64,000 nt of DNA from an uncultured Gammaproteobacteria bacterium (GTDB lineage Bacteria; Patescibacteriota; Microgenomatia; UBA10105; UBA927). A model generated the notes under the pieces. The model saw only the letters and a list, made by a program, of their open reading frames with translations. It made no database searches and was not told the origin of the DNA. The stretch covers positions 73,733 through 137,732 of the forward strand of contig CAZUOM010000002.1 in NCBI GenBank assembly GCA_964621305.1. The letters run 5' to 3'. Both the position numbers and the translations under genes were made by a program. Below, piece by piece: positions 1 to 64,000 of the stretch; within the stretch, counting starts at the first letter, position 1, and each line of letters starts with the position of its first letter.

Positions 1-997
1 CCTTCTGAATTTTTATGCCCGTATCCGGGAACAGAATAAGAGTTTTGAGACTTTTTCGTTTGGCAAGAAACCTTCCGAGACCGCTGTAGTCCAGCCTCCT
101 GTCAAATCCGCCGGCGATGAGCGTAGCGACGTCATCACCCAGCGCCTCAAGAGCATAGATGGTTGCCTCCGGGATAGTAGCAAGCGAGTCATTGTAAAAC
201 TTAATTCCCTTAAATTCTCCCACAAACTCCAGCCGGTGCGGGAGCGGTTTAAATTGTCCGATCGCCTGTTCTGTTAGTTTGCGACTCACTCCAAAAAATT
301 GGCCAACAGCAGTTGCGGCCGCAATGTTTTTATTGTCGCCATAAAATGCAACCTTGTTTCCCTTGCTGCTATTGGCAATTTTTGCTGACAGTTTGTTTGT
401 GCGGTCGTAAACAACAACGTCTTTTACCGTTTGGAATTTGACGATATTAGCTTTAGCAGCAACATACTGGTCAAAAGAAGAGTAATAATCCAGGTGTTCA
501 GGAAAAACATTGAGGACAACGGCAACATGGGGACTAAACTTAATATCGGCGAGTTGATGGCTAGATAGTTCTATGACGAATACCGTTTTTTGGGTCGCGG
601 CGCCTAGGTGGTCAAGCGCCGGGTTGCCGATGTTGCCGACGAGCCGCACATCGGCAAATTTCTGCTTGAGGATATCGGCAATAAGAGCTGATGTTGTACT
701 TTTTCCCTTGGTGCCAGTGACGCCGACGGTGACTCCCCGACACAGAGAAAAAAAGATGTTTACTGCTGTGGTGACAAATGGAGCGCGAACTTTTTCAGGT
801 GGAATTCCGGGGGTGCGCACGACGGTGTCATACAGCTGGAGATTATCTAAATAATTATCGCCGTCTTTTTTATCAGCGATACTTATAGACAGACTTGAAT
901 AGTTCTTGCGCAAAAACCGTTCCACGCTTTGGTTTTCTCGTCCGTAGCCAAGGAGAATTATTTTGTCCCCCCTAATTTCACTTGAGTAGTTTTTCAT
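1..997 (-). CDS. murD: UDP-N-acetylmuramoylalanine--D-glutamate ligase MurD (C-terminus runs off left window edge)
   Basis: Manual minus-strand translation from ATG (rc of cat 995-997): [25 protein letters not shown]...GVTGTKGKST (Mur-ligase P-loop)...PHRLEFV... Absent from the ORF track because the ORF runs past position 1. Start overlaps the stop of the upstream gene by about 20 nt. Confidence 0.8.
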   Translation of the reverse strand, partial: MKNYSSEIRGDKIILLGYGRENQSVERFLRKNYSSLSISIADKKDGDNYLDNLQLYDTVVRTPGIPPEKVRAPFVTTAVNIFFSLCRGVTVGVTGTKGKSTTSALIADILKQKFADVRLVGNIGNPALDHLGAATQKTVFVIELSSHQLADIKFSPHVAVVLNVFPEHLDYYSSFDQYVAAKANIVKFQTVKDVVVYDRTNKLSAKIANSSKGNKVAFYGDNKNIAAATAVGQFFGVSRKLTEQAIGQFKPLPHRLEFVGEFKGIKFYNDSLATIPEATIYALEALGDDVATLIAGGFDRRLDYSGLGRFLAKRKSLKTLILFPDTGIKIQK

Positions 998-2336
998 ATT
1001 CAGGCGGCAGAAAGTGATTTGTGTTCCAACCAGAAAGGGAATAATTTTCGCCGGCCAACATGGCGACTGCCGCTTGTGCCTCTTCCGGCGCCCCCACGCA
1101 TTCAAATGGCTTCTTGTCCCCTGCTCCGGCCAAATCTAAAAAATGTTGTTGTAGCTCTTTTTTTTCCAAAAAATTGCTGCCGAAAACCGATTTCATTTGA
1201 TAGTTCGAAAGAAATGGGGATAAAATGAGATACACAAAGGCGCACTTGGCGCAGGCTCCGCACCAGTCGCGGCCGCGGAGCTTGTTGCAACTTGCAAAAA
1301 CCGGGTGATATTTTGGCATTTTTGCAAAAATAGAGGCGACTTGGATCTCGGAAAGCGGACGAAGAAAACTGAAGTACTCGGGTTTTCTTAAGGTCTCCCC
1401 CTGCCATGCAGGGAGAGACCTTGTAAAATATTCCCTGAATTTTTTCTCAAACTCATAACTTTTGGAGTACTGGTGGTTGATGATTTTGCCCAGATATTCT
1501 ATGTTTCCCTCTGAAGCACTTGATTCATTTGAGGCAATGACATGTTGAAAACTGTGGAGCTTAGCAACCATTGAGCCGAGGAATGCAAGGTAGGCAGAAA
1601 ACGGCGTATGTCCGTTGAGATATCCTTGATGGTTAAGTTCAAGCAAAGCAGCATCAATTGTTCGCTTAACAATTATCGGATTTTCGTATCCTGCGACCTC
1701 GACAACCCTTATGGCAGCGGGAGTTGGGTTGAGAAGAAGAACGTTTTTTCGAGTCGGCATTTTTTTGAGAAGCTCAATGGTTACCACCGAGTCTTTGCCG
1801 CCACTGGCGAGGATGAGATCACCACGAGAAGCAGGGCTAGTAACACGAGCAGGGCTAGTAACACGAGAAACGCTGGAAATAGTAAGAAAGCCAGAACCGG
1901 TAAAGTCGATCGCGTTTTTGTAGAAAAATTCACCGAGGCCGTTTATGAATAAATCGTGCCACCAATCAATTTGTTCAGGGGTCAAACTCCCCGCTTTGAC
2001 AATCAACTCCGGCGGGCAGGCGGCTTTCCAGTAGCTGATTGCCTCTACCATGCCGAGGTTGAAAACCAACGGGTCGATAAGTGATCGATTGATTTCTCCC
2101 CTAACCGGAATTGTTATTTCCGGAGAAAATCGAATATCTGGTTCGAGAAGAAAATAGAATCGGACAACTAGTTTCTCGTTGGCTTCAGAAATCTCGTAGG
2201 ATTGGTAGACCAACCGAGGATGTTTAGCGCGCAATTTTTCGACATTCATCTTGCGTATTATACCATCGACCTCTATAATAGACGCATGCCGAAGCGAATA
2301 TATCAACCCAAAAAGAAAAAGCGAGCGCAAAAGCAC
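978..2336 (-). CDS. PP-loop (SGGKDS) ATP-pyrophosphatase family protein with C-terminal CxxC; candidate MurL-like UDP-MurNAc-L-Ala-L-Glu epimerase
   Basis: 452-aa [13 protein letters not shown]-loop motif and C-terminal CGACAKC. Lies immediately upstream of murD, is co-oriented with it and overlaps it. Contains an in-frame 18-bp tandem duplication ([13 protein letters not shown]) and a diverged palindromic insertion at 1389-1423. The functional assignment is inference. Confidence 0.55.
1389..1423. repeat. diverged copy of the in-frame palindromic element (AAGGTCTCCCCCTGC catg GCAGGGAGAGACCTT)
   Basis: 15-bp inverted repeat with 1 mismatch and a 4-nt loop, located inside the coding sequence. 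Encodes [11 protein letters not shown] on the minus strand, similar to the peptides encoded by the copies at 14415 and 60308. Confidence 0.6.
1831..1866. repeat. perfect 18-bp tandem duplication (GCAGGGCTAGTAACACGA x2) inside the PP-loop gene
   Basis: Read directly in the sequence. It is in frame and duplicates the hexapeptide (SRVTSP)ARVTSP just upstream of the SGGKDS motif. Confidence 0.9.
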
Positions 2337-2423
2337 GGGTTCCGGCAGCGGATGGCATCCCGAGGAGGCCGAAAAGTGCTGGCGCGCCGCCGCCTCGCGG
2401 GCCGAAGAAGGTTAACTGTATGA
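2286..2423 (+). CDS. rpmH: 50S ribosomal protein L34
   Basis: [45 protein letters not shown], the typical L34 sequence. The stop overlaps the hicB start (ATGA). Confidence 0.9.
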
Positions 2424-2662
2424 AAATTCACCACTATACCGCAGTTTTTCAAAAAGAACCGACCGGAGGATATACTGTCATTGTCCCTTCGCTGCCGGGA
2501 TGTGTGACGTGGGGGAAAACCACGGAAGATGCTATTGCTGCAGGAAAAGAAGCAATCGAATCATATCTGGGGAGCTTGGCAAAAGATAAACAAAATCCTC
2601 CGCCGGACATCAGTTTTGTTTCGACCATTGATGTTCCCCCGTCTGCAGCGGCATATGCCTAA
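2420..2662 (+). CDS. hicB: HicB-family antitoxin (UPF0150)
   Basis: 80 aa, [39 protein letters not shown]..., the HicB/UPF0150 fold signature. Confidence 0.75.
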
Positions 2663-2879
2663 ATTGCCATCGTATAAACCCCGCGACGTAGTAAAGAAGC
2701 TAGAAAAATTAGGATTTATCAAGCATCACCAAGTTGGCAGTCACCTGACCATGCGTCACCCTACAACTTATCAACGAGCAGTTATACCGCTTCACTTGAA
2801 AGATATAGCAAAGGGCACGCTTCTTTCTTTGCTTCGGGAAGCAGGTATTGACCGAGATACCTTTATTGCAACTAAGTAA
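2655..2879 (+). CDS. hicA: HicA-family mRNA interferase toxin
   Basis: Internal ATG at 2655 gives [36 protein letters not shown]..., which resembles HicA/YcfA. Overlaps the hicB stop (ATGCCTAA). Confidence 0.75.
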   Translation: MPKLPSYKPRDVVKKLEKLGFIKHHQVGSHLTMRHPTTYQRAVIPLHLKDIAKGTLLSLLREAGIDRDTFIATK

Positions 2880-2881
2880 TT

Positions 2882-3232
2882 ATGTTATCGCGGCCACATC
2901 GTCTTCCCGCTTCTGAGATAAAGAATATTCTTCGGAGTAAAGAAAGATTCTCCAGCAGAGAGTTCCATATTGTGTTTGCCAAAAACAATCTGACTGTTTC
3001 CCGTTTCGCCGTAGTTGTTTCAAACAAAATTGATAAGCGCGCAACCGTACGAAATCGCACCAAGCGCCTCATCCGTGAGTCGGCGCGGCATCTGCTTCCG
3101 CGTCTCGTAAGAGGCCGGGATGTCGTGATCATTGCAAAAAAAGCGCTTGGGGAGATTGGTCAGTCGCAGGCGCAAAAAATTGTCCAAGAAGCCTTTTCCC
3201 GTGGCAGTCTTTTCAACAATGCAACAATGTAA
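2882..3232 (+). CDS. rnpA: ribonuclease P protein component
   Basis: 116 aa, basic, RHRL...[25 protein letters not shown]. Sits in the conserved rpmH-rnpA-yidD-yidC-jag context. Confidence 0.85.
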
Positions 3233-3234
3233 CA

Positions 3235-3477
3235 ATGAAACAATTTGTTCTTTCATCGATCCGCTTCTACCAGCGCTACCTATCTTTTGATACGGGACTG
3301 CTTAAGTTTTTGTTTCTGACCGATAAAGCCTGCAGGTTTACACCCAGATGCAGTCAGTACACACATGAAGCAATCAGCCGCTATGGTATAATCATGGGAT
3401 TGACCTTGGGAGTGAGACGTATTCTTCGTTGTCATCCCTGGAATAAAGGCGGATACGATCCCGTGCCAAAAGTATGA
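3235..3477 (+). CDS. yidD: membrane protein insertion efficiency factor YidD
   Basis: 80 aa. YQRYLS...[19 protein letters not shown]...[17 protein letters not shown] is a classic YidD sequence. Confidence 0.9.
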
Positions 3478-4292
3478 CTGATCCAAACCTCTGGAACCAA
3501 CTGCTTATCTGGCCGATTGTTAATCTGTTGGTGGCCTTTTATAAATTGTTTGAGCTTTTGCACATTCCCGGCCCGTTGGGATGGGCAATCATACTTATGA
3601 CGATTGCCATTCGGCTTCTCCTTTATCCCCTCATGGAAAAGCAGCTTGCTTCAGCCAAAAAGATGGCGTCGCTCAAGCCCCACATGGATGCACTTTCCGC
3701 AAGACACAAAGACGATAAAAAGGCCCTCCAACAAGCACAACTTGCGCTTTATAAAGAGCACGGGGTAAATCCTGCCGCCGGATGTCTCCCTCTCCTGATT
3801 CAAATGCCGGTTTTGATTGCCCTCTACAACGTGTTTTATCAAATATTAAGCAACGGAAATTTGGAAAAAATGGTGGAAACCATCAATCAAGTTGTCTATC
3901 TGCCGCTATTGAAGCTGACGTCGCTTGACCCGACGTTTTTCGGAGTCAATCTCGGCATCAAACCTGAGCAGTGGCAGACACATGGCGTATGGCTTCTTTC
4001 CGTGCCGGTTATAACCGGCGCCCTCCAGTGGTGGCAATCTAAGTTGATGATCCCTCCTTCGTCGGGACAAGTGCCAAGCACTGCGTTAGCCAGCAATAAA
4101 GAAGAAAAGAAGCCGGAAGATACGGCGATGGAGATGCAAAAGCAGATGGCCATAATCATGCCCCTCATGTTTGGCTACTTCTCGCTTCAGTTTCAGTTGG
4201 GCCTGGCGCTTTACTGGAATATGTTTGGAGCGCTTGGTATTATTCAGCAATTGTCTGTGAACAGACAAAACACGGAATATGGAAGCAATTGA
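3474..4292 (+). CDS. yidC: membrane protein insertase YidC (short form)
   Basis: 272 aa, multi-TM, LYPL...QMPVLIALY, located after yidD. Confidence 0.85.
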
Positions 4293-4734
4293 TCAAGTTA
4301 AACAACTGACCGAAGATTTGCTTAAGCGCTTGGGAGTAAGCGGCACGGTTAGTGTGGACACTGACGAGGCCGGAGCCTACCGCGTTCACATTGAGACAGA
4401 AGAGACGGGTCTTCTTATTGGTTTCCACGGCAGAACGCTTGAGAGTTTTCAGATTATTTTAAGCATTCTCGTTTCCAAAAAACTAGACTCTTGGGTTAAA
4501 ACTTACGTTAATGTTGGCGATTATCGCGAGAAGCGCGAAGAAGCGCTCATGATAATGGCCCAGCGGGCCGCCGAGCGCGCGCTCTCCCTCAACCGTCCGG
4601 TGGAGCTTTCCCGTCTCTCCCCTTCCGAGCGGCGCGTCATTCACCTGACACTTTCAGGCGACGAGCGCATTGAGACAGAATCAGTGGGAGAAGGCAACAG
4701 TCGGACGCTTCTCGTCAAGCCGCGAACGCCATGA
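4279..4734 (+). CDS. jag: Jag/KhpB-like RNA-binding protein (KH/R3H)
   Basis: 151 aa. R3H-like C-terminus (RRVIHLTLSGDERIETESVGEG) and synteny after yidC. Confidence 0.8.
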   Translation: MEAIDQVKQLTEDLLKRLGVSGTVSVDTDEAGAYRVHIETEETGLLIGFHGRTLESFQIILSILVSKKLDSWVKTYVNVGDYREKREEALMIMAQRAAERALSLNRPVELSRLSPSERRVIHLTLSGDERIETESVGEGNSRTLLVKPRTP

Positions 4735-5291
4735 AAATAGGTCTCCTCGGCGGCGTTTTTAATCCTCCGCACGTCGGACATCTCATTATCGCCCAGCAGG
4801 TTTTAGATTTTACAGACATTGAAGAGATTTGGTTTGTCCCCAATTACGGCCAGCTTCCCCCCAAGCCCAACATTGCTTCCTCGGTTGATCGGTTGGCTAT
4901 GACGAAATTTTTGGTGTTGCCGAGGACGCGAATTTCGACGCTTGAAATCGACCATAAACTTGACGGTAACACTATTAATCTTCTCCCTTATTTACCCAAA
5001 GAACATTCATATCAATTTATCATGGGCAGCGACTGGTTATCGTATTTTAGGCAGTGGGGTCAATGGGAAGAGCTTATTGAACAATTGCCCTTTCTTGTGT
5101 TTCCCCGTAGCGGCCACCCCATGGAACCGCTGTATAAAAACATGACACCACTCAAACACGAACTGTTAGTCACCACGAACATTTCCGCGACCAAAATCCG
5201 CGAGCGCATAAGACGAGGGTTGCCCATCGACCAGTTGGTGCCGCGGGAGATTGCCGAATATATAAAGAGGCATGGATTATATTTGACTTGA
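4731..5291 (+). CDS. nadD: nicotinate-nucleotide adenylyltransferase
   Basis: GGVFNPPHVGHL (the (H/T)xGH motif) and overall NadD-like sequence. Confidence 0.85.
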   Translation: MKIGLLGGVFNPPHVGHLIIAQQVLDFTDIEEIWFVPNYGQLPPKPNIASSVDRLAMTKFLVLPRTRISTLEIDHKLDGNTINLLPYLPKEHSYQFIMGSDWLSYFRQWGQWEELIEQLPFLVFPRSGHPMEPLYKNMTPLKHELLVTTNISATKIRERIRRGLPIDQLVPREIAEYIKRHGLYLT

Positions 5292-5316
5292 AACGGCAAT
5301 TTGCTACACTGGCATC

Positions 5317-5649
5317 ATGCATTTGCCCGCTTTTCTTCAGCCTTCTCTTTGGAGTTATGATTTATCAACAATAGATCCAGAGAAAAGCGCTCACTTTATT
5401 ATCTCGCAGGTGTTAAATTACGGCGACGAGCGGCAGCTTAAATGGCTCTTTTCCCATTACGGAAAAGACACTGTACAGGAGGTGTTGCTCCATCCGTCGC
5501 GCGGCATTTGGCACCGGGAAAAATTAAGGAAATGGTTGGGAGTTTTTCGTCTGATGATCGACCCCTTAGTGTTTGAATCGGCGATTGTTGACCTCGCGCC
5601 GCGAATCAAACTCCACGAGGCGTTTTTTGAGCGGAAGGAGACTTCTTAA
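5317..5649 (+). CDS. hypothetical protein; putative partner/antitoxin of the downstream AbiEii-like nucleotidyltransferase
   Basis: 110-aa ORF located 7 nt upstream of the AbiEii-family gene. No motif recognised. Confidence 0.4.
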   Translation: MHLPAFLQPSLWSYDLSTIDPEKSAHFIISQVLNYGDERQLKWLFSHYGKDTVQEVLLHPSRGIWHREKLRKWLGVFRLMIDPLVFESAIVDLAPRIKLHEAFFERKETS

Positions 5650-5655
5650 GCAAGA

Positions 5656-6300
5656 ATGACGTTTCATCCAGACATACTGCACCCGAGACAACAACGCGTG
5701 TTGAGGAAACTGGCTGTTTTTCGCACGTTTGGGTATTACCTCGCGGGTGGGACCGCGCTGGCGTTGCAGCTTGGACACAGAACGTCATTGGATTTTGATT
5801 TTTACAGCAAGGAGAAACTTGAGCGTGAAACGTTCGCGGTTGGCCTCAAGCAATCGTTGTCAACGGTAAAAATATTGCGTCAAACCCATGATGCATTTCA
5901 GGCTGTTACCGAGGGCGTTAACGTGTCCGTGTTTTACTATCCGTATCAACTATTGCATGCGTTGGTTGATTTTCCACCCATTCAGCTTGCTAGCCTTGAG
6001 GATATTGCGGCCATGAAAATCGTGGCCCTCGTGCAAAGGGCTAGACAACGGGATTTTTGGGACGTCTATTATTTGGCAGAGCGCTTGGGAATAGCAAACG
6101 TAATAGCGTCTGCCTACAGGAAATACCCGTGGTATGAAGAGAACAACCAGATCATACTGCGCGCGCTCACCTATTTTGATGATGCGGACACCGATGACGA
6201 GGTCGGGAGAATAACAATTGTTGACAGAAATCTTCGATGGAAAGACGTGAAGGAGAAGATACGGCGTGCGGTGGAAGCATACCGTAAGGAGACAGCGTGA
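5656..6300 (+). CDS. nucleotidyltransferase AbiEii/AbiGii toxin family (DUF1814)
   Basis: YYLAGGTALALQLGHRTSLDFDFYS matches the GGTAL...R.S.D.DF signature of AbiEii. Confidence 0.7.
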   Translation: MTFHPDILHPRQQRVLRKLAVFRTFGYYLAGGTALALQLGHRTSLDFDFYSKEKLERETFAVGLKQSLSTVKILRQTHDAFQAVTEGVNVSVFYYPYQLLHALVDFPPIQLASLEDIAAMKIVALVQRARQRDFWDVYYLAERLGIANVIASAYRKYPWYEENNQIILRALTYFDDADTDDEVGRITIVDRNLRWKDVKEKIRRAVEAYRKETA

Positions 6301-6419
6301 CGGCAGACGAAGATATATACTGAAAAAACTCAGGTTTGCAATTCGTTTTTCCAGTATATACCCATCTAATCAGCTTTTTCGCCCTAACCGGCTGCAAACC
6401 TGAGTAAGATGGGTATAGC

Positions 6420-7184
6420 ATGATGAGCATAAAGCAAACAGCTGGCCGGCTCGTGGAGTTTTTAAAAGTTTCGTTCCAAGACTCTGGATTTACTCGGGCG
6501 GTCATCGCCCTCTCCGGCGGGGTGGACTCAAGTACTAGCTGCGCGCTGACTGCCCAAACAATCGGAAAAGAAAACGTCTATCCCCTTCTTCTTCCCTACG
6601 GGAACCTCAATAAAAAGAGTATGACCGACGCGTGGTTAGTGACAAAAGTCGTCGGAATTCCGAAAAAAAATGTTACAGAAAAAAATATTGCCCCATTGGT
6701 TGACCCGGTTCTTGCAACAGATCCGACGATGGATAACGTTCGTCGCGGCAACATCATGGCCCGCGTGCGGATGATACTCCTTTATGACTGGGCCAAAAAA
6801 CACAATGCGCTCGTAGTTGGGACGGAAAACAAAACCGAGCATCTCTTGGGATACTTTACTCGCTTCGGTGATGAGGCAAGCGACATTGAGCCGCTGCGGA
6901 GCCTTTACAAAACAGAGGTTTATGAACTTGCAAAATTACTGAAACTGCCGAAAGCAATCTTAACCAAGGCGCCAACCGCTGGTTTATGGGAAGGCCAAAC
7001 AGATGAAGGAGAGTTTGGTTTTACTTACAAAGAAGCGGATGAGATTTTGACCCTGTTGGTTGATAAGGGCCTCGCCATTGCCGATGTCATTCTAAAAGGA
7101 TATGATCGAACCACCGTTGAGAAGGTGGCGACCCGCATGAAAGCTAACAACTTTAAGCACAATCTTCCCCTCGTTCCCCTATGA
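6420..7184 (+). CDS. nadE: NH3-dependent NAD+ synthetase
   Basis: ALSGGVDSS PP-loop motif, 254 aa, NadE-like throughout. Confidence 0.85.
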   Translation: MMSIKQTAGRLVEFLKVSFQDSGFTRAVIALSGGVDSSTSCALTAQTIGKENVYPLLLPYGNLNKKSMTDAWLVTKVVGIPKKNVTEKNIAPLVDPVLATDPTMDNVRRGNIMARVRMILLYDWAKKHNALVVGTENKTEHLLGYFTRFGDEASDIEPLRSLYKTEVYELAKLLKLPKAILTKAPTAGLWEGQTDEGEFGFTYKEADEILTLLVDKGLAIADVILKGYDRTTVEKVATRMKANNFKHNLPLVPL

Positions 7185-8431
7185 GGTGGCACCAAATATT
7201 TTTTTTCCTCCTTCTTGTTTTTTTACCTACGCAATTGGGTTACCACTTTTGGCCTGACTGGGCGATGGTGTTGGGAAGGAGAGTCGACTACTTATCTCCT
7301 ACCGTTTTCTTGACGGACCTTCTCATTTTGTTAACAGTTGGCAGCTGGTTTTTTACAGAAATATCAAATATCAAAAATCAAAAATCAAAAATACAAATTA
7401 AAAATCAAAAACTTAAGTTACTTTTCTTAGCTGTTGTGTTTGTATTAATCAATATTTTTGTTTCTGAAGAGAGACCGGTTGCTATTTATAAATGGTTGAA
7501 GGTTGCGGAATTTGTTGCGCTGGGATGGTATGTAGTAAAAACAAAGCCACCTTTATCGTTTATCGCTTATCCCATGTCGCTTGGCCTTTTGTATTCATCT
7601 GTTCTGGCCATTGCACAATTTTTGCTCCAGCATTCTATCGGCGGCCCACTGTGGTGGCTTGGCGAAAGAATCTTCAATCTCGATACACCGGGTATTGCAC
7701 GTTTTGGCTGGTTTGGTCGGGAAATTCTCAGACCCTACGCAATGTTTCCACACCCGAACGTATTGGGAGGCTACCTCGCGGCAATTCTGCCGCTCATAAT
7801 TATCCAATTAACCAATAATCCAATTCTCAAATTATCCAATATAAAAAAGACGTTTTACCTTACAACTTTGGCGTTGGGGATGGTTGCGCTTGGGTTGACG
7901 TTTAGCAGGAGCGCAATTACTGTCGGAATATTTGCCATTGGACTAACGCTGTGGCAAACATTCAGAAAAAAAAGATATTTGGTTTTGTTTTTTGCCTTTG
8001 TATTGCTTATTGCTTATTGCTTATTGATTATTGCTCCCAATGGCGAGTCGTTTGTCGTTCGGCAGCAGCTTAACGATGCGGCGATAAAAATTTGGCAGCA
8101 ATCCCCCATTATTGGTGTTGGACTTGGAAACTTTCTTGTTGAGTTGCCAAAAGCACTAACCTCCCGATCCGTGTATTTTTTGCAGCCGGCGCACAACATT
8201 TACATTTTGGTTTTAGCAGAAACAGGTGTCGTTGGATTAATATTGCTTCTTTATTTACTTTGGAGAGTCTTTCGAAAAAGACCATTTGGCATTTATCATT
8301 TGTCATTTGGCATTTTGTTAATTCTGGGTCTCGTCGACCACTATCTCCTCACACTCCAACAAGGGCAATTACTGTTGACGCTTTTTGTTTCTTTGAATCT
8401 CTTCGGCTCACACAATACAATACGCTCATGA
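7181..8431 (+). CDS. O-antigen ligase-like (Wzy_C/WaaL family) polytopic membrane protein
   Basis: 416 aa, about 10 TM segments, large loop ...GLGNFLVELPKAL...PAHNIYILVLAETG typical of O-antigen ligase. Contains three to four short tandem-repeat tracts. Confidence 0.65.
   Translation: MRWHQIFFFLLLVFLPTQLGYHFWPDWAMVLGRRVDYLSPTVFLTDLLILLTVGSWFFTEISNIKNQKSKIQIKNQKLKLLFLAVVFVLINIFVSEERPVAIYKWLKVAEFVALGWYVVKTKPPLSFIAYPMSLGLLYSSVLAIAQFLLQHSIGGPLWWLGERIFNLDTPGIARFGWFGREILRPYAMFPHPNVLGGYLAAILPLIIIQLTNNPILKLSNIKKTFYLTTLALGMVALGLTFSRSAITVGIFAIGLTLWQTFRKKRYLVLFFAFVLLIAYCLLIIAPNGESFVVRQQLNDAAIKIWQQSPIIGVGLGNFLVELPKALTSRSVYFLQPAHNIYILVLAETGVVGLILLLYLLWRVFRKRPFGIYHLSFGILLILGLVDHYLLTLQQGQLLLTLFVSLNLFGSHNTIRS
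7360..7408. repeat. heptanucleotide tandem repeat tract (AATATCA x2, AAAATCA x2-3, degenerate units) inside the ligase gene
   Basis: Read directly. Encodes SNIKNQKSKIQIKNQK. Confidence 0.85.
7802..7841. repeat. five imperfect octamer units (ATCCAATT/AACCAATA/ATCCAATT/CTCAAATT/ATCCAATA)
   Basis: Read directly. Encodes IQLTNNPILKLSNI. Confidence 0.75.
8001..8035. repeat. five tandem heptamers TATTG(C/A)T
   Basis: Read directly: tattgct tattgct tattgct tattgat tattgct. Encodes LLIAYCLLIIA. Confidence 0.9.
8284..8318. repeat. five tandem heptamers CATTTNN
   Basis: Read directly: catttgg catttat catttgt catttgg cattttg. The tract straddles the 3' part of the ligase gene. Confidence 0.85.
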
Positions 8432-9642
8432 TTTCCGTATTCACAAACACCGCTTGGCAGGTGTTGGGAAAAGCAGCAACCGCAGGAACTACCTTTCTTT
8501 TGACCATCCTTATTGCCAGCGCATTTGGCGTGGAGGGCTACGGAGACTTTACCAAAATTACCACCTACGTTGCGCTCTTTTTTCTGCTCGCTGATTTTGG
8601 CCTCAATGCTGTTTATCTGCAGAAATCGACGGACTGGAGAGCCCTGTTGGGATTGCGGATTGTGGCAAGCACACTCCTCACATTTTTTGCAATCGCAACG
8701 CTTTCGTTTTTGCCGCAAGGCACGATCAACGGCTTCACGGGTCTTGTGCGCCTGGGCATTGTCCTCTACTCCCCCGCCATCATCTTTCAGGCGCTCCTTA
8801 TGACAGCCAACGCATATTTTCAAAAAAATTTACGCTACCGGTTTTCAACCGTTGCTGTAGCTAGTGGATCGATTGTTTCGCTTGTCCTCATTTGGATTGC
8901 CTCCGGTATGTTTACACCTGCAGCCGGAACGCTTGCCAGCGTTGTTGCATTGCTCGTTGGGTCGGTCGTGACTGCGGTGATTGCCCTTGCTTTCATTCAA
9001 CGACTCAAACAAAACACCTCTCCCTTGTTCAGTCGTTTTATGGCGCGTGAACTTCTGGTCGGCGCACTTCCCCTTGGGGCAACATTGATTTTTAACGTCG
9101 TGTATTTTCGGATCGACAGCCTGATTATGACCGTATCCAGAACAACTGCGGAAGTTGGCATTTACGGACTTGCATACAAATTTTTTGAACTGCCTGTTGT
9201 TTTGCCCACATTTTTTATGAACACCGTCTATCCGTTGATGCTGACAAGTCAAAAATTAATTTCCGTGGTGAAGCGGTCAGCAGTTGTCTTGCTTATTGCT
9301 TCTCTTTTATCGCTTGTCACACTCTGGCTGGCTGCCCCCCTCCTTTCTCTTATCAAATCCGATTTTGGGGCAAGCGTGCCGGCGCTTCGCGTGCTTTCGC
9401 TGGGGCTGCCTTTTTTCTTTCTTACAAGCCTTACGATGTGGACGATAATTGCACTAAAAAAACAAACAGCACTGGTTTTTATTTACGGGGTGTCGATGAT
9501 CGGCACGATTCTTGCTGACCTTCTGTTTATCCCCACGTTGGGGATGATCGCGGCGGCGTGGATTACGGTTATTTCAGAGGCGGCAGTTTTGTTAATGTCT
9601 GGATTTTTTCTTGTTCGATATTTAAAAAAAATCCAAATATGA
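8428..9642 (+). CDS. Wzx-like polysaccharide flippase (MOP superfamily)
   Basis: Start at ATG 8428 (ATGA overlap with the ligase stop). 12-TM protein, MISVFTNTAWQVLGKAATAGTTFLLTILIASAFGVEGYGDF, typical Wzx N-terminus. Confidence 0.7.
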   Translation: MISVFTNTAWQVLGKAATAGTTFLLTILIASAFGVEGYGDFTKITTYVALFFLLADFGLNAVYLQKSTDWRALLGLRIVASTLLTFFAIATLSFLPQGTINGFTGLVRLGIVLYSPAIIFQALLMTANAYFQKNLRYRFSTVAVASGSIVSLVLIWIASGMFTPAAGTLASVVALLVGSVVTAVIALAFIQRLKQNTSPLFSRFMARELLVGALPLGATLIFNVVYFRIDSLIMTVSRTTAEVGIYGLAYKFFELPVVLPTFFMNTVYPLMLTSQKLISVVKRSAVVLLIASLLSLVTLWLAAPLLSLIKSDFGASVPALRVLSLGLPFFFLTSLTMWTIIALKKQTALVFIYGVSMIGTILADLLFIPTLGMIAAAWITVISEAAVLLMSGFFLVRYLKKIQI

Positions 9643-10100
9643 AATTTATCGTGCATACTGATGGGGGAGCCAGGGGCAATCCTGGCCCAGCGGCAATAGG
9701 GGTCCTTATTGAAATGACCAATGAAAAGAAAAAAATTGTAGAAATTAGCAAAAAAATAGAGGAGGCGACGAATAATGTGGCGGAATACACCGCAGTGCTA
9801 GAGGCACTGCGGAATATCAAATATCAAATATCAAATATCAAATATGAAGAAAGAAAACAAATGCAGATTGCTTTTTTTCTCGATTCGGTGCTGGTTGTTA
9901 ATCAACTCAACGGAAAATTTAAAGTTAAAGATCCGCAATTGAGAGAGCTACTACTGGCGGTCAGACTCCTTGAACAAGAGGTTGGGGGACTGATTAGATA
10001 TGCAGCGGTTCCTCGTGAGCAAAATCAGTGGGCGGACTTTTTGGTAAATAAGGCCCTGGATGGGGATAAACTCATGTCTCTTTCTTCTTTTGCGAAATAA
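9639..10100 (+). CDS. rnhA: ribonuclease H
   Basis: MKFIVHTDGGARGNPGPAAIGVLI...NNVAEYTAVLEAL matches the RNase H fold motifs. ATGA overlap with the flippase gene. Carries an internal low-complexity insertion made of 5 heptamer repeats. Confidence 0.8.
   Translation: MKFIVHTDGGARGNPGPAAIGVLIEMTNEKKKIVEISKKIEEATNNVAEYTAVLEALRNIKYQISNIKYEERKQMQIAFFLDSVLVVNQLNGKFKVKDPQLRELLLAVRLLEQEVGGLIRYAAVPREQNQWADFLVNKALDGDKLMSLSSFAK
9813..9847. repeat. five tandem heptamers AATATCA (last unit AATATGA) inside rnhA
   Basis: Read directly. Encodes NIKYQISNIKYE. The first two units are identical to the start of the 7360 tract. Confidence 0.9.
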
Positions 10101-10162
10101 AAGGGAATCTTGACGCTGTTGTTTTCGTATCAGCCTTTTGCCATAATGGGCCAAGACTTCTT

Positions 10163-12679
10163 ATGGCTCCTGTAAGCAACCGTATCACTGAGGATGCTTT
10201 CGCTGCATCCACTTTAGCCCGTTTAGACGTGCAGGAAGTGGAGCTCGGAGTACCGATTCGTGAATTTTTAACGACGTCCGGATGTGTCGTTTTCATTAAC
10301 AAAGATCCGCCGACAACCGCAGACTATCACATCATTTATGGTGACGAATCATTTGTGAAACATATACTTTCTGTGCTTGAGACGTATCACAATAAGACCC
10401 TTATTATACTCTCTGGAGAAACCGCGCAAACTGCTGAAAATATTTCTCACAAAAAGATCGGAAAAGTTGCTTTGGTCGGAACACACTTTCTTTCTTCACG
10501 TCAAACAAGAGGCATCTTTGCATTTTTTTTTACAAGTCGGAAATTCGTAGAGATTTTTGAAGAAACACAAAGAGACACAACGAGCAAAGAACTAGAAAAA
10601 GAAAGACCTTCGAAAAATCGCCTCCTACGATCAATTGAGGACGATGATAGGCTCCGTATCGCTGACGTGATATCTCGTACGTATTGGGATCAAAGCCACG
10701 AGCGTTTAGCATTGACTCGACGAAAAGGAAAAAAGAGTGTTCAGTCTACAATCATTAAGATTTTTATGAGGTTAAAGATCAACGCTTTGTACCTTGCCGC
10801 GTTTACTATTGTATTACCGTTTATTTGGTACTTCACGTCGGTTTCTGTTGCTGCATGGTTTCTCTATTATGGATCACATCAGTTAATTAACGGACATGCA
10901 GATGCGGCAGCGGCTTCAGCCGTTGCTGGACATCAATGGACAAATAGAGCGGCATGGACATTGTCATATATTGCTCTTCCATTTCAATTGGTAGGAACTG
11001 GTGGGTGGTTTCGAAATCAAGAACGAGTCGTATCTCTTCTTCGTAATCTAGTTGATGCGGGACAAAGCGCAGCAATTCTGGTTGCCTCAGGGAAAGATAT
11101 GATTGCATCGATACTAGAGCCATTCGGCACATCGACGGCGTATGGTTCTTCGGCTGTTGCCAGCGATAGACTTAAACAAGAGCTTCTCGTTCTTGGCGGT
11201 ACACTTGGTCTTGCACAGGGAGAGCTCGACATCATACTCCGAAACGAAATATTTCCTTTCAATATAAGTGCCATAAAAAAACGTGGAGAAGCGGGGCGAT
11301 ATTCACTTTCGCACCTGCGACTGATTATGGGCGAACTGAAAGGATTTGTTTCTCTTTATCCAGCAGTTGCTGGATTTAAAGATAAGAAAGTCTACCTCGT
11401 TCTTCTTCAAAATAGTATGGAATTGCGTCCAACCGGCGGCTTTATAGGCTCTGTTGCTTCAGTCACGTTTTCAGAGGGAACGCTTTTGGATTTCGTTATA
11501 CAGGATGTCTATGATTTGGATGGACAATTGAAGGGCCATGTAGACCCGCCGGAACAGATTCGGCAGTTATTGCAACAAGAGCGCTGGTACTTGCGGGATT
11601 CTAACTGGGATCCAGACTTTGCGGTTTCCGCTCATCGTGCAGCATGGTTTTATGAGAAGGAAGCCGGGCATCAAGTTGATGGGGTCATCGCCATAAATGT
11701 ACCATTTCTTATAGATATTCTTAAGGCAGTTGGATCCGTCGAGGTCTCAGATTACAACGATCGGGTGACCGCAGAGAATTTTTTTGGTAAATCGCTCTAC
11801 TATACGCAAGCAAATTTTTTCCCTGGTTCCACCCAAAAAAAGGATTTTCTTGGGGCACTGGCGAATGCACTATTGACAAAAGTTACAAGCAACAAAAGCG
11901 TCCAGCCGCCTATTCTGTCTGCAATTGCCAAGGCGCTTAGGTCGGGCAATCTTTTACTATGGTTTACCGATCCTCAAATCCAACAAGTAGTAGAACAGCT
12001 TGGATGGGCAGGGAGAGTTCCAGCCGGTAACCAATGCAAAGGTCAGGAATTGAGCAGCTGCCTTGCTGATCGAGCCATGTTTGTTGAGGCTAATCTTTCT
12101 GTGAATAAAGTCAATTACTTTCTCAAACGAAACATTCGTCACCGGGTGGTTTTGGCAGAAGATGGTTCAGTCACAGAGACCGTGAGCGTACTATACACCA
12201 ATAACTCTCCGTCTGATGACCGAACAGGCGGCGGAACGTATCGCGCCTACGGTAGGCTGATTGTTCCAGCAGACGCTGTCGTTGAATCTGTGACACTGGA
12301 TGGAGTTGCATTGTCCGAGCCAAGCAACAAAGTGAACGCAACATTCGAGCCGCCGTATTTGGTCAACGAAAACACCTACGAGAGCAGTATCTTTGGCGTT
12401 GCGTTGGATGTGCCACGTGGACAACAACGGCAGTTGGTTCTTTCGTATCGCCGCCGAGCCCTCGTGGTATTTGTTGCTAACCGAGGCGTCTACGATTTGT
12501 ATCTGCAGAAGCAGCCGGGACTCATTAATACCGATCTGGTTGTCGATGTTTCCTTCCCCATTTTTTGGCAGCCAGAAACAACAGGTGGCAAGCTTTCGTT
12601 TCTTGCCAATCAAGCCAGGCTCGAGTACAATATGCCTTTATTACAAAACGAGCAATTTAAAATTGTTTTTACAAAATGA
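10163..12679 (+). CDS. large membrane-anchored extracytoplasmic protein (possibly DUF4012 family)
   Basis: 838 aa. One TM near residue 200 (LYLAAFTIVLPFIWYFTSVSVAAWFLYY). LLQNSMELRPTGGFIGS motif. The family assignment is from memory only. Confidence 0.5.
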   Translation: MAPVSNRITEDAFAASTLARLDVQEVELGVPIREFLTTSGCVVFINKDPPTTADYHIIYGDESFVKHILSVLETYHNKTLIILSGETAQTAENISHKKIGKVALVGTHFLSSRQTRGIFAFFFTSRKFVEIFEETQRDTTSKELEKERPSKNRLLRSIEDDDRLRIADVISRTYWDQSHERLALTRRKGKKSVQSTIIKIFMRLKINALYLAAFTIVLPFIWYFTSVSVAAWFLYYGSHQLINGHADAAAASAVAGHQWTNRAAWTLSYIALPFQLVGTGGWFRNQERVVSLLRNLVDAGQSAAILVASGKDMIASILEPFGTSTAYGSSAVASDRLKQELLVLGGTLGLAQGELDIILRNEIFPFNISAIKKRGEAGRYSLSHLRLIMGELKGFVSLYPAVAGFKDKKVYLVLLQNSMELRPTGGFIGSVASVTFSEGTLLDFVIQDVYDLDGQLKGHVDPPEQIRQLLQQERWYLRDSNWDPDFAVSAHRAAWFYEKEAGHQVDGVIAINVPFLIDILKAVGSVEVSDYNDRVTAENFFGKSLYYTQANFFPGSTQKKDFLGALANALLTKVTSNKSVQPPILSAIAKALRSGNLLLWFTDPQIQQVVEQLGWAGRVPAGNQCKGQELSSCLADRAMFVEANLSVNKVNYFLKRNIRHRVVLAEDGSVTETVSVLYTNNSPSDDRTGGGTYRAYGRLIVPADAVVESVTLDGVALSEPSNKVNATFEPPYLVNENTYESSIFGVALDVPRGQQRQLVLSYRRRALVVFVANRGVYDLYLQKQPGLINTDLVVDVSFPIFWQPETTGGKLSFLANQARLEYNMPLLQNEQFKIVFTK

Positions 12680-13389
12680 AAAAGCATTCATTATCCGCTC
12701 AGAAACGAGATTTGGTCGGTCGCAAGGTCAAACAATTAAGAAAGCAAGGAATACTGCCGGCTTCCCTGTATGGCAAAAAAGTCAAAAGCGCTTCGCTTTC
12801 GGTAAAACTTGATGACTTTGAAAAAGTTTACAAAGAAGCAGGGGAGTCGGGACTGGTGGATCTAAAAGTCGATAGCGAGGTTAAACCCGTCCTAATTCAC
12901 AACGTCCAAAAAGATCCGGTAAAAGGATTTCCACTTCATGTTGAGTTTTTCCAGGTAGATCTTAAAGCAAAAGTCCAGACACGGGTGCCGATTGAGCTTG
13001 TGGGTGAATCTGCCGCTGTAGCGCAAAAACAGGGAGTGCTCCTTACTATTCTTGACGAGATCGAAGTTGAGGCTCTGCCGACTGATTTACCGGAAAAAAT
13101 TACGGTCGATGTTTCAGGCTTGGCCGCAGTTGATCAGGAAATAAAAGTTAGTGACCTCAATGTGTCGTCGGGAGTTGCTGTTCTAACTGACGCCGGTCAA
13201 ACTCTTGTGAAAGTTGGAGCGTTGGTTACCAAACAAGCAGAAGCTGAGGTCGCGGCCGAAGAAGCAGCCAAGGCCGCAGCAGCCGCTGAGGCTGCCACTG
13301 AGGCGAAAGCCGAAGTGCCGGCAGCCCAAGAGAAACCGGCCGAGCCAGCAGCCAAAGAAGAAAAAACCCCGGAGGAGAAGAAAGAATAA
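12676..13389 (+). CDS. rplY: 50S ribosomal protein L25/general stress protein Ctc with Ala/Glu/Lys-rich C-terminal tail
   Basis: MKKHSLSAQKRDLVGRKVKQLRKQGILPASLYGK is an L25/Ctc N-terminus. The low-complexity tail is encoded at 13240-13389. Confidence 0.8.
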   Translation: MKKHSLSAQKRDLVGRKVKQLRKQGILPASLYGKKVKSASLSVKLDDFEKVYKEAGESGLVDLKVDSEVKPVLIHNVQKDPVKGFPLHVEFFQVDLKAKVQTRVPIELVGESAAVAQKQGVLLTILDEIEVEALPTDLPEKITVDVSGLAAVDQEIKVSDLNVSSGVAVLTDAGQTLVKVGALVTKQAEAEVAAEEAAKAAAAAEAATEAKAEVPAAQEKPAEPAAKEEKTPEEKKE

Positions 13390-13896
13390 CTATTTTTTTA
13401 TTAGCTCCTCAAATTTTTTTGCAACTTTGTTATTTGAATCTAAAGCAATGGCCTGATTTAGCAGCCTTTTTGTTTCCTCGGTTTTTCCTAATTGGTAGGC
13501 GAGAGAGGCCAAAGTTATATACGCGTCGCGGTAGTCGGGGTGGGCGAGTGCAACAGATTGCCAGAATTGGTAGGCTTGCGCAAGCGTCTCTGAGGCGTTT
13601 TTCCATTGGTTTAGTAAATCCTCGGTGCTGGCTCCAAGGATAGCCTCTTTTTTGGCTGTATTTCGCAGTCCCTCCTGCCAAAGCTCCTGCGCAAGTAGCC
13701 TGTGTCTCGTTGTCGAAAAAGGTTCTTGCAGCGCAGCCTCAAGTTTGCTCCAGTAGCTTGGCGCGCGATAGGTTCGCGCAAAGACATTGACCGCAAACAG
13801 AGCCGTCAGGCCGGCCCACAAAATCGAAGAAATTGACGATGCAATCAAACTTGCGGTAAATTTTCGGCTAAAGCGCGGGAATTCTAGCTTTAACAT
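13390..13896 (-). CDS. tetratricopeptide-repeat protein with N-terminal TM anchor
   Basis: 168 aa, N-terminal hydrophobic helix, TPR-like A/L/Y periodicity (AYQFWQSVALAHPDYRDAYITLASLAYQLGK). Confidence 0.6.
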   Translation of the reverse strand: MLKLEFPRFSRKFTASLIASSISSILWAGLTALFAVNVFARTYRAPSYWSKLEAALQEPFSTTRHRLLAQELWQEGLRNTAKKEAILGASTEDLLNQWKNASETLAQAYQFWQSVALAHPDYRDAYITLASLAYQLGKTEETKRLLNQAIALDSNNKVAKKFEELIKK

Positions 13897-13918
13897 AGGA
13901 TTATGCTATAGTGTAGGC

Positions 13919-14650
13919 ATGAACAGGAAGAAAACGCAACAGGTTATTGAGCTTCTTAAGAAAGAATATCCCAACGCAAAGATAGTCCTCAAGTTTAGTA
14001 ACCCGTGGGAACTTTTGGTAGCGGTGGTTTTATCAGCCCAATGCACAGACGCGGTAGTCAATAGGGTGACAGAGAAGCTTTTTGCCAAATACAAAACCCT
14101 TGATGGCTATCTAAAGGCAGACATAAAAACCTTCGAACAGGAGATAAGATCCACAGGCTTTTACCACAACAAAGCGAAAAATATTTTGGCCGCGGCAAAA
14201 CTCGTCAAGGAAAAATTTGGTGGCGAGGTGCCAAGCACGATGAGCGAGCTTTTGACGCTTCCCGGTGTGGCGAGAAAAACAGCAAACATCATTTTGGGCA
14301 ACGCGTTTAACATTATAGAGGGCATCGCTGTCGATACCCACGTGTCGCGCCTGAGCCAGCGCTTGCGGCTGGTTAATGTAGACACAATCGGCGGGAAGAA
14401 AGTTATTTTTTTCAAAAGGGGTCCCCTTGCAGCTTTGCAAGGGGACCCCTTGAAGAGAGAGATCGTAGATTATAAAAAGGACGCCGACCCGGTCAAAATA
14501 GAACGCGAGCTGATGGCGGTCGTGCCCAAACCAGATTGGTTCAAGCTCACGTATTTGTTGATCGATCACGGCCGGGCAATCTGCAAAGCCCAAAATCCCA
14601 ACTGCAGCGCCTGTGTCCTTAATAAACTTTGTCCGGCGTCACGGCTTTAA
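13919..14650 (+). CDS. nth: endonuclease III (Nth) carrying an in-frame ~36-aa insertion encoded by a palindromic element
   Basis: Start chosen at MNRKK (13919). LSAQCTD, LPGVARKTANIIL, VDTHVSRLSQRL and a C-terminal CKAQNPNCSACVLNKLCP 4Fe-4S loop. The insertion lies between the HhH-GPD core and the FeS loop and contains a 16-bp perfect inverted repeat. Confidence 0.85.
   Translation: MNRKKTQQVIELLKKEYPNAKIVLKFSNPWELLVAVVLSAQCTDAVVNRVTEKLFAKYKTLDGYLKADIKTFEQEIRSTGFYHNKAKNILAAAKLVKEKFGGEVPSTMSELLTLPGVARKTANIILGNAFNIIEGIAVDTHVSRLSQRLRLVNVDTIGGKKVIFFKRGPLAALQGDPLKREIVDYKKDADPVKIERELMAVVPKPDWFKLTYLLIDHGRAICKAQNPNCSACVLNKLCPASRL
14415..14454. repeat. palindromic in-frame element AAGGGGTCCCCTTGCA-gctt-TGCAAGGGGACCCCTT
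   Basis: Perfect 16-bp inverted repeat with a 4-nt loop inside the nth coding sequence. A near-identical copy lies in trpS at 60308-60350. Confidence 0.9.
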
Positions 14651-14653
14651 TCT

Positions 14654-14926
14654 ATGAAGATCGTTTATACTAAACACGCAGCAAAGAAGTTTAAAGATCT
14701 TAAGCGTCTGGGCTTATTTGTTTCTCGCTTACTTGTTAAGAGTATAATCGAGCATCCCCTTCACCTGGACGAAATGACGGGCTTTCCCAAAAAAATTGCC
14801 AATGGAGTACTCGATCAAACCCATGTTCTTCGCGTTGTGTACAGGCAGGAAGGTGATATAATTATGGTGATTACATTTTACCAACAAAGAAAGGCAGGTA
14901 CACGTCATGAGAATTCGTTACGATAA
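14654..14926 (+). CDS. DUF4258-like toxin-type small protein
   Basis: 90 aa, immediately followed by and overlapping a DUF2283-type gene. The family assignment is from memory. Confidence 0.45.
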   Translation: MKIVYTKHAAKKFKDLKRLGLFVSRLLVKSIIEHPLHLDEMTGFPKKIANGVLDQTHVLRVVYRQEGDIIMVITFYQQRKAGTRHENSLR

Positions 14927-15122
14927 AGAAGATGATGCGCTGATGATCTGGTTTTCGCGGGAAGCCGTGGATTTTGCCGAGCAAAAAAAGGACGTCATTG
15001 CGCACTTTTCCAAAAAGAATAAGTTGGCACTTCTGGAGATTTTAGAAGCATCGAAGTTTCTTAAAGAAGCCTCCGATGTCTTTCCTCCAAATATCAAGCA
15101 GCGTGTTTTTGCAGGCGCATAA
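14907..15122 (+). CDS. DUF2283-family small protein (putative antitoxin partner)
   Basis: MRIRYDKEDDALMIWF matches the M.I.YD.E.DALYI signature of DUF2283. Confidence 0.55.
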   Translation: MRIRYDKEDDALMIWFSREAVDFAEQKKDVIAHFSKKNKLALLEILEASKFLKEASDVFPPNIKQRVFAGA

Positions 15123-15152
15123 TATTTTAGTAGCAGATAAAGACGACTAGGT

Positions 15153-15977
15153 ATGAAAGTCGCTCTAGACATCGGCGGAACAAATTTACGCGCTGGTCTT
15201 TTTTCGGATGATCAGAGGCTGGTTGCAAAACACGTGGAGTCAACCCCCGAGAATTATCGAGATGGCCTACAACGCATCTGTTCTTTAACTAACGAGTTTC
15301 ATACAAAAGGGAACATCGAGGGGGTTGCGGTGGCTATTGCAGGCGTGCTTGATCGGCAGAAGGGGAAAATGTTAGTCAATCCAAATCTTATGGGCTGGAA
15401 CAATGTCTCCATTGGTCCAGACATCGCCAAGAAGACTGGCGTGAGAGTCGTTTTGGAAAACGATGCAGTTGCAGCAGGACTAGGGGAGGCAAACTTTGGC
15501 GCAGGGAAAGGCAAGCGGATCGTAGCGTTTCTCACCATAAGTACCGGGATCGGCGGGGCACGGATTGTCGACGGGAAGACCGATGAAAACACCTGGGGTT
15601 TTGAACCTGGGCATCAAGTCATCAGTGTTGAAGAGATAACAGCAGTTGATGGACGAGTACATGGATGGTTTGAGCGATACGCTTCCGGTTCAGCATTCGA
15701 GGCTCGCTATGGGGTGTCACCGAAGCTCTGCACCGATGGGTCCACATGGAAAGACTTTGCCAAATATTTGTCAGCCGGCATTGTCAACATTATGGTTTTG
15801 TGGTCACCGGACATTGTTGTTCTTGGAGGAGGCGTGAGTAGGAGCGCGGAAAAATTCTTTCCAGCACTTCGGGAATATCTGGATCAGGCAGTTATTTTCC
15901 CCCAAAAACCGCCGGTCGTTGCCGGAACGCTTGGCGATGAAGCTGGGTTATATGGAGGGTTAGTATTACTATCCTAG
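15153..15977 (+). CDS. ROK-family sugar kinase (glucokinase-like)
   Basis: MKVALDIGGTNLRAGLF... and ENDAVAAGLGE are ROK motifs. Confidence 0.8.
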   Translation: MKVALDIGGTNLRAGLFSDDQRLVAKHVESTPENYRDGLQRICSLTNEFHTKGNIEGVAVAIAGVLDRQKGKMLVNPNLMGWNNVSIGPDIAKKTGVRVVLENDAVAAGLGEANFGAGKGKRIVAFLTISTGIGGARIVDGKTDENTWGFEPGHQVISVEEITAVDGRVHGWFERYASGSAFEARYGVSPKLCTDGSTWKDFAKYLSAGIVNIMVLWSPDIVVLGGGVSRSAEKFFPALREYLDQAVIFPQKPPVVAGTLGDEAGLYGGLVLLS

Positions 15978-15982
15978 ACGTA

Positions 15983-16122
15983 TGACTTGGAAAGTTAGAT
16001 CGTTTCAAACATCACGAGGGGATTGTCCTGTTGAGGAATTTTTTAAGAAAAAACAGAGAAAACTCCCCCAAAGGAGCTGAAAGTCGCCATTGACAGGCTG
16101 AAGGAGATGATATAGCATATAT
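15983..16122 (+). pseudogene. degraded HigB/Gp49-like toxin gene (internal deletion plus frameshift)
   Basis: MTWKVRSFQTSRGDCPVEEFFKKKQ then a frameshift at an A-run into ...KTPPKELKVAIDRLKEMI*. Aligns to the N- and C-termini of the intact paralog at 58599-58952 with about 60 aa missing. Confidence 0.65.
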
Positions 16123-16127
16123 GCTAT

Positions 16128-16418
16128 ATGACAAGACGTCACGCTGACTTTGAAGTTTTTCTGAAAAAATCTTTAAAAGATCCAAAACTTAAAGCAGAAT
16201 TTGATAAACTTCAGCCGGAATTTGCCGCAATTGAAGCAATGCTTCGGGCACGGGTAGAAAAAGGATTGCGCCAACAAGACCTTGCCCGAAGAATGAAAAC
16301 CAAGCAGTCAGTGATTTCTCGGGTAGAGGCAGGCAAAACCAGCCCGACCGTCTCATTTCTCCAGCGGCTTGCACAGGCGCTTGATAGCAGGCTTGAAATC
16401 CGATTCATTCCTCAGTAA
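16128..16418 (+). CDS. HTH XRE-family antitoxin (HigA-like)
   Basis: 96 aa, LRQQDLARRMKTKQSVISRVEAGKTSPTVSFLQRLAQAL. Paralogous to 58990-59274 and 18599-18886. Confidence 0.75.
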   Translation: MTRRHADFEVFLKKSLKDPKLKAEFDKLQPEFAAIEAMLRARVEKGLRQQDLARRMKTKQSVISRVEAGKTSPTVSFLQRLAQALDSRLEIRFIPQ

Positions 16419-16421
16419 CCC

Positions 16422-17135
16422 ATGAAGCTTTCGCTTCAAACAATCCGTCGAGAGACTGCCGACGCCTCGACGTTTATTTTTACGCCGGATGTCGTCTTCC
16501 AGTATTTAGCCGGTCAGCACGTGAGCATGATGCTGCCAGTTGAAAATCCTGATGAGCGCGGAAAAGTACGCACGTTTACTTTGAGTTCCTCGCCGACAGA
16601 GGAAGGGATAGTTAGTATTACCACCAAGGACGGACCAAGTGCATTTAAGCAAACTCTTTTTGCATTGCCAATTAGGACGACTATTGAAGCGCGCGGGCCA
16701 ACTGGATCAATGGTTCTTGATGAGGCCGATCAACGTCAAAAAATTTTGCTTGCCGGCGGCATTGGAATTGCTCCGTTTAGATCGATGATCAAATACGCTG
16801 CGGACAAAACATTGAGCATGCCGATCGTTCTTCTCTACTCCAACAAAACTCCGGAAGAGATTGTTTTTTGCGCTGAACTCGACGAACTGCAAAAACAGCT
16901 TTCGAATTTGACAATTGTTCACACCATTACGCAACCAGAAGCTAGTCAGGAGATTTGGGAAGGAAGAAGTGGAAGAATTGATGAATCTCTCATCGGCGAG
17001 CATGTCAGTGACATTAACCAGTCTATTTTTATGACTGCCGGCCCAACAGCCATGGTGGAGGCGATGATTGCCATACTTGCCTCGATGGGAGTCCCGCCGG
17101 AAAATGTGAAGTTTGAAAAGTTTTCGGGTTATTAG
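16422..17135 (+). CDS. ferredoxin-NADP reductase-like FAD/NAD(P)-binding oxidoreductase
   Basis: RTFTLSSSP (RxYS-like FAD motif) and LLAGGIGIAPFRSMI (NAD-binding). Confidence 0.65.
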   Translation: MKLSLQTIRRETADASTFIFTPDVVFQYLAGQHVSMMLPVENPDERGKVRTFTLSSSPTEEGIVSITTKDGPSAFKQTLFALPIRTTIEARGPTGSMVLDEADQRQKILLAGGIGIAPFRSMIKYAADKTLSMPIVLLYSNKTPEEIVFCAELDELQKQLSNLTIVHTITQPEASQEIWEGRSGRIDESLIGEHVSDINQSIFMTAGPTAMVEAMIAILASMGVPPENVKFEKFSGY

Positions 17136-17181
17136 AGCTACAATTTGACAACTATAAAGTATCACGTTATACTTTATTGCT

Positions 17182-18171
17182 ATGAATACACTGCTTGACG
17201 CCATTGATCAAAAGAAGCGGATCCTCGACGCGCGGCGCCCTTTCCCGGTTGATCTCGTGAAAAACTTAGACCAGTGGTTTACCGTCGAGTTGACCTATAA
17301 CTCTAATGCCATCGAAGGCAATACGCTTTCTCGGGCAGAAACCGCCTTGGTTGTAGAAAAGGGGATCGTCGTAGAAGGCAAGACGCTCGTTGAGCATCTG
17401 GAGGCCGTCAACCATGCTGCTGCGTTTTCCTGGGTGAGGGAGCGGGCGGTGAAACGCACAAGGGTGTCTCTGCAGGATGTTTTGGAACTGCATCGGTTGA
17501 TACTCTCAAAAATCGACGATAGCAATGCCGGCCGTTACCGCACTGTATCGGTGCGTATTGCCGGCTCTCGGGTAGTGCTTCCCAATCCTGCCAAAATTTC
17601 CACGCTCATGGGTGATTTTTCCCTGTGGCTGGGCAAGGCAGCCGGCCACCCGGCCACCGTTGCAAGCCAAGCTCACCTCAAGCTCGTTACCATCCATCCG
17701 TTTGTCGACGGCAACGGGAGAACGGCGCGTCTCCTCATGAATCTTCTTCTTCTGGCGTCCGGCTATCCGCCGGCCATTATTAGAACCCAAGACCGGAGGC
17801 GCTACATTACCAGCATTGAAGCGGCCCAACTGGGGGGTGAGGTCGCCGAGTATTATTCCCTCATGTATGAGTCGGTTGATCGGTCGCTCTCCACCTATCT
17901 GGAAGCTTTAGATGAAAAAAGCGACAGGATAAAACTTGAAAGCAAGCCGTTTTTGACCATCGGGCAAGTAGCTAAGCTCACTGGCGAAACCGTTCCCACA
18001 ATCCGATTTTGGACCACGCAAGGGCTTCTCAGCGCTACCGGCCGCTCTGCCGGCGGTTATCAGCTCTACGGGCGCGATGTCGTTGGTCTGGCACAAAAAA
18101 TTCGCACGCTGCAGAGATCAAAACGTTTATTGCTGTCTGAAATTAAGAGCGAGCTTGCCAGAAGTATGTAA
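17182..18171 (+). CDS. Fic-family protein with C-terminal MerR-like HTH
   Basis: HPFVDGNGRTARLLMNLLL is the Fic motif. C-terminal LTIGQVAKLTGETVPTIRFWTTQGLL is a MerR-type HTH. Confidence 0.8.
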   Translation: MNTLLDAIDQKKRILDARRPFPVDLVKNLDQWFTVELTYNSNAIEGNTLSRAETALVVEKGIVVEGKTLVEHLEAVNHAAAFSWVRERAVKRTRVSLQDVLELHRLILSKIDDSNAGRYRTVSVRIAGSRVVLPNPAKISTLMGDFSLWLGKAAGHPATVASQAHLKLVTIHPFVDGNGRTARLLMNLLLLASGYPPAIIRTQDRRRYITSIEAAQLGGEVAEYYSLMYESVDRSLSTYLEALDEKSDRIKLESKPFLTIGQVAKLTGETVPTIRFWTTQGLLSATGRSAGGYQLYGRDVVGLAQKIRTLQRSKRLLLSEIKSELARSM

Positions 18172-18389
18172 AGTTTGAAAATCAACCGCGCAACTAGGAC
18201 GAATTTATTTTTTTCTTCGGAGACTTGCCTTCTCCTGCTACCTCCCAGAATTTCCAAAACAGTTGGCGCTGGGTATTGGCATAGACTGCGTTGACGATCT
18301 CAATGCCCACCGGCTCGTTTTCGATCCAGTTGGCAATGGCGTACGTAAAGAAACGATGTGTTGTATTATAGAAGCAGATCTAATCGACT

Positions 18390-18539
18390 ATGAACATTTT
18401 TGCTGGTGACCCAGTGTCCGGCGACATTGACGCGCTGATGGATGAGACCAGAAGCCATGCGCGAGCGCAAGGCATTTCTTATTTGAAGATACAACTTTCG
18501 GCGCACAATACCGATGCCTTGAACTTTTACAGAAAGTAA
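18390..18539 (+). pseudogene. C-terminal fragment of a GNAT acetyltransferase
   Basis: 49-aa ORF ...AHNTDALNFYRK*. Only the last motif of the GNAT fold is present. Confidence 0.4.
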
Positions 18540-18598
18540 GGCTTTAAACCCTCACAACTGATTGCGTTTCAGAAAGTCGGATAGGGTCATGAGTGTGA

Positions 18599-18886
18599 TT
18601 ATTTTAACGAAAAGCGAATATCCAGCGTGGCATTGAGGGCTTTTGCGAAGCGTTTTAAGAGGGAAACTGTAGGTGTCGATGCCATCGACTCAATTCTGGA
18701 CACCACAGGCTGCTTTGTGTCCATTTTTTTGGCTAGCTGCGCCTGGGTCATCTTGCGGGCCAGTCGAGCTCCAATCAGAGCGCGTGTGAGCTGATAGTCA
18801 GGTTCAATCCGTTCGGCCTCACGCCGAAATGCCGGATCTTTCATCCGCTTTTTTTCGGATCGCCGCCAGTTTGTATATTTTTTCAT
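18599..18886 (-). CDS. HTH XRE-family antitoxin (HigA-like)
   Basis: Start taken at MKKYTNWRRSEKKRMKDPAFRREAE (AGGAG 8 nt upstream). LTRALIGARLARKMTQAQLAKKMDTKQPVVSRIE. The longer N-terminal extension in the ORF track is rejected. Confidence 0.75.
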   Translation of the reverse strand: MKKYTNWRRSEKKRMKDPAFRREAERIEPDYQLTRALIGARLARKMTQAQLAKKMDTKQPVVSRIESMASTPTVSLLKRFAKALNATLDIRFSLK

Positions 18887-18972
18887 ATGCGTTTCTCCTT
18901 TAGCATATTTGCTCGATGCACTGCCGTGTCTATGTCTTGTTTTGGCGTTTTTTGGAACTGTTTTCCTTTCAT
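18883..18972 (-). pseudogene. 5'-truncated HigB/Gp49-like toxin remnant (last ~28 aa only)
   Basis: MKGKQFQKTPKQDIDTAVHRANMLKEKRI* aligns to the C-terminus (KKTQKTPTKEIATALARLRDYEQKER) of the intact paralog. Its stop overlaps the antitoxin start (ATGA). Confidence 0.55.
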
Positions 18973-19077
18973 AATTTATAACAAAAAAGTTATAAAATGT
19001 CAAGAGTTTCTTCTCCTTTAGCATCACGAGCGTATTACTTGTTGCAGCCAGTAAGGTCAATGTGCTATGCTCCAAAA

Positions 19078-19722
19078 ATGGCAAAGAAAAAGACCGCGGA
19101 AGAGACTTTGTCTCCGGCACAAACTCCCCCGGGATCGCCTTTGAAAGAACTGTTTCATAGTCCCAGGCGCTTGTACCTTATCGTTGCGCTCTTGGCCGTT
19201 TCTGCTTTCGTTATTGCCAATAAAAGCTGGCTAGTTGCCGGCGTCGTCAATGGCAAGCCCATCTGGAGCTGGGAACTTAACAAGGTTATGTCTGATCGCT
19301 TCGGCAAGCAGACGCTTGAGGGGATAATTTCCGAGCGGCTCATTGGCGATGAAGCTGCCAAACTGGGCGTCGAGGTAACCAAAGAAGACATTGATAAAAA
19401 ACAGGGAGAGATTCTCAAAACGCTCGGTGGCAACCTGGGCGTTGACGAGCTTTTGAAATATCAGGGAATTTCTCGCAGCGACTTTGACAACCAGATCCGA
19501 TTGCAACTGACGGTGCAAAAAATTTTAGGCAAGGACGTAGTGATTACCGAGGACGACGTCACACGATTTATTGCTACCAATAGCGCAACGCTCACGGCTA
19601 CAGAGCCGGCAGCGCTTCGCGCCGAAGCTCGCCAGGCGATTTTGGATGCCAAGGTAGGCGAGAAGCTCCAAGGCTGGTTCCTCGAGCTCAAAAACAAAGC
19701 CAAGATCCTACGATTCCTCTGA
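19078..19722 (+). CDS. SurA N-terminal-domain-like secreted chaperone (no PPIase domain)
   Basis: Start at MAKKKTAEE. Signal/TM helix LYLIVALLAVSAFVIA and SurA-N-like helical region. Confidence 0.5.
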   Translation: MAKKKTAEETLSPAQTPPGSPLKELFHSPRRLYLIVALLAVSAFVIANKSWLVAGVVNGKPIWSWELNKVMSDRFGKQTLEGIISERLIGDEAAKLGVEVTKEDIDKKQGEILKTLGGNLGVDELLKYQGISRSDFDNQIRLQLTVQKILGKDVVITEDDVTRFIATNSATLTATEPAALRAEARQAILDAKVGEKLQGWFLELKNKAKILRFL

Positions 19723-19911
19723 ATCACTTTTTCAAATGAGTCCTATTGCATGAACTACGTTAATAAGGTCGGCAACCGCTTTTCCTCGGGCGGAAATTGC
19801 GAGGGTTTGATATAACGGCTTAACGGCTGTAATCCGTCAGATGCGGGAGGAGCGGTTTGGTAGAATAGATTTTCTATTGACAAAGTGTACGTTTGGCAGT
19901 AATATTTAAGC

Positions 19912-20196
19912 ATGAACACGATGACGGTTTCAGCAACACACGCTAGAAACAATTTTTTTGAGCTGCTTGATCTGGTCGTAAGCGGCAGGACCATCGTGGT
20001 AAAAAAGGATACAAAGGAAGTAGCAGAAATCGTCCCGCGCAAACAAGTTTTAGACTGGCAGGGACTACTTAGGGCATCGAAAGCAAGCCAAGGCATACTC
20101 AGAAACTTCAAGCTGAGCGACAGTCCATTGAGAAAACCGCAAGCCTGGAAGCGTCTTGGGACGTGGGATAGGGGGATGCGGAAGCAAAACACATGA
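19912..20196 (+). CDS. Phd/YefM-family antitoxin
   Basis: MNTMTVSATHARNNFFELLDLVVSGRTIVVKKDTKEVAEIVP is a Phd N-terminus. Confidence 0.75.
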   Translation: MNTMTVSATHARNNFFELLDLVVSGRTIVVKKDTKEVAEIVPRKQVLDWQGLLRASKASQGILRNFKLSDSPLRKPQAWKRLGTWDRGMRKQNT

Positions 20197-20570
20197 AGGT
20201 CGTTGTTGACACGAGTATTCTTGTAGATCATCTGCGAGGAGGGGATCAATGGGTGGATTTCATTCAAAAAGCAGAACGCACGGCCTCTTTGTGTCTTCCA
20301 ACAATTGTCATCTATGAGCTTTGTGCAGGGAAAAGCGCGGAGACATTAATGGTACAGGAAAAAATTTATGAGCTTACCAGGAGGCTCCAAAAAGTTGATC
20401 TGACAGAAGAGATAGCCAGGGAAGCCGGAAGGCTCTATCGCAGCGTCACATCGAATCTGGAAGCGCCGGATTATATTATTGCAGCAAGTGCTCTTACCCT
20501 TGGGGCTTCCGTCCTGACGCTCAACCGCAAACACTTCCGCCAGGTCCCCGGCTTAGTAATCGCCTCATGA
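20193..20570 (+). CDS. vapC: PIN-domain toxin (VapC)
   Basis: MKVVVDTSILVDHL... with acidic PIN residues. ATGA overlap with the phd gene. Confidence 0.8.
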   Translation: MKVVVDTSILVDHLRGGDQWVDFIQKAERTASLCLPTIVIYELCAGKSAETLMVQEKIYELTRRLQKVDLTEEIAREAGRLYRSVTSNLEAPDYIIAASALTLGASVLTLNRKHFRQVPGLVIAS

Positions 20571-21652
20571 AAACGTGGCAAAAACTTAAACAAGACCCAA
20601 AACTCTGGGAGCGGTATTTTGTGAGGGAGAAGGTAATAAAGGCTATCCGCAGGTTTTTTTTTGACCGGGGGTTTCACGAAGTGGAAACGCCCTACCTGAC
20701 AGGGAGCCTGCCTCCCGAATCATACCTTGATGTTTTTGAGACCATTCTCCTTGACCGGCATCGCCGGCCGAAACAAGCGTTTTTACCCACATCTCCGGAG
20801 CCGTTTCTCAAAAAACTCCTCGTTGCCGGCATTGGGAATTGCTTTGCTCTTCCCAAAAGCTTTCGCAACACCGAAGACATGAGCCGGACGCACAATCCGG
20901 AGTTTACGATCCTCGAGTGGTATCGGGTTAACAGTGATTACACCGATATCATGGCCGACTGCGAGGAGCTTCTTGTTTTTATAAATGCCTATTTACAAAG
21001 GAGTAGCTCAGGTCACGGCTCCGTGAAATTAACCGACCTTTTCTACCAAAAAAAACGAGTTGATCTCTCCGGCCCGTGGGAGCGGCTCTCTATGGTTGAG
21101 GCATTCCACCGGTACGCAAAGATAGATCTTACCCGCGCTTTAACCCGCCACACTCTGGCCCCGATTGCCAAGAAGAAAGGATATACTGTGGACGAAGCCT
21201 ATGGATGGGAGGAGCTATTTGACCAGATATTTCTCAATGAGGTTGTGCCGCACCTGGGGCGGGGGAGGCCGACCATCGTCTATGATTATCCGCTCGCACT
21301 TGCCGCGCTTTCGCAGAAGAAAAAATCCGATCCACGGTTTGCAGAACGGTTCGAGTTTTACATTGAAGGGCTTGAGCTTGGAGACGCATACACAGAGCTC
21401 ACTGACTGGAAAGAGCAGCTAGAGCGGTTTCGACTGGAAGAGAGGGAGCGTAAACGTCTGGGAAAGGTGGAGCACCCCATAGACATGGACTTTATTGAAG
21501 CGCTCAAGGTAGGATTGCCTCCCTCCAGCGGGATTGCGGTAGGTGTGGATCGCCTCGTGATGCTATTTGCGGATACAAACGACATTGCTAACACGCTGTT
21601 TTTCCCAGGGAAAGAATTATTTCTTAACCGCCCTGGCAAGCTCTCCAAGTAA
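20567..21652 (+). CDS. epmA: EF-P lysine aminoacylase EpmA/PoxA-like (class II LysRS catalytic-domain paralog)
   Basis: Class II motifs FHEVETPYLT, FRNTEDMSRTHNPEFTILEWY and GIAVGVDRLVMLF. No anticodon-binding domain is present. Confidence 0.7.
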   Translation: MKTWQKLKQDPKLWERYFVREKVIKAIRRFFFDRGFHEVETPYLTGSLPPESYLDVFETILLDRHRRPKQAFLPTSPEPFLKKLLVAGIGNCFALPKSFRNTEDMSRTHNPEFTILEWYRVNSDYTDIMADCEELLVFINAYLQRSSSGHGSVKLTDLFYQKKRVDLSGPWERLSMVEAFHRYAKIDLTRALTRHTLAPIAKKKGYTVDEAYGWEELFDQIFLNEVVPHLGRGRPTIVYDYPLALAALSQKKKSDPRFAERFEFYIEGLELGDAYTELTDWKEQLERFRLEERERKRLGKVEHPIDMDFIEALKVGLPPSSGIAVGVDRLVMLFADTNDIANTLFFPGKELFLNRPGKLSK

Positions 21653-22072
21653 TTCTTTTGGATTAACAATACGCAAAGGCGCAACGTTTTTTCGGACCTC
21701 TGCTCGCAGAAGGTGTTTTTTGTCGAGCGTGACCAGATATGTACACTGTGCTCCTTGTGCGCCCACCAACAGGTGCGCATCCGTCGATTCGACGATGCCT
21801 GAGACCTTTTCTATTTCCGCCTGGGTTACCCGTTCCCGAACCATCAGACCGGAGTTTTTGATAAACCAGGAGATTTCTTCGGGAGTTTGTTGGATTTTTT
21901 CCGCGTGATCGGCCACTTCATCAATAACCGTTTGTGAAGTAATGGCGACAATGGCTTTATTTTTTGTCAGCATGAGGAGTTTGGCGGATCCCCCGGTTGG
22001 CGAAAGGATGGCCGCGATTATGACGGACGCATCAAAGAATACGGTCGTCTTTGAGGAATGTTTTGATTTCAT
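21617..22072 (-). CDS. PIN-domain protein (toxin)
   Basis: ...VFFDASVIIAAIL... is PIN-like. Overlaps the upstream AbrB-type gene. Confidence 0.65.
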   Translation of the reverse strand: MKSKHSSKTTVFFDASVIIAAILSPTGGSAKLLMLTKNKAIVAITSQTVIDEVADHAEKIQQTPEEISWFIKNSGLMVRERVTQAEIEKVSGIVESTDAHLLVGAQGAQCTYLVTLDKKHLLRAEVRKNVAPLRIVNPKELLGELARAVKK

Positions 22073-22274
22073 CGTCGGTGTAGATCCTGTAGGGGGCAGG
22101 TGGTGATTTGGGAAACGTAAGCACGACGTTTTTGCCCCGCTTACTTGCTTTTATCACGTCGCCCTCGGCAATTCCGAGATCTATCCGCCATTTTTTCGGG
22201 ATGGTAATCATGCCTTTTCCGAGAATTTTGAGCCACTCGTCTTGGGCTATGTTTGAAGTCAGTTGTAGTGCCAT
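22032..22274 (-). CDS. AbrB/MazE/SpoVT-type antitoxin
   Basis: 80 aa, ITIPKKWRIDLGIAEGDVI looped-hinge helix motif. Confidence 0.7.
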   Translation of the reverse strand: MALQLTSNIAQDEWLKILGKGMITIPKKWRIDLGIAEGDVIKASKRGKNVVLTFPKSPPAPYRIYTDDEIKTFLKDDRIL

Positions 22275-22388
22275 AGGTTTAACTTTCTACATTGTAAACT
22301 TTCTAACTTTGGCTGTCAAGAGCCTAGTTTGTTTGGCAATAGTCCCTATTGCAGTATAATAAACATGTCTCCAAGGGGGGGGATTTTT

Positions 22389-22952
22389 ATGTCAACGATC
22401 ACTACCGCACAATTTAAAAAAGGGATATTTATTGAGTTTAAAGGTGAGCCGCACCAGATTGTGGACATGCAGTTTGTCAATCCTGGCAAAGGGAGTGCAT
22501 TTGTGCGGACGAGCCTCAAGTCCCTCAAAACCGGCAAAGTCCAAGACTTTACCTATAAATCCGGTGAATCTGCGGCGGAAGTGCCCATCCAAACCCACGA
22601 AATGCAGTATCTCTATAAAGAGGGGAACCGCTATGTATTCATGGACAATTTTACCTATGATCAAGTATCAGTTGCCGAAGCAATTCTTGAGGATTATCTG
22701 GACTATTTAAAACCCAACGAGGCGTACCAGGTACTCCTGCATGGGGAAACACCCATGGGCATTCGGTTTCCGAAGAAAGTACGCTTGAAGGTAACCCACG
22801 CAGAGGAGGGGGCACGCGGCAACACAGTCTCCGGAGCTGGGAAGGTCGTGGAAGTCGAAACCGGAAAAAAAGTGACAGTGCCGCTGTTTATCAAAGAGGG
22901 CGATACTATTGCCATTGATACCGAAACCGGTGCCTACCTCGAGCGGGCGTAG
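22389..22952 (+). CDS. efp: elongation factor P
   Basis: MSTITTAQFKKGIFIEFKGEPHQIV..VNPGKGSAFVRT with the conserved modifiable Lys in the PGKG loop. Confidence 0.9.
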   Translation: MSTITTAQFKKGIFIEFKGEPHQIVDMQFVNPGKGSAFVRTSLKSLKTGKVQDFTYKSGESAAEVPIQTHEMQYLYKEGNRYVFMDNFTYDQVSVAEAILEDYLDYLKPNEAYQVLLHGETPMGIRFPKKVRLKVTHAEEGARGNTVSGAGKVVEVETGKKVTVPLFIKEGDTIAIDTETGAYLERA

Positions 22953-22955
22953 CTC

Positions 22956-22992
22956 TTGACAACATATACACCATCTGTTATGGTGTATATGT
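22956..22992. promoter_or_regulatory. TTGACA -35 box followed by a 13-bp inverted repeat (ACATATACACCAT ctgtt ATGGTGTATATGT); candidate autoregulatory operator of the RHH-PIN module
   Basis: Read directly. Lies immediately upstream of the RHH gene start at 22997. Confidence 0.55.
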
Positions 22993-22996
22993 ATAT

Positions 22997-23254
22997 ATGC
23001 AGCGATACCAAATATACCTTGATCCACACACCGTAACTATTTTGGATGATGCTTAATCTATAAGCAACGCTTCTCGTTCTCAACTCATCCGTATGGCAGC
23101 CGAAGCGGTGAGCGAAAATTTTGCAAAAATTCTAGCCGTGGTCAAGCCTGCAAATGATCGGTACACCCACCTTAATAATCTCGCTGGATTCATCAAGCCC
23201 AAAACTAAACAACCGACCAACTATGCCACGAAACGTGACCGTGACTATCTCTGA
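22997..23254 (+). pseudogene. RHH (CopG-family) antitoxin gene with in-frame TAA nonsense codon at 23054-23056
   Basis: MQRYQIYLDPHTVTILDDA*SISNASRSQLIRMAAEAV... is continuous and RHH-like across the stop. The downstream PIN gene is intact. Confidence 0.6.
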
Positions 23255-23259
23255 GGCGA

Positions 23260-23688
23260 ATGAAAGTTTTTATTGATACCAGCGCCTTCATTGCCCACTT
23301 TGTTGCAAGCGAACAACACCACCGCATCGTAGAAGAACGATTCCGGCAGAATTTCAGAGAGCGTGCTATATTCCTCACATCCGACTACGTTCTGTCTGAA
23401 CTCTTTACGCGCGTTGTCTACGATTTTGGACGAAATGCACCGGAGAAAACAATCAAGGAAATACGAGCAGCTCTATCCAAAGGTGAAATTCAAATACTTA
23501 CCATTGACGCCGCAACGTTTTCCCGATCCATGGATGTTATGATAAAGTTTTCCGATCACCCGATCTCACTCACAGACGCATCCATTGTCGTACTATACAA
23601 AAATCTGGCACTTGATGAAATGTTTACTCTTGATTCGGACTTCAAAAAACTCAAACTGACGGTTTCTTTTCCCCGTCTATCAACATAA
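23260..23688 (+). CDS. PIN-domain toxin (VapC-like)
   Basis: MKVFIDTSAFIAHF...LTSDYVLSEL... Confidence 0.75.
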   Translation: MKVFIDTSAFIAHFVASEQHHRIVEERFRQNFRERAIFLTSDYVLSELFTRVVYDFGRNAPEKTIKEIRAALSKGEIQILTIDAATFSRSMDVMIKFSDHPISLTDASIVVLYKNLALDEMFTLDSDFKKLKLTVSFPRLST

Positions 23689-23832
23689 GACAGTGCGTAA
23701 CCAGCTTGGTCGCCATCGACACCGAGACTGGACAGTGCTTGGAGCGGGCGTAAACATGGAAAAATATATCATTTTGAGGACTTAAATTCCCAATTACTTG
23801 ATATTTTTTAGGACATATGATATGCTGGGGGC

Positions 23833-24963
23833 ATGTTGTACCGGCACTATCAGGACATTGAGAAACTCCTGGAGGCCAACAAAGCGCTCATTCTGCTTGG
23901 TCCACGACGCGTAGGGAAGACGACTATTCTTACAGAGTTTCTCAAAAACACATCACTCAAGTATCGTTTAGACAATGGAGACAATCTTGCCACTCGGGAC
24001 ATTTTGGGATCTCAACGCTTTGATCGAATTTTTCGATATGCCGAAGGATATGAGCTCATTGCCATAGACGAGGCCCAGCGTATTTCCAATGTGGGAATGG
24101 GTATCAAAATCTTAGTTGATCAAATTCCTGGTATTCGGGTCATTGCGACCGGTTCAGCAAGTTTTGATTTGTCGCATCAGGTGGGCGAACCGTTAGTCGG
24201 GAGAAAACGGACACTTACCATATATCCTCTGGCTCAACAGGAATTATTACATGGTGCAAGCCCTCATGATTTGGAGCAGCAAAAAGAAGATTATCTAGTT
24301 TTTGGGAGCTACCCTGAGGTATTGACTGCAAAAACCGAAGGAGAGAAGCGTGATATTCTTACTGATATTGCCCAGTCTTATCTACTCAAAGACATACTGG
24401 AATTAGACCGGGTCCGCGGATCCGCAACACTTGTTCGGCTTGTTCAACTTTTAGCGCTGCAAGTTGGGAGCGAGGTTTCTCGCTTGGAACTTGCAAGCAA
24501 TCTTGAAATTGATGTCAAAACTGTGACGCGCTATTTAGATTTATTAGAGAAGGCGTTTGTAATTTTCGAGGTTAGAGCGTATCACCGGAATCTTCGGAAA
24601 GAGCTCATGAAGAAAAGTAAGTATTTTTTTTATGATACAGGGATCAGGAACGCAGTCATTTCAAACTTTAACCGCATGTTTGTTCGTGATGACGTAGGGA
24701 GGCTATGGGAAAATTTTTGCATTGTGGAGCGGCGGAAAAAGCAAGAGTATTCCCGCCTGTACGCCAACAATTACTTTTGGCGGACGTGGGATCAAAAAGA
24801 GATAGACTGGGTGGAGATGCGGGAAGGGAAACTGTTTGGCTATGAGATAACGTGGGGGACGCAGAAAAAAATGAGGTCGAAGAACGCATGGCTTGCCGCG
24901 TATCCGAATGAAGCGGAATTTGAACTTATTAACCAGGAGAACTATCTTTCGTTTATCACATAA
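23833..24963 (+). CDS. AAA-family ATPase with DUF4143-type C-terminal domain
   Basis: ALILLGPRRVGKTT Walker A, AIDEAQ Walker B, about 376 aa. Confidence 0.7.
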   Translation: MLYRHYQDIEKLLEANKALILLGPRRVGKTTILTEFLKNTSLKYRLDNGDNLATRDILGSQRFDRIFRYAEGYELIAIDEAQRISNVGMGIKILVDQIPGIRVIATGSASFDLSHQVGEPLVGRKRTLTIYPLAQQELLHGASPHDLEQQKEDYLVFGSYPEVLTAKTEGEKRDILTDIAQSYLLKDILELDRVRGSATLVRLVQLLALQVGSEVSRLELASNLEIDVKTVTRYLDLLEKAFVIFEVRAYHRNLRKELMKKSKYFFYDTGIRNAVISNFNRMFVRDDVGRLWENFCIVERRKKQEYSRLYANNYFWRTWDQKEIDWVEMREGKLFGYEITWGTQKKMRSKNAWLAAYPNEAEFELINQENYLSFIT

Positions 24964-25061
24964 TATCAGAAGATATTATCGCAATTCTTCTTCTACATTA
25001 CCCGTTAGGCTTATAAACTGATGCTTTTCACTTATCGCTTTTCAATTTATACTAAGTCTAT

Positions 25062-26546
25062 ATGCCCGAAGAATTTTTTGGTGATATCAGCGATCAAAAG
25101 ATGCCGCCGACGTACAGATTTTTCAATGGTACACAATGGGTACAAAGCGCAAGCGGAAAAACCACCGAAGTAAAATCTCCTATTGATAACTCCGCTCTCG
25201 GCAGCCTTCAAGTTGTTTCAACTGCAGAAATTGACGCTGTGATGGGAAAGGCCGTTGCGGCTCAAAAGACCTGGGAAGTAACACCTCTTAATCGGCGCGT
25301 CAAAATAATGCATTTGGCGGCTGATTGGATTCGACATTTTGAGGACTATCTAACTAACCTCCTTGTCTGGGAAATCGGCAAAACCAGCGAAGAGGCAAAG
25401 AGTGAAATCAAGCGGACAGCTGACCTGACTGATTATTTCGCCGATGAAGCACAATCCATCCGAGGAGAGGGGTTGGATAGTGACAACTTTCCGGGCTACG
25501 ATAAAGGACGAATTGCCATTGTGGAGCGCGTAGCCCACGGGGTGGTAGTGGCTATCGCTCCTTTTAACTATCCGGTTAACCTTGCCGCAAGCAAGATTGC
25601 CCCCGCTTTACTCATGGGAAATAGTGTTGTTTTTAAGCCACCCACACAGGGCGGCATAAGTGGCGTTCACTTGGCGCAGATTTTCAGGAAAGCCGGAGTG
25701 CCGGATGGAGTTTTATCCTGTATTACCGGAGGTGGCGCGGATATCGGCAATTATCTGGTCGGACACAAAAGGGCAGACATGATTGCATTTACCGGCTCCT
25801 CAGACACGGGGGTTGCGATAGCAAAAGTAGCCGGAATGAAGCCGCTGCTTTTTGAATGCGGAGGCAATAACCCGGCAGTGGTTTTGCCTGATGCGGACGC
25901 CAACCTTGCAGCACGGGAAATTGTCAAAGGGGCATTTTCTTACGCAGGGCAACGGTGCACGGGGATAAAATACGTTTTAGGAACCCGAGAAATACTAGAA
26001 ACACTAGAAACTCTGGTGGTAAAAGCGCTCGGCGAACTCGTGCATAAGGGCGATCCAAGAAGTCCGGAAACGAAAATGGTAGGACCGGTGATTTCGGAAG
26101 CTGCAGCCATCCACATTGAGGAATTGATTAATGCATCAGTGAAGGCCGGGAGCAAGATTTTGGTTGGAGGTAAACGCAACAAGGCTTATATCGAGCCAAC
26201 GATTCTAGTTAATGTCAATCCAATAATGCCAACGGTTACCAATGAAGTCTTTGGCCCGGTCGTTTCGTTTGTTACCCTAGCTGATTACGGAGAAGCAGCC
26301 AAAATCATCAATGACTCACGGTTCGGCTTGCAAGCGTCTGTGTTTACCAAGGACGTAGGCACTGGGTTAACCTTTGCCAAGCAACTTAATGTGGGAACTG
26401 TTCAAATTAACGGTTCTCCACAAAGGGGCCCGGACCATTTTCCTTTTCTCGGCGTCAAACAGTCCGGCGTCGGGGTCCAGGGAGTACGCTATTCCCTCGA
26501 GGCCATGTCCCGCTTGCGGCCGATTGTGATCAATAAACCCGCTTGA
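25062..26546 (+). CDS. aldehyde dehydrogenase family, GapN-like (non-phosphorylating G3P dehydrogenase)
   Basis: FNYPVNLAASKIAPALLMGNSVVFKPP, FTGSSDTGVAI, FECGGNNP and GQRCTG (catalytic Cys). Confidence 0.75.
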   Translation: MPEEFFGDISDQKMPPTYRFFNGTQWVQSASGKTTEVKSPIDNSALGSLQVVSTAEIDAVMGKAVAAQKTWEVTPLNRRVKIMHLAADWIRHFEDYLTNLLVWEIGKTSEEAKSEIKRTADLTDYFADEAQSIRGEGLDSDNFPGYDKGRIAIVERVAHGVVVAIAPFNYPVNLAASKIAPALLMGNSVVFKPPTQGGISGVHLAQIFRKAGVPDGVLSCITGGGADIGNYLVGHKRADMIAFTGSSDTGVAIAKVAGMKPLLFECGGNNPAVVLPDADANLAAREIVKGAFSYAGQRCTGIKYVLGTREILETLETLVVKALGELVHKGDPRSPETKMVGPVISEAAAIHIEELINASVKAGSKILVGGKRNKAYIEPTILVNVNPIMPTVTNEVFGPVVSFVTLADYGEAAKIINDSRFGLQASVFTKDVGTGLTFAKQLNVGTVQINGSPQRGPDHFPFLGVKQSGVGVQGVRYSLEAMSRLRPIVINKPA

Positions 26547-26571
26547 CATGTGCATAATTATTTTGTAATAT
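26543..26571 (+). promoter_or_regulatory. sigma70-like promoter (TTGACA-17-TAATAT) upstream of the RHH-PIN module
   Basis: Read directly. Confidence 0.45.
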
Positions 26572-26574
26572 GTA

Positions 26575-26832
26575 ATGCGTATGACACAACTTGTAGTCCG
26601 CATCAGCGATGATCAACAAAGACAATTAATGCTTCTTGCACATCGAGAGCAGAAGCGTATTTCTGACGTGGTTCGCGATGCGCTGGAGGAGCATTTCCGG
26701 TCCAAAATGAAGACAGGGAAAAACGAACTCCTGGCGCTTGCTGAGATTGGCAAACGGTATAAAGGGAAGAAGTATCCGGCGGATCTCTCTACCAACTACA
26801 AGCGCTATCTGTATGGGGACAAGCGGATATGA
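26575..26832 (+). CDS. RHH (CopG-family) antitoxin
   Basis: ...MTQLVVRISDDQQRQLMLLAHREQKRISDVVRDALEEHF. Confidence 0.7.
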   Translation: MRMTQLVVRISDDQQRQLMLLAHREQKRISDVVRDALEEHFRSKMKTGKNELLALAEIGKRYKGKKYPADLSTNYKRYLYGDKRI

Positions 26833-27218
26833 TTTTTGTCGACGCTTCATTTTACGTGAGTCTCCTCAAGCCTTCTGACAGAAACCACGATAATGCAGTA
26901 GCGCTCGCCAGAGAGCACGGCATGGCCCCGAAAATTACATCGCAAGCAGTGTTGGGAGAGCTGGCAACAGTAGGATCGCAGCGATTCAGCAAGGAAGCGA
27001 CGATTGTATTTATTGAAGACATACTTCGCGGCAGCACGACGACGATTCTTTTTGACACACACGAGTTTGTGACCCGAGCGTTGGAGATTTTCAAGAAAGT
27101 CAAAAACAAGAATATAAGCTGGGTGGACTGCTATTCGCGAGCAATCATCGAAGCATACAAGATTGAAACGGTTTTGACGTTTGATAAGGACTTCCAAAAA
27201 ATGGCCCGTGCGAAGTAA
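26829..27218 (+). CDS. PIN-domain toxin
   Basis: MIFVDASFYVSLL.... Paralog of 29759-30148. Confidence 0.75.
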   Translation: MIFVDASFYVSLLKPSDRNHDNAVALAREHGMAPKITSQAVLGELATVGSQRFSKEATIVFIEDILRGSTTTILFDTHEFVTRALEIFKKVKNKNISWVDCYSRAIIEAYKIETVLTFDKDFQKMARAK

Positions 27219-27339
27219 ATTTCCCTGTTTTAACAACTCCATATCGTTATCCCTAAGCGCATCGTATGTGCAGCAGACCGTATCGCTCAAGAGGCATATG
27301 CCGTACAGGCAGAGAGAAGGAGCTAGTCGGGTTAAAGGG

Positions 27340-28857
27340 TTACTCCCATTCCATTGTCGCTGGGGGTTTAGTCGTAATGTCGTAGACGACGCGAGAAACT
27401 CTTGGGACCTCATTGACTATTCTTGATGACATAGCTGCGAGTACTTCGTACGGAAGATGCGACCACTGGCTGGTCATGATGTCCACAGATTCATACGCCC
27501 GGATGGCGACCACCTCGCCGAATACGCGGCCGTCGCCCTTGACTGCTGTGGAGTACGCGCCGGTCATGACGGCAAAGCACTGAAAAACGCTATCGTAAAG
27601 TTTTGCGGCTTTGACTTCTTCAACAACAATCCGATCCGCAATTTTTACCTGCGCGAGCCGAGCCTCGGTTACTTCGCCGCGGATCCTGACTGCGTAGCCC
27701 GGACCGGGAAAAGGATGTTCGGCGATGATGTCTTCCGGAAGCCCAGCGAGGCGGCCCAACTCACGCACTTCGTCTTTGTAGTAGTTGCGCAACGGCTCAA
27801 GAAGGGTAAGCTTTAAACTTTTTGGCAAGCCCCCAACATTGTGATGCGACTTGATATGGGAGGCGTGTTTGGTGCCTCTAGACTCAATCACATCAGAATA
27901 AATCGTCCCTTGGCCCAAAAAAGCGGCGTCTTTATATTTATTTGCCTCTTTTTGAAAAATGTCGATATAAAGTTTACCAATGGTTTTTCTTTTCGCTTCG
28001 GGATCTGTAACTCCCTTAAGCGCTGTTAAGAATCGTTTTTTTGCGTCAACAATAGTTAGTTTAGCCTTAATTAATTTATTAAAAATATACCGCACGCGTG
28101 CATCTGTTTCCGGACGCATGAGGCCACTATCAACGTAGATGGGAATAAGATTTTTGCCAATAGCTTTTCCAATTAAAAATGCGGCGACTGTTGAGTCGAC
28201 ACCTCCAGATACTGCACAGATAGCTTTTTTATTTCCAACTGACTCTTTAATACCCTGGATTATTTTTTGTAGACTAAGCGAAAGAGGGGTAAGTGTTTCA
28301 CCACAGACATCGCACGCAAAATTTTGAAGCATGGTAAGGCCCTGCTCTGTATGGTGTGCCTCCGGGTGAAATTGAACGCCAAACAACTGCCTGGTTAGGT
28401 CTACAACAGCGGCATTGATGACGCTTCTAGTTGAACCAGCGACCTCAAACCTCTTAGGCAGTCGGACGACCGTGTCTCCATGAGACATAAAAACAGAGCA
28501 GGATCGTTTCGGTAAAGAAAAAACGCCATCCTTTTTCTTAAACTGCACTTGTTGGGGGCCATATTCTTTCTGAGTGTTGCGAACTTCACCGCCCAAAAGT
28601 TTTGCCATCAGTTGCCAGCCGTAGCAGATAGCCAAAATGGGGATACCGGCATCAAATATTTCCGGATCAATTGTGGGCACTCCCTTGTCATAGACGCTCG
28701 CCGGCCCGCCGGAGAGGATTAACCCCTTCGGTTTCAGTAAAGAAATTTGTTCAAGCACATCCTCCGGATTTATAATGTTGACCGCAACACCTATGTCCCG
28801 TATCCGCCGGGCAATAAGATGCGCCATCTGTGAACCGAAGTCAACGATGAGAATCAT
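27340..28857 (-). CDS. guaA: GMP synthase (glutamine-hydrolysing)
   Basis: N-terminal GATase (MILIVDFGSQMAHLIARRIRDIGV) and SGGVDSTV PP-loop. Confidence 0.9.
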   Translation of the reverse strand: MILIVDFGSQMAHLIARRIRDIGVAVNIINPEDVLEQISLLKPKGLILSGGPASVYDKGVPTIDPEIFDAGIPILAICYGWQLMAKLLGGEVRNTQKEYGPQQVQFKKKDGVFSLPKRSCSVFMSHGDTVVRLPKRFEVAGSTRSVINAAVVDLTRQLFGVQFHPEAHHTEQGLTMLQNFACDVCGETLTPLSLSLQKIIQGIKESVGNKKAICAVSGGVDSTVAAFLIGKAIGKNLIPIYVDSGLMRPETDARVRYIFNKLIKAKLTIVDAKKRFLTALKGVTDPEAKRKTIGKLYIDIFQKEANKYKDAAFLGQGTIYSDVIESRGTKHASHIKSHHNVGGLPKSLKLTLLEPLRNYYKDEVRELGRLAGLPEDIIAEHPFPGPGYAVRIRGEVTEARLAQVKIADRIVVEEVKAAKLYDSVFQCFAVMTGAYSTAVKGDGRVFGEVVAIRAYESVDIMTSQWSHLPYEVLAAMSSRIVNEVPRVSRVVYDITTKPPATMEWE

Positions 28858-29093
28858 GGTGTTTGTCGAGAAAACCAGTAGATGGTTTTCTGGTCACGTG
28901 TGTTCACTACAAAGGCCGATGGCGTTTCAAAAGCTTGGTGGTAGACCTGCGGAGGCTCTGCATCTCGTTTTAGTGTCCACTCTTCAATGTGGAGCGACCC
29001 TTCACCTTTCTCCGCTGAAACCGTTACTGTTTCACCTGGACCGATGGCGACGGTGACCACTGTACTATCGATATAGATGTTCTTTTCTTCCAT
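28854..29093 (-). CDS. hypothetical small protein co-transcribed upstream of guaA
   Basis: 79-aa ORF overlapping the guaA start. No motif recognised. Confidence 0.35.
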   Translation of the reverse strand: MEEKNIYIDSTVVTVAIGPGETVTVSAEKGEGSLHIEEWTLKRDAEPPQVYHQAFETPSAFVVNTRDQKTIYWFSRQTP

Positions 29094-29129
29094 AGTTCAG
29101 ACGCAGCGCTAATACTGCAGCTTATATAG

Positions 29130-29711
29130 TCATTTAAGATAGTATTTTTTGACGAATTGTAGTTCTTGATCCGTATAGCCGAGCGTGTGTAAAAATCGCC
29201 GTGCTTCGGCGCTTGGTTTTTCTTCCTTTTTTAATTGTTTGCTAATAAGAATGGTCATTTCGGTGGGTTCATAAGGGAAAAGGATCCAACGGCTGGTTTG
29301 TTTGACGAAAAAGTCTGGTCGGTACACCGAGTGCGGCTTGTAAAAGAGCGTGGCGCTGGTTACAGTTGCCGGTCGGAAGCGGGAGAGATAGCGAAGAGCG
29401 CGTTTAAGGGTTTTGCCTGAGTCGGCGACGTCGTCGACGATCAGGACCTGCTTCCCACCAACTGGAGCGGTGAGTTTTCCGGTGATCTTCAACTCCCCCT
29501 GCGTTTGAATATCCGTGTAGCTTTGGATGGTGATGGTGGAGATGGGGATTTGGAGGAGATCGCTCATGAGGTGGCCAAGCGTCAAGCCGCCGCGGGCAAT
29601 GGCGACGATTTCATCTGGTTTATTCTTTTGCGCGAGGATTTTTTCCGCGAGGGATTGCGAGAGAGAGTGATATTCGTTCCACGAAACCGGTAGGTATTTT
29701 ATATCCGGCAT
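29130..29711 (-). CDS. hpt: hypoxanthine/xanthine-guanine phosphoribosyltransferase
   Basis: VLIVDDVADSGKTL is the PRT motif. Confidence 0.75.
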   Translation of the reverse strand: MPDIKYLPVSWNEYHSLSQSLAEKILAQKNKPDEIVAIARGGLTLGHLMSDLLQIPISTITIQSYTDIQTQGELKITGKLTAPVGGKQVLIVDDVADSGKTLKRALRYLSRFRPATVTSATLFYKPHSVYRPDFFVKQTSRWILFPYEPTEMTILISKQLKKEEKPSAEARRFLHTLGYTDQELQFVKKYYLK

Positions 29712-29758
29712 AAGCTATTATGCATCTGAAGACGTTTCGTTGTCAATCTGTTTGTGCA

Positions 29759-30148
29759 TTAGGGGAGGGGGCGGAGGCCGAAGAATTTGAAGTGGCGGTC
29801 AAAGGTGAGGATTTTTTTGGTTTTCAATTCTTTGCAGATTGCCACGGTGATGCAGTCAATAAGGGAGACATCTTTTTGGACTTTTGGATTGAGGAAAAGT
29901 GCGAGACCGGCCTGAAAACGTTCATGAGAGACTGGAAGGATGGTGTAATCGGCTAAAATTTTTTGGCATGCATCGATGCTCGCGATTTTTCCCATCCGTT
30001 GGCTCACGACGGTGAGCGTTTCTTTTATAACGTCTTCGGACGTGACGAGTTCGTTTTCGTCGGTGGGATAAAGACGCATGGCCCGAGAGAAGTTTCGGTC
30101 CGTGGTAAAGAAAAATGATACAAAAAAACTCGCGTCAACGAATATCAT
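29759..30148 (-). CDS. PIN-domain toxin
   Basis: MIFVDASFFVSFF.... Paralog of 26829-27218. Confidence 0.75.
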   Translation of the reverse strand: MIFVDASFFVSFFFTTDRNFSRAMRLYPTDENELVTSEDVIKETLTVVSQRMGKIASIDACQKILADYTILPVSHERFQAGLALFLNPKVQKDVSLIDCITVAICKELKTKKILTFDRHFKFFGLRPLP

Positions 30149-30426
30149 TGGTTTGCGTGCTTCTTCGGCGTTCCGTATACGTAGTGGTCAAGTTCAATAG
30201 AGACATCCGTGGGTGTTCCCGGCGGGGTAGGGTGTTTTTTATGAAATGCATCAAGCCACTTCAGAAAGTCCTGGCGGCGCTGTTTAGGCGTCAGCTTGGG
30301 TTCCACGTAGTGTTTGATAGACCTGCGTATGACGTCAGAGACAGAGGTGCCTTCTCGTTTGGCTTGCTCCTGGGCGAGTCGGTAAGTGGCCGGATCGATA
30401 TAGAGTTGCGTGCGTTTCATTAGCAT
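30145..30426 (-). CDS. RHH (CopG-family) antitoxin
   Basis: MLMKRTQLYIDPATYRLAQEQAKREGTSVSDVIRRSIKHYV. Confidence 0.7.
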   Translation of the reverse strand: MLMKRTQLYIDPATYRLAQEQAKREGTSVSDVIRRSIKHYVEPKLTPKQRRQDFLKWLDAFHKKHPTPPGTPTDVSIELDHYVYGTPKKHANQ

Positions 30427-30465
30427 ACATCATTAACATACATCATCAAATACTGTATGTCAAGT

Positions 30466-30493
30466 GCTTGACGGGTATCAAAGGGAGAATATA
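30466..30493 (+). promoter_or_regulatory. sigma70-like promoter TTGACG-16-TATAAT followed by AGGAG and ATG
   Basis: Read directly: ttgacgggtatcaaagggagaatataataggagcATG. Confidence 0.55.
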
Positions 30494-30501
30494 ATAGGAG
30501 C

Positions 30502-31101
30502 ATGCAAGCCCTGAAGTATGCCTCTGTCGCCATCTCCGGCAGGCCCGGGGCGGGTAGATCAACGCTTCTAAAAAATCTCCGGCAATACCTTGAGCCTCTC
30601 GGTTGGGAATTTTTTTCCGGTGGCGACTGGTCGCGGCAGTTTTCCATAGCCGCCGGCAAGCAGGATCCCAATGACCCCAAACATCATGTTGCCACTGACT
30701 ATGGAGACGAGATTGATCATCAAATTGATGCAGCGATGCGGCAGAAAGTTTCTGACCCAAATGTCCACATGGCAATTGAGTCCTGGATTGCAGGCTGGAA
30801 TGCACGAGAGATACAGCATGTTCTGCGTGTTCTTTTGATGTGCGATGACGCACTGCGTATAGACCGAATTGTCAACCGAGATGGAGTTGCTGTGGAAGAA
30901 GCAAAAAAACACTTGCGGGAGCGGGAGGAAACAAACCTTGGAAAATGGAAGCGTATGTACGGAGTCGACGACTTTTGGGACCCAAAACACTATGATCTGA
31001 TAATAAACACTTACTCACATAGCCCCAAAGAAACTCTTGATCTTGTCCTTCAGGCCCTCGGCTACTTTTCCGCAAACGGACAGCAAAAAGAGACAATATG
31101 A
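30502..31101 (+). CDS. cytidylate-kinase-like AAA-family nucleotide kinase
   Basis: ISGRPGAGRSTL is a P-loop. About 199 aa, resembling archaeal-type CMP kinase. Confidence 0.55.
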   Translation: MQALKYASVAISGRPGAGRSTLLKNLRQYLEPLGWEFFSGGDWSRQFSIAAGKQDPNDPKHHVATDYGDEIDHQIDAAMRQKVSDPNVHMAIESWIAGWNAREIQHVLRVLLMCDDALRIDRIVNRDGVAVEEAKKHLREREETNLGKWKRMYGVDDFWDPKHYDLIINTYSHSPKETLDLVLQALGYFSANGQQKETI

Positions 31102-31155
31102 CTCCGAAGACATAAATTTGACAATTTGTACATATTGTACTAATATAGATTTTGT

Positions 31156-31437
31156 ATGACGATTACTGTCTCCATCAGCCAGTTTCGACAAAACATGTCA
31201 AAGTACCTTCTCGGGAGGCAGGAAGGTGACATCATTAGGCTTAAAGACGACAAGCGGGGAGTGTATATTGCTGACGTTATTCCTAGAAAAACGTTTGATC
31301 CTGTGGCTTTTGAGAGAGCACTGCAGGAGTCGGCAGGAGTATTCACTGCAAAGAACCATCCTGAATGGCGTACCAAAAGAGATGTGATCAGGTGGGTGCG
31401 AAAAGAACGGAAAGCCGCGGATCGCTGGTTTAATTGA
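31156..31437 (+). CDS. Phd/YefM-like antitoxin
   Basis: MTITVSISQFRQNMSKYLLGRQEGDIIRLKDDKRGVYIA. Confidence 0.6.
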   Translation: MTITVSISQFRQNMSKYLLGRQEGDIIRLKDDKRGVYIADVIPRKTFDPVAFERALQESAGVFTAKNHPEWRTKRDVIRWVRKERKAADRWFN

Positions 31438-31441
31438 GGGT

Positions 31442-31822
31442 ATGTTTCTTATAGACACGGACATTCTTATATGGGTGCTGCGAGGAAACAAAGAGCATGT
31501 TGAGCTGCTCCGGCATCTCAAGGAGCAAAAACCACTTTCCATATCAGCTATAACGGTCGCGGAAGTATACAAAAACACTTTTGCCGTAGAACTTCATCGT
31601 ACAGAGAAGATGTTAAACGAATTATATTTATGGGATGTAAACCGGCCCATTGCCAGACAGGCAGGGTTATATTGGCAGCAATTTGCCAAGCAGTTTAAAA
31701 ATCTTCATATCCTCGATTGTATTATAGCCGCGACGGCTCGAGAGCACAATCTTGAGCTCATAACACTCAACACGAGGCATTTCCCCATGGCAGATATCAT
31801 TGTGGGGAAGTTTCACGCCTAA
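31442..31822 (+). CDS. vapC: PIN-domain toxin (VapC)
   Basis: MFLIDTDILIWVLRGN... Confidence 0.8.
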   Translation: MFLIDTDILIWVLRGNKEHVELLRHLKEQKPLSISAITVAEVYKNTFAVELHRTEKMLNELYLWDVNRPIARQAGLYWQQFAKQFKNLHILDCIIAATAREHNLELITLNTRHFPMADIIVGKFHA

Positions 31823-32360
31823 ATGTATGATTCCGACGGAAGAACAGATAAAGGCGCTATGGATAAAGTACCGGCTGCCGGTGGGGAAACGAAAACATAT
31901 GGAGGTTGTGGCGCGGGTCGCTGGATTTATTGCAGACAAATTAGACCAATTAGGCAAATTTGACAAATTAGATAAACCACTATTAATTGCTGGCGCACTT
32001 CTTCACGACATTGACAAAAAAGTTCCACGGTCCCCGGGTGAGCAGCATCCGGATACTGCGGTGAGAATTCTTAAAGAAGAGGGAATGGATGAGGTGGCGC
32101 TGTTGGTCGAGAAACACCCGCTTCATGTCATACTTGATCCGGCCGTCGCGTCCACGACACTAGTTGAAAAAATACTTTTTCTTGCAGACAAGATGGTTAA
32201 ATTTGATTACATTGGCGTCGACGAACGATTTAGACTTTGGAACGAGGAACACTTAGCTCCCGATGCGCAAAAAATCCTTGACACCGCGTACCCAAAAGTG
32301 AAAGCACTTGAACAGGAAATTTTCTCACTTTGCAAAATTGGTCTTCGTGATATAAAATAA
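31800..32360 (+). CDS. HD-domain phosphohydrolase
   Basis: LLHDIDK is the HD motif. Confidence 0.7.
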   Translation: MWGSFTPKCMIPTEEQIKALWIKYRLPVGKRKHMEVVARVAGFIADKLDQLGKFDKLDKPLLIAGALLHDIDKKVPRSPGEQHPDTAVRILKEEGMDEVALLVEKHPLHVILDPAVASTTLVEKILFLADKMVKFDYIGVDERFRLWNEEHLAPDAQKILDTAYPKVKALEQEIFSLCKIGLRDIK

Positions 32361-32369
32361 AAAACGCTT

Positions 32370-32909
32370 ATGAACATAAAACCATTTTTGGCTGTTTCTT
32401 CTCTAGTTATAACTCTTTTATCTACGCCATTTTTAATAGCAGCAAAAACTCCAGTGTCAGTCGTTGTACAAAAGTCAGAATATGTCCTTCCATACCCCGG
32501 AATTTTGCCAGATCATCCGCTATATTTTCTAAAACAGGCGCGAGACAAAATTTTAGATTTTCTCATTGTTGACCCGCTGCGAAAAGCAGAATTTTATATC
32601 CTCCAGGCAGACAAGCGGCTCGGCATGGGGATGATGCTTTTGGATAAAGGCATTGGTGCGCTTGCTGAAACGACGATGTCCAAGGGCGAAAACTATATGG
32701 AGCAGGCGATTTCATCACTTGTTAACCTGAAAGCAAGCGGAAAAGAAACCCCTGGTTATCTAGTTGATCGCCTTGAGCGCTCAGTAGATAAACACATTGA
32801 AGTTATTGCCGCCCGATCATCAAATGAAAGCGGTCCAGTTAAAGACGCACTGACTGGGCTTTTGGAAAGAGTAAAAAAATTGCGGACACAAGCGGCGAAA
32901 GTAAAATAA
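32370..32909 (+). CDS. secreted DUF5667-like protein
   Basis: Signal peptide, then LPYPGILPDHPLYFLK. The family assignment is from memory. Confidence 0.5.
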   Translation: MNIKPFLAVSSLVITLLSTPFLIAAKTPVSVVVQKSEYVLPYPGILPDHPLYFLKQARDKILDFLIVDPLRKAEFYILQADKRLGMGMMLLDKGIGALAETTMSKGENYMEQAISSLVNLKASGKETPGYLVDRLERSVDKHIEVIAARSSNESGPVKDALTGLLERVKKLRTQAAKVK

Positions 32910-33030
32910 TCGAACACAGATTTTTTTCTTTGTTTTTTTGACATTAGTTTTTTGCCGTACTTTTTCCTCACAAAAAGTCTCCTGAAGCTAAAAAATCCTG
33001 TTGATTTTTTTTGATATAGAAATTGCCAGT

Positions 33031-33060
33031 TGACGAGGTTTTATTTGCCTTATATAGTGG
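33031..33060 (+). promoter_or_regulatory. candidate promoter of nrdR (TTGACG ... TTATATAG)
   Basis: Read directly. Confidence 0.35.
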
Positions 33061-33106
33061 CTAATTGTTTACCCATGCCACACATATAGCGTTTGAGTTT
33101 TCATTC

Positions 33107-33553
33107 ATGAAATGTCCGTATTGCAACAATCATGACAGTGATGTAATAGAAACGCGAGACAGTGAAGACTTAACGGTTACACGAAGAAGAAGGGTTTGTC
33201 CCAAGTGTGCGAAGAGGTTTACGACCTACGAGAGAGTTGAAACAGTACCGCTAACAGTCATAAAAAAAGACGAGCGGCGAGAAACATTTGACAGGGAAAA
33301 ACTGCGACGCGGCATTTGGCGGGCAAGCGGTAAAACAAAGATAAAAGCCGACGACGTTGACCGAATTGTTGATGAAGTCGAACGTGAACTAATCGCCGGC
33401 GAGACGACCGAAGTATCTAGCAAAAAAATAGGAGAGCTGGTTGCCAGGCGACTTAAGAGACTCGATAAGGTGGCATACATCCGATTTGCTAGTGTATTTA
33501 GAAGATTTGTAGATGTTGAAGATTTTGAGAAAGAAGTAAAAAAATTGCTTTGA
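33107..33553 (+). CDS. nrdR: transcriptional repressor NrdR
   Basis: MKCPYCNNHDSDVIETRDSEDLTVTRRRRVCPKCAKRFTTYE carries the Zn ribbon and ATP-cone. Confidence 0.9.
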   Translation: MKCPYCNNHDSDVIETRDSEDLTVTRRRRVCPKCAKRFTTYERVETVPLTVIKKDERRETFDREKLRRGIWRASGKTKIKADDVDRIVDEVERELIAGETTEVSSKKIGELVARRLKRLDKVAYIRFASVFRRFVDVEDFEKEVKKLL

Positions 33554-33600
33554 GCACAATGCCAATCAACTAATGATATGCCAATACAACGAATAAAATA

Positions 33601-33660
33601 ACGAATGCAACAAATTTGTAGATTGGTTATGCATTCGTAGCATTGGTACAGATTTGTAGA
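33601..33660. promoter_or_regulatory. candidate NrdR operator: perfect palindrome ACAAATTTGT plus second box ACAGATTTGT within 13-bp direct repeats ATTTGTAGATTGG, 38 bp apart
   Basis: Read directly in the nrdR-nrdJ intergenic region. Box 1 is flanked by the inverted repeat ACGAATGCA/TGCATTCGT. Confidence 0.45.
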
Positions 33661-33673
33661 TTGGATTATAAAT

Positions 33674-36079
33674 ATGCAACTTACCGGTATTCGTCAACAA
33701 GTATTTCTTGACCGATACGCCAAGAAGGATGAGGCGGGTAAGCCCATTGAGCAAACGCCTGAGGAAATGTGGCGAAGGGTTGCTCATGCCATTGCCCAGG
33801 TGGAGTCAAAAGCCAAGCGTGATGAGTGGGAAGAAAAATTTTACAACGCGATGCAGGACTTCGTTTTGGTTCCAGGCGGACGGATTCTTTCCGGGGCAGG
33901 AACCGGATACAAGGTGACGTTTTATAATTGCTTCGTAATTCCCAGCCCGCAGGATTCCCGTTCCGGCATCCTCAAAACGCTTGCCCAGATGGTGGAGATT
34001 ATGTCCCGCGGTGGGGGGGTAGGGATCAACCTCTCCAGTCTCCGTGGCAGGGGGACTCGGGTGAAGAAGGTCAACGGGTTTTCCTCCGGCCCCTGCAACT
34101 GGGCGGAGCTTTTTTCCGTAGCAACAAAGGACATCATCCAACAGGGTGGCAGTCGTAGGGGCGCCCTCATGCTTATGCTCTGGGACTGGCATCCGGATAT
34201 TGAAGAATTTATTACGGTCAAGCAGGACCTTTCTCGCATCAACGGCGCAAACCTATCCGTTTGCGTGTCTGACGCATTCATGGAGGCGGTCAAAAACGAT
34301 AGGGACTGGGAGTTGGTTTTCCCGGACATTGATGATCCGGAGTATGACGAAGAGTGGGATGGGTATTTGCCCAACTGGATAGCGCTTGGCAAAAAAGTTA
34401 TCGTCCACAAAACTGTCAAAGCACGTACTATTTGGGACATGATTGCTCAGGCGGCATGGAGAAGTGCCGAGCCAGGTGTCGTCTTTATGGAACGGTACAA
34501 CAAGTGGTCTAACAATTATTACTGGGAATATATCAACTGTGTTAATCCTTGCGGTGAAGAGGGGCTTCCGAACTACGGGGTCTGCAATCTTACCTCCATT
34601 AATCTTTCAGCGCTCGTAAATGATCAGGGGGAGATGAATTATGAAAAACTTGCTGAAATTGCAAAAATCGGCGTCCGGTTTCAGGATGATGTCGTTGACG
34701 GAGACTTCTATGTATTTCCGGAAATTAAAAAGCGCCAGGTCGAAGGGGAGCGCCGGATCGGTCTTGGAACCGTGGGATTAGGGGATGCGCTTATCAAAAT
34801 GAAACTCCGTTACGGCTCCAAAGAAAGCCTGCCGGTGATTGACAGAATTTACCGGACGGTTCGCGACGCAGCCTATGCGACATCTGTTGATTTGGCTCGC
34901 GAAAAAGGCCCTTTTCCGGCAATTGACAAGAAAAAACACCTGGAGGGGTATTTTGTGAAACAGTTGCCGGAGGAAATACGCGAGAAAATGAAGAAGTGGG
35001 GAGTGCGCAACTCTGTCATTCTCCAACAGGCACCAACAGGCACAACGTCTCTTCTTTCCGGGGTTTCCAGCGGGATTGAGCCTGTGTATGAGTTCGAGAT
35101 GATCCGACACGACCGGCTAGGCGAGCACATCCTTCGGCACCCACTTTATGAAGCGTGGCATGAGGAGTTTAAAAAAATTCATGGTCGGGAGCCTGCAAGA
35201 GAAAGCCGGCCGGCACATTTTGTTTCCGCAAACGACTTATCACCTGAAGACCATGTTTCCGTACAGGCAACCATTCAGAAATACGTGGATGCTTCAATCA
35301 GTAAAACCGTGAATGCCCCCAACAGTCATACGGTTGAGGATGTGAAAAAACTTTACACTCTGGCTTACGAGCTTGGGTGCAAAGGCATTACCTACATGCG
35401 CGAAGGGAGCCGCCCGGGAGTCCTTTCCCGGCCGGATGAAAAAAACGGAGTTTCGCCGAATGGACAGGTGGCGGTAAAAGTTGAAGGCCACTACGTGCCG
35501 GAAGTCAAACCTCGTCCAGTGGTCGTGCACGGTTCCACCTACCAGGTAGAAACGCCCGTAGGTCAAGCGTACGTGACGATCAATACCAATGGCGGCAACC
35601 AGCCGGTGGAGTTATTTGTTAATGTGGGCAAAGCAGGAAGTGACGTGACGGCGATGGCGGAGGCGCTGGGACGCTTAGCATCCCTCATGCTTAGGATTGC
35701 TTCGCCAATAACTCCCATGGACAGGGTGCATAAAATCGCCTCAGAATTGATTGGCATCGGCGGCGCCCGTTCCCTGGGGTTTGGTGAAAATCGGGTGCGG
35801 AGCTTGCCGGATGCAGTTGCCAAAGTGATAGACCGGCACTTTGGGTTTTTTAAAAAACAGGAGATTGGGACAACTCTACCAACAAATGGACAGAAAAACG
35901 GACGCGTGCAGCCCGTTGTTGAGCCGGCGGAAAAACCGTTTGATCCGCGGCCCCAACAGATGGTGGTTACCGAAAAACGGGTAGTGACGGTGGACTTGTG
36001 CCCCAACTGCGGGGAAGGAAGTTTGGTTTTTGAGGAATCCTGCAAAAAATGTTACTCGTGTGGATACTCCGAGTGCTAA
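33674..36079 (+). CDS. nrdJ: class II (adenosylcobalamin-dependent) ribonucleotide reductase
   Basis: 801 aa. GVCNLTSINLS active-site region and C-terminal CPNCGEGSLVFEESCKKCYSCGYSEC Zn ribbon. Context: NrdR and a PduO-type adenosyltransferase. Confidence 0.8.
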   Translation: MQLTGIRQQVFLDRYAKKDEAGKPIEQTPEEMWRRVAHAIAQVESKAKRDEWEEKFYNAMQDFVLVPGGRILSGAGTGYKVTFYNCFVIPSPQDSRSGILKTLAQMVEIMSRGGGVGINLSSLRGRGTRVKKVNGFSSGPCNWAELFSVATKDIIQQGGSRRGALMLMLWDWHPDIEEFITVKQDLSRINGANLSVCVSDAFMEAVKNDRDWELVFPDIDDPEYDEEWDGYLPNWIALGKKVIVHKTVKARTIWDMIAQAAWRSAEPGVVFMERYNKWSNNYYWEYINCVNPCGEEGLPNYGVCNLTSINLSALVNDQGEMNYEKLAEIAKIGVRFQDDVVDGDFYVFPEIKKRQVEGERRIGLGTVGLGDALIKMKLRYGSKESLPVIDRIYRTVRDAAYATSVDLAREKGPFPAIDKKKHLEGYFVKQLPEEIREKMKKWGVRNSVILQQAPTGTTSLLSGVSSGIEPVYEFEMIRHDRLGEHILRHPLYEAWHEEFKKIHGREPARESRPAHFVSANDLSPEDHVSVQATIQKYVDASISKTVNAPNSHTVEDVKKLYTLAYELGCKGITYMREGSRPGVLSRPDEKNGVSPNGQVAVKVEGHYVPEVKPRPVVVHGSTYQVETPVGQAYVTINTNGGNQPVELFVNVGKAGSDVTAMAEALGRLASLMLRIASPITPMDRVHKIASELIGIGGARSLGFGENRVRSLPDAVAKVIDRHFGFFKKQEIGTTLPTNGQKNGRVQPVVEPAEKPFDPRPQQMVVTEKRVVTVDLCPNCGEGSLVFEESCKKCYSCGYSEC

Positions 36080-36092
36080 AGACAGTTACAAG

Positions 36093-36136
36093 TTCATAAA
36101 GTTATAAAGTTTGTAAAGAGATTGCTTTATGAACTT
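36093..36136. terminator. 11-bp inverted repeat AGTTCATAAAG ... CTTTATGAACT (23-nt loop) in an AT-rich repeat region after nrdJ
   Basis: Read directly. Surrounded by TTATAAAGTTT/TTATAAACTTT repeats. No clear T-run, so its role as a terminator is uncertain. Confidence 0.3.
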
Positions 36137-36169
36137 TATAAACTTTCTACTTTATAACTCTTATCTTTT

Positions 36170-36709
36170 ATGTCGATCTACACCCGTACCGGTGACGACG
36201 GAACGACCGCGCTTTTTGGCGGAAAGAGGGTCTTAAAATGCGAAGATCTCGTGGATGCCTATGGTTCTTTAGATGAGCTCAATTCGTGGGTTGGATTCAT
36301 CGCCTCGCAGAGTAAAGAACAGAGCGAGAAAAAATTTCTTCAAACAATACAATCAGACCTTTTTACCATTGGGAGTACGCTGGCCGGATGGAAGGGGGAT
36401 ATAACACAACTGGGCAAACGCGTTATAGAAATGGAACAATGGATCGACCGGATGGAAAAAGTCCTGCCAGAACTTACGAACTTTATTCTTCCCGGCGGGT
36501 CAACCAACGGAGCACGAGTTCATTTGGCGCGAAGCGTTTGCCGGCGGGTTGAACGAAAAATTGTTGCGTTGAAGAAAAAACAAGAGGTTGATCTATCTAT
36601 TATTGAATATCTTAACCGTTTTTCGGACTTGCTATTTACTCTGGCGCGAATTATAAATAAGGACGCAAACGTACCAGAAATAATTTGGAATAGTAGAAAA
36701 AAAGCTTGA
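36170..36709 (+). CDS. PduO-type ATP:cob(I)alamin adenosyltransferase
   Basis: MSIYTRTGDDGTTALFGGKRVLKCEDLVDAYGSLDELNSWVG is the PduO-family N-terminus. Confidence 0.85.
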   Translation: MSIYTRTGDDGTTALFGGKRVLKCEDLVDAYGSLDELNSWVGFIASQSKEQSEKKFLQTIQSDLFTIGSTLAGWKGDITQLGKRVIEMEQWIDRMEKVLPELTNFILPGGSTNGARVHLARSVCRRVERKIVALKKKQEVDLSIIEYLNRFSDLLFTLARIINKDANVPEIIWNSRKKA

Positions 36710-36877
36710 TTGGGGGAATCGTGGTGCAATCCCACGGCTGTGCCGCAACTGTATAGCCAGACTACCCAATCACGCGTCATCCCAGCATCACCAGAATGTG
36801 CTGGGTAAACCTTCGAGCAAAGGGCAGTTTTTATACGCGCCTTCTCGCTCGAGGAGGTTTTTTGATGGGAAATAGAT

Positions 36878-38728
36878 ATGGGTAAATTTAATAAGGAAGT
36901 TTTTAGGATATCCTACGAGGTTTTGAAAAAAAAAGTTGTTGCGGCAAACCCCGACTTTTCCGAGCACGACATTAACATCGAAACGGCTCAGCGGTTCCGC
37001 CCGCGGTTTTTCCTTGACATGGCAACTGTTCGCCACGAAGATCGGGGGACAAAAAAATACGCCGTTGGCGACATAGAGCTTTTATCTACCGGAGACATTT
37101 ACTATAGGCAATATGGCGTAACCTTAGAAGAACTTAATGAAAATACTCGATTATATAATCCAAACGCTTACTTAGTAACTGACCATCAAGCCTCACGGCT
37201 GGCGGCACAAAGGTTACACGCAGGAGCTTCAATCGTAGCTTTTGCTTCCGCTAGGAAAGGCAGCGATAACCGGGATATTCAGGTTCTCACAATTGATCCG
37301 GTAACAAAAAAAGGAATATCCATAACCATAAACGCCGCCTCAGACGGAGGGCTTCATACGTTTTCAGAAATGCAGAGAGTGATTCAAAACTTATTTCCAG
37401 AGCTCACTCAAGTTCAACCTCAAGAGAATGTAAGCATTTTTACTGATAGACCAACTTCTGTTGAAAGAGCTCGCCAGATTGTTTCAAGAGTCAATTTTAG
37501 CCAGCAGCTGCGGACAGGAAAAGTAGTTAGGGAAAACAATCATGATATGCAGAAAAGGACTAATGATTTTAGAGCGTTTAGGTCACAAGACGACAAAAAG
37601 TTAACAGTCGTGAAAACAGAGACAAAAATAGCAAATGACCGACGCCGAGCGATACGTGACATTTTTGTCTATCGTCAAAAAGGCTGGATAGAGTTACAAC
37701 CGAATCAATCGATAAACCGAGGTTATGAAAAAATAAAACATATTATTATTGATGCAAACCAAAGGCGTTACACCGACATGAAAAAAACGGCTCTTACGCT
37801 TTGGTTTGCAGGTAAAACTCAGGTTGCCATTGGTGCTGTTCCACTGTTGGTTGCCTCTTTGGCAAAAGAAATACCCCAGCCGCTGCGAGCGGTTGAAAAA
37901 AGCATTGCGCGGCATCAAAAGAAAGAGGCAAAAAGGCTCTATAAAGAAAAAAAGAAGATTAGGGAACGACAAAAAAGGCATGCTCAAGAGAGCATTGAGA
38001 GAGGTAGAAAGATGGATATTGAAGATAAACTGAGAAGGCGCGAACCGAAACAAAAAAGAAAAAAGTCACAAAAAGAACGCACCGTTTTTTCTAAAGAAAC
38101 GCAGCGAAAAAAGAAAAAAGATAAGCCATTTCAATTCAAGGAGCAACGGGAGAAGAAACAAACGAAATATGTAGAAAGGTCAAAGATGAAAAAGGGAAAA
38201 GAAAGGTTTGTTAAAAAAGAAAAAAGGCTTACCAAGAATACGGAAAAAATGAAGAGGGGCGTTGTTAAGATGTGCACAGAAAAGGCATTAATACGAGCCC
38301 TTACTTTATGGGCAAAAAAATTGAAACAGAAGCGAGAAGAAGGCGAGAGCAGGGCAATTAGAACGGTATCAAAAAAAATAGAGGAATTGTTACGGTCACC
38401 AACTCTTTCCAAAAAAGCTGGGAAAGAACAAATCCCCACTGTAGGTTTTTCTTTTGCCTGGATTTTATGGCTTTTATTTGAACCATCGAGAAGAAGGCGG
38501 CTACGCCCAAAAGTAGGTAGGGCTGACAACTTAGGAAAGACAGAAATTATTCCAGAGGGGATAATAACTCAAGAGCAGAGACAGTGGCTGCTTTTGTGTA
38601 TCATTTGGTATTTGACTATGATACAGGAGACGGGATTAGGAAACAAAAAAAATTACAAACATGCTGGACATCATTTGCCCAAGCCTTTTGCCCAAACAGG
38701 CGTAATTTTTGCGTATCAATCGTGGTAG
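36878..38728 (+). CDS. hypothetical 616-aa protein with ~350-aa N-terminal domain and a long K/R/E-rich low-complexity segment
   Basis: No recognised motif. First gene of a three-gene cluster ending in a VirD4/TraG-like ATPase. Confidence 0.6.
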   Translation: MGKFNKEVFRISYEVLKKKVVAANPDFSEHDINIETAQRFRPRFFLDMATVRHEDRGTKKYAVGDIELLSTGDIYYRQYGVTLEELNENTRLYNPNAYLVTDHQASRLAAQRLHAGASIVAFASARKGSDNRDIQVLTIDPVTKKGISITINAASDGGLHTFSEMQRVIQNLFPELTQVQPQENVSIFTDRPTSVERARQIVSRVNFSQQLRTGKVVRENNHDMQKRTNDFRAFRSQDDKKLTVVKTETKIANDRRRAIRDIFVYRQKGWIELQPNQSINRGYEKIKHIIIDANQRRYTDMKKTALTLWFAGKTQVAIGAVPLLVASLAKEIPQPLRAVEKSIARHQKKEAKRLYKEKKKIRERQKRHAQESIERGRKMDIEDKLRRREPKQKRKKSQKERTVFSKETQRKKKKDKPFQFKEQREKKQTKYVERSKMKKGKERFVKKEKRLTKNTEKMKRGVVKMCTEKALIRALTLWAKKLKQKREEGESRAIRTVSKKIEELLRSPTLSKKAGKEQIPTVGFSFAWILWLLFEPSRRRRLRPKVGRADNLGKTEIIPEGIITQEQRQWLLLCIIWYLTMIQETGLGNKKNYKHAGHHLPKPFAQTGVIFAYQSW

Positions 38729-38737
38729 AATGATCGT

Positions 38738-39178
38738 ATGTATACGTCTGCCCGATCTTCTTCGGACGATCAAACAGTAAGCTTGCCACAACAGTCGGTT
38801 TCTGGGGGTGGAGTGGCAATTGGTAAAGAGGTTGAGGTGGTAGGAGTTAGTAGGGTAGAAGCGGCTGCCATCAAAGAGATCGGACGAGAGATTGAGTTGC
38901 CGCCAAATGTCACAAACGCCGGTGTTCAAGTGCGCCCAACAACAGTGCAGATTCCCAAGCCAGTTGCCCAGATGGGAGTAAAACCAGCTGGCCAAACAGT
39001 TATGCCGCCTGCTGTTTCGGTTTCCTTACCGCTTTCCGATGAGCAGATTGCTAAGGGGATGCACCAGGGCATCACAAGTTCCTGGCGCTGGCTTGCCGAG
39101 TGGTGCCGCCGACGGCTCAAACAGGCCCACATTGTGCTCAAAACTTTTCATGGGAAGATTGCGCGGGTGAAATCATGA
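38738..39178 (+). CDS. hypothetical 146-aa protein
   Basis: ORF with ATGA coupling to the downstream ATPase gene. Confidence 0.5.
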   Translation: MYTSARSSSDDQTVSLPQQSVSGGGVAIGKEVEVVGVSRVEAAAIKEIGREIELPPNVTNAGVQVRPTTVQIPKPVAQMGVKPAGQTVMPPAVSVSLPLSDEQIAKGMHQGITSSWRWLAEWCRRRLKQAHIVLKTFHGKIARVKS

Positions 39179-41523
39179 ACGACCAATTTTTAGATCTTAT
39201 CTATAGACTTGAGGTTTTTGGTATAAGCCTACTGCTTATGATCCTCTTCATTGTTGGGTTTATTGTCTTGGGCTATATGTTATTTCTTGCTTGGAAATAT
39301 CGTAATCGAGAACAACACAGCTTGGACACTGTGCTCTTGCAGGTGGCAGTTCCCAGAGACAATGAGATAAAAATTGACGCGGCAGAGCAGATGTTTGCTA
39401 GCCTCCATAGTCTGTATCACGATGATAAATTGGCATTTCTTAAACCTCAAGAACATCTTTCTTTTGAGATTGTTGCAAAGCGGGAGGACGTCCGTTTTTA
39501 TGTGGCCATTCCCAAAAAACATAAAGATTTAGTTGAAAAACAGATCCATGGGTCTTATCCTGGAGCCGACGTCCGTGAGGTCGAAGAATACAATATCTTT
39601 TCAGAAAATGGTAAGGTAGCCTTTGCGGCTCTCCGGCTAAAAAACGCAAATTTTTGCCCAATTCGTATCTACAAAGATTTGCCGGTTGATCCATTATCCA
39701 CAATCACGTCAGTGCTTGCTAAAATGGGGGAGGGGGAGGGAGCAGCCATTCAAGTTCTGGTTCAACCAACCGGCGGAAAATGGAGAAGACAAGGTAGAGG
39801 ATATATTGCTCACGTTAAAAAAATCGAAGCAAACCCAGAAAAAGCGAGCTTTAAAGTTGACCAAAAAACGCTAGAAGCAATCGAACACAAAATTAGCAAA
39901 TCCGGTTACCACGTGGTCGTGCGGCTTGTAGTTTCTTCAACGAGCGAAGAGGGAGCCAAGCATCATCTGGAAAATCTCATTACTGCATTCGGACAGTTTG
40001 TCAGCGACCAGAACCATTTTTTCAAAGTCAAATTTCCCATTAAAAAACTGTTCATGGTGGATTTTGTTTACCGCTACTTTCCATATATTAACCCGCCAAT
40101 TTTTTCCCAATACAGCGTTCTTAACAGCGATGAGTTGGCAACCATTTATCATTTCCCCAACAAGTCTATTGAAACACCCCACATATTTTGGCTTAATGCG
40201 AAACGCGCTCCAGCTCCCATGCAAATTCCCCAGTCGGGATTGTTTTTAGGCATTTCTCGTTACCGGGGGGTTGACCGGTCGATTTATATAAGCGATGAAG
40301 ATCGAAGGCGCCACATGTATGTGATTGGGAAAACCGGGACTGGCAAATCGCAATTACTTGAGGAGATGATCATGCAGGACATTAAAAATGGAAAAGGCCT
40401 GGCGGTTGTAGATCCTCATGGAGATCTTATTGACGGGATTATGTCGAGGATGCCGCCGGATCGGGCAGAGGACATTATTTATTTTGACCCGGCCGATGAA
40501 GAACGGCCTATGGGACTCAACATGTTGGAAGCAAAAACCGAGCAGCAGAAACATTTCGTAGCAACAGCTATTGTAGGCCTCATGTATAAACTTTATGATC
40601 CGCAAAAGACCGGCATAATTGGTCCCCGATTTGAACACGCTATCCGAAATGCGATGCTTACGGTTATGTGCGAGCCGGGCAACACGTTTGTGGAAATCGT
40701 ACGGGTTTTGACTGACAGTGCATTCGTCCAAGAGTTATTGCCCAAAGTGCAGGATCCGATTATCCGTCGATATTGGACCGATCAAATAGCGCAAACGGCA
40801 GACTTTCATAAATCCGAGGTCCTTGACTACATCGTATCCAAGTTCGGTCGGTTCGTTACCAACAAGCTTATGCGCAACATCATCGGTCAGTCTGTTTCCA
40901 GCTTTGATATGCGAAAAGTAATGGATGAGGGAAAAATTCTTTTAGTGAATCTATCGAAAGGAAAAATGGGAGAGGAAAATAGTAATTTTTTGGGGCTTAT
41001 TCTCGTACCTCGCATCTTGATTTCCGCTATGAGCAGACAAGAGATCCCCGAGGATCAACGGCGGGATTTTTACCTCTATGTTGATGAGTTCCAAAATTTT
41101 GCGACTCCTGACTTTGCTCAGATACTCTCCGAAGCTCGTAAATACCGGCTCAATTTGGTTGTTGCCAATCAATTTATTGGGCAAATGGAGGAGGAGGTCA
41201 AAAATGCCATTTTTGGTAACGTAGGGACCGTGACAGCCTTTCGCGTTGGGGTAACGGATGCTAATTATCTTCAGCACGAGTATCAACCGACGTTTAATGA
41301 GACCGACCTCATCAATATTGAAAAATATAATGCCTATATTAAGACAACTGTCCATAACGAACCAGTGAAACCATTTAGTATAGATTTGACTAAGGACATG
41401 AAAAAGGTCACTGCCGAGCGAAATTCACAAATCGGCAAAGCGATTGTGGAACTATCCCGCCTCAAATACGGTCGGAGCAAAGAGTTGGTGGAAGCAGAAA
41501 TTGCGCAACGGGCACGCCTCTGA
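39176..41523 (+). CDS. VirD4/TraG/TraD-like type IV coupling-protein-family ATPase with two N-terminal TM helices
   Basis: Start MNDQFLD at 39176. TM region FGISLLLMILFIVGFIVLGYMLFLAW. Walker A VIGKTGTGKSQLL, Walker B LYVDEFQNF, and a TraG-D_C-like ARKYRLNLVVANQ segment. Confidence 0.7.
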
Positions 41524-41572
41524 TTTATGTTCCCCCTTTACATTCTTCAGAAATATTATATTGTTGATACTT

Positions 41573-42601
41573 ATGCGCATTGCTTTTACGTTTAATGTCA
41601 GACATGTTGCTGCCGCCCTTGAAGGGCAGGCGCAGGACGAGGCCGAATTTGATGAGCCTGCTACAATTGCGGCAATTCACAATGCTATCGTATCCAATGG
41701 ATACGAATGTGTAGACGTAGAAGCAAACGAAGAAGCTTATCTCAAATTAAAAAAGTTAAAAGGGAGTATAGACTTGGTTTTCAACATTGCCGAGGGGCTC
41801 CGCGGCGAGATCCGCGAGGCACAGATTCCGGCAATACTTGAGATCCTCGGGATCCCTTATACTCACTCCGGAGCTCTAACCCAAGCGATTAACCTTGATA
41901 AATCCCTCACCAAAAAAATTTGGCAGTACCACGGGGTGCCAACGCCTAGGTTTGTTGAGATAGGGCCAAAAGATAAACCATACGTTGAGGGTCTGCGTTT
42001 TCCGGTTATAGTCAAACCCAACAGTGAAGGATCCAGCAAGGGAATCTTTAACGATAGTCTTGTCGAAGTTGCGCAGAATTTACCAGCTAAAATTCACCAG
42101 ACCCGCAAGGCTTTTGGCAACGGCGTGCTTGTCGAAGAGTTTATGCCGGGGCGGGAATTTACTATTACAGTAATGGGCAACCCGGGGACAGGGAAGGGGG
42201 TTTATATGCTTCCGACTGTCGAACAGAATTACGACGTGGTGCCGGCAAAATATAAAAAATTTGCCTCCTACGAGGTAAAATGGCTTTTTGAGGATAAGTT
42301 GCCGGACGTGCGGGCAGCCTACATTTGTCCGGCCAAGCTTGATGCGAAGTTGGAAAAGCTTATTGCCGAGCATTGCATAAAAGCATTCACTGTTCTTAAT
42401 TGCCGTGACATTGCGCGCATAGACATTCGGCTAGATCTTTCCGGCAATCCTCACCTGCTTGAGCTTAACACGCTTCCTGGCATGATGCCGGACCCCAATG
42501 TTGTTTCCTATTTCCCCGTTGCGGCCCGAGCAGCCGGTTGGGATTTTAACCGGATGATTGGGCAAATCATTATTCACGCGAAAGAACGCCTTGGAATGTG
42601 A
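41573..42601 (+). CDS. ddl: D-alanine--D-alanine ligase family ATP-grasp enzyme
   Basis: Start MRIAFTF at 41573. ...FPVIVKPNSEGSSKGI... and LNTLPGM are ATP-grasp motifs. Confidence 0.75.
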   Translation: MRIAFTFNVRHVAAALEGQAQDEAEFDEPATIAAIHNAIVSNGYECVDVEANEEAYLKLKKLKGSIDLVFNIAEGLRGEIREAQIPAILEILGIPYTHSGALTQAINLDKSLTKKIWQYHGVPTPRFVEIGPKDKPYVEGLRFPVIVKPNSEGSSKGIFNDSLVEVAQNLPAKIHQTRKAFGNGVLVEEFMPGREFTITVMGNPGTGKGVYMLPTVEQNYDVVPAKYKKFASYEVKWLFEDKLPDVRAAYICPAKLDAKLEKLIAEHCIKAFTVLNCRDIARIDIRLDLSGNPHLLELNTLPGMMPDPNVVSYFPVAARAAGWDFNRMIGQIIIHAKERLGM

Positions 42602-42652
42602 TTTTGGTATAATACCGTGAGATTTACCAGAAGATTTCGCAATAGTTGTTTT

Positions 42653-42725
42653 GGGCCGGTAGCTCAGTGGTAGTAGCACTACTCTTATAAAGTAGGGGTC
42701 GATGGTTCGATCCCATCCCGGCCCA
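42653..42725 (+). tRNA. tRNA-Ile (anticodon UAU)
   Basis: Cloverleaf folded by eye: acceptor GGGCCGG/CCGGCCC, anticodon stem CTACT/AGTAG, loop cTTATaa, T-arm GATGG-TTCGATC-CCATC, discriminator A. No CCA is encoded. Confidence 0.7.
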
Positions 42726-42763
42726 CATAAGCAAAGAGAACACATCATACATCTAAAGAGCAT

Positions 42764-44578
42764 ATGCCAACCGAAAGAGCAGAAGCCAATTTGTTGCCTG
42801 ACTTAACGCCGAATCAGGTACAAGCAAAAAAGCAAATCCTCAATTTATTGAAATCGTTTTCTCCTACAAAGAAAGCGCTTGTGGTCGTTGAGGGGTTTTC
42901 TGGTGTCGGTAAATCGTTTGTTCTCCAACATCTTGAGGCGGAAGCTATGGAAAAAAAATTTATAACGCCTGGTGAGCGAAGGGACATTCAAAGTCTTTTA
43001 GGACAGATAATCTCTGATGCTAGCTGCGCAGGAGCAGTTATAAGTGTTGGTCCAGGTGAAACTAGACTTGGCAAAGAAAATATAGATTTTCTAGCTAGTC
43101 AAGCAGGGCTTAAGACGATTTCTGTCATTTTGCCAGGAATGGACAGAAAAGAAACGGAGGAATATCTTAAAAAAAATTTTTTAACAGTAGCCGAAGCACC
43201 GCTATCAAAAGATCAGTTAGCACGTTATTCTTTAGGGATTCCGTTGTTGGCGAGACGTTTGGTTGAGGGGGCGGTGAACGATCAACAAGCAATAGAATTA
43301 GTTGCCGAATATCTCTACGAAGTCACGCCAAAAGCGCTGTTAGACCCTGAAGTCGGAGTTTTAGAAAATTTTAGACAAGGGTTTTTTCGTCAACCTTTTC
43401 CTCAAGAGATAATTACTCGGCTTACAACAATTATCGTGGAAAAACGGAAACAGTTTTTGACAGAAGGAATACGATCGTATTTGGCAAAAACGAGAGACCG
43501 ATGGAATAAATTAAAAGAAGAGGGAATTGATGAAATTCCTGCCACTCCGCTAACAGAAGAAACCACTCAGATGTATATTCTTTCGGCCATAAATCGGCCC
43601 GAAGCAGCACTTTTCGGAATGATGCGGCACATAGAAATATTGGCGCCCGGCCTAAGCCAAGAAACATTCGAAAAAATACAACACAGTTTGGGGTTTGAGG
43701 TCGGTCGCTATGGTAAGCCAGAGAAGATTCCGAGAGGAAAGATATTTACTATAGAGGACGATAGATTGATTATTGCCGCATTTACCACCGATGGTACAGT
43801 ATACCTTCACGAAGGAAGGAGGGCGCATCAAGAGAACGGAGTTCACGTTGTCACTAACAGCGCAAAAAAAATCGTAGATCGAGCAAGAGCTGCAACATTA
43901 ATCCCAACAGAAACTCCACTTGGTAATGCAATCTATATGGAATATTTTGATCACGGCAATCTTCCAAACGACGCCATCAAAGCCGGCCTCATGGTAGAGA
44001 CGCTTTTGCAACACGTAGGCGTACCCTACTACGCGGTAAATACGTACGCGGGCAAAGAGTACGCGTATGTTCCGGAAGAAAATCGTTATTATATGCCACT
44101 AACTGAACAGACTCTATCTATCCGGGATATCCTTAATAACAAGGGTTTATCTGGTGTTGAAGAAGAGCTTAAAAGCCGAGGTGCTGACGAAGGCGTCATA
44201 CGAGAACACCTAGCTAAAGATCCACGAACGCGGCGGTTGCTTTTCGGAATTCCTAAAAACGTGTCGCTTTCATCCCTTCGGTCTATTTTGGAACAAAAAA
44301 TCAAGTTAGAGACAAATCCTGAGAGGCTGAAGGGGTTTGAATATTTGCAAGAAGATATTAAATTTAGCAGTAGTAGTTCATGGTCACTCTTAAGCGCTAG
44401 AGCAAAACTTGAAGTTTATGAGTTTGAGGCGATCGAAAAATTGAGAAAGATACTGTTTAGCGAGAATTTAGAGGAAAGAGCGAAAGTTGAAAACGGGTTA
44501 GATATGGCCACGGATTATGCCGTTATTCAAAAATTAAAAACTGAGATCACTGCGAAAATAATGAAGACAAGAAAGTAA
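42764..44578 (+). CDS. hypothetical 604-aa protein with N-terminal P-loop NTPase-like domain
   Basis: VVVEGFSGVGKSFVL is Walker A-like. The rest is unrecognised. Confidence 0.55.
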   Translation: MPTERAEANLLPDLTPNQVQAKKQILNLLKSFSPTKKALVVVEGFSGVGKSFVLQHLEAEAMEKKFITPGERRDIQSLLGQIISDASCAGAVISVGPGETRLGKENIDFLASQAGLKTISVILPGMDRKETEEYLKKNFLTVAEAPLSKDQLARYSLGIPLLARRLVEGAVNDQQAIELVAEYLYEVTPKALLDPEVGVLENFRQGFFRQPFPQEIITRLTTIIVEKRKQFLTEGIRSYLAKTRDRWNKLKEEGIDEIPATPLTEETTQMYILSAINRPEAALFGMMRHIEILAPGLSQETFEKIQHSLGFEVGRYGKPEKIPRGKIFTIEDDRLIIAAFTTDGTVYLHEGRRAHQENGVHVVTNSAKKIVDRARAATLIPTETPLGNAIYMEYFDHGNLPNDAIKAGLMVETLLQHVGVPYYAVNTYAGKEYAYVPEENRYYMPLTEQTLSIRDILNNKGLSGVEEELKSRGADEGVIREHLAKDPRTRRLLFGIPKNVSLSSLRSILEQKIKLETNPERLKGFEYLQEDIKFSSSSSWSLLSARAKLEVYEFEAIEKLRKILFSENLEERAKVENGLDMATDYAVIQKLKTEITAKIMKTRK

Positions 44579-44580
44579 TT

Positions 44581-44652
44581 ACAATTCTTCTAGTTTTACT
44601 CTCTCCGCTGGCTGGTCCTTGACAAATTCTGAATTTCTGATATTCTGAAAAT
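44581..44652 (-). pseudogene. duplicated 3'-end remnant of the tyrosine recombinase gene
   Basis: Minus-strand translation FQNIRNSEFVKDQPAERVKLEEL* matches the C-terminus of the intact recombinase (LEFIKGQPAERVKLEEL*). There are synonymous differences. Confidence 0.6.
44598..44632. repeat. left copy of ~35-bp imperfect direct repeat AGTTTTACTCTCTC(C/T)GCTGGCTGG(T/C)CCTTGA
   Basis: Matches 45362-45396 with 3 mismatches. Together they flank the AbrB-PIN cassette. Confidence 0.85.
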
Positions 44653-44913
44653 ATGATCTATACTGCGGTGATTAGACAGCGGGGACAACTCACGGTTCCC
44701 GACCGGATACGGGACATCCTGTCTTGGCTTCGGACCGGATCGGTAGTTGGCATTGAAGTGACTGGTGACGAATTACGCCTTACCCCTCATACGAAGACCA
44801 TGAAACCTATTGACTGGGACGCCTTTTTTTCCAAAATTCACTTAGCACGGTCATTTCGGGGGAAACGGGGAAACCTTTCTGCTGCGGTGGCAGAAGATAG
44901 AGAGAATCATTAG
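44653..44913 (+). CDS. AbrB/MazE-type antitoxin
   Basis: MIYTAVIRQRGQLTVPDRIRDILSWLRTGSVVGIEV is the SpoVT/AbrB motif. Confidence 0.7.
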   Translation: MIYTAVIRQRGQLTVPDRIRDILSWLRTGSVVGIEVTGDELRLTPHTKTMKPIDWDAFFSKIHLARSFRGKRGNLSAAVAEDRENH

Positions 44914-44914
44914 C

Positions 44915-45343
44915 ATGGTCAAACCGACAAAATTAGTCGTCGACTCTTCAGTATTGGTGAAGTGGGTAAATAGCCAGGATGAACAATATCTTGCACAAGC
45001 CGACGCCATAGCCCGCGACTGCAGAAGGGGAAAAGTCCTCTTGCTAGCCCCGGAATTAGCAAAGTACGAAGTAGCTAATGCACTGTGGAAAAAGGGGCTG
45101 CCGGCGCCGCAAGCCCAAGCATCTCTGGGAACGATTTACGTCTCCCCAGTAGAGTTTGTGAAGCAGGATGAGCAACAGGCGATGCGAGCAATGGAGATAG
45201 CCATCGCCACCCCGATGACCTTTTACGACGCCTCATCTTTAAGCCTTGCGGAATCTGTTGGAGCCACACTCGTTACAGATAATCCAAAACATCAGAAGAA
45301 GGTAAAAGGAGTAAAAGTAGTTTCGCTCAAAGACTATCAGTAA
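44915..45343 (+). CDS. PIN-domain toxin
   Basis: LVVDSSVLVKWVNSQDE... Confidence 0.75.
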   Translation: MVKPTKLVVDSSVLVKWVNSQDEQYLAQADAIARDCRRGKVLLLAPELAKYEVANALWKKGLPAPQAQASLGTIYVSPVEFVKQDEQQAMRAMEIAIATPMTFYDASSLSLAESVGATLVTDNPKHQKKVKGVKVVSLKDYQ

Positions 45344-45348
45344 TTTCT

Positions 45349-46215
45349 CTAGAGCTCCTCGAGTTTTACTCTCTCTGCTGGCTGGCCCTTGATGAACTCG
45401 AGGTATTTTTCCGTCGTCGAGAGGCGCTTGTGGCCGACGAGTTTACTTAGGGTGGTGATTGGCGTTCCCGCCATCAGGTGGTGGGCGATGAATGTGTGAC
45501 GGAGGTCGTTAACCTTGGCATCCTCAATGCCTGCCACTTTGAAATATCGGTCTATAGCGGTCCGGATATTACGGATAAGAAGAGGCTTGCCGGTTTTGGT
45601 AATAAAGAGTGCTTTACTCTTGATATTATCGCCGCGTATTATGACATAACGAGCGATTGCGTCCTTGGCTGCTTTGTTTAGCGGGATGCTTCGTTCCGCA
45701 TGCCCCTCTTGCGCGGCGATGTGGAGCTGGTTGTCTTTGATATCTTCAGTTGCCAAGTTAGCTAGTTCGCCGATACGTATACCGGTTTGCAAAAACAGCT
45801 CGACGATGGCATAAGTACGAATGTCTCCGCGGCAGGCATCACGAAGCGCCCGGTATTCCAGTTTGGACAAAATGCGGGGCGGCTTGATCTCATACTTGGG
45901 ATGCTCAATTTCTCTAGCCGGATCTACAGCGATAGCACCGCCTGACTTGAGGAACCGGAAAAAAGTTTTGATCGAGTTGATTTTGCGAGAAATGGACTTG
46001 GCCTTGTAATTGTCGCTTCCTAGTTTTTTGATGAATGCCTCTAATTCGTCCAGTGATACATCTAGTACAGCTTTTACCCCCATATTCTCGAGGAATGAGA
46101 CTAACTGTTCAATATCTTTGTGATATGCTACGATTGTGGCTTTGGCACGGCGGCGGCTACCGAGGTAGTCGGTAAATTGGGCATGTGCGGCTCGAAGGTC
46201 GGGTGTAGTAGCCAT
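45349..46215 (-). CDS. tyrosine site-specific recombinase (XerC/XerD-like)
   Basis: 288 aa. N-terminal core-binding domain and catalytic region with R...HxxR...Y (DLRHTFIAHHLMAGTPITTLSKLVGHKRLSTTEKYLEF). Confidence 0.85.
   Translation of the reverse strand: MATTPDLRAAHAQFTDYLGSRRRAKATIVAYHKDIEQLVSFLENMGVKAVLDVSLDELEAFIKKLGSDNYKAKSISRKINSIKTFFRFLKSGGAIAVDPAREIEHPKYEIKPPRILSKLEYRALRDACRGDIRTYAIVELFLQTGIRIGELANLATEDIKDNQLHIAAQEGHAERSIPLNKAAKDAIARYVIIRGDNIKSKALFITKTGKPLLIRNIRTAIDRYFKVAGIEDAKVNDLRHTFIAHHLMAGTPITTLSKLVGHKRLSTTEKYLEFIKGQPAERVKLEEL
45362..45396. repeat. right copy of the direct repeat, lying in the 3' coding end of the recombinase gene
   Basis: See 44598-44632. Confidence 0.85.
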
Positions 46216-46264
46216 AGAATGTACCCTATAATATCATACACCAAGACACTACGCAAGCACCACA

Positions 46265-46636
46265 ATGTTATACGTTTACAGAAAAACCCATTTAGTTCAT
46301 ATCCTCATAGTTGGGGTGAGTTTGCTTGTGGCTGTTACACTTTCTCGATCGGTATACAACCTTTGGAAGAAACATAACGTTGTCGGCAAGCGCGCAGAAA
46401 TACTTGCGATGGAACAAAGAGAGAACGAACGATTACAACAAGAGCTAATTGACGTACAAAAGCCAGAATTTATAGAAAAAGAAGTTCGTGAGAAGTTGGG
46501 CATGGCACGGGATGGGGAGGTAGTCGTCATACTACCGAAAGTACAGCCACCAGCTGACAAATTAGGCCTTAGAGATGGCAAAAAACAAACAAAAGAGACT
46601 TTTTATTGGTTACAATGGTGGGAAATTTTCTTTTAG
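46265..46636 (+). CDS. FtsB/DivIC-like septum formation initiator
   Basis: N-terminal TM then coiled coil (ENERLQQELIDVQKPEFIEKEVREKLGM). Confidence 0.6.
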   Translation: MLYVYRKTHLVHILIVGVSLLVAVTLSRSVYNLWKKHNVVGKRAEILAMEQRENERLQQELIDVQKPEFIEKEVREKLGMARDGEVVVILPKVQPPADKLGLRDGKKQTKETFYWLQWWEIFF

Positions 46637-48345
46637 CATATATGGTCAATCTCTTGTTTATTTTTTTATGGTTTTTTATGGCTCTGCCTGTGTACGCTCA
46701 AACATGCGACCCCGTGTGTACCAATGCAGACGAGTGTAAAGAGAAAATTGCCAAGTGCCAGGAAGCGTGGAACATGATGGAGTCAGCTAAAAAGCCTCAC
46801 GTTGATACATTGAAAAAAGTGGAAGCGGACATTGTCTCATTTCAGGAGCGCATTAAGGCGTTAGAAGTGGACATTGCCCGGAAGGCAGCTGCAATTGTTG
46901 TAAGAGAAAAAGAGCTTATTGGTTATCTGGTCGTTACCACGCGACGAGTACGACAGTTTTATATTCGAAGCTTTGCTGCAAATCCTTTAACTCTCTTTTT
47001 TTCATCAACATCAGCTGGATCGTTTCTTCGGACACTGGGCTACCAACAGACAGTTATTAATGAAGACAAGAAGGTAATAACCCAGACAGCTGTTTCTGTC
47101 CATGATTTGGAGGAACGCAAGCAGAGGTTAGAAAAAGAACGAGGCGCGCTTGCGTACATTAAAGCAGAAACAGATCGACGAGCAGAGTCTGTGAGAAAAC
47201 TCGTAGGGGAAGCAACAGCATATCAGTTAAAAGTATCCGGCATTATCGTAAGGCTCACCACCCAACAACAGGCGATACTCACTGCCCGATCGGGAACATT
47301 CACAACGAGCGTTGGAGATGTTCCTTTGGCGGACGACCCAAACTCAAGTCCTGAGTATGATCCGGGCTTTCGTCCTGCTTATGCGGGTTTTTCGTTTGGT
47401 GCCTATACGCACAAAAAAGGCATGAGCCAGTATGGAGCCAAAGGGAGAGCCGATTCTGGACAAAACTATCGGGACATATTACGAGCATATTATGGCAGAG
47501 AACCGTCGGAGAAGGATACAGGAGGATCAATTAGCGTTGCTGGGTTTGGCAGCATGGATTTTGAAACGAATTATCTTCTGGGTATAGCCGAGATGCCGTC
47601 GAATTTTCCTAAAGAGGCGCTGAAGGCTCAAGCAGTTGCCGCCAGAACATATGCTTGGCGGTACAAAAATTCGGGACAAACGATTTGCACGACGCAATCG
47701 TGTCAGGTGTTTTCTAAATCAAAAGCAGAGAACCCACCGGGCGAGTGGCGCTCAGCTGTTGAAGAAACACGGGGGCAGGTGTTGGATGAGGTTGTCGGTT
47801 ACTACTCATCCACAACTGGTGGCTATATCAACACTATTGGTTGGGATACCACATGTGGAAACGGCGGTTGTTGGACCGGCGGAGCGTATGAAAAAATAGC
47901 CGGATCGCCGTGGTTTTACAAAGGTTGGTATACGGCCGATTACTACAATTCGTCTGGTAAATGTGGTCGGTCGCACCCGTGGCTCACAGTCGAAGAATTT
48001 GCCGATATTATAAATTCATGGATTGTTCGTAAAAACGGGTCAGTTGATGATGCGAGCCATATTTTGCCAACTACGATAAACAGTTGTCCGATAGCTGGAA
48101 CAAGTGGCAATCCTTACTCTATGGAGGAGATGCGTACGAAAGCCTCTAGCATGGGAGGAGCAGTGACGTCTATTGCCAGTGTTTCAGTTTCCTACAACAG
48201 CGGTGGTTATACGGAAAACGTCATACTGCAAACCAATCGCGGTGGCTTGACGATACCCGGAGGCGAATTTAAAGAATCATTTAACTTACGAGCCCCAGGA
48301 TACATTTCCATCAGAAGCGCGTTATTTAATATAGAAAAAAAGTAG
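46606..48345 (+). CDS. secreted SpoIID/LytB-domain protein with N-terminal coiled coil
   Basis: Signal peptide. ...EALKAQAVAARTYAWRYKN...CTTQSCQVF...YYSSTTGGY is the SpoIID/LytB signature. Confidence 0.75.
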   Translation: MVTMVGNFLLAYMVNLLFIFLWFFMALPVYAQTCDPVCTNADECKEKIAKCQEAWNMMESAKKPHVDTLKKVEADIVSFQERIKALEVDIARKAAAIVVREKELIGYLVVTTRRVRQFYIRSFAANPLTLFFSSTSAGSFLRTLGYQQTVINEDKKVITQTAVSVHDLEERKQRLEKERGALAYIKAETDRRAESVRKLVGEATAYQLKVSGIIVRLTTQQQAILTARSGTFTTSVGDVPLADDPNSSPEYDPGFRPAYAGFSFGAYTHKKGMSQYGAKGRADSGQNYRDILRAYYGREPSEKDTGGSISVAGFGSMDFETNYLLGIAEMPSNFPKEALKAQAVAARTYAWRYKNSGQTICTTQSCQVFSKSKAENPPGEWRSAVEETRGQVLDEVVGYYSSTTGGYINTIGWDTTCGNGGCWTGGAYEKIAGSPWFYKGWYTADYYNSSGKCGRSHPWLTVEEFADIINSWIVRKNGSVDDASHILPTTINSCPIAGTSGNPYSMEEMRTKASSMGGAVTSIASVSVSYNSGGYTENVILQTNRGGLTIPGGEFKESFNLRAPGYISIRSALFNIEKK

Positions 48346-48358
48346 TATACTAGCCCAA

Positions 48359-48943
48359 ATGACTACGCATTTTGCCGGTGGCAAGCACATGGGACCGCTA
48401 GCTGCCTTTGCAATTAATCCGAAAGGACTGCGGTTCGAGACCCAGCAAGAAGATGAGACGGTGCTGTTGTTTTTACGGCAGCACTTGGTGGTTAATGTAC
48501 CCTGGATTTTTTTGACTATTTTTTTGCTGGTTGCCCCTTTTGTTTTATTTCCGACGGTCGTAGGGTCTATTGCTCCGATCATAATTCCGGCAAATTATAG
48601 CACCGTGAGCATTCTTGTTTGGTATTTAGTGACATTTGGATTTGCTTTTAGTAGCTTTTTGAAGTGGTTTTTTAATATTTACATCGTTACCAACGAGCGG
48701 ATTGTAGATATAGATTTTCTTCATCTTCTCTATAAACAGTTTTCTGAGGCAAGACTTGTCAACATACAAGACATCACCTATAAAACCGGTGGCATTATAG
48801 AAACGATGTTTAATTTTGGTACCGTGCTCGTTCAGACTGCCGGGACGGCTCCTAATTTTGAGTTTGGCGCAGTTCCCAATCCAGACCAGATTGTCAAAAT
48901 CATCTCTGAAGCCGCCGAGGAGGCAAAAAAACGAGGTGTATGA
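48359..48943 (+). CDS. bacterial PH-domain (YdbS/YdbT-like) membrane protein
   Basis: Two TM helices followed by a bPH_2-like domain (TNERIVDIDF). Confidence 0.55.
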   Translation: MTTHFAGGKHMGPLAAFAINPKGLRFETQQEDETVLLFLRQHLVVNVPWIFLTIFLLVAPFVLFPTVVGSIAPIIIPANYSTVSILVWYLVTFGFAFSSFLKWFFNIYIVTNERIVDIDFLHLLYKQFSEARLVNIQDITYKTGGIIETMFNFGTVLVQTAGTAPNFEFGAVPNPDQIVKIISEAAEEAKKRGV

Positions 48944-49161
48944 TCATCAGTCAACTACCAACGGTTGCGCTTTTTGGGTTTAAAATCCTCCTCCTTGTTG
49001 GTCTTGGGGTTTACACGATTTTTGCCATGGTCATGATGCAGCAGACGCGGCTCATGACCAACGTGTTTAACGATTCTTTTGAAACAGTGCTTAAGATCAT
49101 TTCACTTTTCCATTTGGTTGCCGCAATTGCTCTCCTTCTTCTGGCAACGGTTATCTTATAA
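48940..49161 (+). CDS. small membrane protein
   Basis: 73 aa, two hydrophobic helices, ATGA-coupled to the upstream gene. Confidence 0.4.
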   Translation: MIISQLPTVALFGFKILLLVGLGVYTIFAMVMMQQTRLMTNVFNDSFETVLKIISLFHLVAAIALLLLATVIL

Positions 49162-49176
49162 CGATTATAATGATTC

Positions 49177-50973
49177 TTGATGAGAATCAAACCAACGGTT
49201 GATCCTGTGGTTGGACCAACTGATGATACACACTGGGGACAGGTTCTTATTCTCCCAAATGCCTATGGTGTTATTGAGGTTTTTGATCTCGATGGAGCTG
49301 CGCGCGATATCGGACTTCGTCTCTTGAGTACTCTTTCCGATCAGCTGGCTGAGCCAGTCGTAAGCCTTATAGACGTTGAAACGTGTGTTCAGCGGGTGGT
49401 CGATCCCAAACTGACAAGCCTCATCGTTCTTGTGCCTGTAGGAGTGGTGGCGTATCTAGTCTGTAAAGATAGCGGCGCCGTATATTTGAAGCGCGATGGA
49501 AGGATCGCAAGATTGTTAGCTAATACAGGATCAGTTTCCGGAAAGCTTGTTGTTGGAGATACATTACTTGTTATGACAAAGCGATTTGTAGAAACCATAG
49601 GGGAAGCAGAGATCGCATTAATATTTGATCACGAAGACCCAAAGACCATCTCTGAGAAACTGACAGTACAACTATCAAGATCAGAAAGCGCGGCTGGTGC
49701 TGCTGGTTTGGTTTTCGGTGTTAGGAGTCTCATGCCCATGGAGGGCGAAGAGAGCGTATCAATGGTACCAAAAAAAGCGCTAGCGGGACGCGTCGGGCGC
49801 ATGATCCACAAGACAATGCCAAAAGCAACTCACTTTTGGCATACTGTGCGTGATCGAGCGCGAAGGAAAAACAGTGCGATTTTAGCCATTGCAATTTTTT
49901 CTTTCATACTCTTTATTGGGAGTGTACTATTGGGTGTGAAAAAACAGCTGAGGTTAAGGGTCGACACGCAGATCGTTGGAGCAATGATTGAAGCTCAGCA
50001 TGCATTCAATGAAGGGGTGGCACTTTTAGATCTTAACTCCGTAAAGGGCAGAGAGCGACTGAGTCAAGCAAAGAGGATTCTGGATCCCTTGGCTGCCACG
50101 GTTTCTGCAAAAACAAAAACCGGCAGGCACATCGTGGCGCTTTCGAAGGAAGTTGATAGTCGGCTGAGTCTGGCCATGCAGGTTCATCGTGGAGAGCCTC
50201 AGTTATTTTATGATACTGGGCTTCTTAAAAAGGGTGCCGTCGCATCCTCGGTTGCCCTTGTATCAGAGCGCATGGCGTTGCTGGATGCCAGCGGAAAAAC
50301 TGTGTTTTTTCTTAACTTGGTATCAAAAAACGGTCAAATCGTCGCTGGCGGTGAACAGTTTTCCGGTTCCCGTTTCGTCGCCATGCAAGGAGACAAGGTT
50401 TATGTGCTCGTTGCCGATGGCATTCATATGATCCGTACAGAAGACAAAAAGACCGAGCCGCTCATTGTCAAAAGAGACAGCGAGTGGGGCAGCATTGCTG
50501 ACCTTGTCGCTTATGGAGGCAATCTCTATCTTCTCGACCTTGCCCGCGGCCGGATCTGGAAATATGTGTCAACCGGAGCAGGTTTCAGCGAGCGCCGCGA
50601 ATACTTAAATCCCGATACTCTTCCAGATTTTACTTGGGCGACTACCATGGTTATTGACGGATCGGTGTGGCTGGGAACCAACGAGGGCAAAATCCTACGA
50701 TTTACCCAGGGACAGGAACAGACGTTTTTGCCCAAAGGGGTTGCGCCGCCCCTTGGCAGAGATCTTGCCGTCTATACAAGCGACGAGGCATCGCGTGTCT
50801 ACATTTTAGACCGAGAGAATAAGCGGGTGGTTATGCTTGAAAAAGACGGCACGTATCTGTCTCAATACGTTTGGGAAGGCGCTATCAAACCAACACAATT
50901 TGTTGTTTCTGAAATCCTCAAAACTATTTTTCTCCTTTACGATGGTAAAGTTTACAACCTGGAGCTCAAATGA
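49177..50973 (+). CDS. hypothetical 598-aa membrane protein (central TM; C-terminal repeat-rich, possibly beta-propeller-like extracytoplasmic domain)
   Basis: Long ORF, TM helix SAILAIAIFSFILFIGSVLLGV, repeated G..YLLD/GS.WLGT motifs. Confidence 0.55.
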   Translation: MMRIKPTVDPVVGPTDDTHWGQVLILPNAYGVIEVFDLDGAARDIGLRLLSTLSDQLAEPVVSLIDVETCVQRVVDPKLTSLIVLVPVGVVAYLVCKDSGAVYLKRDGRIARLLANTGSVSGKLVVGDTLLVMTKRFVETIGEAEIALIFDHEDPKTISEKLTVQLSRSESAAGAAGLVFGVRSLMPMEGEESVSMVPKKALAGRVGRMIHKTMPKATHFWHTVRDRARRKNSAILAIAIFSFILFIGSVLLGVKKQLRLRVDTQIVGAMIEAQHAFNEGVALLDLNSVKGRERLSQAKRILDPLAATVSAKTKTGRHIVALSKEVDSRLSLAMQVHRGEPQLFYDTGLLKKGAVASSVALVSERMALLDASGKTVFFLNLVSKNGQIVAGGEQFSGSRFVAMQGDKVYVLVADGIHMIRTEDKKTEPLIVKRDSEWGSIADLVAYGGNLYLLDLARGRIWKYVSTGAGFSERREYLNPDTLPDFTWATTMVIDGSVWLGTNEGKILRFTQGQEQTFLPKGVAPPLGRDLAVYTSDEASRVYILDRENKRVVMLEKDGTYLSQYVWEGAIKPTQFVVSEILKTIFLLYDGKVYNLELK

Positions 50974-51413
50974 CCATCATTAACCGCCGCGCCACACATG
51001 ACTACACTATTCTTGACCGCTTCGAGGCGGGGATCCATCTCGTGGGCGCTGAAGTAAAATCTCTTAAAGGCGGCCATGCGTCACTTGACGGTGCGTTTGT
51101 CCGGCTGATTGGTTCTGAAGCATACCTGGTCAACGCTCAAATTTTTCCATACATTTACGCGCGTCCTGAGGGCTACGACCCAAAGCGCACCAGAAAACTT
51201 CTCCTTCATAAAAAAGAAATCATGAGCTTGAGAGGAAAAATTGAAGGAGCAAATTTGACTCTCGTCCCCCTTTCTTGGTATACTAGAGGGCCCTTAGTCA
51301 AGCTCGAAGTTGGCCTAGCCCGCGGCAAGAAGCAGTTCGAAAAACGCGAAGCAAAGCGTCATGCCGACATTAAGCGAGAGCTGGAGCAGGATTATCGGGG
51401 GAAAGTAAAGTAA
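50970..51413 (+). CDS. smpB: SsrA-binding protein SmpB
   Basis: INRRATHDYTILDRFEAGIHLVGAEVKSLK is a classic SmpB sequence. Confidence 0.9.
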   Translation: MTIINRRATHDYTILDRFEAGIHLVGAEVKSLKGGHASLDGAFVRLIGSEAYLVNAQIFPYIYARPEGYDPKRTRKLLLHKKEIMSLRGKIEGANLTLVPLSWYTRGPLVKLEVGLARGKKQFEKREAKRHADIKRELEQDYRGKVK

Positions 51414-51418
51414 ATTTT

Positions 51419-51811
51419 GGGGATGAGTGATTCGACGGGGAGAGCACGTTAAAAACTGCAAGCCGGCGATGACAAAAGAGCCGTAAAAATTTGTCAAATC
51501 TAACTGCTAATATTATTAGCGAGGAAGACGAGCAAGCGCTTCTTGCGTTAGCTCTCTCCCGACGTCAAGCACGATTGGCTTTTGCCTATCAAGCGTAAAC
51601 GTCCATCTCTAAAGTTGTTTTCTCGGTGACTCTCTTGAGGTGTAAAAACAGCCGAGGCGTCAGGAGTCAATTGACCGATTGATTCCGGAGTAAAAGGTCA
51701 AACCATTGTACGGTTTTTGTCCGTTTTTATCGTATAATGTATCAAACGGACTACGCTTGTAGATGTTTAGATGTGCTCCTTCGGACCCGGGTTCATTACC
51801 CGGCATCTCCA
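51419..51811 (+). ncRNA. ssrA: tmRNA (ssrA)
   Basis: 5' GGGGATGAGTGATTCGACGGGG (canonical GGGG.UG...GAUUCGACGGGG). 3' tRNA-like end GGACCCGGGTTCATTACCCGGCATCTCC-A with acceptor pairing GGGGATG/CATCTCC including the G3-U70 Ala identity pair. About 393 nt, immediately downstream of smpB. GCT resume codon at nt 88. Confidence 0.85.
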
Positions 51812-51813
51812 CA

Positions 51814-52437
51814 GTGGGAATTTTAGATTTTATTTTTCCGAAGCGCTGCCTGGGGTGCGGGAGGACCGGAAAATATTTTTGTGACAGGTGCAGAAGAGAG
51901 ATCAGAACAATTGAAACGCGCGAGAGGGCAACAGGCAGCCTCGACGGCTTGACAAGCTTTTTTCGTTACGACAGTCTTGTCAGACAAGCAATAAAAGCGC
52001 TCAAATATAGCTTCGTCTCCGACCTTGCTCACGAATTTATTTCTCTTATCCCACAATCATCGTTTTTTCGTCTCCCTAAGTACTCTGTTCTCGTGCCGAT
52101 TCCATTGCATTCGGCACGGTTGCGGCATCGCGGTTTTAACCAAGCAGAACTTTTAGGAAATTTGATTGCACAAAAGCTATCTATTCCGATGCGAACTGAC
52201 ATATTGGTCCGTACGCAAAAAACCACTCCCCAAGTAGAAATGAAGGATAGAGAAAAAAGGCTAAAAAATATGCATAATGTTTTTTCGGTTAGCTCTTCAA
52301 CAATTCAACAATTTAACAATGCAACAATTTTTCTTTTCGACGATGTCTTCACCACCGGTGCCACCATGCGCTCAGCAGCAACCGCGCTTAAGCGGAACGG
52401 GGTAGGATTTGTTTTGGGTATCACGATGGCACGGTGA
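51814..52437 (+). CDS. comF: ComF-family phosphoribosyltransferase (competence protein ComFC)
   Basis: GTG start taken so the gene does not overlap tmRNA. ...ILDFIFPKRCLGCG...CDRC is the Zn-finger N-terminus. PRT motif IFLFDDVFTTGATM. Confidence 0.7.
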   Translation: MGILDFIFPKRCLGCGRTGKYFCDRCRREIRTIETRERATGSLDGLTSFFRYDSLVRQAIKALKYSFVSDLAHEFISLIPQSSFFRLPKYSVLVPIPLHSARLRHRGFNQAELLGNLIAQKLSIPMRTDILVRTQKTTPQVEMKDREKRLKNMHNVFSVSSSTIQQFNNATIFLFDDVFTTGATMRSAATALKRNGVGFVLGITMAR

Positions 52438-52452
52438 TATAATAGAGGGAAA

Positions 52453-52539
52453 GGAGGGTTGGCTGAGCGGTCCAAAGCGAAAGGTTGCTAACCTTTTGAG
52501 CCGAATAAGCTCGCACAGGTTCAAATCCTGTACCCTCCG
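52453..52539 (+). tRNA. tRNA-Ser (anticodon GCU)
   Basis: Type II cloverleaf: acceptor GGAGGGT/ACCCTCC, anticodon stem AAAGG/CCTTT, loop ttGCTaa, long variable arm, T-arm ACAGG-TTCAAAT-CCTGT. No CCA is encoded. Confidence 0.8.
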
Positions 52540-52617
52540 CAGAACAATTTTCTACAAAAATTTTCTGCGTAAACGCCCTTTTGGGTTTACCCGGAAAATT
52601 TTTCTGAAATTTGTTCC

Positions 52618-52704
52618 GGGAGAGTTGGCCGAGCGGTTCATGGCGCTGGTCTTGAAAACCAGTGAGCGAAAGCTTTCGCAGGTTCGAATCCTGCACTCTC
52701 CGCC
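52618..52704 (+). tRNA. tRNA-Ser (anticodon UGA), CCA encoded
   Basis: Acceptor GGAGAGT/ACTCTCC, anticodon stem CTGGT/ACCAG, loop ctTGAaa, long variable arm, T-arm GCAGG-TTCGAAT-CCTGC, discriminator G plus CCA. Confidence 0.8.
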
Positions 52705-53499
52705 ATGGCTAAAATTGCCCCTTTCATTGCTAGGCTGCGAGATTTAACTAATCCCCCAAAACAAATGTATTATCAGGGTAAGTGGAACGAATCACTGTTT
52801 AATAAGTGCGCGGCGATCGTCGGCACCAGGCGAATGACCCAGTATGGCAGGATGGTGATAGAGAAACTCGTACCTCGCCTGGTTGCGGACGGATATACTA
52901 TTGTCTCTGGTTTTATGTACGGCGTAGACCAGGCAGCCCACCGCGAGTGCATTACCTGCGGCGGCAGAACAATAGCGGTGTTGGGGTGGGGAATTAACTG
53001 GAACGGGATTGACGACGATGATACGAAACTACTGGCTGAAGTTGAAAAAAACGGATTAGTGATTTCCGAATGGGAAGAGCAAAAGCCAGCCCTCTGGACG
53101 TTTCCTCAGCGAAACCGTATTGTTGCAGCTATCGCACAAGATGTATTCGTGATTGAGGCGGCGGTCAAAAGCGGTGCACTAATCACCGCCCATATTGCGC
53201 AAAAACTCAAAAGAACCATTTGGGCTGTCCCCGGACCAGTCACCTCCAGCCTATCGGAGGGGACCAATAGGTTAATCGTTGAAGGCATCGCCCGCATGTG
53301 GCTGCCGAACATAGACTCTCGTGCGCCGTCTGCGCCATCAACAAACCCCATCATAGAGCTTTTGGAAAGGCAGGCGCTGGATGCCTCAGCAATTGCCAGA
53401 TTGCTCCATCAGCCGGTTGATGTCGTCGGGGCACAATTGTCTCTGTTGGTCCTTTCCGGTGAGATTATCTACGAAGAGGGGACATATTATGTTAATTAA
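52705..53499 (+). CDS. dprA: DNA-processing protein DprA (Smf)
   Basis: ...AAIVGTRRMTQYGR...VSGFMYGVDQAAHREC... is the DprA Rossmann-fold signature. Confidence 0.75.
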   Translation: MAKIAPFIARLRDLTNPPKQMYYQGKWNESLFNKCAAIVGTRRMTQYGRMVIEKLVPRLVADGYTIVSGFMYGVDQAAHRECITCGGRTIAVLGWGINWNGIDDDDTKLLAEVEKNGLVISEWEEQKPALWTFPQRNRIVAAIAQDVFVIEAAVKSGALITAHIAQKLKRTIWAVPGPVTSSLSEGTNRLIVEGIARMWLPNIDSRAPSAPSTNPIIELLERQALDASAIARLLHQPVDVVGAQLSLLVLSGEIIYEEGTYYVN

Positions 53500-55018
53500 C
53501 ATTGCTTCGGTGGCAAACATAGGACTTGAGACTATTGGGGTGGAGGTGGAAGTTGATGTTGCTACTCAGGGTTTTCCCGGTTTTACCATCGTGGGTTTGG
53601 CGGGAAAGGCTGTAGAGGAGGCGCGTGAGCGGGTAAAAACAGCAATTGTCAACTCAGGCATGGAATTTCCGGGGAAAAAAATAACGGTTAATTTGGCCCC
53701 TGCTGATCTGCCTAAGGATGGAGGAGCCTACGACCTGCCGATAGCAATGGGCATTTTGATAGCGTCGGGACAGGTGGATTTCGGAGTCTGTAAACCTTCC
53801 GATGCCGTATTTTACGGAGAGCTGGGACTAGACGGAGGATTACGTACCACAAAAGGCGTTTTACTTGTGGGTTTATACGCCAAGAGGCAAAAGATGAGAG
53901 AGCTTTTCGTCCCCATGGCATCGGCAGGAGAAGCAGCGGTCGTTTCCGGTATCCGCGTTTATCCTTTACGGAATTTACGAGAGTGTGCCGATCACCTTTC
54001 GGGCACAAAACTTCTCAATCCGGCCAAACCACAAAAGCAGTTGTACAGCCCAAATGACGACATTGTTGAATTTGACCTGTCGGAAATATCCGGTCAAGAA
54101 CAGGCCAAGCGGGCCATGCTCATTGCCGCTGCAGGCGGGCACAATCTTCTCATGTCTGGTCCTCCGGGAGCCGGCAAGACGATGCTTGCGCGGGCCATGC
54201 CCGGCATATTGCCGCCGCTTGATTTTTCCGAGTCCCTCGAGGTGACTAGAATCTATTCTGTTGCCGGTCTTTTGCCGTCTGGAACATCTCTCGTAAGAGC
54301 GCGGCCGTTTCGGAGTCCTCATCACGGCATATCGGCTGCCGGAGTCATTGGCGGAGGGAGTAATCCGTTGCCCGGAGAGGTGAGTCTAGCGCATTTGGGT
54401 GTGCTGTTTTTGGACGAGATGCCGGAGTTTCCGCGATCGGTTCTGGAGTCCTTACGTCAACCCATGGAAGACGGCGTAGTATCCATTGTTCGAGTGGGAG
54501 CCCGCGTGACCTATCCGGCCAGTTTCACTCTCCTTGCGGCGGTCAACCCGTGTCCGTGCGGATATCTGGGGCATCCGACGCGTGCATGCAAGTGCTCGGA
54601 AAAGCAAGTGCGCAAGTATAGGTCTCGTCTTTCCGGCCCGATTTTGGACAGAATTGATCTGCATGTTCTCGTACCGTCCGTTGAAACGGGAAAACTGTCT
54701 GGTTTGGTGGCAGATGGGATGAATTCATCGGCCATGCGGGCCATGGTTTTAGACGCCCGAGCTAGGCAAACGAAGCGGTTTGCCGCCGATGGCATCTATA
54801 CCAACTCGCAGATGAAAAATAAACATGTCAAGATGTATTGCCACCTGGATGGAGAAACCCAGAAGCTTTTAAAGCTTGCTCTAGAGGCATATGATATGTC
54901 TGCACGGTCATATTTCCGTTTGATAAAAATTGCCCGAACAATTGCAGATTTGGCCAACAGTAGTGCGATTTCCGTCTCGCACATGGCAGAAGCATTGCAG
55001 TATCGGTCTGGACTGTAA
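53489..55018 (+). CDS. comM: Mg-chelatase-like AAA+ ATPase ComM/YifB
   Basis: Start MLINIASVAN at 53489. Lon-like N-terminal domain, MSGPPGAGKTMLA Walker A, LFLDEMPEF Walker B. Confidence 0.8.
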   Translation: MLINIASVANIGLETIGVEVEVDVATQGFPGFTIVGLAGKAVEEARERVKTAIVNSGMEFPGKKITVNLAPADLPKDGGAYDLPIAMGILIASGQVDFGVCKPSDAVFYGELGLDGGLRTTKGVLLVGLYAKRQKMRELFVPMASAGEAAVVSGIRVYPLRNLRECADHLSGTKLLNPAKPQKQLYSPNDDIVEFDLSEISGQEQAKRAMLIAAAGGHNLLMSGPPGAGKTMLARAMPGILPPLDFSESLEVTRIYSVAGLLPSGTSLVRARPFRSPHHGISAAGVIGGGSNPLPGEVSLAHLGVLFLDEMPEFPRSVLESLRQPMEDGVVSIVRVGARVTYPASFTLLAAVNPCPCGYLGHPTRACKCSEKQVRKYRSRLSGPILDRIDLHVLVPSVETGKLSGLVADGMNSSAMRAMVLDARARQTKRFAADGIYTNSQMKNKHVKMYCHLDGETQKLLKLALEAYDMSARSYFRLIKIARTIADLANSSAISVSHMAEALQYRSGL

Positions 55019-55021
55019 TAC

Positions 55022-55378
55022 ATGAAGGCGCTCAATAAAGATACTGGCCGGCTCGGAGAGCAGCTTGCCGAGCACCTGCTGGCAGAGAAGGGGTATCGGA
55101 TTGTAAAGAGAAATTTTTTCACACGTTTCGGTGAGATCGACATAATCTGTCTGGACAAAGACACGACGGTGTTTGTTGAAGTAAAGACCAAACGAGGCGT
55201 AGATTTTGGGACGCCGGAGGAAATGTTTACGAAAGGAAAGGCAGGACAAGTAAAGCGGATGGCCTCGGTGTACTTACAGGGGAAAGAAGTTAACTGCAGG
55301 ATTGACATGGTCGCCATTGTGTTGGGAGATGATAACCAGCCGCAGCGTATGACCCACTATATTAATGTTGTATTGTGA
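55022..55378 (+). CDS. yraN: YraN-family (UPF0102) endonuclease
   Basis: LGEQLAEHLLAEKGYRIVKRNF..GEIDIIC...VFVEVKTKR is a classic YraN sequence. Confidence 0.8.
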   Translation: MKALNKDTGRLGEQLAEHLLAEKGYRIVKRNFFTRFGEIDIICLDKDTTVFVEVKTKRGVDFGTPEEMFTKGKAGQVKRMASVYLQGKEVNCRIDMVAIVLGDDNQPQRMTHYINVVL

Positions 55379-55423
55379 CCAAATATGCTTGCACTGAGGA
55401 TCTGCCAGCCGGCGGAGGCCAAG

Positions 55424-55495
55424 TGCCAGCGGCAGGGATTGAACCTGCTACCCTCGCCTTATGAAGACGGTGCTCTACCAATGAGCTACGCTGGC
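55424..55495 (-). tRNA. tRNA with CAU anticodon (Met or Ile2-lysidine type)
   Basis: Reverse complement GCCAGCG-TA-GCTC-ATTGGTA-GAGC...ttCATaa...GCAGG-TTCAATC-CCTGC-CGCTGGC-A. The anticodon stem is only 4 bp with a U-G pair. Confidence 0.65.
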
Positions 55496-55923
55496 TCAGC
55501 CTCATTGTATGAAACTTGAGCTAGAAAGGCAATTCTGGTATAGTAGTGATGTTCATTTACCGCGGGGTAGTGTACAGTTGCACAGAAGGCTTAAGTATGG
55601 GCTCATCGGTAAGAAATTACTGTATGATAATTCGGCTATATCGGTGAAACCCGGATATTATGACTTTGTCACCGTCCGGGCAATACCGAGGAAAGATCCC
55701 GAGTAGAATCGAGGGAAATCCGTAGAGACTATACGCCGAACCCTTCGTCGCTTCGCTCCTCAGGGCAAGTCCTGTCGAGCGAAATTGACAAGGTGATGAT
55801 ATAGTCCGACACTCTCAGTAATGGGAGCCCGTGAAGCAGAACAAGTACGCTTCAGGGTAAAAAACACGTGCATAATCTTCTAGGCTGGGTGCGACTCCCA
55901 GCCCCGCAACCCAGGCTATTAAA

Positions 55924-55954
55924 CAAAAAACCACTCATTATGAGTGGTTTTTTG
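55924..55954. terminator. bidirectional intrinsic terminator hairpin AAAAAACCACTCAT-ta-ATGAGTGGTTTTTT
   Basis: Read directly: perfect 13-14-bp stem flanked by an A-run and a T-run. Confidence 0.75.
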
Positions 55955-56090
55955 TTCCAGCCTGGTGGGGTCGGTCCCGCCGATGGCGAAGCCATAATGG
56001 CGGGATAATGACCCCAACTCTTTTTCTTCCAGCCTCATCGGGTCGGTGTGCGCAAAGCGCACATAATGACCCGAACAGGATTACAATAAC
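55954..56090. repeat. two tandem hairpin repeat units sharing TTCCAGCCT..GGGTCGGT..ATAATGACCC flanks with different internal stems
   Basis: Unit 1 GGGGTCGGTCCCGCC...GGCGGGATAATGACCCC. Unit 2 CGGGTCGGTGTGCGCaaaGCGCACATAATGACCCG. Confidence 0.6.
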
Positions 56091-56093
56091 CTA

Positions 56094-56363
56094 ATGTATT
56101 ACGTTTACGTTCTTCAATCACAAAAGAAATCTAAATGGCTATATAAAGGTTCAACTTCGGATCTCAAAAGACGCCTTGCCGAACATAACGCAGGTAAAAA
56201 TTTTTCTACCGCTCCATATATTCCATTTACGCTTATTTATTACGAGGCTTATCTTCTAAAATCTGATGCAGAAGCAAGAGAGCAATATTTAAAAACATCA
56301 ATGGGAATGAGGGTTTTGAAGAAACAATTATCAAATCTGTTGAAAATTGGAGAGAAAGCATGA
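56094..56363 (+). CDS. GIY-YIG nuclease-family protein
   Basis: YYVYVLQS...LYKGSTSDLKRRLAEHN is the GIY-YIG motif. Confidence 0.75.
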   Translation: MYYVYVLQSQKKSKWLYKGSTSDLKRRLAEHNAGKNFSTAPYIPFTLIYYEAYLLKSDAEAREQYLKTSMGMRVLKKQLSNLLKIGEKA

Positions 56364-56378
56364 TACATTACTCGCCAT

Positions 56379-56696
56379 ATGCTGAAATTTGAAGATTTCG
56401 CAAAATTAGAAATAAAAATGGGTACTGTTCTTGAAGCAGAACGAGTAGCTGGTACAGATAAATTGTTAAAAATTGTAGTAGACATGGGTAATGAAAAGCG
56501 CCAGGTAATTGGGGGATTTGGAAATAAATACACACCAGAAAGCCTAATAGGAAAACAAGTGCCCATTGTTTTAAACATTGAGCCAGCAGTTATAAGAGGC
56601 GTTGAAAGTAATGGTATTTTTATGGCTATTGACGCAAATGAACCAATGCTTCTTTTACCCGAAAATTCAGTTCCCAACGGAAGTAAAGTAAAATAG
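56379..56696 (+). CDS. stand-alone tRNA-binding (EMAP/CsaA/Trbp111-like) domain protein
   Basis: FAKLEIKMGTVLEAERVAGTDKLLKIVVDMGNEKRQVIGG is an OB-fold tRNA-binding domain, as found at the C-terminus of MetRS. Confidence 0.7.
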   Translation: MLKFEDFAKLEIKMGTVLEAERVAGTDKLLKIVVDMGNEKRQVIGGFGNKYTPESLIGKQVPIVLNIEPAVIRGVESNGIFMAIDANEPMLLLPENSVPNGSKVK

Positions 56697-56767
56697 CTTA
56701 TTCCAATTGAAAATAATACGTTCTAATTTCCTGTAATCCCCGCAACAAAATACAGGCGGACGCCCAT

Positions 56768-56793
56768 ATGGCGTCCGTTTTTACCCCAGCACC
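56768..56793 (+). terminator. intrinsic terminator GGACGCC-cata-TGGCGTCC followed by GTTTTTA
   Basis: Read directly. Lies downstream of the tRNA-binding protein gene. Confidence 0.6.
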
Positions 56794-56971
56794 AGAATGC
56801 CCCGAGCGTAAGCTTGGGGGACTAGTGGTTTCAAAAGGCATTCGGTGCGGGGTTTCGCGCTCCGAATGAACCAGCCGATGCCCCGACCGTAAGGAGTGGG
56901 AGCGCTTCACTTATAAAAACCACGGGACTCTTTTGTATCGCATAGCATTGTTTGTGCGATATACTGGATTT

Positions 56972-57465
56972 ATGGCCAAAAAGAAAGCAGTGCGCTGGAG
57001 GCGGAAAAAATTGCTCGCGCTCGGGATCCCCGCAGTTTTTGATACCAGGTTTATTAATGGCAATGGTGTTGGGGTGGAATCCGAAAGAATTGACGAGGAC
57101 AAAAGATTATTACGCCAATAAAACATTGTTTCCCAAATCCGGTGAGGCAGTTGAATTCTATGATGGCGACACGTTCCGGCTAAAAAGTGGCGTGGAAGTG
57201 CGGCTTATTGGCGTCGATGCGCCCAACAAGGGAGAGGCTAATTGGCAGGCGTCGCGGATAGCGCTAGAAGATATGATCAGAAATAAACTAGTGTATTTGG
57301 AATATGACCGGTATTCAGTCTCGCCCTGGGCTTATGGAAAACCCCGACGGGTGTAATAAGGGGAAGTTGGTTAATGAAGAGTTGGTCCGGGCTGGCTTGG
57401 TAGCTGCGGAGCGGTATAAAGACCGAGGGGCGCTCAAATACGAACAAAGAATATCGAGGTTATAA
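56972..57465 (+). pseudogene. staphylococcal-nuclease (SNase/thermonuclease)-like gene broken by two homopolymer frameshifts
   Basis: Frame A MAKKKAVRWRRKKLLALGIPAVF. Frame B ...LIPGLLMAMVLGW...VEFYDGDTFRLKSGVEVRLIGVDAPNKGE (SNase motif)...AYGKPRRV*. Frame C KGKLVNEELVRAGLVAAERYKD... The shifts fall at a T5 run and an A4/C4 run. Confidence 0.55.
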
Positions 57466-57482
57466 GGCAAAGAGGGGCAGGA

Positions 57483-57866
57483 CTAACGTTTGTGGGAGTG
57501 GGATTTGAGCCAAGAGGCAATGGTGTCGAGAGAAAAATTCTTTACATCGACGGATACCATAAACGGGACAACCTCTTTTTTTGATCCACGCAGGGTATAT
57601 CCATTGAGGAAAAGAAACCGTTTGGTTGAGTAATATGCGGTCCGCTTATTCCCATCATCAAAGGGATGATTTTTTACTAACGAGTGGAGAAGTGCAGCCG
57701 CTTTTTGCCAAATCGTCGGGTACAACTCTTGACCGCCGAAGGTAACTTTTGGTCGTTCAACTGCAGAGTGGAGAAGTGTAAAGTCGTGAATATCACCTCT
57801 GCCGCCACCTACCGCAATCATACGCTGATGGATTGCGTATACATCCTCAAGCGTCAAGTACTTCAT
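57483..57866 (-). CDS. doc: Doc (death-on-curing) Fic-family toxin
   Basis: HPFDDGNKRTAY is the Doc variant of the Fic motif. 127 aa. Confidence 0.8.
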   Translation of the reverse strand: MKYLTLEDVYAIHQRMIAVGGGRGDIHDFTLLHSAVERPKVTFGGQELYPTIWQKAAALLHSLVKNHPFDDGNKRTAYYSTKRFLFLNGYTLRGSKKEVVPFMVSVDVKNFSLDTIASWLKSHSHKR

Positions 57867-58108
57867 ACCGCAGCCAGCGCTTTAATAATGTCGGCGTCTT
57901 CTTTGACCACTTGATCTAGCCACGCTTTAAACTCCGGTGTCAGCGTGGGGCTGGCGTCTACTTTGTCTTTCCGCACATAGACAGCAGGAATATCAGCATT
58001 TGCTTCTACAAGGACTTTATCGCCAGCCTTGAATTTTGCTTTTTGCGTAAATGCTTTTGGTAGCGTGATGGCAAGCGAATTGCCTACCTGAAAAACAGTT
58101 TGTAACAT
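57863..58108 (-). CDS. AbrB/MazE/Phd-type antitoxin of Doc
   Basis: MLQTVFQVGNSLAITLPKAF is the looped-hinge-helix motif. Overlaps the doc start. Confidence 0.7.
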   Translation of the reverse strand: MLQTVFQVGNSLAITLPKAFTQKAKFKAGDKVLVEANADIPAVYVRKDKVDASPTLTPEFKAWLDQVVKEDADIIKALAAV

Positions 58109-58598
58109 GCTATATCCTCCTTGTTATAACGAATTATAACATGACGTATTTGACAAAGTCAAGATTTACGATATACTCCTTTTCACAATTGAATAAAAGC
58201 GTTGAGGAGGCGTGGATGGAGCCTCTGAGCTGACGCTAATCACGTACGGAGGTGAAACCGTAAAAAGTCTGTCAACGGGTGTCGTACTAATGGAGCTCGT
58301 CAAGAATGAGGTTATCCTCAACTGACGTCCCGCTTACGCGGGATTATTTGTGGGTAACAAAGCAAGGTGGCAACGCCATAGCAGGCCCTTGCAAGCCGTC
58401 TACGTTTATCGTGGATGATTTGCAAGGGCTTTTAGGTGGTAGTTGCAAATCCGCCAGCCGACGGAGAAGCTTACTGCCACCTATGGTGAGTAGCGAAGCG
58501 ACGTACCATTTATTGGGTGAGTAGTTTAGTTGGAAAAATGTCTGTTTCACCTTCGATTCTCGCAAAGAGTCTGTTACAGAGATATTATGGAGGAATAC

Positions 58599-58952
58599 AT
58601 GAATGAAACGTGGCGTGTGACGTATTATGTTACTGCCGGCGGAAACATTCCCGTGAGGGATTTTTTAAATGCGGCGGCGCCAACGCTAAAAGTCAAAGCC
58701 TTGCGACTCTTTTTGCATTTGAGCGAATATGGATTGCAAGGAGTTATTCCGCACCTGAAGAAACTAACCGGCACGCCGTTGTGGGAGCTACGGATTATGG
58801 GCGGGGAGAGCGTGAGAATTCTGTTTGTGACGCAGGTGGGAAAGAAAATTATTTTGTTGCATGGGTTTTATAAGAAGACGCAAAAGACGCCAACTAAGGA
58901 GATTGCCACGGCTCTGGCTCGACTGCGGGACTACGAACAAAAAGAACGATAG
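58599..58952 (+). CDS. higB: HigB/Gp49-like (DUF891) RelE-superfamily toxin, intact
   Basis: MNETWRVTYYVTAGGNIPVRDFL...LWELRIMGGESVRILFVTQVGKKIILLHGFYKKTQKTPTKEIATALARLRDY. Confidence 0.75.
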   Translation: MNETWRVTYYVTAGGNIPVRDFLNAAAPTLKVKALRLFLHLSEYGLQGVIPHLKKLTGTPLWELRIMGGESVRILFVTQVGKKIILLHGFYKKTQKTPTKEIATALARLRDYEQKER

Positions 58953-58989
58953 TTGACAGAATATATCTTTTGAGATATATTCTTCTCAT

Positions 58990-59274
58990 ATGGCACGGAG
59001 AGTATATACACTAGAAGATCATTTGAGAGAATCCTTAAAAGACCCTGAGTTTCGCAAGGCATGGGAAGCCAGTGAAGTAGAGTACCAACTGTCCCGGCAG
59101 ATTATCGCCCAGCGTTTGCGAAGAAAAATGACGCAGGGGCAGCTTGCACAAAAAGCGCAGACGACACAAGCAGTTATTTCTCGCATAGAGCGAATGACTG
59201 AAAACGTGTCAGTAGAGCTCCTCAAGAGGATTGCTGGAGCATTTGGATCACGATTAAAAGTCGGATTTGAATAA
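58990..59274 (+). CDS. higA: HTH XRE-family antitoxin (HigA-like)
   Basis: LSRQIIAQRLRRKMTQGQLAQKAQTTQAVISRIE. Confidence 0.75.
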   Translation: MARRVYTLEDHLRESLKDPEFRKAWEASEVEYQLSRQIIAQRLRRKMTQGQLAQKAQTTQAVISRIERMTENVSVELLKRIAGAFGSRLKVGFE

Positions 59275-59284
59275 AGGAAACCTT

Positions 59285-60733
59285 ATGAAACGATTTATTT
59301 CTGGTATTACGCCGAGCGGGGATGGGAGTTTACATATTGGCAATTATTTGGGTGCCGTGCGGCAGTTTATTGATCTTGCTCGATCAAATGAGACGTATCT
59401 CATGGTTGCAGACCTTCACGGCTTGACGACGATCCAGGATAAACAGCAGTTGATTCATAACATCGAAACATTGGTCCTCAATGAATTGGCACTCCTGCGC
59501 GGGTTTATGACAGCGAAAGAATTTAGCAAAATTGTCTTTTTTCGCCAATCTGATGTACTCATGCACGCCGAGTGCCAGTCGATTCTCAACAACGTCACCC
59601 CTCTGGGGTTACTTAAGCGCGCGCACGCGTACAAAGATAAGCTTGGTAAGGATACAGTGAAGGACGACATCAACGTTGGCCTCTTTTCCTATCCGATGCT
59701 CATGGCTGCAGACATACTCCTCTACCAGCCGGATCTAGTGCCGGTTGGTAAAGATCAAAAGCAACACATAGAAATAACGCGTGATATCGCCGATCGGTTC
59801 AACAAAATTTTTCGAGCAAAAGTCTTTAAACTTCCTGAGCCGTATATTCCAGAGGAAGTTGCTGTGGTATTGGGGACAGACGGGAAGCGCAAGATGAGTA
59901 AATCCCTCGGAAACATTATTGCTATGTTTGAGCCGGAAGAGGTCATCAAAAAACAGGTGATGGAAACCTACACGGATCCGGCCCGAGCTCACGCCACCGA
60001 TCCAGGGCACGTAGAAGGGAATATGGTGTTTGCATATCTGGATTTTTTCGGAGAACCGCGTAGCGTTGCGAAACTAAAAGAAAAATACCGTCGCGGAACC
60101 GTCGCGGACGTAGAGGTGAAAGAGTATTTGTTTAAAACTTTAATTGAGTATTTTGCTCCAGCCCGCAAAGCATATGAGCAGTTAAAGGCTAATCCAGTAA
60201 TGGTCAAAAAAATTCTTGCCGACGGAGCCCAAAAGGCCAGTGCGGTTGCCAGTCAAACCATGATGGCGGTGCGAGAGGCGATAGGGTTGACGAACAAGTA
60301 CTCAATAAGGGGTCCCCTTGCGGGGCCATCTTTGCAAGGGGACCCCTTGCAAAAAACGATTAGTATCGATGAATTTGCGCGGGTGGAGGAACGGGTGGGG
60401 AAGGTAATCGAGGCGACGAATGTCGAAGGGAGCGAGAAGCTCATTCGATTGGTGGTTGATTTTGGCCCCGCCTTCGCTGAAGCTACGGCGGGCGAGGGAA
60501 AGCGGATTATTTTCACCGGCGTGCGGGGATTTGGTTATACGCCGGAAGATTTTCTCAACAAACAATTTTTGTTTGTCACCAATCTTGCGCCGAGAAAGAT
60601 GCCCTCCTACGTTGAAACTCCGGCGGGTAAAATGGGGGAAGAATCACAAGGCATGATTTTAGCCGTAGACGGACCTGGTAAACCAATCTTTGTTTCCGCC
60701 GAAGAAATGCCATTGGGAGCAAAAGTCAGATAA
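59285..60733 (+). CDS. trpS: tryptophan--tRNA ligase fused to a C-terminal EMAP/Trbp111-like tRNA-binding domain, with in-frame palindromic insertion in the linker
   Basis: Start MKRFISGITPSG..HIGNYLGAV (HIGH-type) and KMSKS. C-terminal ~110 aa VGKVIEATNVEGSEKLIRLVVDFG... is the OB tRNA-binding domain. Confidence 0.85.
   Translation: MKRFISGITPSGDGSLHIGNYLGAVRQFIDLARSNETYLMVADLHGLTTIQDKQQLIHNIETLVLNELALLRGFMTAKEFSKIVFFRQSDVLMHAECQSILNNVTPLGLLKRAHAYKDKLGKDTVKDDINVGLFSYPMLMAADILLYQPDLVPVGKDQKQHIEITRDIADRFNKIFRAKVFKLPEPYIPEEVAVVLGTDGKRKMSKSLGNIIAMFEPEEVIKKQVMETYTDPARAHATDPGHVEGNMVFAYLDFFGEPRSVAKLKEKYRRGTVADVEVKEYLFKTLIEYFAPARKAYEQLKANPVMVKKILADGAQKASAVASQTMMAVREAIGLTNKYSIRGPLAGPSLQGDPLQKTISIDEFARVEERVGKVIEATNVEGSEKLIRLVVDFGPAFAEATAGEGKRIIFTGVRGFGYTPEDFLNKQFLFVTNLAPRKMPSYVETPAGKMGEESQGMILAVDGPGKPIFVSAEEMPLGAKVR
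60308..60350. repeat. palindromic in-frame element AAGGGGTCCCCTTGC-ggggccatcttt-GCAAGGGGACCCCTT inside trpS
   Basis: Arms identical to the nth copy. Encodes IRGPLAGPSLQGDPLQ. Confidence 0.9.
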
Positions 60734-60740
60734 TGAAATC

Positions 60741-61550
60741 ATGGAAGGCGCTCGCGGCCATTTAGCATCAGGAGAAATACTCGGAAATAACGCGTCTTTA
60801 ATACCAGTTTACTCAATGGAATATCTTCATGGTTCTTTAGCGGTCAATAAACGGAATCATGAATTAAGAACTCAACTACAACAGATGCGTAAAATCGCCT
60901 CGACGATGGGTGAAAGTCTTGCTGCATTATTGGGAGGAGAAACCAAGCTGCATAATCCAATCTACCCATACGAGGTAGACTACAATTCTGTTTTAGATGA
61001 ATTTCGCAAAAGAAATGTTGCTTCCGTGACCCGGTTACCTAGAGGAAAAACAATGGCATTTACAATCCAAACCGGATGGGATTATATAGACTTAATAGGA
61101 GCATATCCTAATGCAAGGTGGAAATTTTACATTTCTTGCATACAAGATACGGACGTCCGCCGCGCTTTGGGAAAAAAATTCGTTCGGATGCTCATTGGTG
61201 ATGTATTCAAATCGCATCTAACATTACAGATAAAAAGCATGGATCATACCTACGACAGCCTCGATCTTTATACATGGCACCCAAAAGAACTTTCACAAAT
61301 TCTAATAAAATTATATACCAGCCATAAGGATATGTTTATTGATGCACCCCGTGTATTTCAACGAATAATAGATCCATCGGTGCCAGTAAACCAGATCGGG
61401 TTAGTACAAGAGCCCGCGGGAGGAAAGGGCGGTTCTCATTCAAATAGAATGGGACGACTAGGAAAAGCACTAGATGAAGGACGTTCTTTTGAGGAGGCTT
61501 GCAAGTTTGCGAGAGTCAAGCAGTTGGCGCCGTGGGAAGTAGAGATCTGA
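60741..61550 (+). CDS. hypothetical 269-aa protein
   Basis: ORF immediately after trpS. No recognised motif. Confidence 0.5.
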   Translation: MEGARGHLASGEILGNNASLIPVYSMEYLHGSLAVNKRNHELRTQLQQMRKIASTMGESLAALLGGETKLHNPIYPYEVDYNSVLDEFRKRNVASVTRLPRGKTMAFTIQTGWDYIDLIGAYPNARWKFYISCIQDTDVRRALGKKFVRMLIGDVFKSHLTLQIKSMDHTYDSLDLYTWHPKELSQILIKLYTSHKDMFIDAPRVFQRIIDPSVPVNQIGLVQEPAGGKGGSHSNRMGRLGKALDEGRSFEEACKFARVKQLAPWEVEI

Positions 61551-61636
61551 CTACCCGTTTCCGCTGAAGGTATACCGTTGGGGGCAAAGATGCGGTGATT
61601 CTTGACATGTTTCGTTACGTTTAGTACAATGTCGTC

Positions 61637-61891
61637 ATGTTAAGTACAAAAGTATATACCCCGGAACAGGTGGCTGAAATGCTGCAATTGTCCAAAAATA
61701 CGGTGTACGGGCTCATAAACCGAGGTGAAATTGTAGCTAAAAAAATCGGCAAGGTGTACCGGATTCCCGCGCGGTCGATTTCATTCATGTTTACCGGACT
61801 CGACTGGGACCTCTACGAAGCGCAAAAAGAGGATGAAGCGCGCCTTGCGGAAACAGAATCAGCCATTGCGACCGTTCGATCTACCCATTGA
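61637..61891 (+). CDS. excisionase-family HTH DNA-binding protein (putative antitoxin)
   Basis: YTPEQVAEMLQLSKNTVYGLINRGEIVAKKIGKVYRI is an Xis/MerR-like HTH. ATGA-coupled to the PIN gene. Confidence 0.65.
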   Translation: MLSTKVYTPEQVAEMLQLSKNTVYGLINRGEIVAKKIGKVYRIPARSISFMFTGLDWDLYEAQKEDEARLAETESAIATVRSTH

Positions 61892-62319
61892 TCATGCCTG
61901 TCCGCGTTTTTGTCGATTCTGACGTCATCATCTCTTCCATCATTTCCCAAAAAGGCGCAGCATATCTTCTTATGCGTGACAGCAGAATAACCCGTTTTGT
62001 GTCCGACGTCTTGATTGCTGAAGTGACGCGCGTGGCGAGTATTTTAAATTTATCACAGACAGAGTTACGGCGGATGGTACATAAACAATGCACAAAAGTT
62101 GTTCTTGGCGCAAAGAAAGAGACTCTGTTAAAGCGTGTGGATGCCTATTGTCGCGACGACAATGACAGGCACATCGTGGCAGGCGCGAAAGCCGCAAAAG
62201 CGCGGTTTCTGGTCACGTACAACATAAAGCACTTTAATGTGGAGAACATACGGGAAGAATTAGGAATCATCGTTTTGCCGCCGGCATTTCTCCTCCAGTA
62301 CATGCGGAGTCTCAATTAA
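61888..62319 (+). CDS. PIN-domain toxin
   Basis: VRVFVDSDVIISSI... Confidence 0.7.
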   Translation: MIMPVRVFVDSDVIISSIISQKGAAYLLMRDSRITRFVSDVLIAEVTRVASILNLSQTELRRMVHKQCTKVVLGAKKETLLKRVDAYCRDDNDRHIVAGAKAAKARFLVTYNIKHFNVENIREELGIIVLPPAFLLQYMRSLN

Positions 62320-62552
62320 AAGACCCAATAGAGCTTACCATGCCCGGGCCGTTGATTATCCGGTGGCGGTTGCGAAAAAAAAGACTTTGCCAAAGGGTAA
62401 GATTTTGAAAAAGTGGCAAAAGAGTTGGTGATATGACGAGATTGCAATTGTCCAAAAAATTAGAACCCCTTCTCCGGACGATCGTTTCCGGCGAATAAAA
62501 GCTCTCTAGATCTTCCAAAAAGAAATCAGCCTCTACAAGCCAACGAAGTGAG

Positions 62553-63401
62553 TTATAAAAGAAGAACGACTCCTATTAAGCTGAGCACTGCCCCCCCTAC
62601 TTTCCTTACTAGATTTTTTCTTTCTCCCAGAAGAAAAATTGCAAGTAAAACGGTGAGGACGGCCGAGGTTTGGCTGAGTGGCGCTATTTGAGCTGCATTT
62701 CTTCCAACCTGATAAGCAAGAAAAATGGTTATTGCAGACAGTGAATAGAGAATTGAAAGAACAGTCATTTTTAAGCCCGCTGATTTTGTAAAAAAATGCC
62801 GCATCGACAGCGTAGAAGAAGGATAAATGAGCCAAACAAACAATGCGGGCACCAAGAATGCGATAACAAGGTAGGAAGGAACGTCACTAGATCGTATGAT
62901 AAATGCATCGTTAGTAAAGGCAAGTCCATAACAACTTGCTGCTCCAAGAGCGAAGAGTGCACTTTTTGATAGTTGCAACCCCCTTTTTGTCCATGAGACT
63001 AATATGACGCTTGAAACGATAAGCAAGGCACCAAGAGATTGCTTAACCGAAAAGGATTCATCCAGAAAAGCCATCGCAGCTAAAATGGTCCAAATCATGC
63101 GTGTAGTAAAAATGATTGTAAATTGAGAGGCCTCTCCCGTTTGTAAAGACTTAAAAACAAACACGTTTCCTGCTCCATATAAAATCATCATGAAAATAAA
63201 ATTGAGTGGGAGATTTTGGACGGGCGGCATATAAAAGCCGCGGAATGCTGTATATAAGAAGATAACTACCCCAACAAATATTTGGAAAAGTATGGAAAAT
63301 GCGACCGGATCAACCTTGTTATCTTTAAGAAGCTTTTTTTGGATAAGAATAGAAAATGAATAAGTGATAACACTTATAACGATCAAAAATTGCCAAGTCA
63401 T
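62553..63401 (-). CDS. EamA/DMT-family transporter
   Basis: 282 aa, 10 TM helices, two EamA-like halves. Confidence 0.75.
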   Translation of the reverse strand: MTWQFLIVISVITYSFSILIQKKLLKDNKVDPVAFSILFQIFVGVVIFLYTAFRGFYMPPVQNLPLNFIFMMILYGAGNVFVFKSLQTGEASQFTIIFTTRMIWTILAAMAFLDESFSVKQSLGALLIVSSVILVSWTKRGLQLSKSALFALGAASCYGLAFTNDAFIIRSSDVPSYLVIAFLVPALFVWLIYPSSTLSMRHFFTKSAGLKMTVLSILYSLSAITIFLAYQVGRNAAQIAPLSQTSAVLTVLLAIFLLGERKNLVRKVGGAVLSLIGVVLLL

Positions 63402-63463
63402 TAGGTCATTTTAACATTCCATTCGTGGCAATAATAGCCCACTTCATGATATACTTGAGACTT

Positions 63464-64000
63464 ATGCCGAAGCAAAACGGTAAAAATCAGTTGATGAAGA
63501 AAAACGGTAATGGCAAGCGCAATGGGAACGGATTTCCGCGGGGGATGAAAATCTTTGAGCTCAAGCTCAACCTCAATCCGAAAAACATCTTTATTGGCCT
63601 CTTTGTTGCGTTTCTTCTTTTTTCGATGCTAGGGAGCTTGGGACGGGAGGCGAGCCTGTACCCGGAAAAACCATTGTCAACGGTTATTACAGATGTCAAA
63701 GAGGGTAAAGTAGAAAAAATTGAAATTGAGGAGAGTAAACTCACCGTAGTCTATAAAGGAGGAGAGAAAGTTACCAGCCACAAAGAGCCCCAGGAGTCCC
63801 TCATTAAAACCTTTGAGAGCGCTGGGGTGGACCCCAAAAACGTAGAGATAAAAGTCAAGGATCTGTCTATGGGTCAGATTTGGTTGGGGCTAATCAGTAA
63901 CGTACTGCCGCTTCTTCTTACTGTTTTGTTTTTTCTTATGATTTTTCGCCAGGCACGGGGAGCCCAAGACAGCATTTTTTCCTTTGGTCAATCGCGTGCG
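63464..64000 (+). CDS. ftsH: ATP-dependent zinc metalloprotease FtsH (N-terminal part; continues beyond window)
   Basis: N-terminal TM, periplasmic domain, second TM then ...FGQSRA, as at the start of the FtsH AAA module. Absent from the ORF track because it runs off the window. Confidence 0.6.
   Translation, partial: MPKQNGKNQLMKKNGNGKRNGNGFPRGMKIFELKLNLNPKNIFIGLFVAFLLFSMLGSLGREASLYPEKPLSTVITDVKEGKVEKIEIEESKLTVVYKGGEKVTSHKEPQESLIKTFESAGVDPKNVEIKVKDLSMGQIWLGLISNVLPLLLTVLFFLMIFRQARGAQDSIFSFGQSRA

Follow-up and report, generated by a model that had tools for sequence, protein, structure and literature searches.

Introduction

RHH-type VapBC systems, such as FitAB of Neisseria gonorrhoeae and the modules known from M. 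tuberculosis (5x3t, 3h87) and Klebsiella (7by2), share a bicistronic layout in which the antitoxin gene comes first. In experimentally truncated antitoxins, the C-terminal part is able to neutralise the toxin on its own, as is known for the C-terminal 41 residues of CcdA, the C-terminal domain of Phd, and C-terminal peptides of RelB and VapB. By textbook expectation, the toxin must be the first part that a toxin–antitoxin (TA) locus loses. Restarts of translation beyond a nonsense codon are known from lacI and T4 rIIB. Bacterial termination–reinitiation coupling (Huber et al. 2019 and 2023, PMC6728339, PMC10666635) typically involves gene pairs spaced by −8 to +10 nt, and in native E. coli gene pairs a distance of about 38 nt cuts reinitiation by 80–100% (PMC10666635). 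In Haloferax, reinitiation is nearly abolished at 22–23 nt.

Here, we analyze a locus within a 64-kb stretch of metagenomic DNA, referred to below as the window. The region 22956–23688 is best explained as a compact type II toxin–antitoxin cassette of the VapBC kind, comprising its own promoter, a palindrome, an 85-codon RHH antitoxin gene, and a PIN toxin gene. Codon 20 of the antitoxin, which specifies Glu in the homologs, has most likely become TAA through a real, evolutionarily recent, and lineage-specific nonsense mutation that is tolerated.

The cassette resembles RHH-type VapBC in its PIN toxin with intact acidic residues, in a gap of −4 to +6 nt between the two genes, in an antitoxin family that combines an N-terminal RHH domain with a disordered C-terminal tail, and in an operator-like palindrome over the promoter. 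In contrast to VapBC, the RHH domain of the window allele is cut by a nonsense codon, so that there is no full VapB; neither Pfam nor NCBIfam recognises the antitoxin clade from its sequence; a leaderless transcript is implied by the geometry of the promoter; and the module belongs to a CPR host. Both the architecture and the proposed mechanism point to a VapBC-type RHH–PIN module. Because the window allele lacks one defining VapBC feature, the intact antitoxin, it is best filed as a disrupted member of this group. It is not a new kind of system, and the finding is ordinary in kind.

Three further comparisons are instructive. As in truncated antitoxins, the 53-aa ORF left open in the window would correspond to a toxin-binding module minus the DNA-binding module, for which neutralisation without autoregulation is the expected phenotype; the truncated antitoxins are laboratory constructs, whereas the window contains a natural split whose putative expression depends on a restart. 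With the restart and coupling cases (lacI, T4 rIIB; Huber et al.), the locus shares an in-frame AUG that is the first start after the premature stop and a downstream gene that would be coupled by a 5-nt gap, but the restart distance of 36 nt is at or beyond the range of native E. coli pairs. It is like decaying or orphan TA loci, the pseudogenised modules of reduced genomes, in that one TA copy out of many carries a lone nonsense mutation specific to its lineage and in that a clearly decayed relative exists (locus L013). In such loci, however, the toxin is usually lost first, as in L013, whereas in the window and in locus L012 the DNA-binding half of the antitoxin went first.

Organization of the cassette and its promoter

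An earlier reading of this DNA, made from the letters alone and called here the sequence-only reading, had described an antitoxin gene with an in-frame nonsense codon upstream of a PIN gene. The nonsense codon was confirmed. The antitoxin frame extends over 22997–23254 (85 codons), is interrupted at codon 20, and then resumes to its native TGA at 23252–23254 (Table 1). Directly upstream of the cassette lies efp, which ends in TAG at 22950–52.

Table 1. Features of the RHH–PIN cassette, with positions counted along the window
Feature	Position	Strand	Remarks
−35 box TTGACA	22956..22961	+	Left edge of the mobile cassette; 3 nt past the efp stop
Operator-like palindrome ACATATACACCAT-ctgtt-ATGGTGTATATGT	22962..22992	.	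Takes up the spacer of the promoter, with overlap into the −10 box
Extended −10 box TG-t-TATGGT	22976..22984 (hexamer 22979–22984)	+	From promoter scan
N-terminal antitoxin remnant	22997..23056	+	19 sense codons MQRYQIYLDPHTVTILDDA (RHH β-strand and most of helix A), then TAA
Premature stop TAA	23054..23056	+	Ancestral codon 20; Glu in homologs
Twelve orphaned codons SISNASRSQLIR	23057..23092	+	S21–R32: helix A–B loop, SRS motif, start of helix B
53-codon ORF, Met33–Leu85	23093..23254	+	MAAEAV... to the native TGA; P0004, called in NCBI and Logan
PIN-domain (VapC-like) toxin gene, 142 aa	23260..23688	+	Intact; 5 nt past the antitoxin stop; ends in TAA

The promoter scan identified TTGACA-17-TATGGT, with 10/12 matches and a TG ahead of the −10 box, and the homologs carry TATGGT or TATGAT at the −10 position. 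TATAAT-like boxes are also found 5–8 nt before the ATG of many other genes in the window. The 13-bp inverted repeat that had been noticed immediately after TTGACA proved to be perfect, with arms of 13 nt (22962–22974 and 22980–22992) that are 100% complementary across a 5-nt loop, and it is conserved with the cassette in other loci. Perfect inverted repeats of at least 13 nt occur at three loci in the 64 kb and in none of 30 Markov simulations; the palindrome thus exceeds chance. In VapBC systems, autoregulation acts through a palindromic operator in the promoter; the palindrome is a putative operator of this kind, in an allele without the DNA-binding domain.

Two other roles of the palindrome were considered. 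An intrinsic terminator of efp was ruled out, as there is no T-run and no terminator call, and the palindrome is conserved in loci without an upstream efp. A role as an RNA structure was unsupported, since the differences between the arms among loci are mismatches, with no compensatory pairs.

The end of the −10 hexamer is separated from the antitoxin ATG by 12 nt in the window and by 6–9 nt in the other loci, and no Shine-Dalgarno sequence was found before the window antitoxin ATG. Given the proximity of the −10 box to the ATG together with this lack of a Shine-Dalgarno sequence, the operon mRNA is probably leaderless or provided with only a very short leader.

The antitoxin family and its predicted fold

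A search with the read-through sequence against 5.8 billion proteins returned three intact 85-aa homologs, with 88, 84, and 79% identity and Glu at position 20 in each, along with the 53-aa C-terminal ORF as called in NCBI and Logan. The homologs confirm that the frame on the two sides of the stop reads as one continuous protein. The assignment of this protein to the RHH class was borne out by its wider family and predicted fold, but not by direct domain searches: neither Pfam nor NCBIfam gave an RHH match when the read-through protein and its closest homologs (P0001–P0003) were scanned, and a phmmer search of P0001 against the PDB found nothing.

To the family, a profile search of 1.84 billion cluster representatives contributed 101 related clusters, nearly all of them 84–90 aa in length. 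In the alignment of 51 members, the positions M1, R3, Y4, Q5, Y7, L8, D17, R27, S28, G64, D81, and Y84 are near-invariant. When the members were scanned individually with Pfam, RHH_1 (PF01402) was matched by 19 of the 51 (best E = 3.6e-6) and RHH_3 by 8 of the 51; the top PDB matches of the family profile were YiiF (E = 0.01) and a CopG-family regulator (E = 0.04). AF2 modeling of the intact homolog P0001 produced a strand (residues 1–9), helix A (10–23), and helix B (27–48) at pLDDT 86–96, i.e., the β-strand, helix A, helix B topology of an RHH domain, followed by a low-confidence tail (residues 50–85). Nearly all of the top 50 PDB matches of this model in Foldseek were RHH repressors or antitoxins, including CopG, AtaR, ParD, TacA, VapB, the RHH domain of PutA, and Arc, with an rmsd of 1.1–2.3 Å over 39–47 residues; the E-values were weak (0.14 or more) because the RHH domain is so small. 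Profile matches and model clearly indicate an RHH clade, one that is poorly covered by curated profiles.

Because the TAA is located inside helix A, the window allele is unable to form the RHH fold itself. Judging from the model, the best explanation is that the TAA abolishes the half of the antitoxin responsible for DNA binding and dimerisation. An intact small antitoxin, another feature of VapBC, is thus found in the relatives of 85–90 aa, whereas in the window only the C-terminal 53 codons are open.

The C-terminal ORF

The 53-aa ORF comprises half of helix B, on its C-terminal side, together with all of the conserved, predicted-disordered tail. In the P0001 model, Met33 is placed midway along helix B. 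The conserved tail motif LxxLxGxI...K..T...D..YL falls wholly after residue 33. In VapB-type antitoxins, the C-terminal tail occupies the toxin active site (VapB architecture, PMC5389673), and we infer that the 53-aa fragment is a putative toxin-neutralising module. It is devoid of the dimerisation domain and may be unstable. When the natural fusion protein P0139 was modeled by AF2 with a PIN-only alignment, confidence was confined to the PIN half, the antitoxin part reaching pLDDT 30–75.

No start codon is present in any frame within the twelve orphaned codons, and the ATG at 23093 is the first ATG, GTG, or TTG in any frame past the TAA, being in-frame and 36 nt downstream. This in-frame ATG at Met33 pre-exists in all close relatives. 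It is not preceded by a Shine-Dalgarno sequence, and its accessibility in the predicted 5' mRNA fold is unremarkable (unpaired probability of 0.49 vs. 0.54 overall). For annotation, what NCBI calls as a 53-aa ORF is a piece of a disrupted antitoxin gene rather than a gene family in itself.

The PIN toxin

The sequence-only reading had called the downstream gene intact, and this stands: the 142-aa ORF matches PF01850 (E = 2.3e-12). The residues D6, T7, E47, D106, D125, and D127, invariant in an 18-sequence family alignment, are all present, so that the check proposed for the catalytic acidic residues found every one of them at an invariant column. More than 150 homologs of the protein were found; those that carry a name are annotated as VapC toxins from Microgenomates-group CPR bacteria. 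Omega of the PIN gene was 0.10 against locus L002. The window toxin is predicted to be a VapC-like ribonuclease, and the idea that it might be inactive, which would have offered one way out of the apparent lethality of the locus, is unsupported in view of the retention of every invariant residue at an omega of ~0.1. A CPR host is also deduced from the 838-aa DUF4012 protein of the window, the best named relatives of which are from Candidatus Gottesmanbacteria and Patescibacteria.

Copies of the cassette at other loci

Ten other copies of the cassette were identified (L002, L003, L004, L005, L006, L008, L010, L011, L012, and L013). Similarity among the loci starts exactly at TTGACA and stops just past the PIN stop, and the flanks are unrelated; 22956–23688 therefore moves as a block, and the cassette appears to be horizontally mobile. 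The operator core ATACAYCAY N5 ATGRTGTAT is conserved in L002–L006 and L010–L012, whereas L008, at a contig end, has the right arm only and L013 has a degraded right arm. A scan of genome contigs with the operator pattern recovered a contig-end copy in a MAG labelled Gammaproteobacteria. In L010, the antitoxin body is much more diverged, yet the promoter, the operator core, and the N-terminal strand MQRYQIYLDP are kept, a pattern that would fit an RHH β-strand reading a fixed operator.

The gaps between the antitoxin stop and the PIN start were 5, 5, 5, 4, −4, 2, and 6 nt in seven loci. No Shine-Dalgarno sequence is conserved before the PIN start among the relatives; the window PIN has GAGG 3 nt ahead of its ATG.

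Pairwise omega was ~0.1 for the PIN gene, for the N-terminal 32 antitoxin codons, and for the tail, with no excess decay in the N-terminal part. In both genes, the terminal branch is longest in the window lineage. Its PIN carries 11 private changes, none at an invariant site, as against 1–9 in the relatives, and its antitoxin carries 5, as against 0–2. D60N, one of the private antitoxin changes, lies within the tail motif. The state seen in R11H is common across the wider family. The excess of private changes in the window antitoxin, D60N included, could mark early decay. The branch data are compatible with a recent mutation, and a maintained split and a freshly dead operon would fit them equally well.

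Two of the copies are themselves damaged. L012 has the same promoter and operator, with a frameshifting deletion of ~17 nt that removes the RHH loop and the SRS motif; it keeps an open tail ORF and an intact PIN of 137 aa. L012 is an independent parallel in which the DNA-binding half was lost and the tail and toxin were kept, and it hints that cassettes of this family could have evolved along such a path repeatedly in CPR bacteria. The L012 tail ORF could start only at an internal ATG that is out of frame and precedes the frame-0 stop; as there is no plausible restart codon, a restart fails to explain expression of the tail in that locus. In L013, the PIN gene is almost wholly deleted and helix B of the antitoxin is deleted as well, in addition to the damage to the operator, and the locus is a decay remnant that followed the usual route. 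The antitoxin P0161, with an in-frame deletion of helix B, was weighed as another parallel but discarded, since it is encoded at L013, which has lost nearly the whole PIN gene.

The premature stop codon

Comparison with homologous loci showed that codon 20 is Glu in all intact homologs and GAG in the four loci aligned at the DNA level. TAA differs from the GAG of the relatives at two bases and is thus not a one-base miscall; the change was presumably made in two steps, via GAA or TAG. The same TAA was found in the Logan assemblies of SRR6943130 (6,429 nt, 0 mismatches) and SRR6261452 (14,697 nt, 0 mismatches), which supply the loci L001 and L014. Together with the 184-kb NCBI contig from which the window comes, it is shared by three assemblies that derive from at least two sequencing runs. 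All three are short-read metagenome assemblies, 100% identical to each other, and represent one clonal population, so that across two or more runs the TAA reflects the consensus of a single population and is not proof of age. Among the 5.8 billion proteins, there was no intact allele of the window lineage, the closest intact homolog being 88% identical, and a scan of JGI metagenomes for the window allele with NNN at the stop position found nothing.

Two of the explanations offered by the sequence-only reading would do away with the nonsense mutation, and both are unlikely on the sequence evidence. That the TAA arose as an error in sequencing or assembly, or is a minority variant that consensus calling has fixed, is conceivable insofar as all sources are short-read metagenome assemblies and the three identical ones sample a single clonal population. 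We consider it very unlikely, given that the assemblies agree across different pipelines and at least two runs, that the codon is two positions away from GAG, that the change is a substitution with no homopolymer indel, and that no intact allele of the lineage was found. A full-length antitoxin produced by decoding of the stop, whether by read-through, a suppressor tRNA, or a variant code, seems scarcely credible. The frame is clean across the stop and the orphaned codons are undegraded, which speaks for decoding; however, of the 40 long ORFs in the window, 14 end in TAA, among them the neighboring PIN, whose homolog ends at the same position. TAA followed by T, as found here, is a strong termination context in E. 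coli, and the four tRNAs of the 64-kb window are all ordinary, with no suppressor among them. The stop is moreover unique to the window lineage and is thus no conserved recoding site.

Proposed basis for tolerance of the nonsense allele

The sequence-only reading had argued that loss of the antitoxin of a functional toxin should be lethal, a premise that does not hold for a loss confined to the DNA-binding half. Translational coupling, which that reading left out, offers a further explanation. The inter-gene gaps of −4 to +6 nt are within the coupling range, so termination–reinitiation coupling fits the spacing of the genes. With the PIN start 5 nt past the antitoxin stop and no conserved Shine-Dalgarno sequence, the premature stop would be polar on the toxin, and such polarity would remove most of the lethality paradox.

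In the proposed mechanism, translation of PIN would depend on ribosomes that complete the antitoxin frame, as suggested by PIN starts located −4 to +6 nt from the stop in the relatives. After the TAA, the PIN start would be reachable only by ribosomes that restart at ATG 23093, and each of these would first make the neutralising tail fragment (Met33–Leu85). Toxin output would be strongly reduced and would never rise above the output of the tail fragment. In this scheme, coupling of PIN initiation to completion of the antitoxin frame would keep the toxin from exceeding the tail fragment, and the allele would be tolerated. Loss of the RHH half would also abolish autorepression at the palindrome: with no RHH dimer, the operator would be unoccupied and the promoter constitutively on.

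The best explanation is hence a recent nonsense allele of a VapBC-like RHH–PIN module that is tolerated through coupling and a restart at the tail, and we hold it with confidence and doubt in roughly equal measure. The restart, the neutralisation by the fragment, the loss of repression, and the leaderless start are all elements that we infer. Of the five ways out that had been listed for the paradox, the restart at MAAEAV is the best that survives, but at a distance of 36 nt and with no Shine-Dalgarno sequence it is probably weak or absent, so that possibly no tail fragment is produced. The coupling explanation is weakest at the GAGG before the window PIN, which could permit some independent initiation and break the stoichiometry argument.

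If the tail fragment is not made, the best explanation merges into another, namely that the operon is dead: there is no restart and no independent entry at PIN, neither protein is made, and PIN is intact only because the mutation is too young for more decay to have followed; a neutralising fragment would then be unnecessary. Both explanations rest on coupling and differ only in the amount of restart. A dead operon is possible but doubtful. It agrees with the near abolition of reinitiation at ~38 nt in E. coli pairs and at 22–23 nt in Haloferax, with the lack of a Shine-Dalgarno sequence at ATG 23093 and of a conserved SD-like sequence ahead of PIN among the relatives, with the window antitoxin having the most private changes, with the L012 tail ORF being without a plausible restart codon, and with L013 as a clear decay remnant of the same cassette. 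It is at odds with the GAGG just upstream of the window PIN and with the absence of relaxed constraint in the N-terminal codons, the tail, and PIN, where the terminal branch is too short to decide; the in-frame ATG as the first start after the stop is also convenient for a restart, though it is present in all close relatives. The opposite outcome, a split that is functional and maintained, in which the tail is expressed alone by post-termination restart and neutralisation is uncoupled from autoregulation, is unlikely. Finally, the toxin may be expressed but neutralised in trans, by a non-cognate antitoxin from another part of the genome, much as the sequence-only reading had suggested for another RHH protein. 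Four other PIN-type TA pairs do lie within 10 kb, and one of the neighboring antitoxins is an RHH protein, distantly related (27% identity over 81 aa). Nevertheless, the four neighboring antitoxins are unlike the 53-aa tail (best E = 3.6), the neighboring PINs are at most 24% identical to the window PIN, and there is no second copy of the antitoxin family in the 64-kb window; cross-neutralisation, which thus finds no support within the window, is highly improbable.

Implications

The locus is of modest interest for its natural split between the antitoxin domains, for damage that struck the antitoxin first, and for a probably leaderless, coupled operon design in a CPR host. If the operon is dead, it is one more pseudogenised TA copy and of local interest only. 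If the split is maintained, a self-repressed VapBC module would have become one that is constitutively transcribed and translationally throttled. If the tail alone restrains PIN, the locus would be a natural experiment on the modularity of type II antitoxins. It also provides a concrete case for the distance limits of reinitiation and for the translation of leaderless operons in CPR bacteria. If the preferred explanation by coupling and tail restart is true, coupling would make an antitoxin-first mutation survivable, against the expectation that the toxin goes first.

Copies and a natural fusion of the RHH–PIN cassette

Of the other loci that carry relatives of the studied RHH–PIN cassette, three are described here. 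One member of the cassette family, an independent copy, occupies positions 481–1184 of locus L012, where a deletion of about 17 nt in the antitoxin has removed the RHH loop together with its SRS motif and shifted the frame. A 65-aa open reading frame (P0219) keeps the C-terminal tail open, and the PIN gene, encoding 137 aa, is intact. The copy at positions 610–930 of locus L013 is a cassette remnant in decay; its operator has a degraded right arm, its antitoxin (P0161, 69 aa) has lost helix B in frame, and its PIN gene is reduced to the final ~17 codons. A tRNA gene directly adjoins this remnant. At the third locus, L005, the cassette promoter, the operator and the antitoxin start MQRYQIYLD were found at the extreme contig end (positions 3599–3663); the contig belongs to a MAG that bears the label ‘uncultured Gammaproteobacteria’. 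Either horizontal transfer of the cassette or misbinning of a CPR contig could account for this copy.

The protein P0139 (229 aa) is a natural single chain in which a full-length antitoxin of the studied cassette’s family is fused to its PIN toxin, with a short linker between them (…YLADWNDS-MKVFIDT…). Loss of the stop codon could have produced it, or it could be a genuine fused toxin–antitoxin (TA) protein.

Genomic surroundings of the cassette

Including the studied cassette, five PIN-type TA pairs are crowded into a stretch of about 10.5 kb in the window (19921–30426; the other four are listed in the table), with housekeeping genes between them: efp, an EpmA-like tRNA-synt_2 gene, and genes for an aldehyde dehydrogenase and a GMP synthase. 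Within 20567–22952, the MazE–PIN_3 pair is inserted on the opposite strand between efp and the EpmA/PoxA-like gene, whose 361-aa product is a lysyl-tRNA-synthetase paralog. The ends of the EpmA-like and PIN_3 genes overlap by 36 nt (21617–21652).

Features mapped in the window
Feature	Position	Strand	Evidence
Phd/YefM-like + PIN	19921–20570		
MazE/AbrB-like + PIN_3	21617–22274	−	
RHH-like protein (85 aa) + PIN	26575–27218		
RHH_1 + PIN	29759–30426	−	
AdoCbl-II (cobalamin) riboswitch aptamer	36704–36775		40.4 bits, barely over the gathering threshold of 36.5
tRNA-Ile, anticodon TAT (UAU)	42653–42726		
tmRNA gene, full-length	51419–51814		Rfam, 108.6 bits
tRNA-Met	55423–55495	−	
Group I intron, complete	55582–55828	+	Rfam, 62 bits, E = 2.4e-13
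TATAAT-like hexamer site	17160–17184		
TATAAT-like hexamer site	23798–23835		
TATAAT-like hexamer site	25040–25064		
TATAAT-like hexamer site	29711–29735	−	
TATAAT-like hexamer site	30480–30504		

RNA elements, palindromes and putative transcript starts

At the group I intron called by Rfam, the plus strand showed neither an rRNA nor a tRNA gene that could serve as host. About 100 nt 3′ of the intron, near 55922–55950, lies a long perfect palindrome (inverted repeat of at least 13 nt); a second, at 14416–14450, consists of perfect inverted repeats nested in one another, whose arms measure at least 13 nt and whose loops measure 4–10 nt. The tmRNA gene was missed by the ARAGORN tRNA/tmRNA scan and picked up by Rfam. 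Most bacteria decode AUA with a lysidine-modified CAU tRNA; a tRNA with a UAU anticodon, such as the tRNA-Ile listed here, is an uncommon bacterial means of reading this codon. Downstream of the AdoCbl-II aptamer lies a 616-aa open reading frame (36878–38728); such a riboswitch is noteworthy for a reduced CPR genome.

In many genes of the window, a TATAAT-like hexamer ends 5–8 nt 5′ of the ATG and no Shine–Dalgarno sequence is present, a sequence pattern which suggests that this organism commonly uses leaderless mRNAs.

Follow-up and report, generated by a model that had tools for sequence, protein, structure and literature searches.

An orphan coupling protein-type ATPase gene and a riboswitch-linked variable slot in a conserved reductase locus of Microgenomates bacteria

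Described relatives and the layout of the locus

The described conjugative type IV coupling proteins, or T4CPs (TrwB of R388, VirD4, TraD, DotL, Cagbeta and the T4CPs of monoderm plasmids), have two transmembrane (TM) helices. In Patescibacteria, orphan T4CPs were reported in 2025 by Quinonero-Coronel et al. (PMC12102498), who raised exaptation as a possibility; according to that paper, 5,713 VirD4-like T4CPs occur in 2,918 genomes and only 148 of them lie near virB4; VirB4 is carried by 2,417 out of 3,035 genomes, and few relaxases are found. The same paper describes a T4CP homologue of a cultivated Saccharimonadia strain as not essential, a result that counts against the role proposed below, although this homologue may not be an orthologue of gene 3. 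On the side of cobalamin, the closest described systems are the B12 uptake operons preceded by cobalamin riboswitches (btuFCD, ECF-CbrT, BtuM and BtuG-type binders).

We have analysed a stretch of 64,000 nucleotides (the window) from a Gottesmanbacteria genome (Microgenomates/CPR). The region of interest forms the far end of a chromosomal locus that is conserved in Microgenomates, and consists of two functional units, the riboswitch with gene 1 and gene 2 with gene 3. The three open reading frames (ORFs) lie exactly where an earlier note on this DNA had placed them. The features, all on the + strand, are:

33065..33553, +, NrdR-like repressor gene, first of the conserved locus (ORF; context)
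33674..36079, +, ribonucleotide reductase (RNR) large chain with TSCPD domain (Pfam Ribonuc_red_lgN, Ribonuc_red_lgC, TSCPD; context)
36170..36709, +, PduO-type cob(I)alamin adenosyltransferase (PF01923 Cob_adeno_trans; context)
36704..36775, +, AdoCbl-II (cobalamin) riboswitch aptamer (Rfam RF01689, 40.4 bits against a gathering score of 36.5)
36839..36864, +, terminator-like hairpin plus T6 (pattern scan and fold)
36878..38728, +, gene 1, 616 aa, putative riboswitch-controlled cargo gene (ORF, profile searches, alignments, model)
38723..38731, +, extended -10-like motif TGGTAGAAT, 6 nt upstream of the gene 2 ATG and containing the gene 1 stop codon
38738..39178, +, gene 2, 146 aa, small partner of gene 3 (ORF, synteny, conservation pattern)
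39175..41523, +, gene 3, 782 aa, from an ATG overlapping the gene 2 stop as ATGA
41573..42601, +, D-Ala-D-Ala ligase-type ATP-grasp gene, downstream (PF07478; context)

The order nrdR, nrdJ, pduO, riboswitch, variable slot, gene 2, gene 3 is conserved. The first product we take to be NrdR-like from a zinc-ribbon and ATP-cone pattern read by eye, and members of its family again precede the RNR gene in the locus set (36 ORFs); of the sigma-70-like sequences in the region, the one at 33030-33058 matches best. The Pfam domains of the reductase were read on an identical gene in locus L001, and the TSCPD architecture suggests a class II, B12-dependent type. As the earlier note had it, the cluster lies between the RNR/PduO genes and ddl, and no VirB4, VirB6 or relaxase is found among the Pfam-annotated neighbours from about 16.8 kb to 51.4 kb of the window.

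Gene 3 resembles the orphan VirD4-like proteins of Patescibacteria in being chromosomal, far from virB4 and without a relaxase. The available portion of the report on these proteins (PMC12102498) gives counts; the small partner gene, the promoter-like motif, the conservation at the level of the reductase and the fixed nrdJ-pduO-riboswitch position are not described in it, and in the literature we found no earlier description of the partner gene, the motif or the link to a B12/reductase locus. The explanation that we favour, with moderate confidence, is that of a B12-regulated cargo gene (gene 1) with a B12-accessory role, beside a domesticated orphan T4CP pair (genes 2 and 3) with a coupling role in trans.

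The riboswitch and the variable slot

The aptamer and the hairpin that follows it had escaped the earlier note. Both the window and two relatives give an Rfam match above the gathering score, and with a purpose-built covariance model a riboswitch is found upstream of gene 3, on the same strand, in 41 of the 55 loci with enough upstream sequence to hold one, in most loci preceded by the PduO gene. This model gave 47 matches at E<=0.02 in 45 sources, every one on the gene 3 strand; 85% of the aptamer cells are paired as against 67% in shuffles, and double-change cells number 216 as against 67. The hairpin with its T6 is probably the expression platform, a similar hairpin and T-run following the aptamer in 23 of the 47 matches and in 25 of 235 control windows. 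We therefore regard gene 1 as a member of the B12 regulon, since the riboswitch and the hairpin directly upstream would gate it: when AdoCbl, the presumed ligand, is plentiful, the aptamer would favour the hairpin and gene 1 would be off, and when B12 is scarce, transcription would read through into gene 1.

The gene that comes first after the riboswitch varies, being gene 1 (19 matches), a DUF4430 gene (11), a member of a 600-aa family (5) or PduO (3). In other genomes the position of gene 1 is held by DUF4430/DUF6580 genes of B12 type, both domains scoring above their Pfam thresholds, and in locus L054 an alpha/alpha-toroid protein is encoded between the two. DUF4430 is the transcobalamin C-terminal domain (PMC4350170), and we predict that these slot proteins serve B12 uptake. 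The likeness to the known uptake operons lies here, the AdoCbl riboswitch standing directly before gene 1 and, in relatives, before a transcobalamin-like DUF4430 protein and a DUF6580 membrane protein. Because the slot holds such proteins in relatives, gene 1 is most likely an accessory factor for cobalamin acquisition or handling, and its product may take part in B12 chemistry of some kind.

In sequence, however, gene 1 differs from the B12 binders and transporters. It is a mosaic, fast-evolving and lineage-restricted gene, with only three relatives found among 5.8 billion proteins; an N-terminal alpha/beta domain (about residues 8-193) and a variable linker are followed by a K/R/E-rich helical region and a hydrophobic C-terminal module with the conserved pattern W..LL.IIWYL..I.E ... 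G.IFAY. The low complexity remarked upon earlier is real (K+R+E make up 51% of residues 336-520, against 21% of residues 1-335), but it is not kept across the relatives, where the fraction ranges from 0.17 to 0.31. We found no Pfam, NCBIfam or PADLOC match, no fold match, no likeness to B12-binding or transport families and no signal peptide. The hydrophobic segments are weak, with positive charge on both flanks, so that the product may or may not lie in the envelope.

The earlier note had treated the three genes as one cluster, and the trio does recur in relatives; it is not a single module, however, as gene 1 moves with the riboswitch, remaining beside it where parted from genes 2 and 3 (L005, L062, L066), and its slot is otherwise occupied. 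The constant partner of gene 3 is gene 2, a homologue of which immediately precedes gene 3 in 70 of the 73 loci.

Genes 2 and 3

The gene 2 product is probably disordered (69% P/V/Q/S/G/A/T in residues 1-100) and has a conserved C-terminal helix, LPL[TS]xxQIxxG[LM]HxxIxSSWRWLAEWCxRRLK. Its family comprises 472 clusters at 50% identity, all of them stand-alone proteins of 69-202 aa (mostly 110-200), with no match in Pfam, NCBIfam or PADLOC. A TGnTAnnAT followed by ATG 5-7 nt on marks the start of gene 2 in 43 of 70 cases, compared with 22 of 1136 for other ORFs, and it is present also where gene 2 stands behind DUF6580, pyruvate kinase or an intergenic spacer. We predict from this motif an extended -10-type promoter that lies partly within the end of the preceding gene and probably yields a leaderless gene 2-gene 3 mRNA, and on this account genes 2 and 3 would be expressed independently of B12. 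A pattern scan found no + strand terminator between gene 1 and genes 2-3, and most loci have gaps of -59 to +50 nt; the pair may therefore be partly B12-responsive, with some extra read-through at low B12. The gene 2 product would be a translationally coupled adaptor of the gene 3 product, probably docking through the conserved helix.

Gene 3 has the Walker A GKTGTGKS (residues 385-392), the Walker B region VDEFQNF (636-642) and the ATGA overlap already pointed out in the earlier note, and its placement there in the VirD4/TraG coupling family, with a TraG-D_C segment (633-697), is borne out by profile searches: TrwB_AAD_bind (39 bits, cut-off 20.5), TraG-D_C (27, cut-off 22) and T4SS-DNA_transf (23.7, cut-off 20.1) all pass, DUF87 also matches, and FtsK_SpoIIIE stays below its cut-off of 24 at 17.8-19 bits. 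The two TM segments claimed for it are not found; hydropathy windows give a single hydrophobic stretch (residues 4-43), modelled as one helix and followed by an alpha/beta N-domain (about residues 50-330) and the T4CP-type P-loop ATPase. The N-domain is DUF8128 (PF26449), which is precomputed on gene 3 and its relatives.

By its sequence, then, gene 3 encodes an ATPase of the T4CP family. The only solved relatives found by sequence are TrwB and DotL, and end-to-end homologues occur in conjugation clusters on Bacillus and haloarchaeal plasmids; that of a B. subtilis plasmid (25% identity, E 6e-51) adjoins genes for a replication-relaxation protein, TcpC, TcpE and an AAA_10 ATPase. Gene 3 nevertheless differs from the conjugative T4CPs in its single TM helix, in the additional N-domain of about 280 residues, in being a chromosomal core gene without relaxase or T4SS genes nearby, and in scoring far below every curated NCBIfam T4CP model. 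The best structural match is VirB4 and not a T4CP, but the model behind it deserves little confidence (mean pLDDT 61, with a poor ATPase domain); TIGR00929 reaches 15.7 bits against a cut-off of 643, and the N-domain has no CagE_TrbE_VirB match.

At least 572 GTDB species genomes contain a relative of gene 3. Compared with the window copies, median identity is 76% for gene 3, 74% for the reductase, 60% for PduO and 69% for Ddl, and for gene 3 it is about 65-83% across candidate phyla, with the same chromosomal neighbours in Gottesman-, Woese-, Levy-, Beckwith- and Curtissbacteria; the ORF is intact, and over at least 80 species genomes the gene is conserved at the level of the reductase and in the same context. 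At 0.437, its G+C differs little from that of the window (mean 0.463), and IMG/VR viral contigs yielded no relative. Gene 3 is domesticated, a core and vertically inherited chromosomal gene in a group of ultra-small bacteria, and the wide occurrence of its relatives, together with the adjacency of genes 2 and 3, shows that the cluster is not due to chance. We picture its product as a coupling ATPase of the kind used in monoderm conjugation, anchored in the membrane and presumably hexameric. Together with gene 2 it would most likely serve, in trans, the relaxase-less T4SS that most Patescibacteria encode elsewhere, both as its substrate receptor and as its motor.

Alternative explanations

The favoured explanation does not account for the tight link of genes 2 and 3 to the nrdJ/pduO locus over deep divergence, and a pure T4SS-coupling role does not account for the partial B12 response that the pair may have. 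Genes 2 and 3, perhaps with gene 1, might instead form a stand-alone translocase scavenging DNA or deoxynucleotides, boosted by riboswitch read-through at B12 shortage and adjoining the only reductase because it would supply DNA precursors when that B12-dependent enzyme is disabled. There is a parallel in other bacteria, where B12 riboswitches switch on B12-independent reductases. The pair lies downstream of nrdR-RNR-pduO in most loci with sufficient upstream sequence, the genes ahead of it run in the same direction in 64 of 67 loci, the gaps being short or negative, and no terminator intervenes from gene 1 to gene 3; gene 3 belongs to a superfamily of DNA-translocase-type ATPases, the K/R-rich part of gene 1 may be a nucleic acid-binding region, and the window also holds GMP synthase, phosphoribosyltransferase and cytidylate kinase genes. 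We nevertheless think this unlikely, given that the pair has its own conserved promoter-like motif and stands elsewhere after pyruvate kinase or opposite-strand genes without a detectable riboswitch (L005, L061, L071, L076), that no DNA-binding domain, ComEC, pilus or nuclease gene adjoins the cluster by Pfam, that the K/R/E-rich region is not conserved, and that action without a channel would be unprecedented (we know of no T4CP working in this way). The earlier note had itself suggested that the cluster may be a minimal DNA-uptake or DNA-export module, and this may be so. That the pair energises or assists the capture or import of cobalamin with DUF4430, DUF6580 and gene 1, for example by obtaining cobalamin, or proteins that bind it, from a host cell, would agree with its place, always next after the riboswitch-controlled B12-type genes, with overlaps (4 nt for DUF6580/gene 2 in L043, and gene 1/gene 2 in about ten loci) and with the reach of read-through. 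It is quite improbable, however, since the pair is kept also in loci with no riboswitch or B12 gene detected in its vicinity, has its own motif and is conserved far above the B12 slot genes, and we know of no B12 transporter using a T4CP-type ATPase.

The remaining readings concern gene 3 and its downstream neighbours. The earlier note also considered a remnant of a conjugative element. Such a remnant, left by a conjugative or integrative element in decay, would be in line with the T4CP family, with nearest non-CPR relatives that are plasmid conjugation proteins, and with a tyrosine recombinase gene 4 kb downstream; but conservation, constant neighbours, composition and absence from viral contigs contradict this on four counts, the ORF is intact without a relaxase or other T4SS genes nearby, and the recombinase adjoins DivIC also in L002/L003, a placement typical of a chromosomal Xer-type gene, so that we give the idea almost no credence. 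The observations of that note are confirmed, and its interpretation is partly supported. A housekeeping role like that of FtsK, with gene 3 moving chromosomal DNA at division, possibly together with the recombinase and the DivIC, SpoIID and ATP-grasp cell-wall genes downstream, is slightly less far-fetched and still very improbable: the single TM helix before an FtsK/HerA-superfamily ATPase, the very strong conservation, the division and wall genes and the weak FtsK_SpoIIIE match would fit, but that match is sub-threshold when the T4CP domains pass, an FtsK gamma domain is lacking, and the relatives that align end to end belong to the coupling proteins of conjugation. Among these downstream genes, the ddl position is itself variable, most relatives carrying there a different ATP-grasp gene of 465 aa with a pre-ATP-grasp domain.

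Gene 3 and its constant partner

The three open reading frames of the cluster described in the earlier note are real, and our own ORF calls give the coordinates, the lengths and the ATGA coupling claimed there, in which the stop codon of gene 2 is overlapped by the ATG of gene 3:

36878-38728, + strand: gene 1, ORF of 616 aa
38738-39178, + strand: gene 2, ORF of 146 aa
39175-41523, + strand: gene 3, ORF of 782 aa

Their G+C contents (0.41, 0.53 and 0.44, respectively) are unremarkable against a window mean of 0.46, and the nearest relatives of the window, which itself matches assembly GCA_005239695.1, are annotated as Gottesmanbacteria. Gene 3 carries the Walker A (GKTGTGKS, residue 385) and Walker B (VDEFQNF, residue 636) motifs seen on first reading, and GKTGTGKS at 385 and DEFQNF at 637 are invariant across 50 relatives. 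The likeness to VirD4/TraG coupling proteins also stands in HMM searches, with Pfam matches above threshold to PF10412 (TrwB_AAD_bind, 39 bits, cut-off 20.5), PF12696 (TraG-D_C, 27 bits, cut-off 22), PF02534 (T4SS-DNA_transf, 23.7 bits, cut-off 20.1) and also DUF87. The curated NCBIfam models for type IV coupling proteins (T4CPs), VirB4 and HerA all score far below cut-off, the best T4CP scores being 50.3 bits (cut-off 366) and 37.9 bits (cut-off 250), for the TraD and CD1115 VirD4-like models; these low scores would make gene 3, judged from its sequence, a distinct T4CP subfamily. There is no VirB4 sequence signature in gene 3 (TIGR00929, 15.7 bits against a cut-off of 643), and its residues 1-350 have no Pfam match, to the CagE_TrbE_VirB N-domain or any other. 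The only solved structures related to it by sequence are TrwB and DotL.

The earlier note had counted two transmembrane helices in gene 3. Hydropathy windows give one hydrophobic stretch over residues 4-43, which is modelled as a single helix, so that we read one membrane helix and not two. The membrane anchor of classical T4CPs consists of two such helices; gene 3 has an N-terminal anchor, but lacks the classical pair. Its model also contains a helical insertion within the ATPase domain (about 456-570), where pLDDT is only 43-74.

A translated search of plasmids with gene 3 returned 351 records, 49 of which cover at least 80% of it at 24-30% identity; the homologues come mostly from Streptomyces and Firmicutes, and also from haloarchaea and Sulfolobus. 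The homologue on a B. subtilis plasmid (25% identity over gene 3 residues 95-771, E 6e-51) has as neighbours a replication-relaxation protein, TcpC, TcpE and an AAA_10 ATPase, and that of Haladaptatus sits after a VirB4-like ATPase. Such end-to-end homologues within conjugation clusters argue that gene 3, including its N-terminal DUF8128 domain, is a coupling protein of monoderm type. The nearest plasmid matches were uninformative: in Priestia the locus lacks annotation and the ORF is seemingly disrupted (534 aa + 159 aa), and the Streptomyces plasmid locus lacks annotation too. A role in defence was rejected because the PADLOC matches (mad8, 1.9e-17, and HerA) run through the generic ATPase domain only and have no defence-system context.

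Relatives of gene 3 were confirmed in at least 572 stretches of a one-genome-per-species collection, and we analysed the best 80 of these loci, whose genomes are labelled Gottesman-, Woese-, Levy-, Beckwith- and Curtissbacteria, among others. Compared with the window copy, median identity is 76% for gene 3, 74% for the upstream ribonucleotide reductase, 69% for Ddl, 60% for PduO and 45% for gene 2, and gene 3 is better conserved than the reductase in 35 of 41 paired comparisons. Since this reductase-level conservation (about 65-83% identity for gene 3) extends across several candidate phyla, gene 3 must do something central. The earlier note had seen no VirB4, VirB6 or relaxase nearby, and we found no T4SS channel gene or relaxase among the annotated neighbours from 16.8 to 51.4 kb of the window, nor any relaxase or T4SS gene among the neighbours classified in the 80 related loci; no gene 3 relative occurs in the IMG/VR viral contigs. 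According to a recent survey (PMC12102498), Patescibacteria have 5,713 VirD4-like T4CPs in 2,918 genomes, with only 148 near virB4 and the other 5,565 without such linkage, VirB4 itself is found in 2,417 of 3,035 genomes, and relaxases are very few. The same survey reports that a T4CP homologue is non-essential in one cultivated Saccharimonadia strain and that exaptation of these proteins is held possible by the authors; gene 3 fits the class of orphan T4CPs described there.

How far the cluster is conserved as a trio depends on the gene considered: 70 of 73 loci have a gene 2 homologue immediately 5' of gene 3, but gene 1 is only one of several occupants of its position. The gene 2 family comprises 472 clusters at 50% identity, all of them small stand-alone proteins. 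In the window copy, residues 1-100 are 69% P/V/Q/S/G/A/T, and the protein departs from this low complexity only in short motifs and in a C-terminal helix that is conserved (SSWRWLAEWCxRRLK). An apparent gene 2-gene 3 fusion in one related locus (L033) is an assembly artefact at a run of Ns, and was for that reason dropped as evidence of interaction.

Directly before gene 2 there is a short motif, TGnTAnnAT, which occurs 5-7 nt 5' of the ATG in 43 of 70 loci versus 22 of 1136 other ORFs, and does so whether the gene upstream is gene 1, DUF6580 or pyruvate kinase, or whether there is nothing on that strand:

38723-38731: TGnTAnnAT copy, TGGTAGAAT, which holds the gene 1 stop codon

We infer that this is an extended -10 promoter, from which a leaderless gene 2-gene 3 mRNA would be made. 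A general scan for sigma-70 promoters and terminators gave counts not above shuffled expectation, and from it we use only the hairpin adjacent to the riboswitch (see the next section), together with the separately tested extended -10. Because the scan found no + strand terminator between gene 1 and gene 3, and the gaps before gene 2 are mostly -59 to +50 nt, read-through from the riboswitch could add to gene 2 expression.

A cobalamin riboswitch and the slot behind it

The earlier note did not include the riboswitch and hairpin listed below; the riboswitch runs from the PduO stop codon to about 100 nt 5' of gene 1:

36704-36775, + strand: AdoCbl-II riboswitch (RF01689, 40.4 bits, Rfam gathering score 36.5)
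36839-36864, + strand: hairpin followed by T6 (pattern scan, fold)

Two relatives also pass the RF01689 threshold (38.7 and 37.5 bits). With a covariance model built from these and the window copy, 82 sources yielded 47 matches (E<=0.02), distributed over 45 of them; every match is on the gene 3 strand and 5' of gene 3. Among the 55 loci whose upstream sequence reaches 4.5 kb or more, 41 have the riboswitch. In an alignment that was fitted to the covariance model, and so favours structure, 85% of helix cells are paired versus 67% in shuffles, double-change cells number 216 versus 67, 15 of 24 pairs have double changes, and covariation scores 0.457, where shuffles score 0.151 and sliding of the partner gives no more than 0.122. 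In one helix all cells are paired (100%), and 4 of the 5 pairs show compensatory changes. Adenosylcobalamin is the ligand that this family assignment predicts. The hairpin and T-run follow the aptamer in 23 of the 47 matches versus 25 of 235 control windows, and in many matches without them the start codon is less than about 30 nt from the aptamer. Between the T-run and gene 1 there is also a six-codon mini-ORF at 36865-36885 (ATG GGA AAT AGA TAT GGG TAA), which ends in a stop codon overlapping the start region of gene 1.

Based on ORFs that we called ourselves and on iterative HMMs, the locus has the consensus order nrdR, ribonucleotide reductase, pduO, riboswitch, a variable slot, gene 2, gene 3 and an ATP-grasp gene. 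In five loci (L040, L043, L051, L060 and L063) the ORF in the reductase position has 1152-1190 aa, about 350 aa more than usual, which may be due to intein insertions. The genes downstream of the riboswitch in relatives include DUF4430, DUF6580 and PduO, and the slot begins as follows.

First gene of the slot, by number of riboswitch matches
Gene 1: 19
DUF4430 protein: 11
Family of about 600 aa: 5
PduO: 3

In transcobalamin-type B12 binders, DUF4430 forms the C-terminal domain (PMC4350170). The DUF4430 proteins (one transmembrane segment) and the DUF6580 proteins (several) score well above the Pfam thresholds, and these proteins tell us that the slot is a B12 regulon slot. In one related locus (L054:3889-6554) the riboswitch is followed by DUF4430, a 444-aa prenyltransferase-like alpha/alpha-toroid protein and DUF6580. 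We take the DUF4430 and alpha/alpha-toroid proteins to recall the two domains of transcobalamin; the set looks like a split transcobalamin-type binder with a membrane component and is a candidate B12 uptake system of Patescibacteria. Another family, of 373-440 aa and marked by a GGSCGAS-like motif and, at the C-terminus, a double CxxC zinc ribbon, fills the slot under riboswitch control, next to gene 2 on its 5' side, in loci of Levy- and Woese-type. It has no Pfam match in the three members tested, and may be another B12-regulated protein.

Members of the zinc-ribbon slot family (locus:coordinates)
L050:5887-7203
L055:6269-7432
L063:6217-7539
L064:4566-5705
L078:6324-7445

Two loci have two cobalamin riboswitches, each before a different slot gene (L031, 4802-4877 and 5852-5931; L055, 5304-5415 and 6126-6205).

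In this genome the slot is occupied by gene 1, which stays with the riboswitch when it is split from genes 2 and 3: in two loci (L005 and L066) the riboswitch is directly 5' of a gene of the gene 1 or 600-aa type, apart from genes 2-3, and in a third (L062) a DUF4430-DUF6580-600-aa block is separate from them. The K/R/E-rich stretch noticed at the outset is there (51% K+R+E in residues 336-520 versus 21% in the first 335). Where it can be aligned, gene 1 has a median identity of 27%; a single-sequence search with its N-domain gave one relative, and a 33-sequence profile recovered 4 proteins including the query, that is 3 relatives among 5.8 billion proteins, and no deep alignment could be built. 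The protein is a mosaic, two loci (L027 and L031) having the same N-domain with a different C-terminal half and one (L008) having the C-terminal module alone in common; conservation is highest in a C-terminal motif of hydrophobic residues. AlphaFold gives a weak model (pLDDT 54), in which residues of about 8-193 form an alpha/beta domain and long charged helices are seen; compared with the PDB by Foldseek, this model has no credible match (best E 0.011, probability 0.15). Gene 1 has no match in Pfam, NCBIfam or PADLOC, no signal peptide, and no homology or fold likeness that we could find to BtuF, BtuG, BtuM, CbrT or transcobalamin/DUF4430; its weak hydrophobic segments have positive charge on both flanks. 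It is from its regulation and position only that we infer a B12 role for it.

Two units at one address

The best-supported reading, in our view, is that of two units. The first would be the B12-repressed cargo gene 1, which probably aids in getting or handling cobalamin; the second would join a domesticated coupling ATPase to an adaptor-like partner, have its own promoter and probably serve a chromosomal, relaxase-less T4SS in trans. The remnant of a conjugative element considered in the earlier note is effectively excluded. The reading with two units does not account for the lasting linkage of genes 2-3 to the reductase and B12 locus, and because of this persistent linkage we keep two rivals alive: that scavenging of DNA or deoxynucleotides backs up a B12-starved reductase, and that genes 2-3 act directly in B12 acquisition. 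A bolder proposal, which we think quite improbable, would join genes 2-3 and the fast-evolving gene 1 into a single acquisition machine responsive to B12 limitation, in which the repurposed ATPase would import DNA or deoxynucleotides, or take cobalamin from the host, its expression being raised by riboswitch read-through when the sole, B12-dependent reductase fails. If this proposal were true, T4CPs would gain a new physiological role, and B12 riboswitches a new class of target.

Much of bacterial diversity belongs to the Patescibacteria, which live at the expense of other cells, and to our knowledge the exchange of material with their hosts is poorly understood. Returning to the two units, for the coupling ATPase there is now a defined partner, a probable promoter and a fixed position in the genome, each open to direct testing, and the slot proteins (gene 1, the 600-aa and zinc-ribbon families, DUF4430/DUF6580) are prime candidates for B12 supply to the sole reductase. 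If transcription of both units is coupled, vitamin status would be linked to a secretion-type motor. In the literature we found no description of gene 2 as a constant partner or of its promoter-like motif, of the reductase-level conservation of a T4CP gene, of its fixed position behind an nrdJ-pduO-riboswitch locus or of a riboswitch-controlled variable slot including gene 1, and nothing on DUF8128, DUF6580 or cobalamin riboswitches in Patescibacteria.

Other features of the window

A 604-aa protein at 42764-44578 (+ strand) has only a sub-threshold P-loop match (AAA_16/NACHT-like) at its N-terminus and could be placed in no family; it is flanked by tRNA-Ile(TAT) and a PIN toxin pair, and is missing from this place in most related loci. 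Toxin-antitoxin pairs (several PIN, PhdYeFM, MazE, RHH; a Fic-MerR gene) are unusually dense at about 16800-31500 and at 44653-45343, interspersed with genes of nucleotide salvage (GMP synthase, phosphoribosyltransferase, cytidylate kinase). An annotation look-up found no record for the protein at 53381-55018. The tmRNA gene (51419-51814, + strand), directly 3' of smpB, is ordinary. Finally, a group I catalytic intron lies at 55582-55828 (+ strand; Rfam 62.1 bits, gathering score 50); neither an rRNA nor a recognisable host gene is called around it, and its neighbour is a tRNA-Met at 55423-55495 on the - strand.

Follow-up and report, generated by a model that had tools for sequence, protein, structure and literature searches.

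In rhs, CDI and T6SS loci, a new 3' end and accompanying small genes join a conserved gene body by homology, and the old 3' end, instead of being deleted, is kept farther downstream, with its orientation unchanged, as a silent 'tip' (Jackson et al. 2009, PMC2935791; Kirchberger et al. 2017, PMC5361080). In the case of rhs, one crossover of a circular intermediate moves the tip downstream (PMC2935791), and shifted 3' ends are retained in the T6SS arrays of Vibrio (PMC5361080). In natural transformation, homology-facilitated illegitimate recombination (HFIR) starts from a one-sided homologous anchor, and the other end is joined at a short microhomology (de Vries & Wackernagel 2002; Prudhomme et al. 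2002; PMC3240628), usually of 3-10 bp (PMC3240628). Accessory modules of about 0.77 kb, including toxin-antitoxin (TA) pairs, that occur in varied contexts and show some link to Xer recombinases have been described as Acinetobacter dif modules and IMEX (PMC6449649, PMC13141974); the dif modules are bounded by XerC/XerD sites in inverse orientation, each of 28 bp with two 11-bp arms, the inner parts of which are inverted, and a 6-bp centre (PMC6449649). Finally, type II VapBC modules with an antitoxin of the AbrB/MazE fold consist of a small antitoxin gene directly upstream of a PIN toxin gene, have a promoter with short repeats suited to autoregulation, and are scattered over varied genomic contexts.

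The locus analyzed here resembles the rhs, CDI and T6SS loci in that a conserved gene body is followed by small genes and then by a second, silent 3' end in the same orientation, and the small genes have the organization of a VapBC module. Within the window (the whole stretch of 64,000 nucleotides that was analyzed), the locus comprises the following features:

42653-42726, plus strand: tRNA-Ile(UAU), the conserved left neighbor (ARAGORN)
42764-44578, plus strand: P604, an orphan gene for a 604-aa protein with a Walker-A motif at the N-terminus (ORF list; weak AAA_16 match)
44579-44618, minus strand: orphan (displaced) Xer tail, 13 codons DQPAERVKLEEL and a stop codon (sequence and translation)
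44586-44629, no strand assigned: left repeat copy (repeat search)
44619-44629, no strand assigned: junction microhomology TTGACAAATTC (exact starting point of the homology that five cassette copies share across different contexts)
44619-44652, plus strand: cassette promoter and putative operator (promoter-like site score)
44653-44913, plus strand: candidate antitoxin, 86 aa, the N-terminal domain of which is probably of the MazE/SpoVT-AbrB type (sub-threshold PF04014 match, hhalign)
44915-45343, plus strand: PIN-domain (VapC-type) toxin, 142 aa (PF01850, PDB match, conserved motifs)
45349-46215, minus strand: Xer-like tyrosine recombinase, 288 aa, the last 17 codons of which carry the right repeat copy (PF00589, PF02899)
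45356-45399, no strand assigned: right repeat copy, the coding 3' end of xer (repeat search)

Two xer 3' ends at one locus

The repeat search returned a single dominant direct repeat of 44 nt (44586-44629 and 45356-45399, spacing 770 nt), the copies of which are identical at 37 of the 44 positions and share no exact run longer than 14 nt. The 31-nt core of this repeat, AGTTTTACTCTCTCYGCTGGCTGGYCCTTGA, occurs exactly twice in the 64-kb window, against zero expected from 100 shuffles. These results confirm the imperfect direct repeat of about 35 bp in the original prediction, with two corrections: the left coordinates given there (44598-44632) were off register by 6 nt, given that 45362-45396 pairs with 44592-44626, and the 35-nt alignment contains four mismatches, not three. 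The right copy is, as had been proposed, the genuine end of the recombinase ORF, which terminates in ...LEFIKGQPAERVKLEEL and a stop codon. The left copy likewise encodes, on the minus strand and with synonymous codons, a recombinase-like tail (...SEFVKDQPAERVKLEEL) in a frame that ends with TAA, the reverse complement of 44579-44581.

The orphan tail has no start codon and no upstream recombinase sequence, and its stop codon directly abuts that of P604 (TAA followed immediately by TTA). A tblastn search of the window with the Xer protein identified the intact gene alone, so that the left copy is not part of a longer recombinase pseudogene, one of the conditions under which the original prediction was to be abandoned. 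The orphan 3' fragment lies downstream of xer, in the same orientation, and is separated from it by acquired DNA that is absent from relatives.

Comparison of the two tails, in which all statistics are based on about 50 nt, revealed differences at 8 of 39 positions, of which 7 are silent and 1 is a replacement, with the stop codon kept; under neutral change, such a bias has a probability of about 2-6e-4 (1.9e-4 to 5.6e-4). Over 51 positions, the orphan differs from the attached tail of the window at 11, comparable to the 10-15 positions at which the tails of other species differ from the attached tail, and the 22% divergence between the tails equals the between-species divergence of the whole gene. 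Both copies carry the clade-specific QPAER motif, which the orphan has retained. Given the 7 silent changes versus a single replacement, these observations indicate that the two tails are the ends of two different, once-functional Xer alleles from related lineages and, accordingly, not a target-site duplication. The mismatches are unevenly distributed along the repeat (2/27 in the centre versus 9/24 in the flanks, Fisher p = 0.015), a pattern that a crossover inside the tail would produce.

The end of the attached tail, CTCGAGGAGCTCTAG, matches that of the cassette-bearing relative L089 at 14 of 15 positions, and the end of the orphan tail uses GAA GAA, as in cassette-less relatives. The closest relative, L150, likewise has a CTCGAGGAGCTT tail yet carries a different VapC, which weakens the idea that the attached tail travelled with the cassette. 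Apart from the locus of the window itself, a search of 80 species loci detected no orphan tail of the ...L-x-E-L type downstream of xer, so that the duplication appears to be a one-off event, not a property of the cassette.

The xer-tRNA-Ile gap and its empty sites

The recombinase contains the tyrosine recombinase catalytic domain and a SAM-like N-terminal domain and is present in a single copy in the window. Its best NCBIfam models are XerC, XerD and XerA, with scores of 162, 158 and 156 bits that fall below the respective equivalog cut-offs (335, 330 and 220), and no cognate dif site was identified; hence, 'Xer-like' denotes a predicted function. The gene belongs to the conserved, syntenic core; at most of the 80 species loci, it and divIC are divergent, and its C-terminus, ...KLEEL followed by the stop codon, is kept across most of the set, down to loci of 50% identity. 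At synonymous sites, the tail varies freely between species, so that it does not show the DNA-level constraint expected of a recombinase core. A tRNA-targeting island with its own integrase was also considered and rejected: the repeat derives from the xer tail and not from the tRNA, and the recombinase is a core gene located next to divIC.

In a spacer survey of 80 species, the 3' end of tRNA-Ile in cassette-less relatives was found 21-40 nt from the Xer stop codon. The original prediction called for a search for empty sites, and these were identified in L003, L086 and L084 (Xer identity of 88, 87 and 86%, respectively), which are three of the four closest relatives by Xer identity and the three nearest with readable flanks. 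In each of these, the Xer stop codon is followed by a spacer of 21-40 nt, the convergent tRNA-Ile gene and ddl; the closest relative, L150 (Xer identity 89%), has its different VapC at this same site. The gap is variable, unlike an integron array. An integron gene cassette was rejected because nothing resembling attC is conserved after the stop codon of the cassette, the recombinase scores 62.5 bits against 265 on the integron-integrase model, and the cassette has its own promoter. The idea that the gap is an integration hot spot was discarded as well: the gap measures anywhere between 5 nt and 4 kb, yet a good part of what it carries consists of ordinary genes (idi, upp).

P604 is a second piece of acquired DNA in this gap and is absent from all 80 species loci. 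Among 5.8 billion proteins, it has only four homologs, all distant (24-27% identity), one of which is encoded inside a type IV secretion/conjugative cluster and another one beside a restriction-modification system. None of these homologs adjoins xer, and no genome was found with P604 next to an intact xer gene.

The toxin-antitoxin cassette and its boundaries

The downstream gene of the cassette encodes a PIN domain with a score well above the family threshold (PF01850, E = 4.9e-11, 43.7 bits versus a cut-off of 23.6). The protein matches the PIN proteins PAE2754 (E = 2.8e-6) and PAE0151 in the PDB, and its acidic motifs VVDSS, APEL, FYDA and VTDN are invariant across 8 orthologs. The preceding ORF ends 1 nt ahead of the PIN start at 44915, and the PIN gene is immediately preceded by a gene for this candidate antitoxin at each of the eight close loci and at most of the distant ones. 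In three orthologs, the antitoxin candidate shows similarity to the PF04014 (MazE/SpoVT-AbrB) profile with E-values of 0.02, 0.002 and 0.0009, that is, 15-20 bits against a cut-off of 24.7, and hhalign aligns it in register with the AbrB and MazE N-terminal domains (E about 0.02-0.03). The AbrB-PIN label of the original prediction accordingly holds for the PIN half, and the AbrB half remains below threshold. A PDB profile search match to the ribosomal protein uL30 was judged spurious, and the AlphaFold single-sequence model (pLDDT 52.6) was too poor for a structure search.

The promoter region, which is kept in all eight cassette loci examined, includes a -35 box TTGACA (44619-44624) and a TG-extended -10 box TATTCT (44641-44646) and is the best promoter-like site of the region (10/12). 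It also contains the palindrome AAATTCTGAATTT (44624-44636) and three TTCTGA repeats that start at 44627, 44635 and 44643, 8 nt apart. From family membership, the cassette can be predicted to be an ordinary type II VapBC-like module, in which a PIN RNase toxin would be neutralized by a MazE/AbrB-like antitoxin that would also repress the promoter through the TTCTGA repeats. It differs from the described VapBC modules in that its antitoxin is below every curated family threshold, and the activity of the pair is a prediction. The cassette subfamily is found almost only in metagenomes of Microgenomates (CPR). Among potential vehicles, no relatives were detected in IMG/VR, and the search of PLSDB yielded only a VapC of 31% identity.

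The cassette family occurs in at least six genomic contexts. It is located between tRNA-Ile and xer in the window, L089 and L099; between the RNase J gene and ftsK in L090, a genome that also has an empty site (L084); after atpC in L093-98; and in three further contexts in L145, L147 and L149. Together with the empty sites in relatives, this distribution bears out the proposal that the 0.7-kb TA module is an acquired, mobile unit. In every context, the unit starts with its own -35 box (CTTGACAAATTC) and ends with the PIN stop codon, where homology between copies ceases, and nothing is conserved after the stop codon. For example, the ~90% nucleotide identity between L099 and L093 is confined to the segment from TTGA[CT]AAATTC through the PIN stop codon, so that the exact limits of a mobile TA unit are defined here. 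The cassette is found at the tRNA-Ile/xer gap even in lineages with Xer proteins only 50% identical, and the PIN protein of L099 is 91% identical to a copy located elsewhere. The search for an empty site around L099 reached a nearest relative of only 63% identity, which is arranged differently. As for duplications flanking other cassettes, another check that had been suggested, none was present at the seven other loci examined (7/7), around which only chance-level direct matches of 14-22 nt were detected.

The 11-mer TTGACAAATTC serves as the -35 region of the cassette, and it also matches, in reverse complement, the Xer codons E-F-V-K (GAATTTGTCAA). Because the inner 11 nt of the left repeat copy are promoter sequence and at the same time match xer coding sequence, the junction falls within an 11-nt microhomology; and because they belong to the conserved -35 region of the cassette, the repeat does not bracket the cassette in the manner of an att pair. 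In L089, the same 11-mer occurs twice, in the promoter and in the xer gene of that genome, such that the unit consisting of the cassette and the Xer tail (758 nt) is bounded by two perfect 11-nt direct repeats.

Origin of the duplication

We propose that the duplication is probably a recombination scar produced by homology-driven C-terminal displacement, as opposed to a site of integration. A single cell would have come to contain two versions of the short stretch that separates tRNA-Ile from the xer 3' end, one with the order tRNA-Ile, TA cassette, xer (expected tail ...CTCGAGGAGCTCTAG), an arrangement seen today in L089, and the other with the order tRNA-Ile, P604, xer (expected tail ...CTAGAAGAATTGTAA). 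Recombination would have involved the xer sequences and the 11-nt match of the cassette -35 region to the reverse complement of E-F-V-K, yielding an intact xer with one tail and leaving the last 13 codons of the other allele as a silent orphan beyond the cassette, beside P604. The newcomer might have been either the half with the cassette and xer or the half with P604 and the tail.

Two routes, the same as those proposed for the rhs, CDI and T6SS loci, appear plausible. Under the first one, a Campbell-type single crossover would have occurred between a small circle comprising the cassette and the xer tail and the chromosomal xer tail. The second one would be HFIR, in which a linear transforming fragment has a homologous anchor at one end only, within either xer or tRNA-Ile/ddl, and the 11-nt microhomology provides the join at the opposite end, with a net insertion of ~0.7-2.6 kb of foreign DNA. 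The pathway would be of the RecA type, following DNA uptake; competence of the organism is suggested solely by dprA, which is present in the window (52705-53499) and encodes the RecA loader for transforming DNA. Compared with HFIR as described, the 11-nt microhomology reaches or slightly exceeds the upper end of the usual 3-10 bp, the recipient lost no sequence, and the process is known here from sequence alone. No relative with >90% nucleotide identity was found, and hence no genome with either of the parental alleles. Sliding identity against L003, L084, L086, L089 and L004 did not resolve a crossover point in xer, which is not mappable given a nucleotide identity to relatives of only 73-77%.

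There are also clear differences from the rhs, CDI and T6SS loci. The gene involved encodes a Xer-like recombinase with a housekeeping role instead of a polymorphic toxin; the tip comprises just 13 codons, and what is carried along is a self-contained TA cassette that has a promoter of its own; and there is one displaced tip, without an array, in 1 of the ~85 lineages examined. The displaced and attached tips encode nearly the same peptide and, therefore, there is no functional diversification.

Several features of the locus could be read differently. The copies are direct, lie in the same orientation 770 nt apart and share the clade-specific QPAER motif, which fits the view that replication slippage or a similar process duplicated the xer 3' end in tandem and in situ, with the cassette inserted later or the copies ageing in place. 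A decaying copy, however, should gather mostly replacements, contrary to the observed 7:1 ratio and the retained stop codon; moreover, the tails diverge as much as the whole gene does between species, and the inner boundary coincides exactly with the conserved -35 box of the cassette, so this scenario seems very improbable. The origin of the sequence from a metagenome bin (GCA_005239695.1) brings to mind a chimeric join of the contigs of two strains. The same arrangement, however, is present in a second assembly (Logan SRR6943130, L002), and L001 and L002 give the same left-copy peptide; furthermore, the two copies are distinct in sequence, and the sequence shared at the junction spans just 11-14 nt. 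Assembler k-mers are usually longer than this, and the longest exact match of 14 nt is too short for mis-assembly, which leaves an artefact hardly credible.

The original prediction favored a site-specific mobile cassette or an att-like duplication. Under this scenario, either the Xer-like recombinase or an integrase supplied in trans would have integrated a small cassette circle, the repeat copies being attL and attR, with an att or dif-like core in the xer tail, as in IMEX or an Acinetobacter dif module (candidate sequences are CTTGACAAATTCTGAATTT or the tail core). Indeed, direct repeats flank a 0.7-kb unit beside a tyrosine recombinase gene and a tRNA; the near-identical centre of the repeat and its diverged arms look like a core with arms; the cassette recurs at the Xer/tRNA-Ile gap where Xer identity is 50%, and once beside ftsK; and TA-carrying dif modules of similar size (768 bp) are found in Acinetobacter plasmids (PMC6449649). 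However, when both copies and their flanks (44540-44680 and 45320-45440) were compared with dif sites, as had been suggested, no 11-(5-9)-11 dyad reached a complementarity of 9/11, and no inverted repeat pairs the ends of the cassette. In contrast to the dif modules, which have XerC/XerD sites at their ends, this locus has direct, coding repeats, and none of the seven other cassette loci shows a repeat at its borders, the common sequence ending at the -35 box and the stop codon; the Xer tail of L099 contains no similar sequence. In addition, the tail is unconstrained at synonymous sites across species, the copies differ at 7 of 44 positions with 14 nt as the longest exact run, and Xer, syntenic in most of the 80 loci, is a core gene rather than an island integrase. 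With no flanking copies at the other loci, overlap of the repeat with the promoter, no dif dyad and mostly silent divergence, the att-like interpretation is unsupported, and we consider site-specific integration unlikely. A still bolder version, which we view as highly unlikely, is that the cassette is a homing element whose left end (CTTGACAAATTC-N-GAATTT) serves as both promoter/operator and recombination site, repeatedly targeting the xer tail/tRNA-Ile gap and ftsK, possibly with catalysis by the Xer-like recombinase, such that the window would hold the only un-trimmed integration product. In that case, the left end would correspond to the E-F-[VI]-K codons that are conserved in the xer gene of the lineage, and the cassette would represent a mobile TA module that extends from promoter to stop, does without a transposase and exploits the chromosome-dimer-resolution machinery of CPR.

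Probable cargo exchange between CPR bacteria

Read as C-terminal displacement, the locus provides a clean, base-resolved case of cargo exchange between related CPR bacteria, which have tiny genomes with few recognizable mobile elements: a self-contained TA unit hops between conserved anchor genes, and in this instance both parental gene ends were left in place. This points to homologous or short-homology recombination, presumably following the uptake of DNA, as a force that shapes CPR genomes. The locus itself is a tidy evolutionary scar, and no new kind of integration system emerges from it. The sole aspect that could lead further is the recurrent location of the cassette beside xer and ftsK, which hints at targeting that is not obviously explained by plain homologous recombination. 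The hosts among which the cassette moves are tiny groundwater bacteria.

Gene order at the xer locus

The window sequence corresponds, in reverse orientation, to contig SBBN01000005.1 of GCA_005239695.1, and the names on the closest Xer homologs suggest that the organism is Gottesmanbacteria-like and belongs to the Microgenomates (CPR). The region of interest is organized as follows.

Features of the xer region in the window
ddl: ends at 42601
42653-42726: tRNA-Ile(UAU)
42764-44578: P604, an orphan gene
44579-44618: orphan xer tail, coding on the minus strand
44619-44652: cassette promoter
44653-44913: candidate antitoxin gene
44915-45343: PIN toxin gene
45349-46215, minus strand: xer, Xer-like recombinase (288 aa)
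46265-46636: divIC

The predicted direct repeat around the toxin-antitoxin cassette is real: 44586-44629 and 45356-45399, 770 nt apart, agree at 37 of 44 positions, and the 31-nt core occurs twice in the 64-kb window (0 expected). The left coordinates had to be shifted by 6 nt, and the 35-nt stretch contains 4 mismatches rather than 3. The right copy is indeed the end of the recombinase gene, whose 288-aa product terminates with ...LEFIKGQPAERVKLEEL, and the left copy likewise encodes a recombinase tail, the minus strand reading ...SEFVKDQPAERVKLEEL followed by a stop codon. Because the arrangement is identical in a second assembly (Logan SRR6943130), an assembly artifact is ruled out.

xer is a core gene with conserved neighbors

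The best family models for the recombinase are XerC, XerD and XerA, all scoring below the equivalog cut-offs, hence the designation 'Xer-like'. In a survey of one genome per species (80 loci, Xer identity 50 to 88%), xer is divergent from divIC in most loci, and most retain the C-terminus ...KLEEL, including loci with Xer identity as low as 50%. This end (V-K-L-E-E-L-stop; 45349-45366 in the window) is conserved in most Xer loci and the preceding 6-8 residues are variable; such conservation suggests that the peptide is functional, e.g., in contacting a partner or FtsK. In one locus (L068:5001-5883), the Xer match is in two pieces (residues 4-86 and 106-287) separated by an 88-nt gap, which may reflect a frameshift, a small insertion or an assembly error.

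A tRNA-Ile(UAU) lies downstream of xer, usually in convergent orientation, in about half of the 80 loci, with ddl and/or a TraG-like ATPase beyond it. The TraG/VirD4-like ATPase (DUF8128/DUF87/TrwB; 39100-41523 in the window) is a syntenic core neighbor in many Microgenomates, in the order tRNA-Ile, ddl, ATPase, and seems not to belong to a mobile element there. The tRNA adjoins xer across Microgenomates at Xer identities of 50-100%; the conserved UAU anticodon is notable because AUA is decoded in most bacteria by a CAU tRNA modified with lysidine.

The cassette is an acquired, mobile module

The 2,622-nt gap between xer and tRNA-Ile in the window contrasts with the cassette-less sites of three relatives, L003 (Xer identity 88%), L086 (87%) and L084 (86%), where the xer stop codon is 21, 40 and 40 nt, respectively, from tRNA-Ile, in each case with ddl beyond the tRNA. 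These empty sites, along with cassette copies in several contexts, bear out the prediction that the xer 3' end acquired a mobile cassette. The gap varies in length between species, from 5 nt to 4 kb, and is filled in large part by ordinary genes (idi, upp), occasionally by other toxin-antitoxin pairs. In L059 (1486-2159) and L060 (1680-2350), where the tRNA orientation is reversed, the gap holds an unrelated Phd/YefM-like and PIN pair. L150, the nearest relative (Xer identity 89%), has another VapC/PIN gene (1368-1784, minus strand) in a 4-nt overlap with the xer stop codon; this gene is not homologous to the PIN gene of the window at E<1e-4. Sister lineages therefore host different toxins at the xer 3' end.

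The PIN domain of the toxin is well supported by a profile match, but the AbrB half of the original 'AbrB-PIN' label has only sub-threshold MazE/SpoVT-AbrB matches behind it. PIN homologs with 68-77% identity, each paired with an 86-aa partner gene, are found in several contexts.

Genomic contexts of the cassette
a, tRNA-Ile/xer: window; L089 (Xer identity 83%); L099 (only 50%)
b, RNase J/ftsK: L090, same genome as the empty xer site L084
c, after atpC: L093-98
d-f, three further contexts: L145, L147, L149

All copies are similar from (C)TTGAcAAATTCnGAATtTCTGATAttCTGAAAAT-ATG up to the PIN stop codon. L099:2704-3429 and L093:7704-8429 are ~90% identical in DNA exactly from the -35 box to the PIN stop codon (proteins 91-92% identical) despite their different contexts (tRNA-Ile/xer and atpC/tRNA-Ala), with no common flank or terminal repeats outside this span. 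No other sequence in the region resembles a sigma-70 promoter as well as the leader (TTGACA, 16 nt, TG-TATTCT), in which a palindrome and three TTCTGA repeats, spaced 8 nt, plausibly form the antitoxin operator. Searches of viral contigs and plasmids returned no relatives.

The duplication is probably a recombination scar

The original prediction also considered an att-like, site-specific duplication. The same tRNA-Ile/xer gap holds the cassette in lineages with 50% Xer identity, and genes for chromosome dimer resolution (xer, ftsK) adjoin the cassette in 4 of 8 loci (2 of 6 contexts); the nearest relative of the cassette (91%) is located elsewhere. This adjacency may be coincidence or targeting. 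In L090 (7701-8475; GCA_016194575.1), the cassette lies 46 nt upstream of ftsK, which may be coincidental, and recurrence at the xer gap could reflect the conservation of the tRNA and of the xer C-terminal coding region as anchors. Neither repeat copy nor its surroundings contains a dif-type 11-(5-9)-11 dyad; we found no inverted repeat pairing the cassette ends, no flanking duplication at the seven other cassette loci and no second orphan tail in the 80 species loci, and the xer tail varies freely at synonymous sites. Most likely, the duplication is the scar of a single recombination event rather than an att site, and a genuine targeting mechanism behind the cassette location is improbable.

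The inner 11 nt of the left copy (TTGACAAATTC, 44619-44629) are part of the cassette promoter, an element that is also present in contexts unrelated to xer. Read as the reverse complement, these 11 nt give GAATTTGTCAA, the xer codons E-F-V-K. The orphan tail and the cassette thus meet within an 11-nt microhomology, and only 44579-44618 (13 codons and the stop) are unambiguously xer-derived. L089 has two perfect, directly repeated copies of the 11-mer, one in the promoter and one in its own xer gene, on either side of the cassette and the xer tail. In both L089 and L099, the cassette begins 3-4 nt after the tRNA, with no orphan tail.

Over the 39 unambiguous nucleotides, the two tails differ at 8 positions, 7 silent (counting TAG/TAA) and one replacement (G/D); in simulated random mutation, at most one replacement with the stop retained was obtained in only 0.02-0.06% of runs. 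The orphan tail differs from the attached one at 11 of 51 positions and from those of L003, L084, L086 and L089 at 11, 12, 10 and 15, respectively, and retains the QPAER motif confined to the clade of the window. The two tails are thus different alleles, and the orphan tail was formerly the end of a working xer from a related lineage, so that in situ duplication is ruled out. The mismatches are unevenly distributed (2/27 in the center vs 9/24 in the flanks, p = 0.015), a pattern that would fit a crossover inside the tail. The end of the attached tail, CTCGAGGAGCTCTAG, matches cassette-bearing L089 at 14 of 15 positions, and the orphan tail uses GAA GAA, as in cassette-less relatives; the likeness to L089 is a weak point because L150, with its different VapC, also shows the CTCGAGGAGCTT form.

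Proposed mechanism

In the simplest account, a cassette-bearing and a P604-bearing allele of the tRNA-Ile/xer gap would have recombined via xer homology and the 11-nt match, yielding an intact xer and a displaced tail. This outcome corresponds to the C-terminal displacement described for rhs genes, where a circle carrying a core fragment, tip and intervening genes inserts by a single crossover and the old tip is shunted downstream (PMC2935791). C-terminal displacement in Vibrio T6SS arrays has also been attributed to homology-facilitated illegitimate recombination (PMC5361080), whose junctions typically have microhomologies of 3-10 bp (PMC3240628). The locus is a new example of known processes, of modest interest. 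With xer nucleotide identities of 73-77% to all relatives, either half may be the newcomer. The window encodes dprA (DNA_processg_A, 52705-53499), which is compatible with foreign DNA being taken up and recombined in this organism.

P604 is a near-orphan of 604 aa with an N-terminal Walker A motif (GFSGVGKS) and weak, P-loop-only PADLOC matches (PDC-M51B, AbiO, Nhi). It has only four homologs (24-27% identity), all at other locations, including one beside an EcoRI-type methylase/GmrSD locus (L142) and one within a type IV secretion/relaxase (conjugative) cluster (L144).
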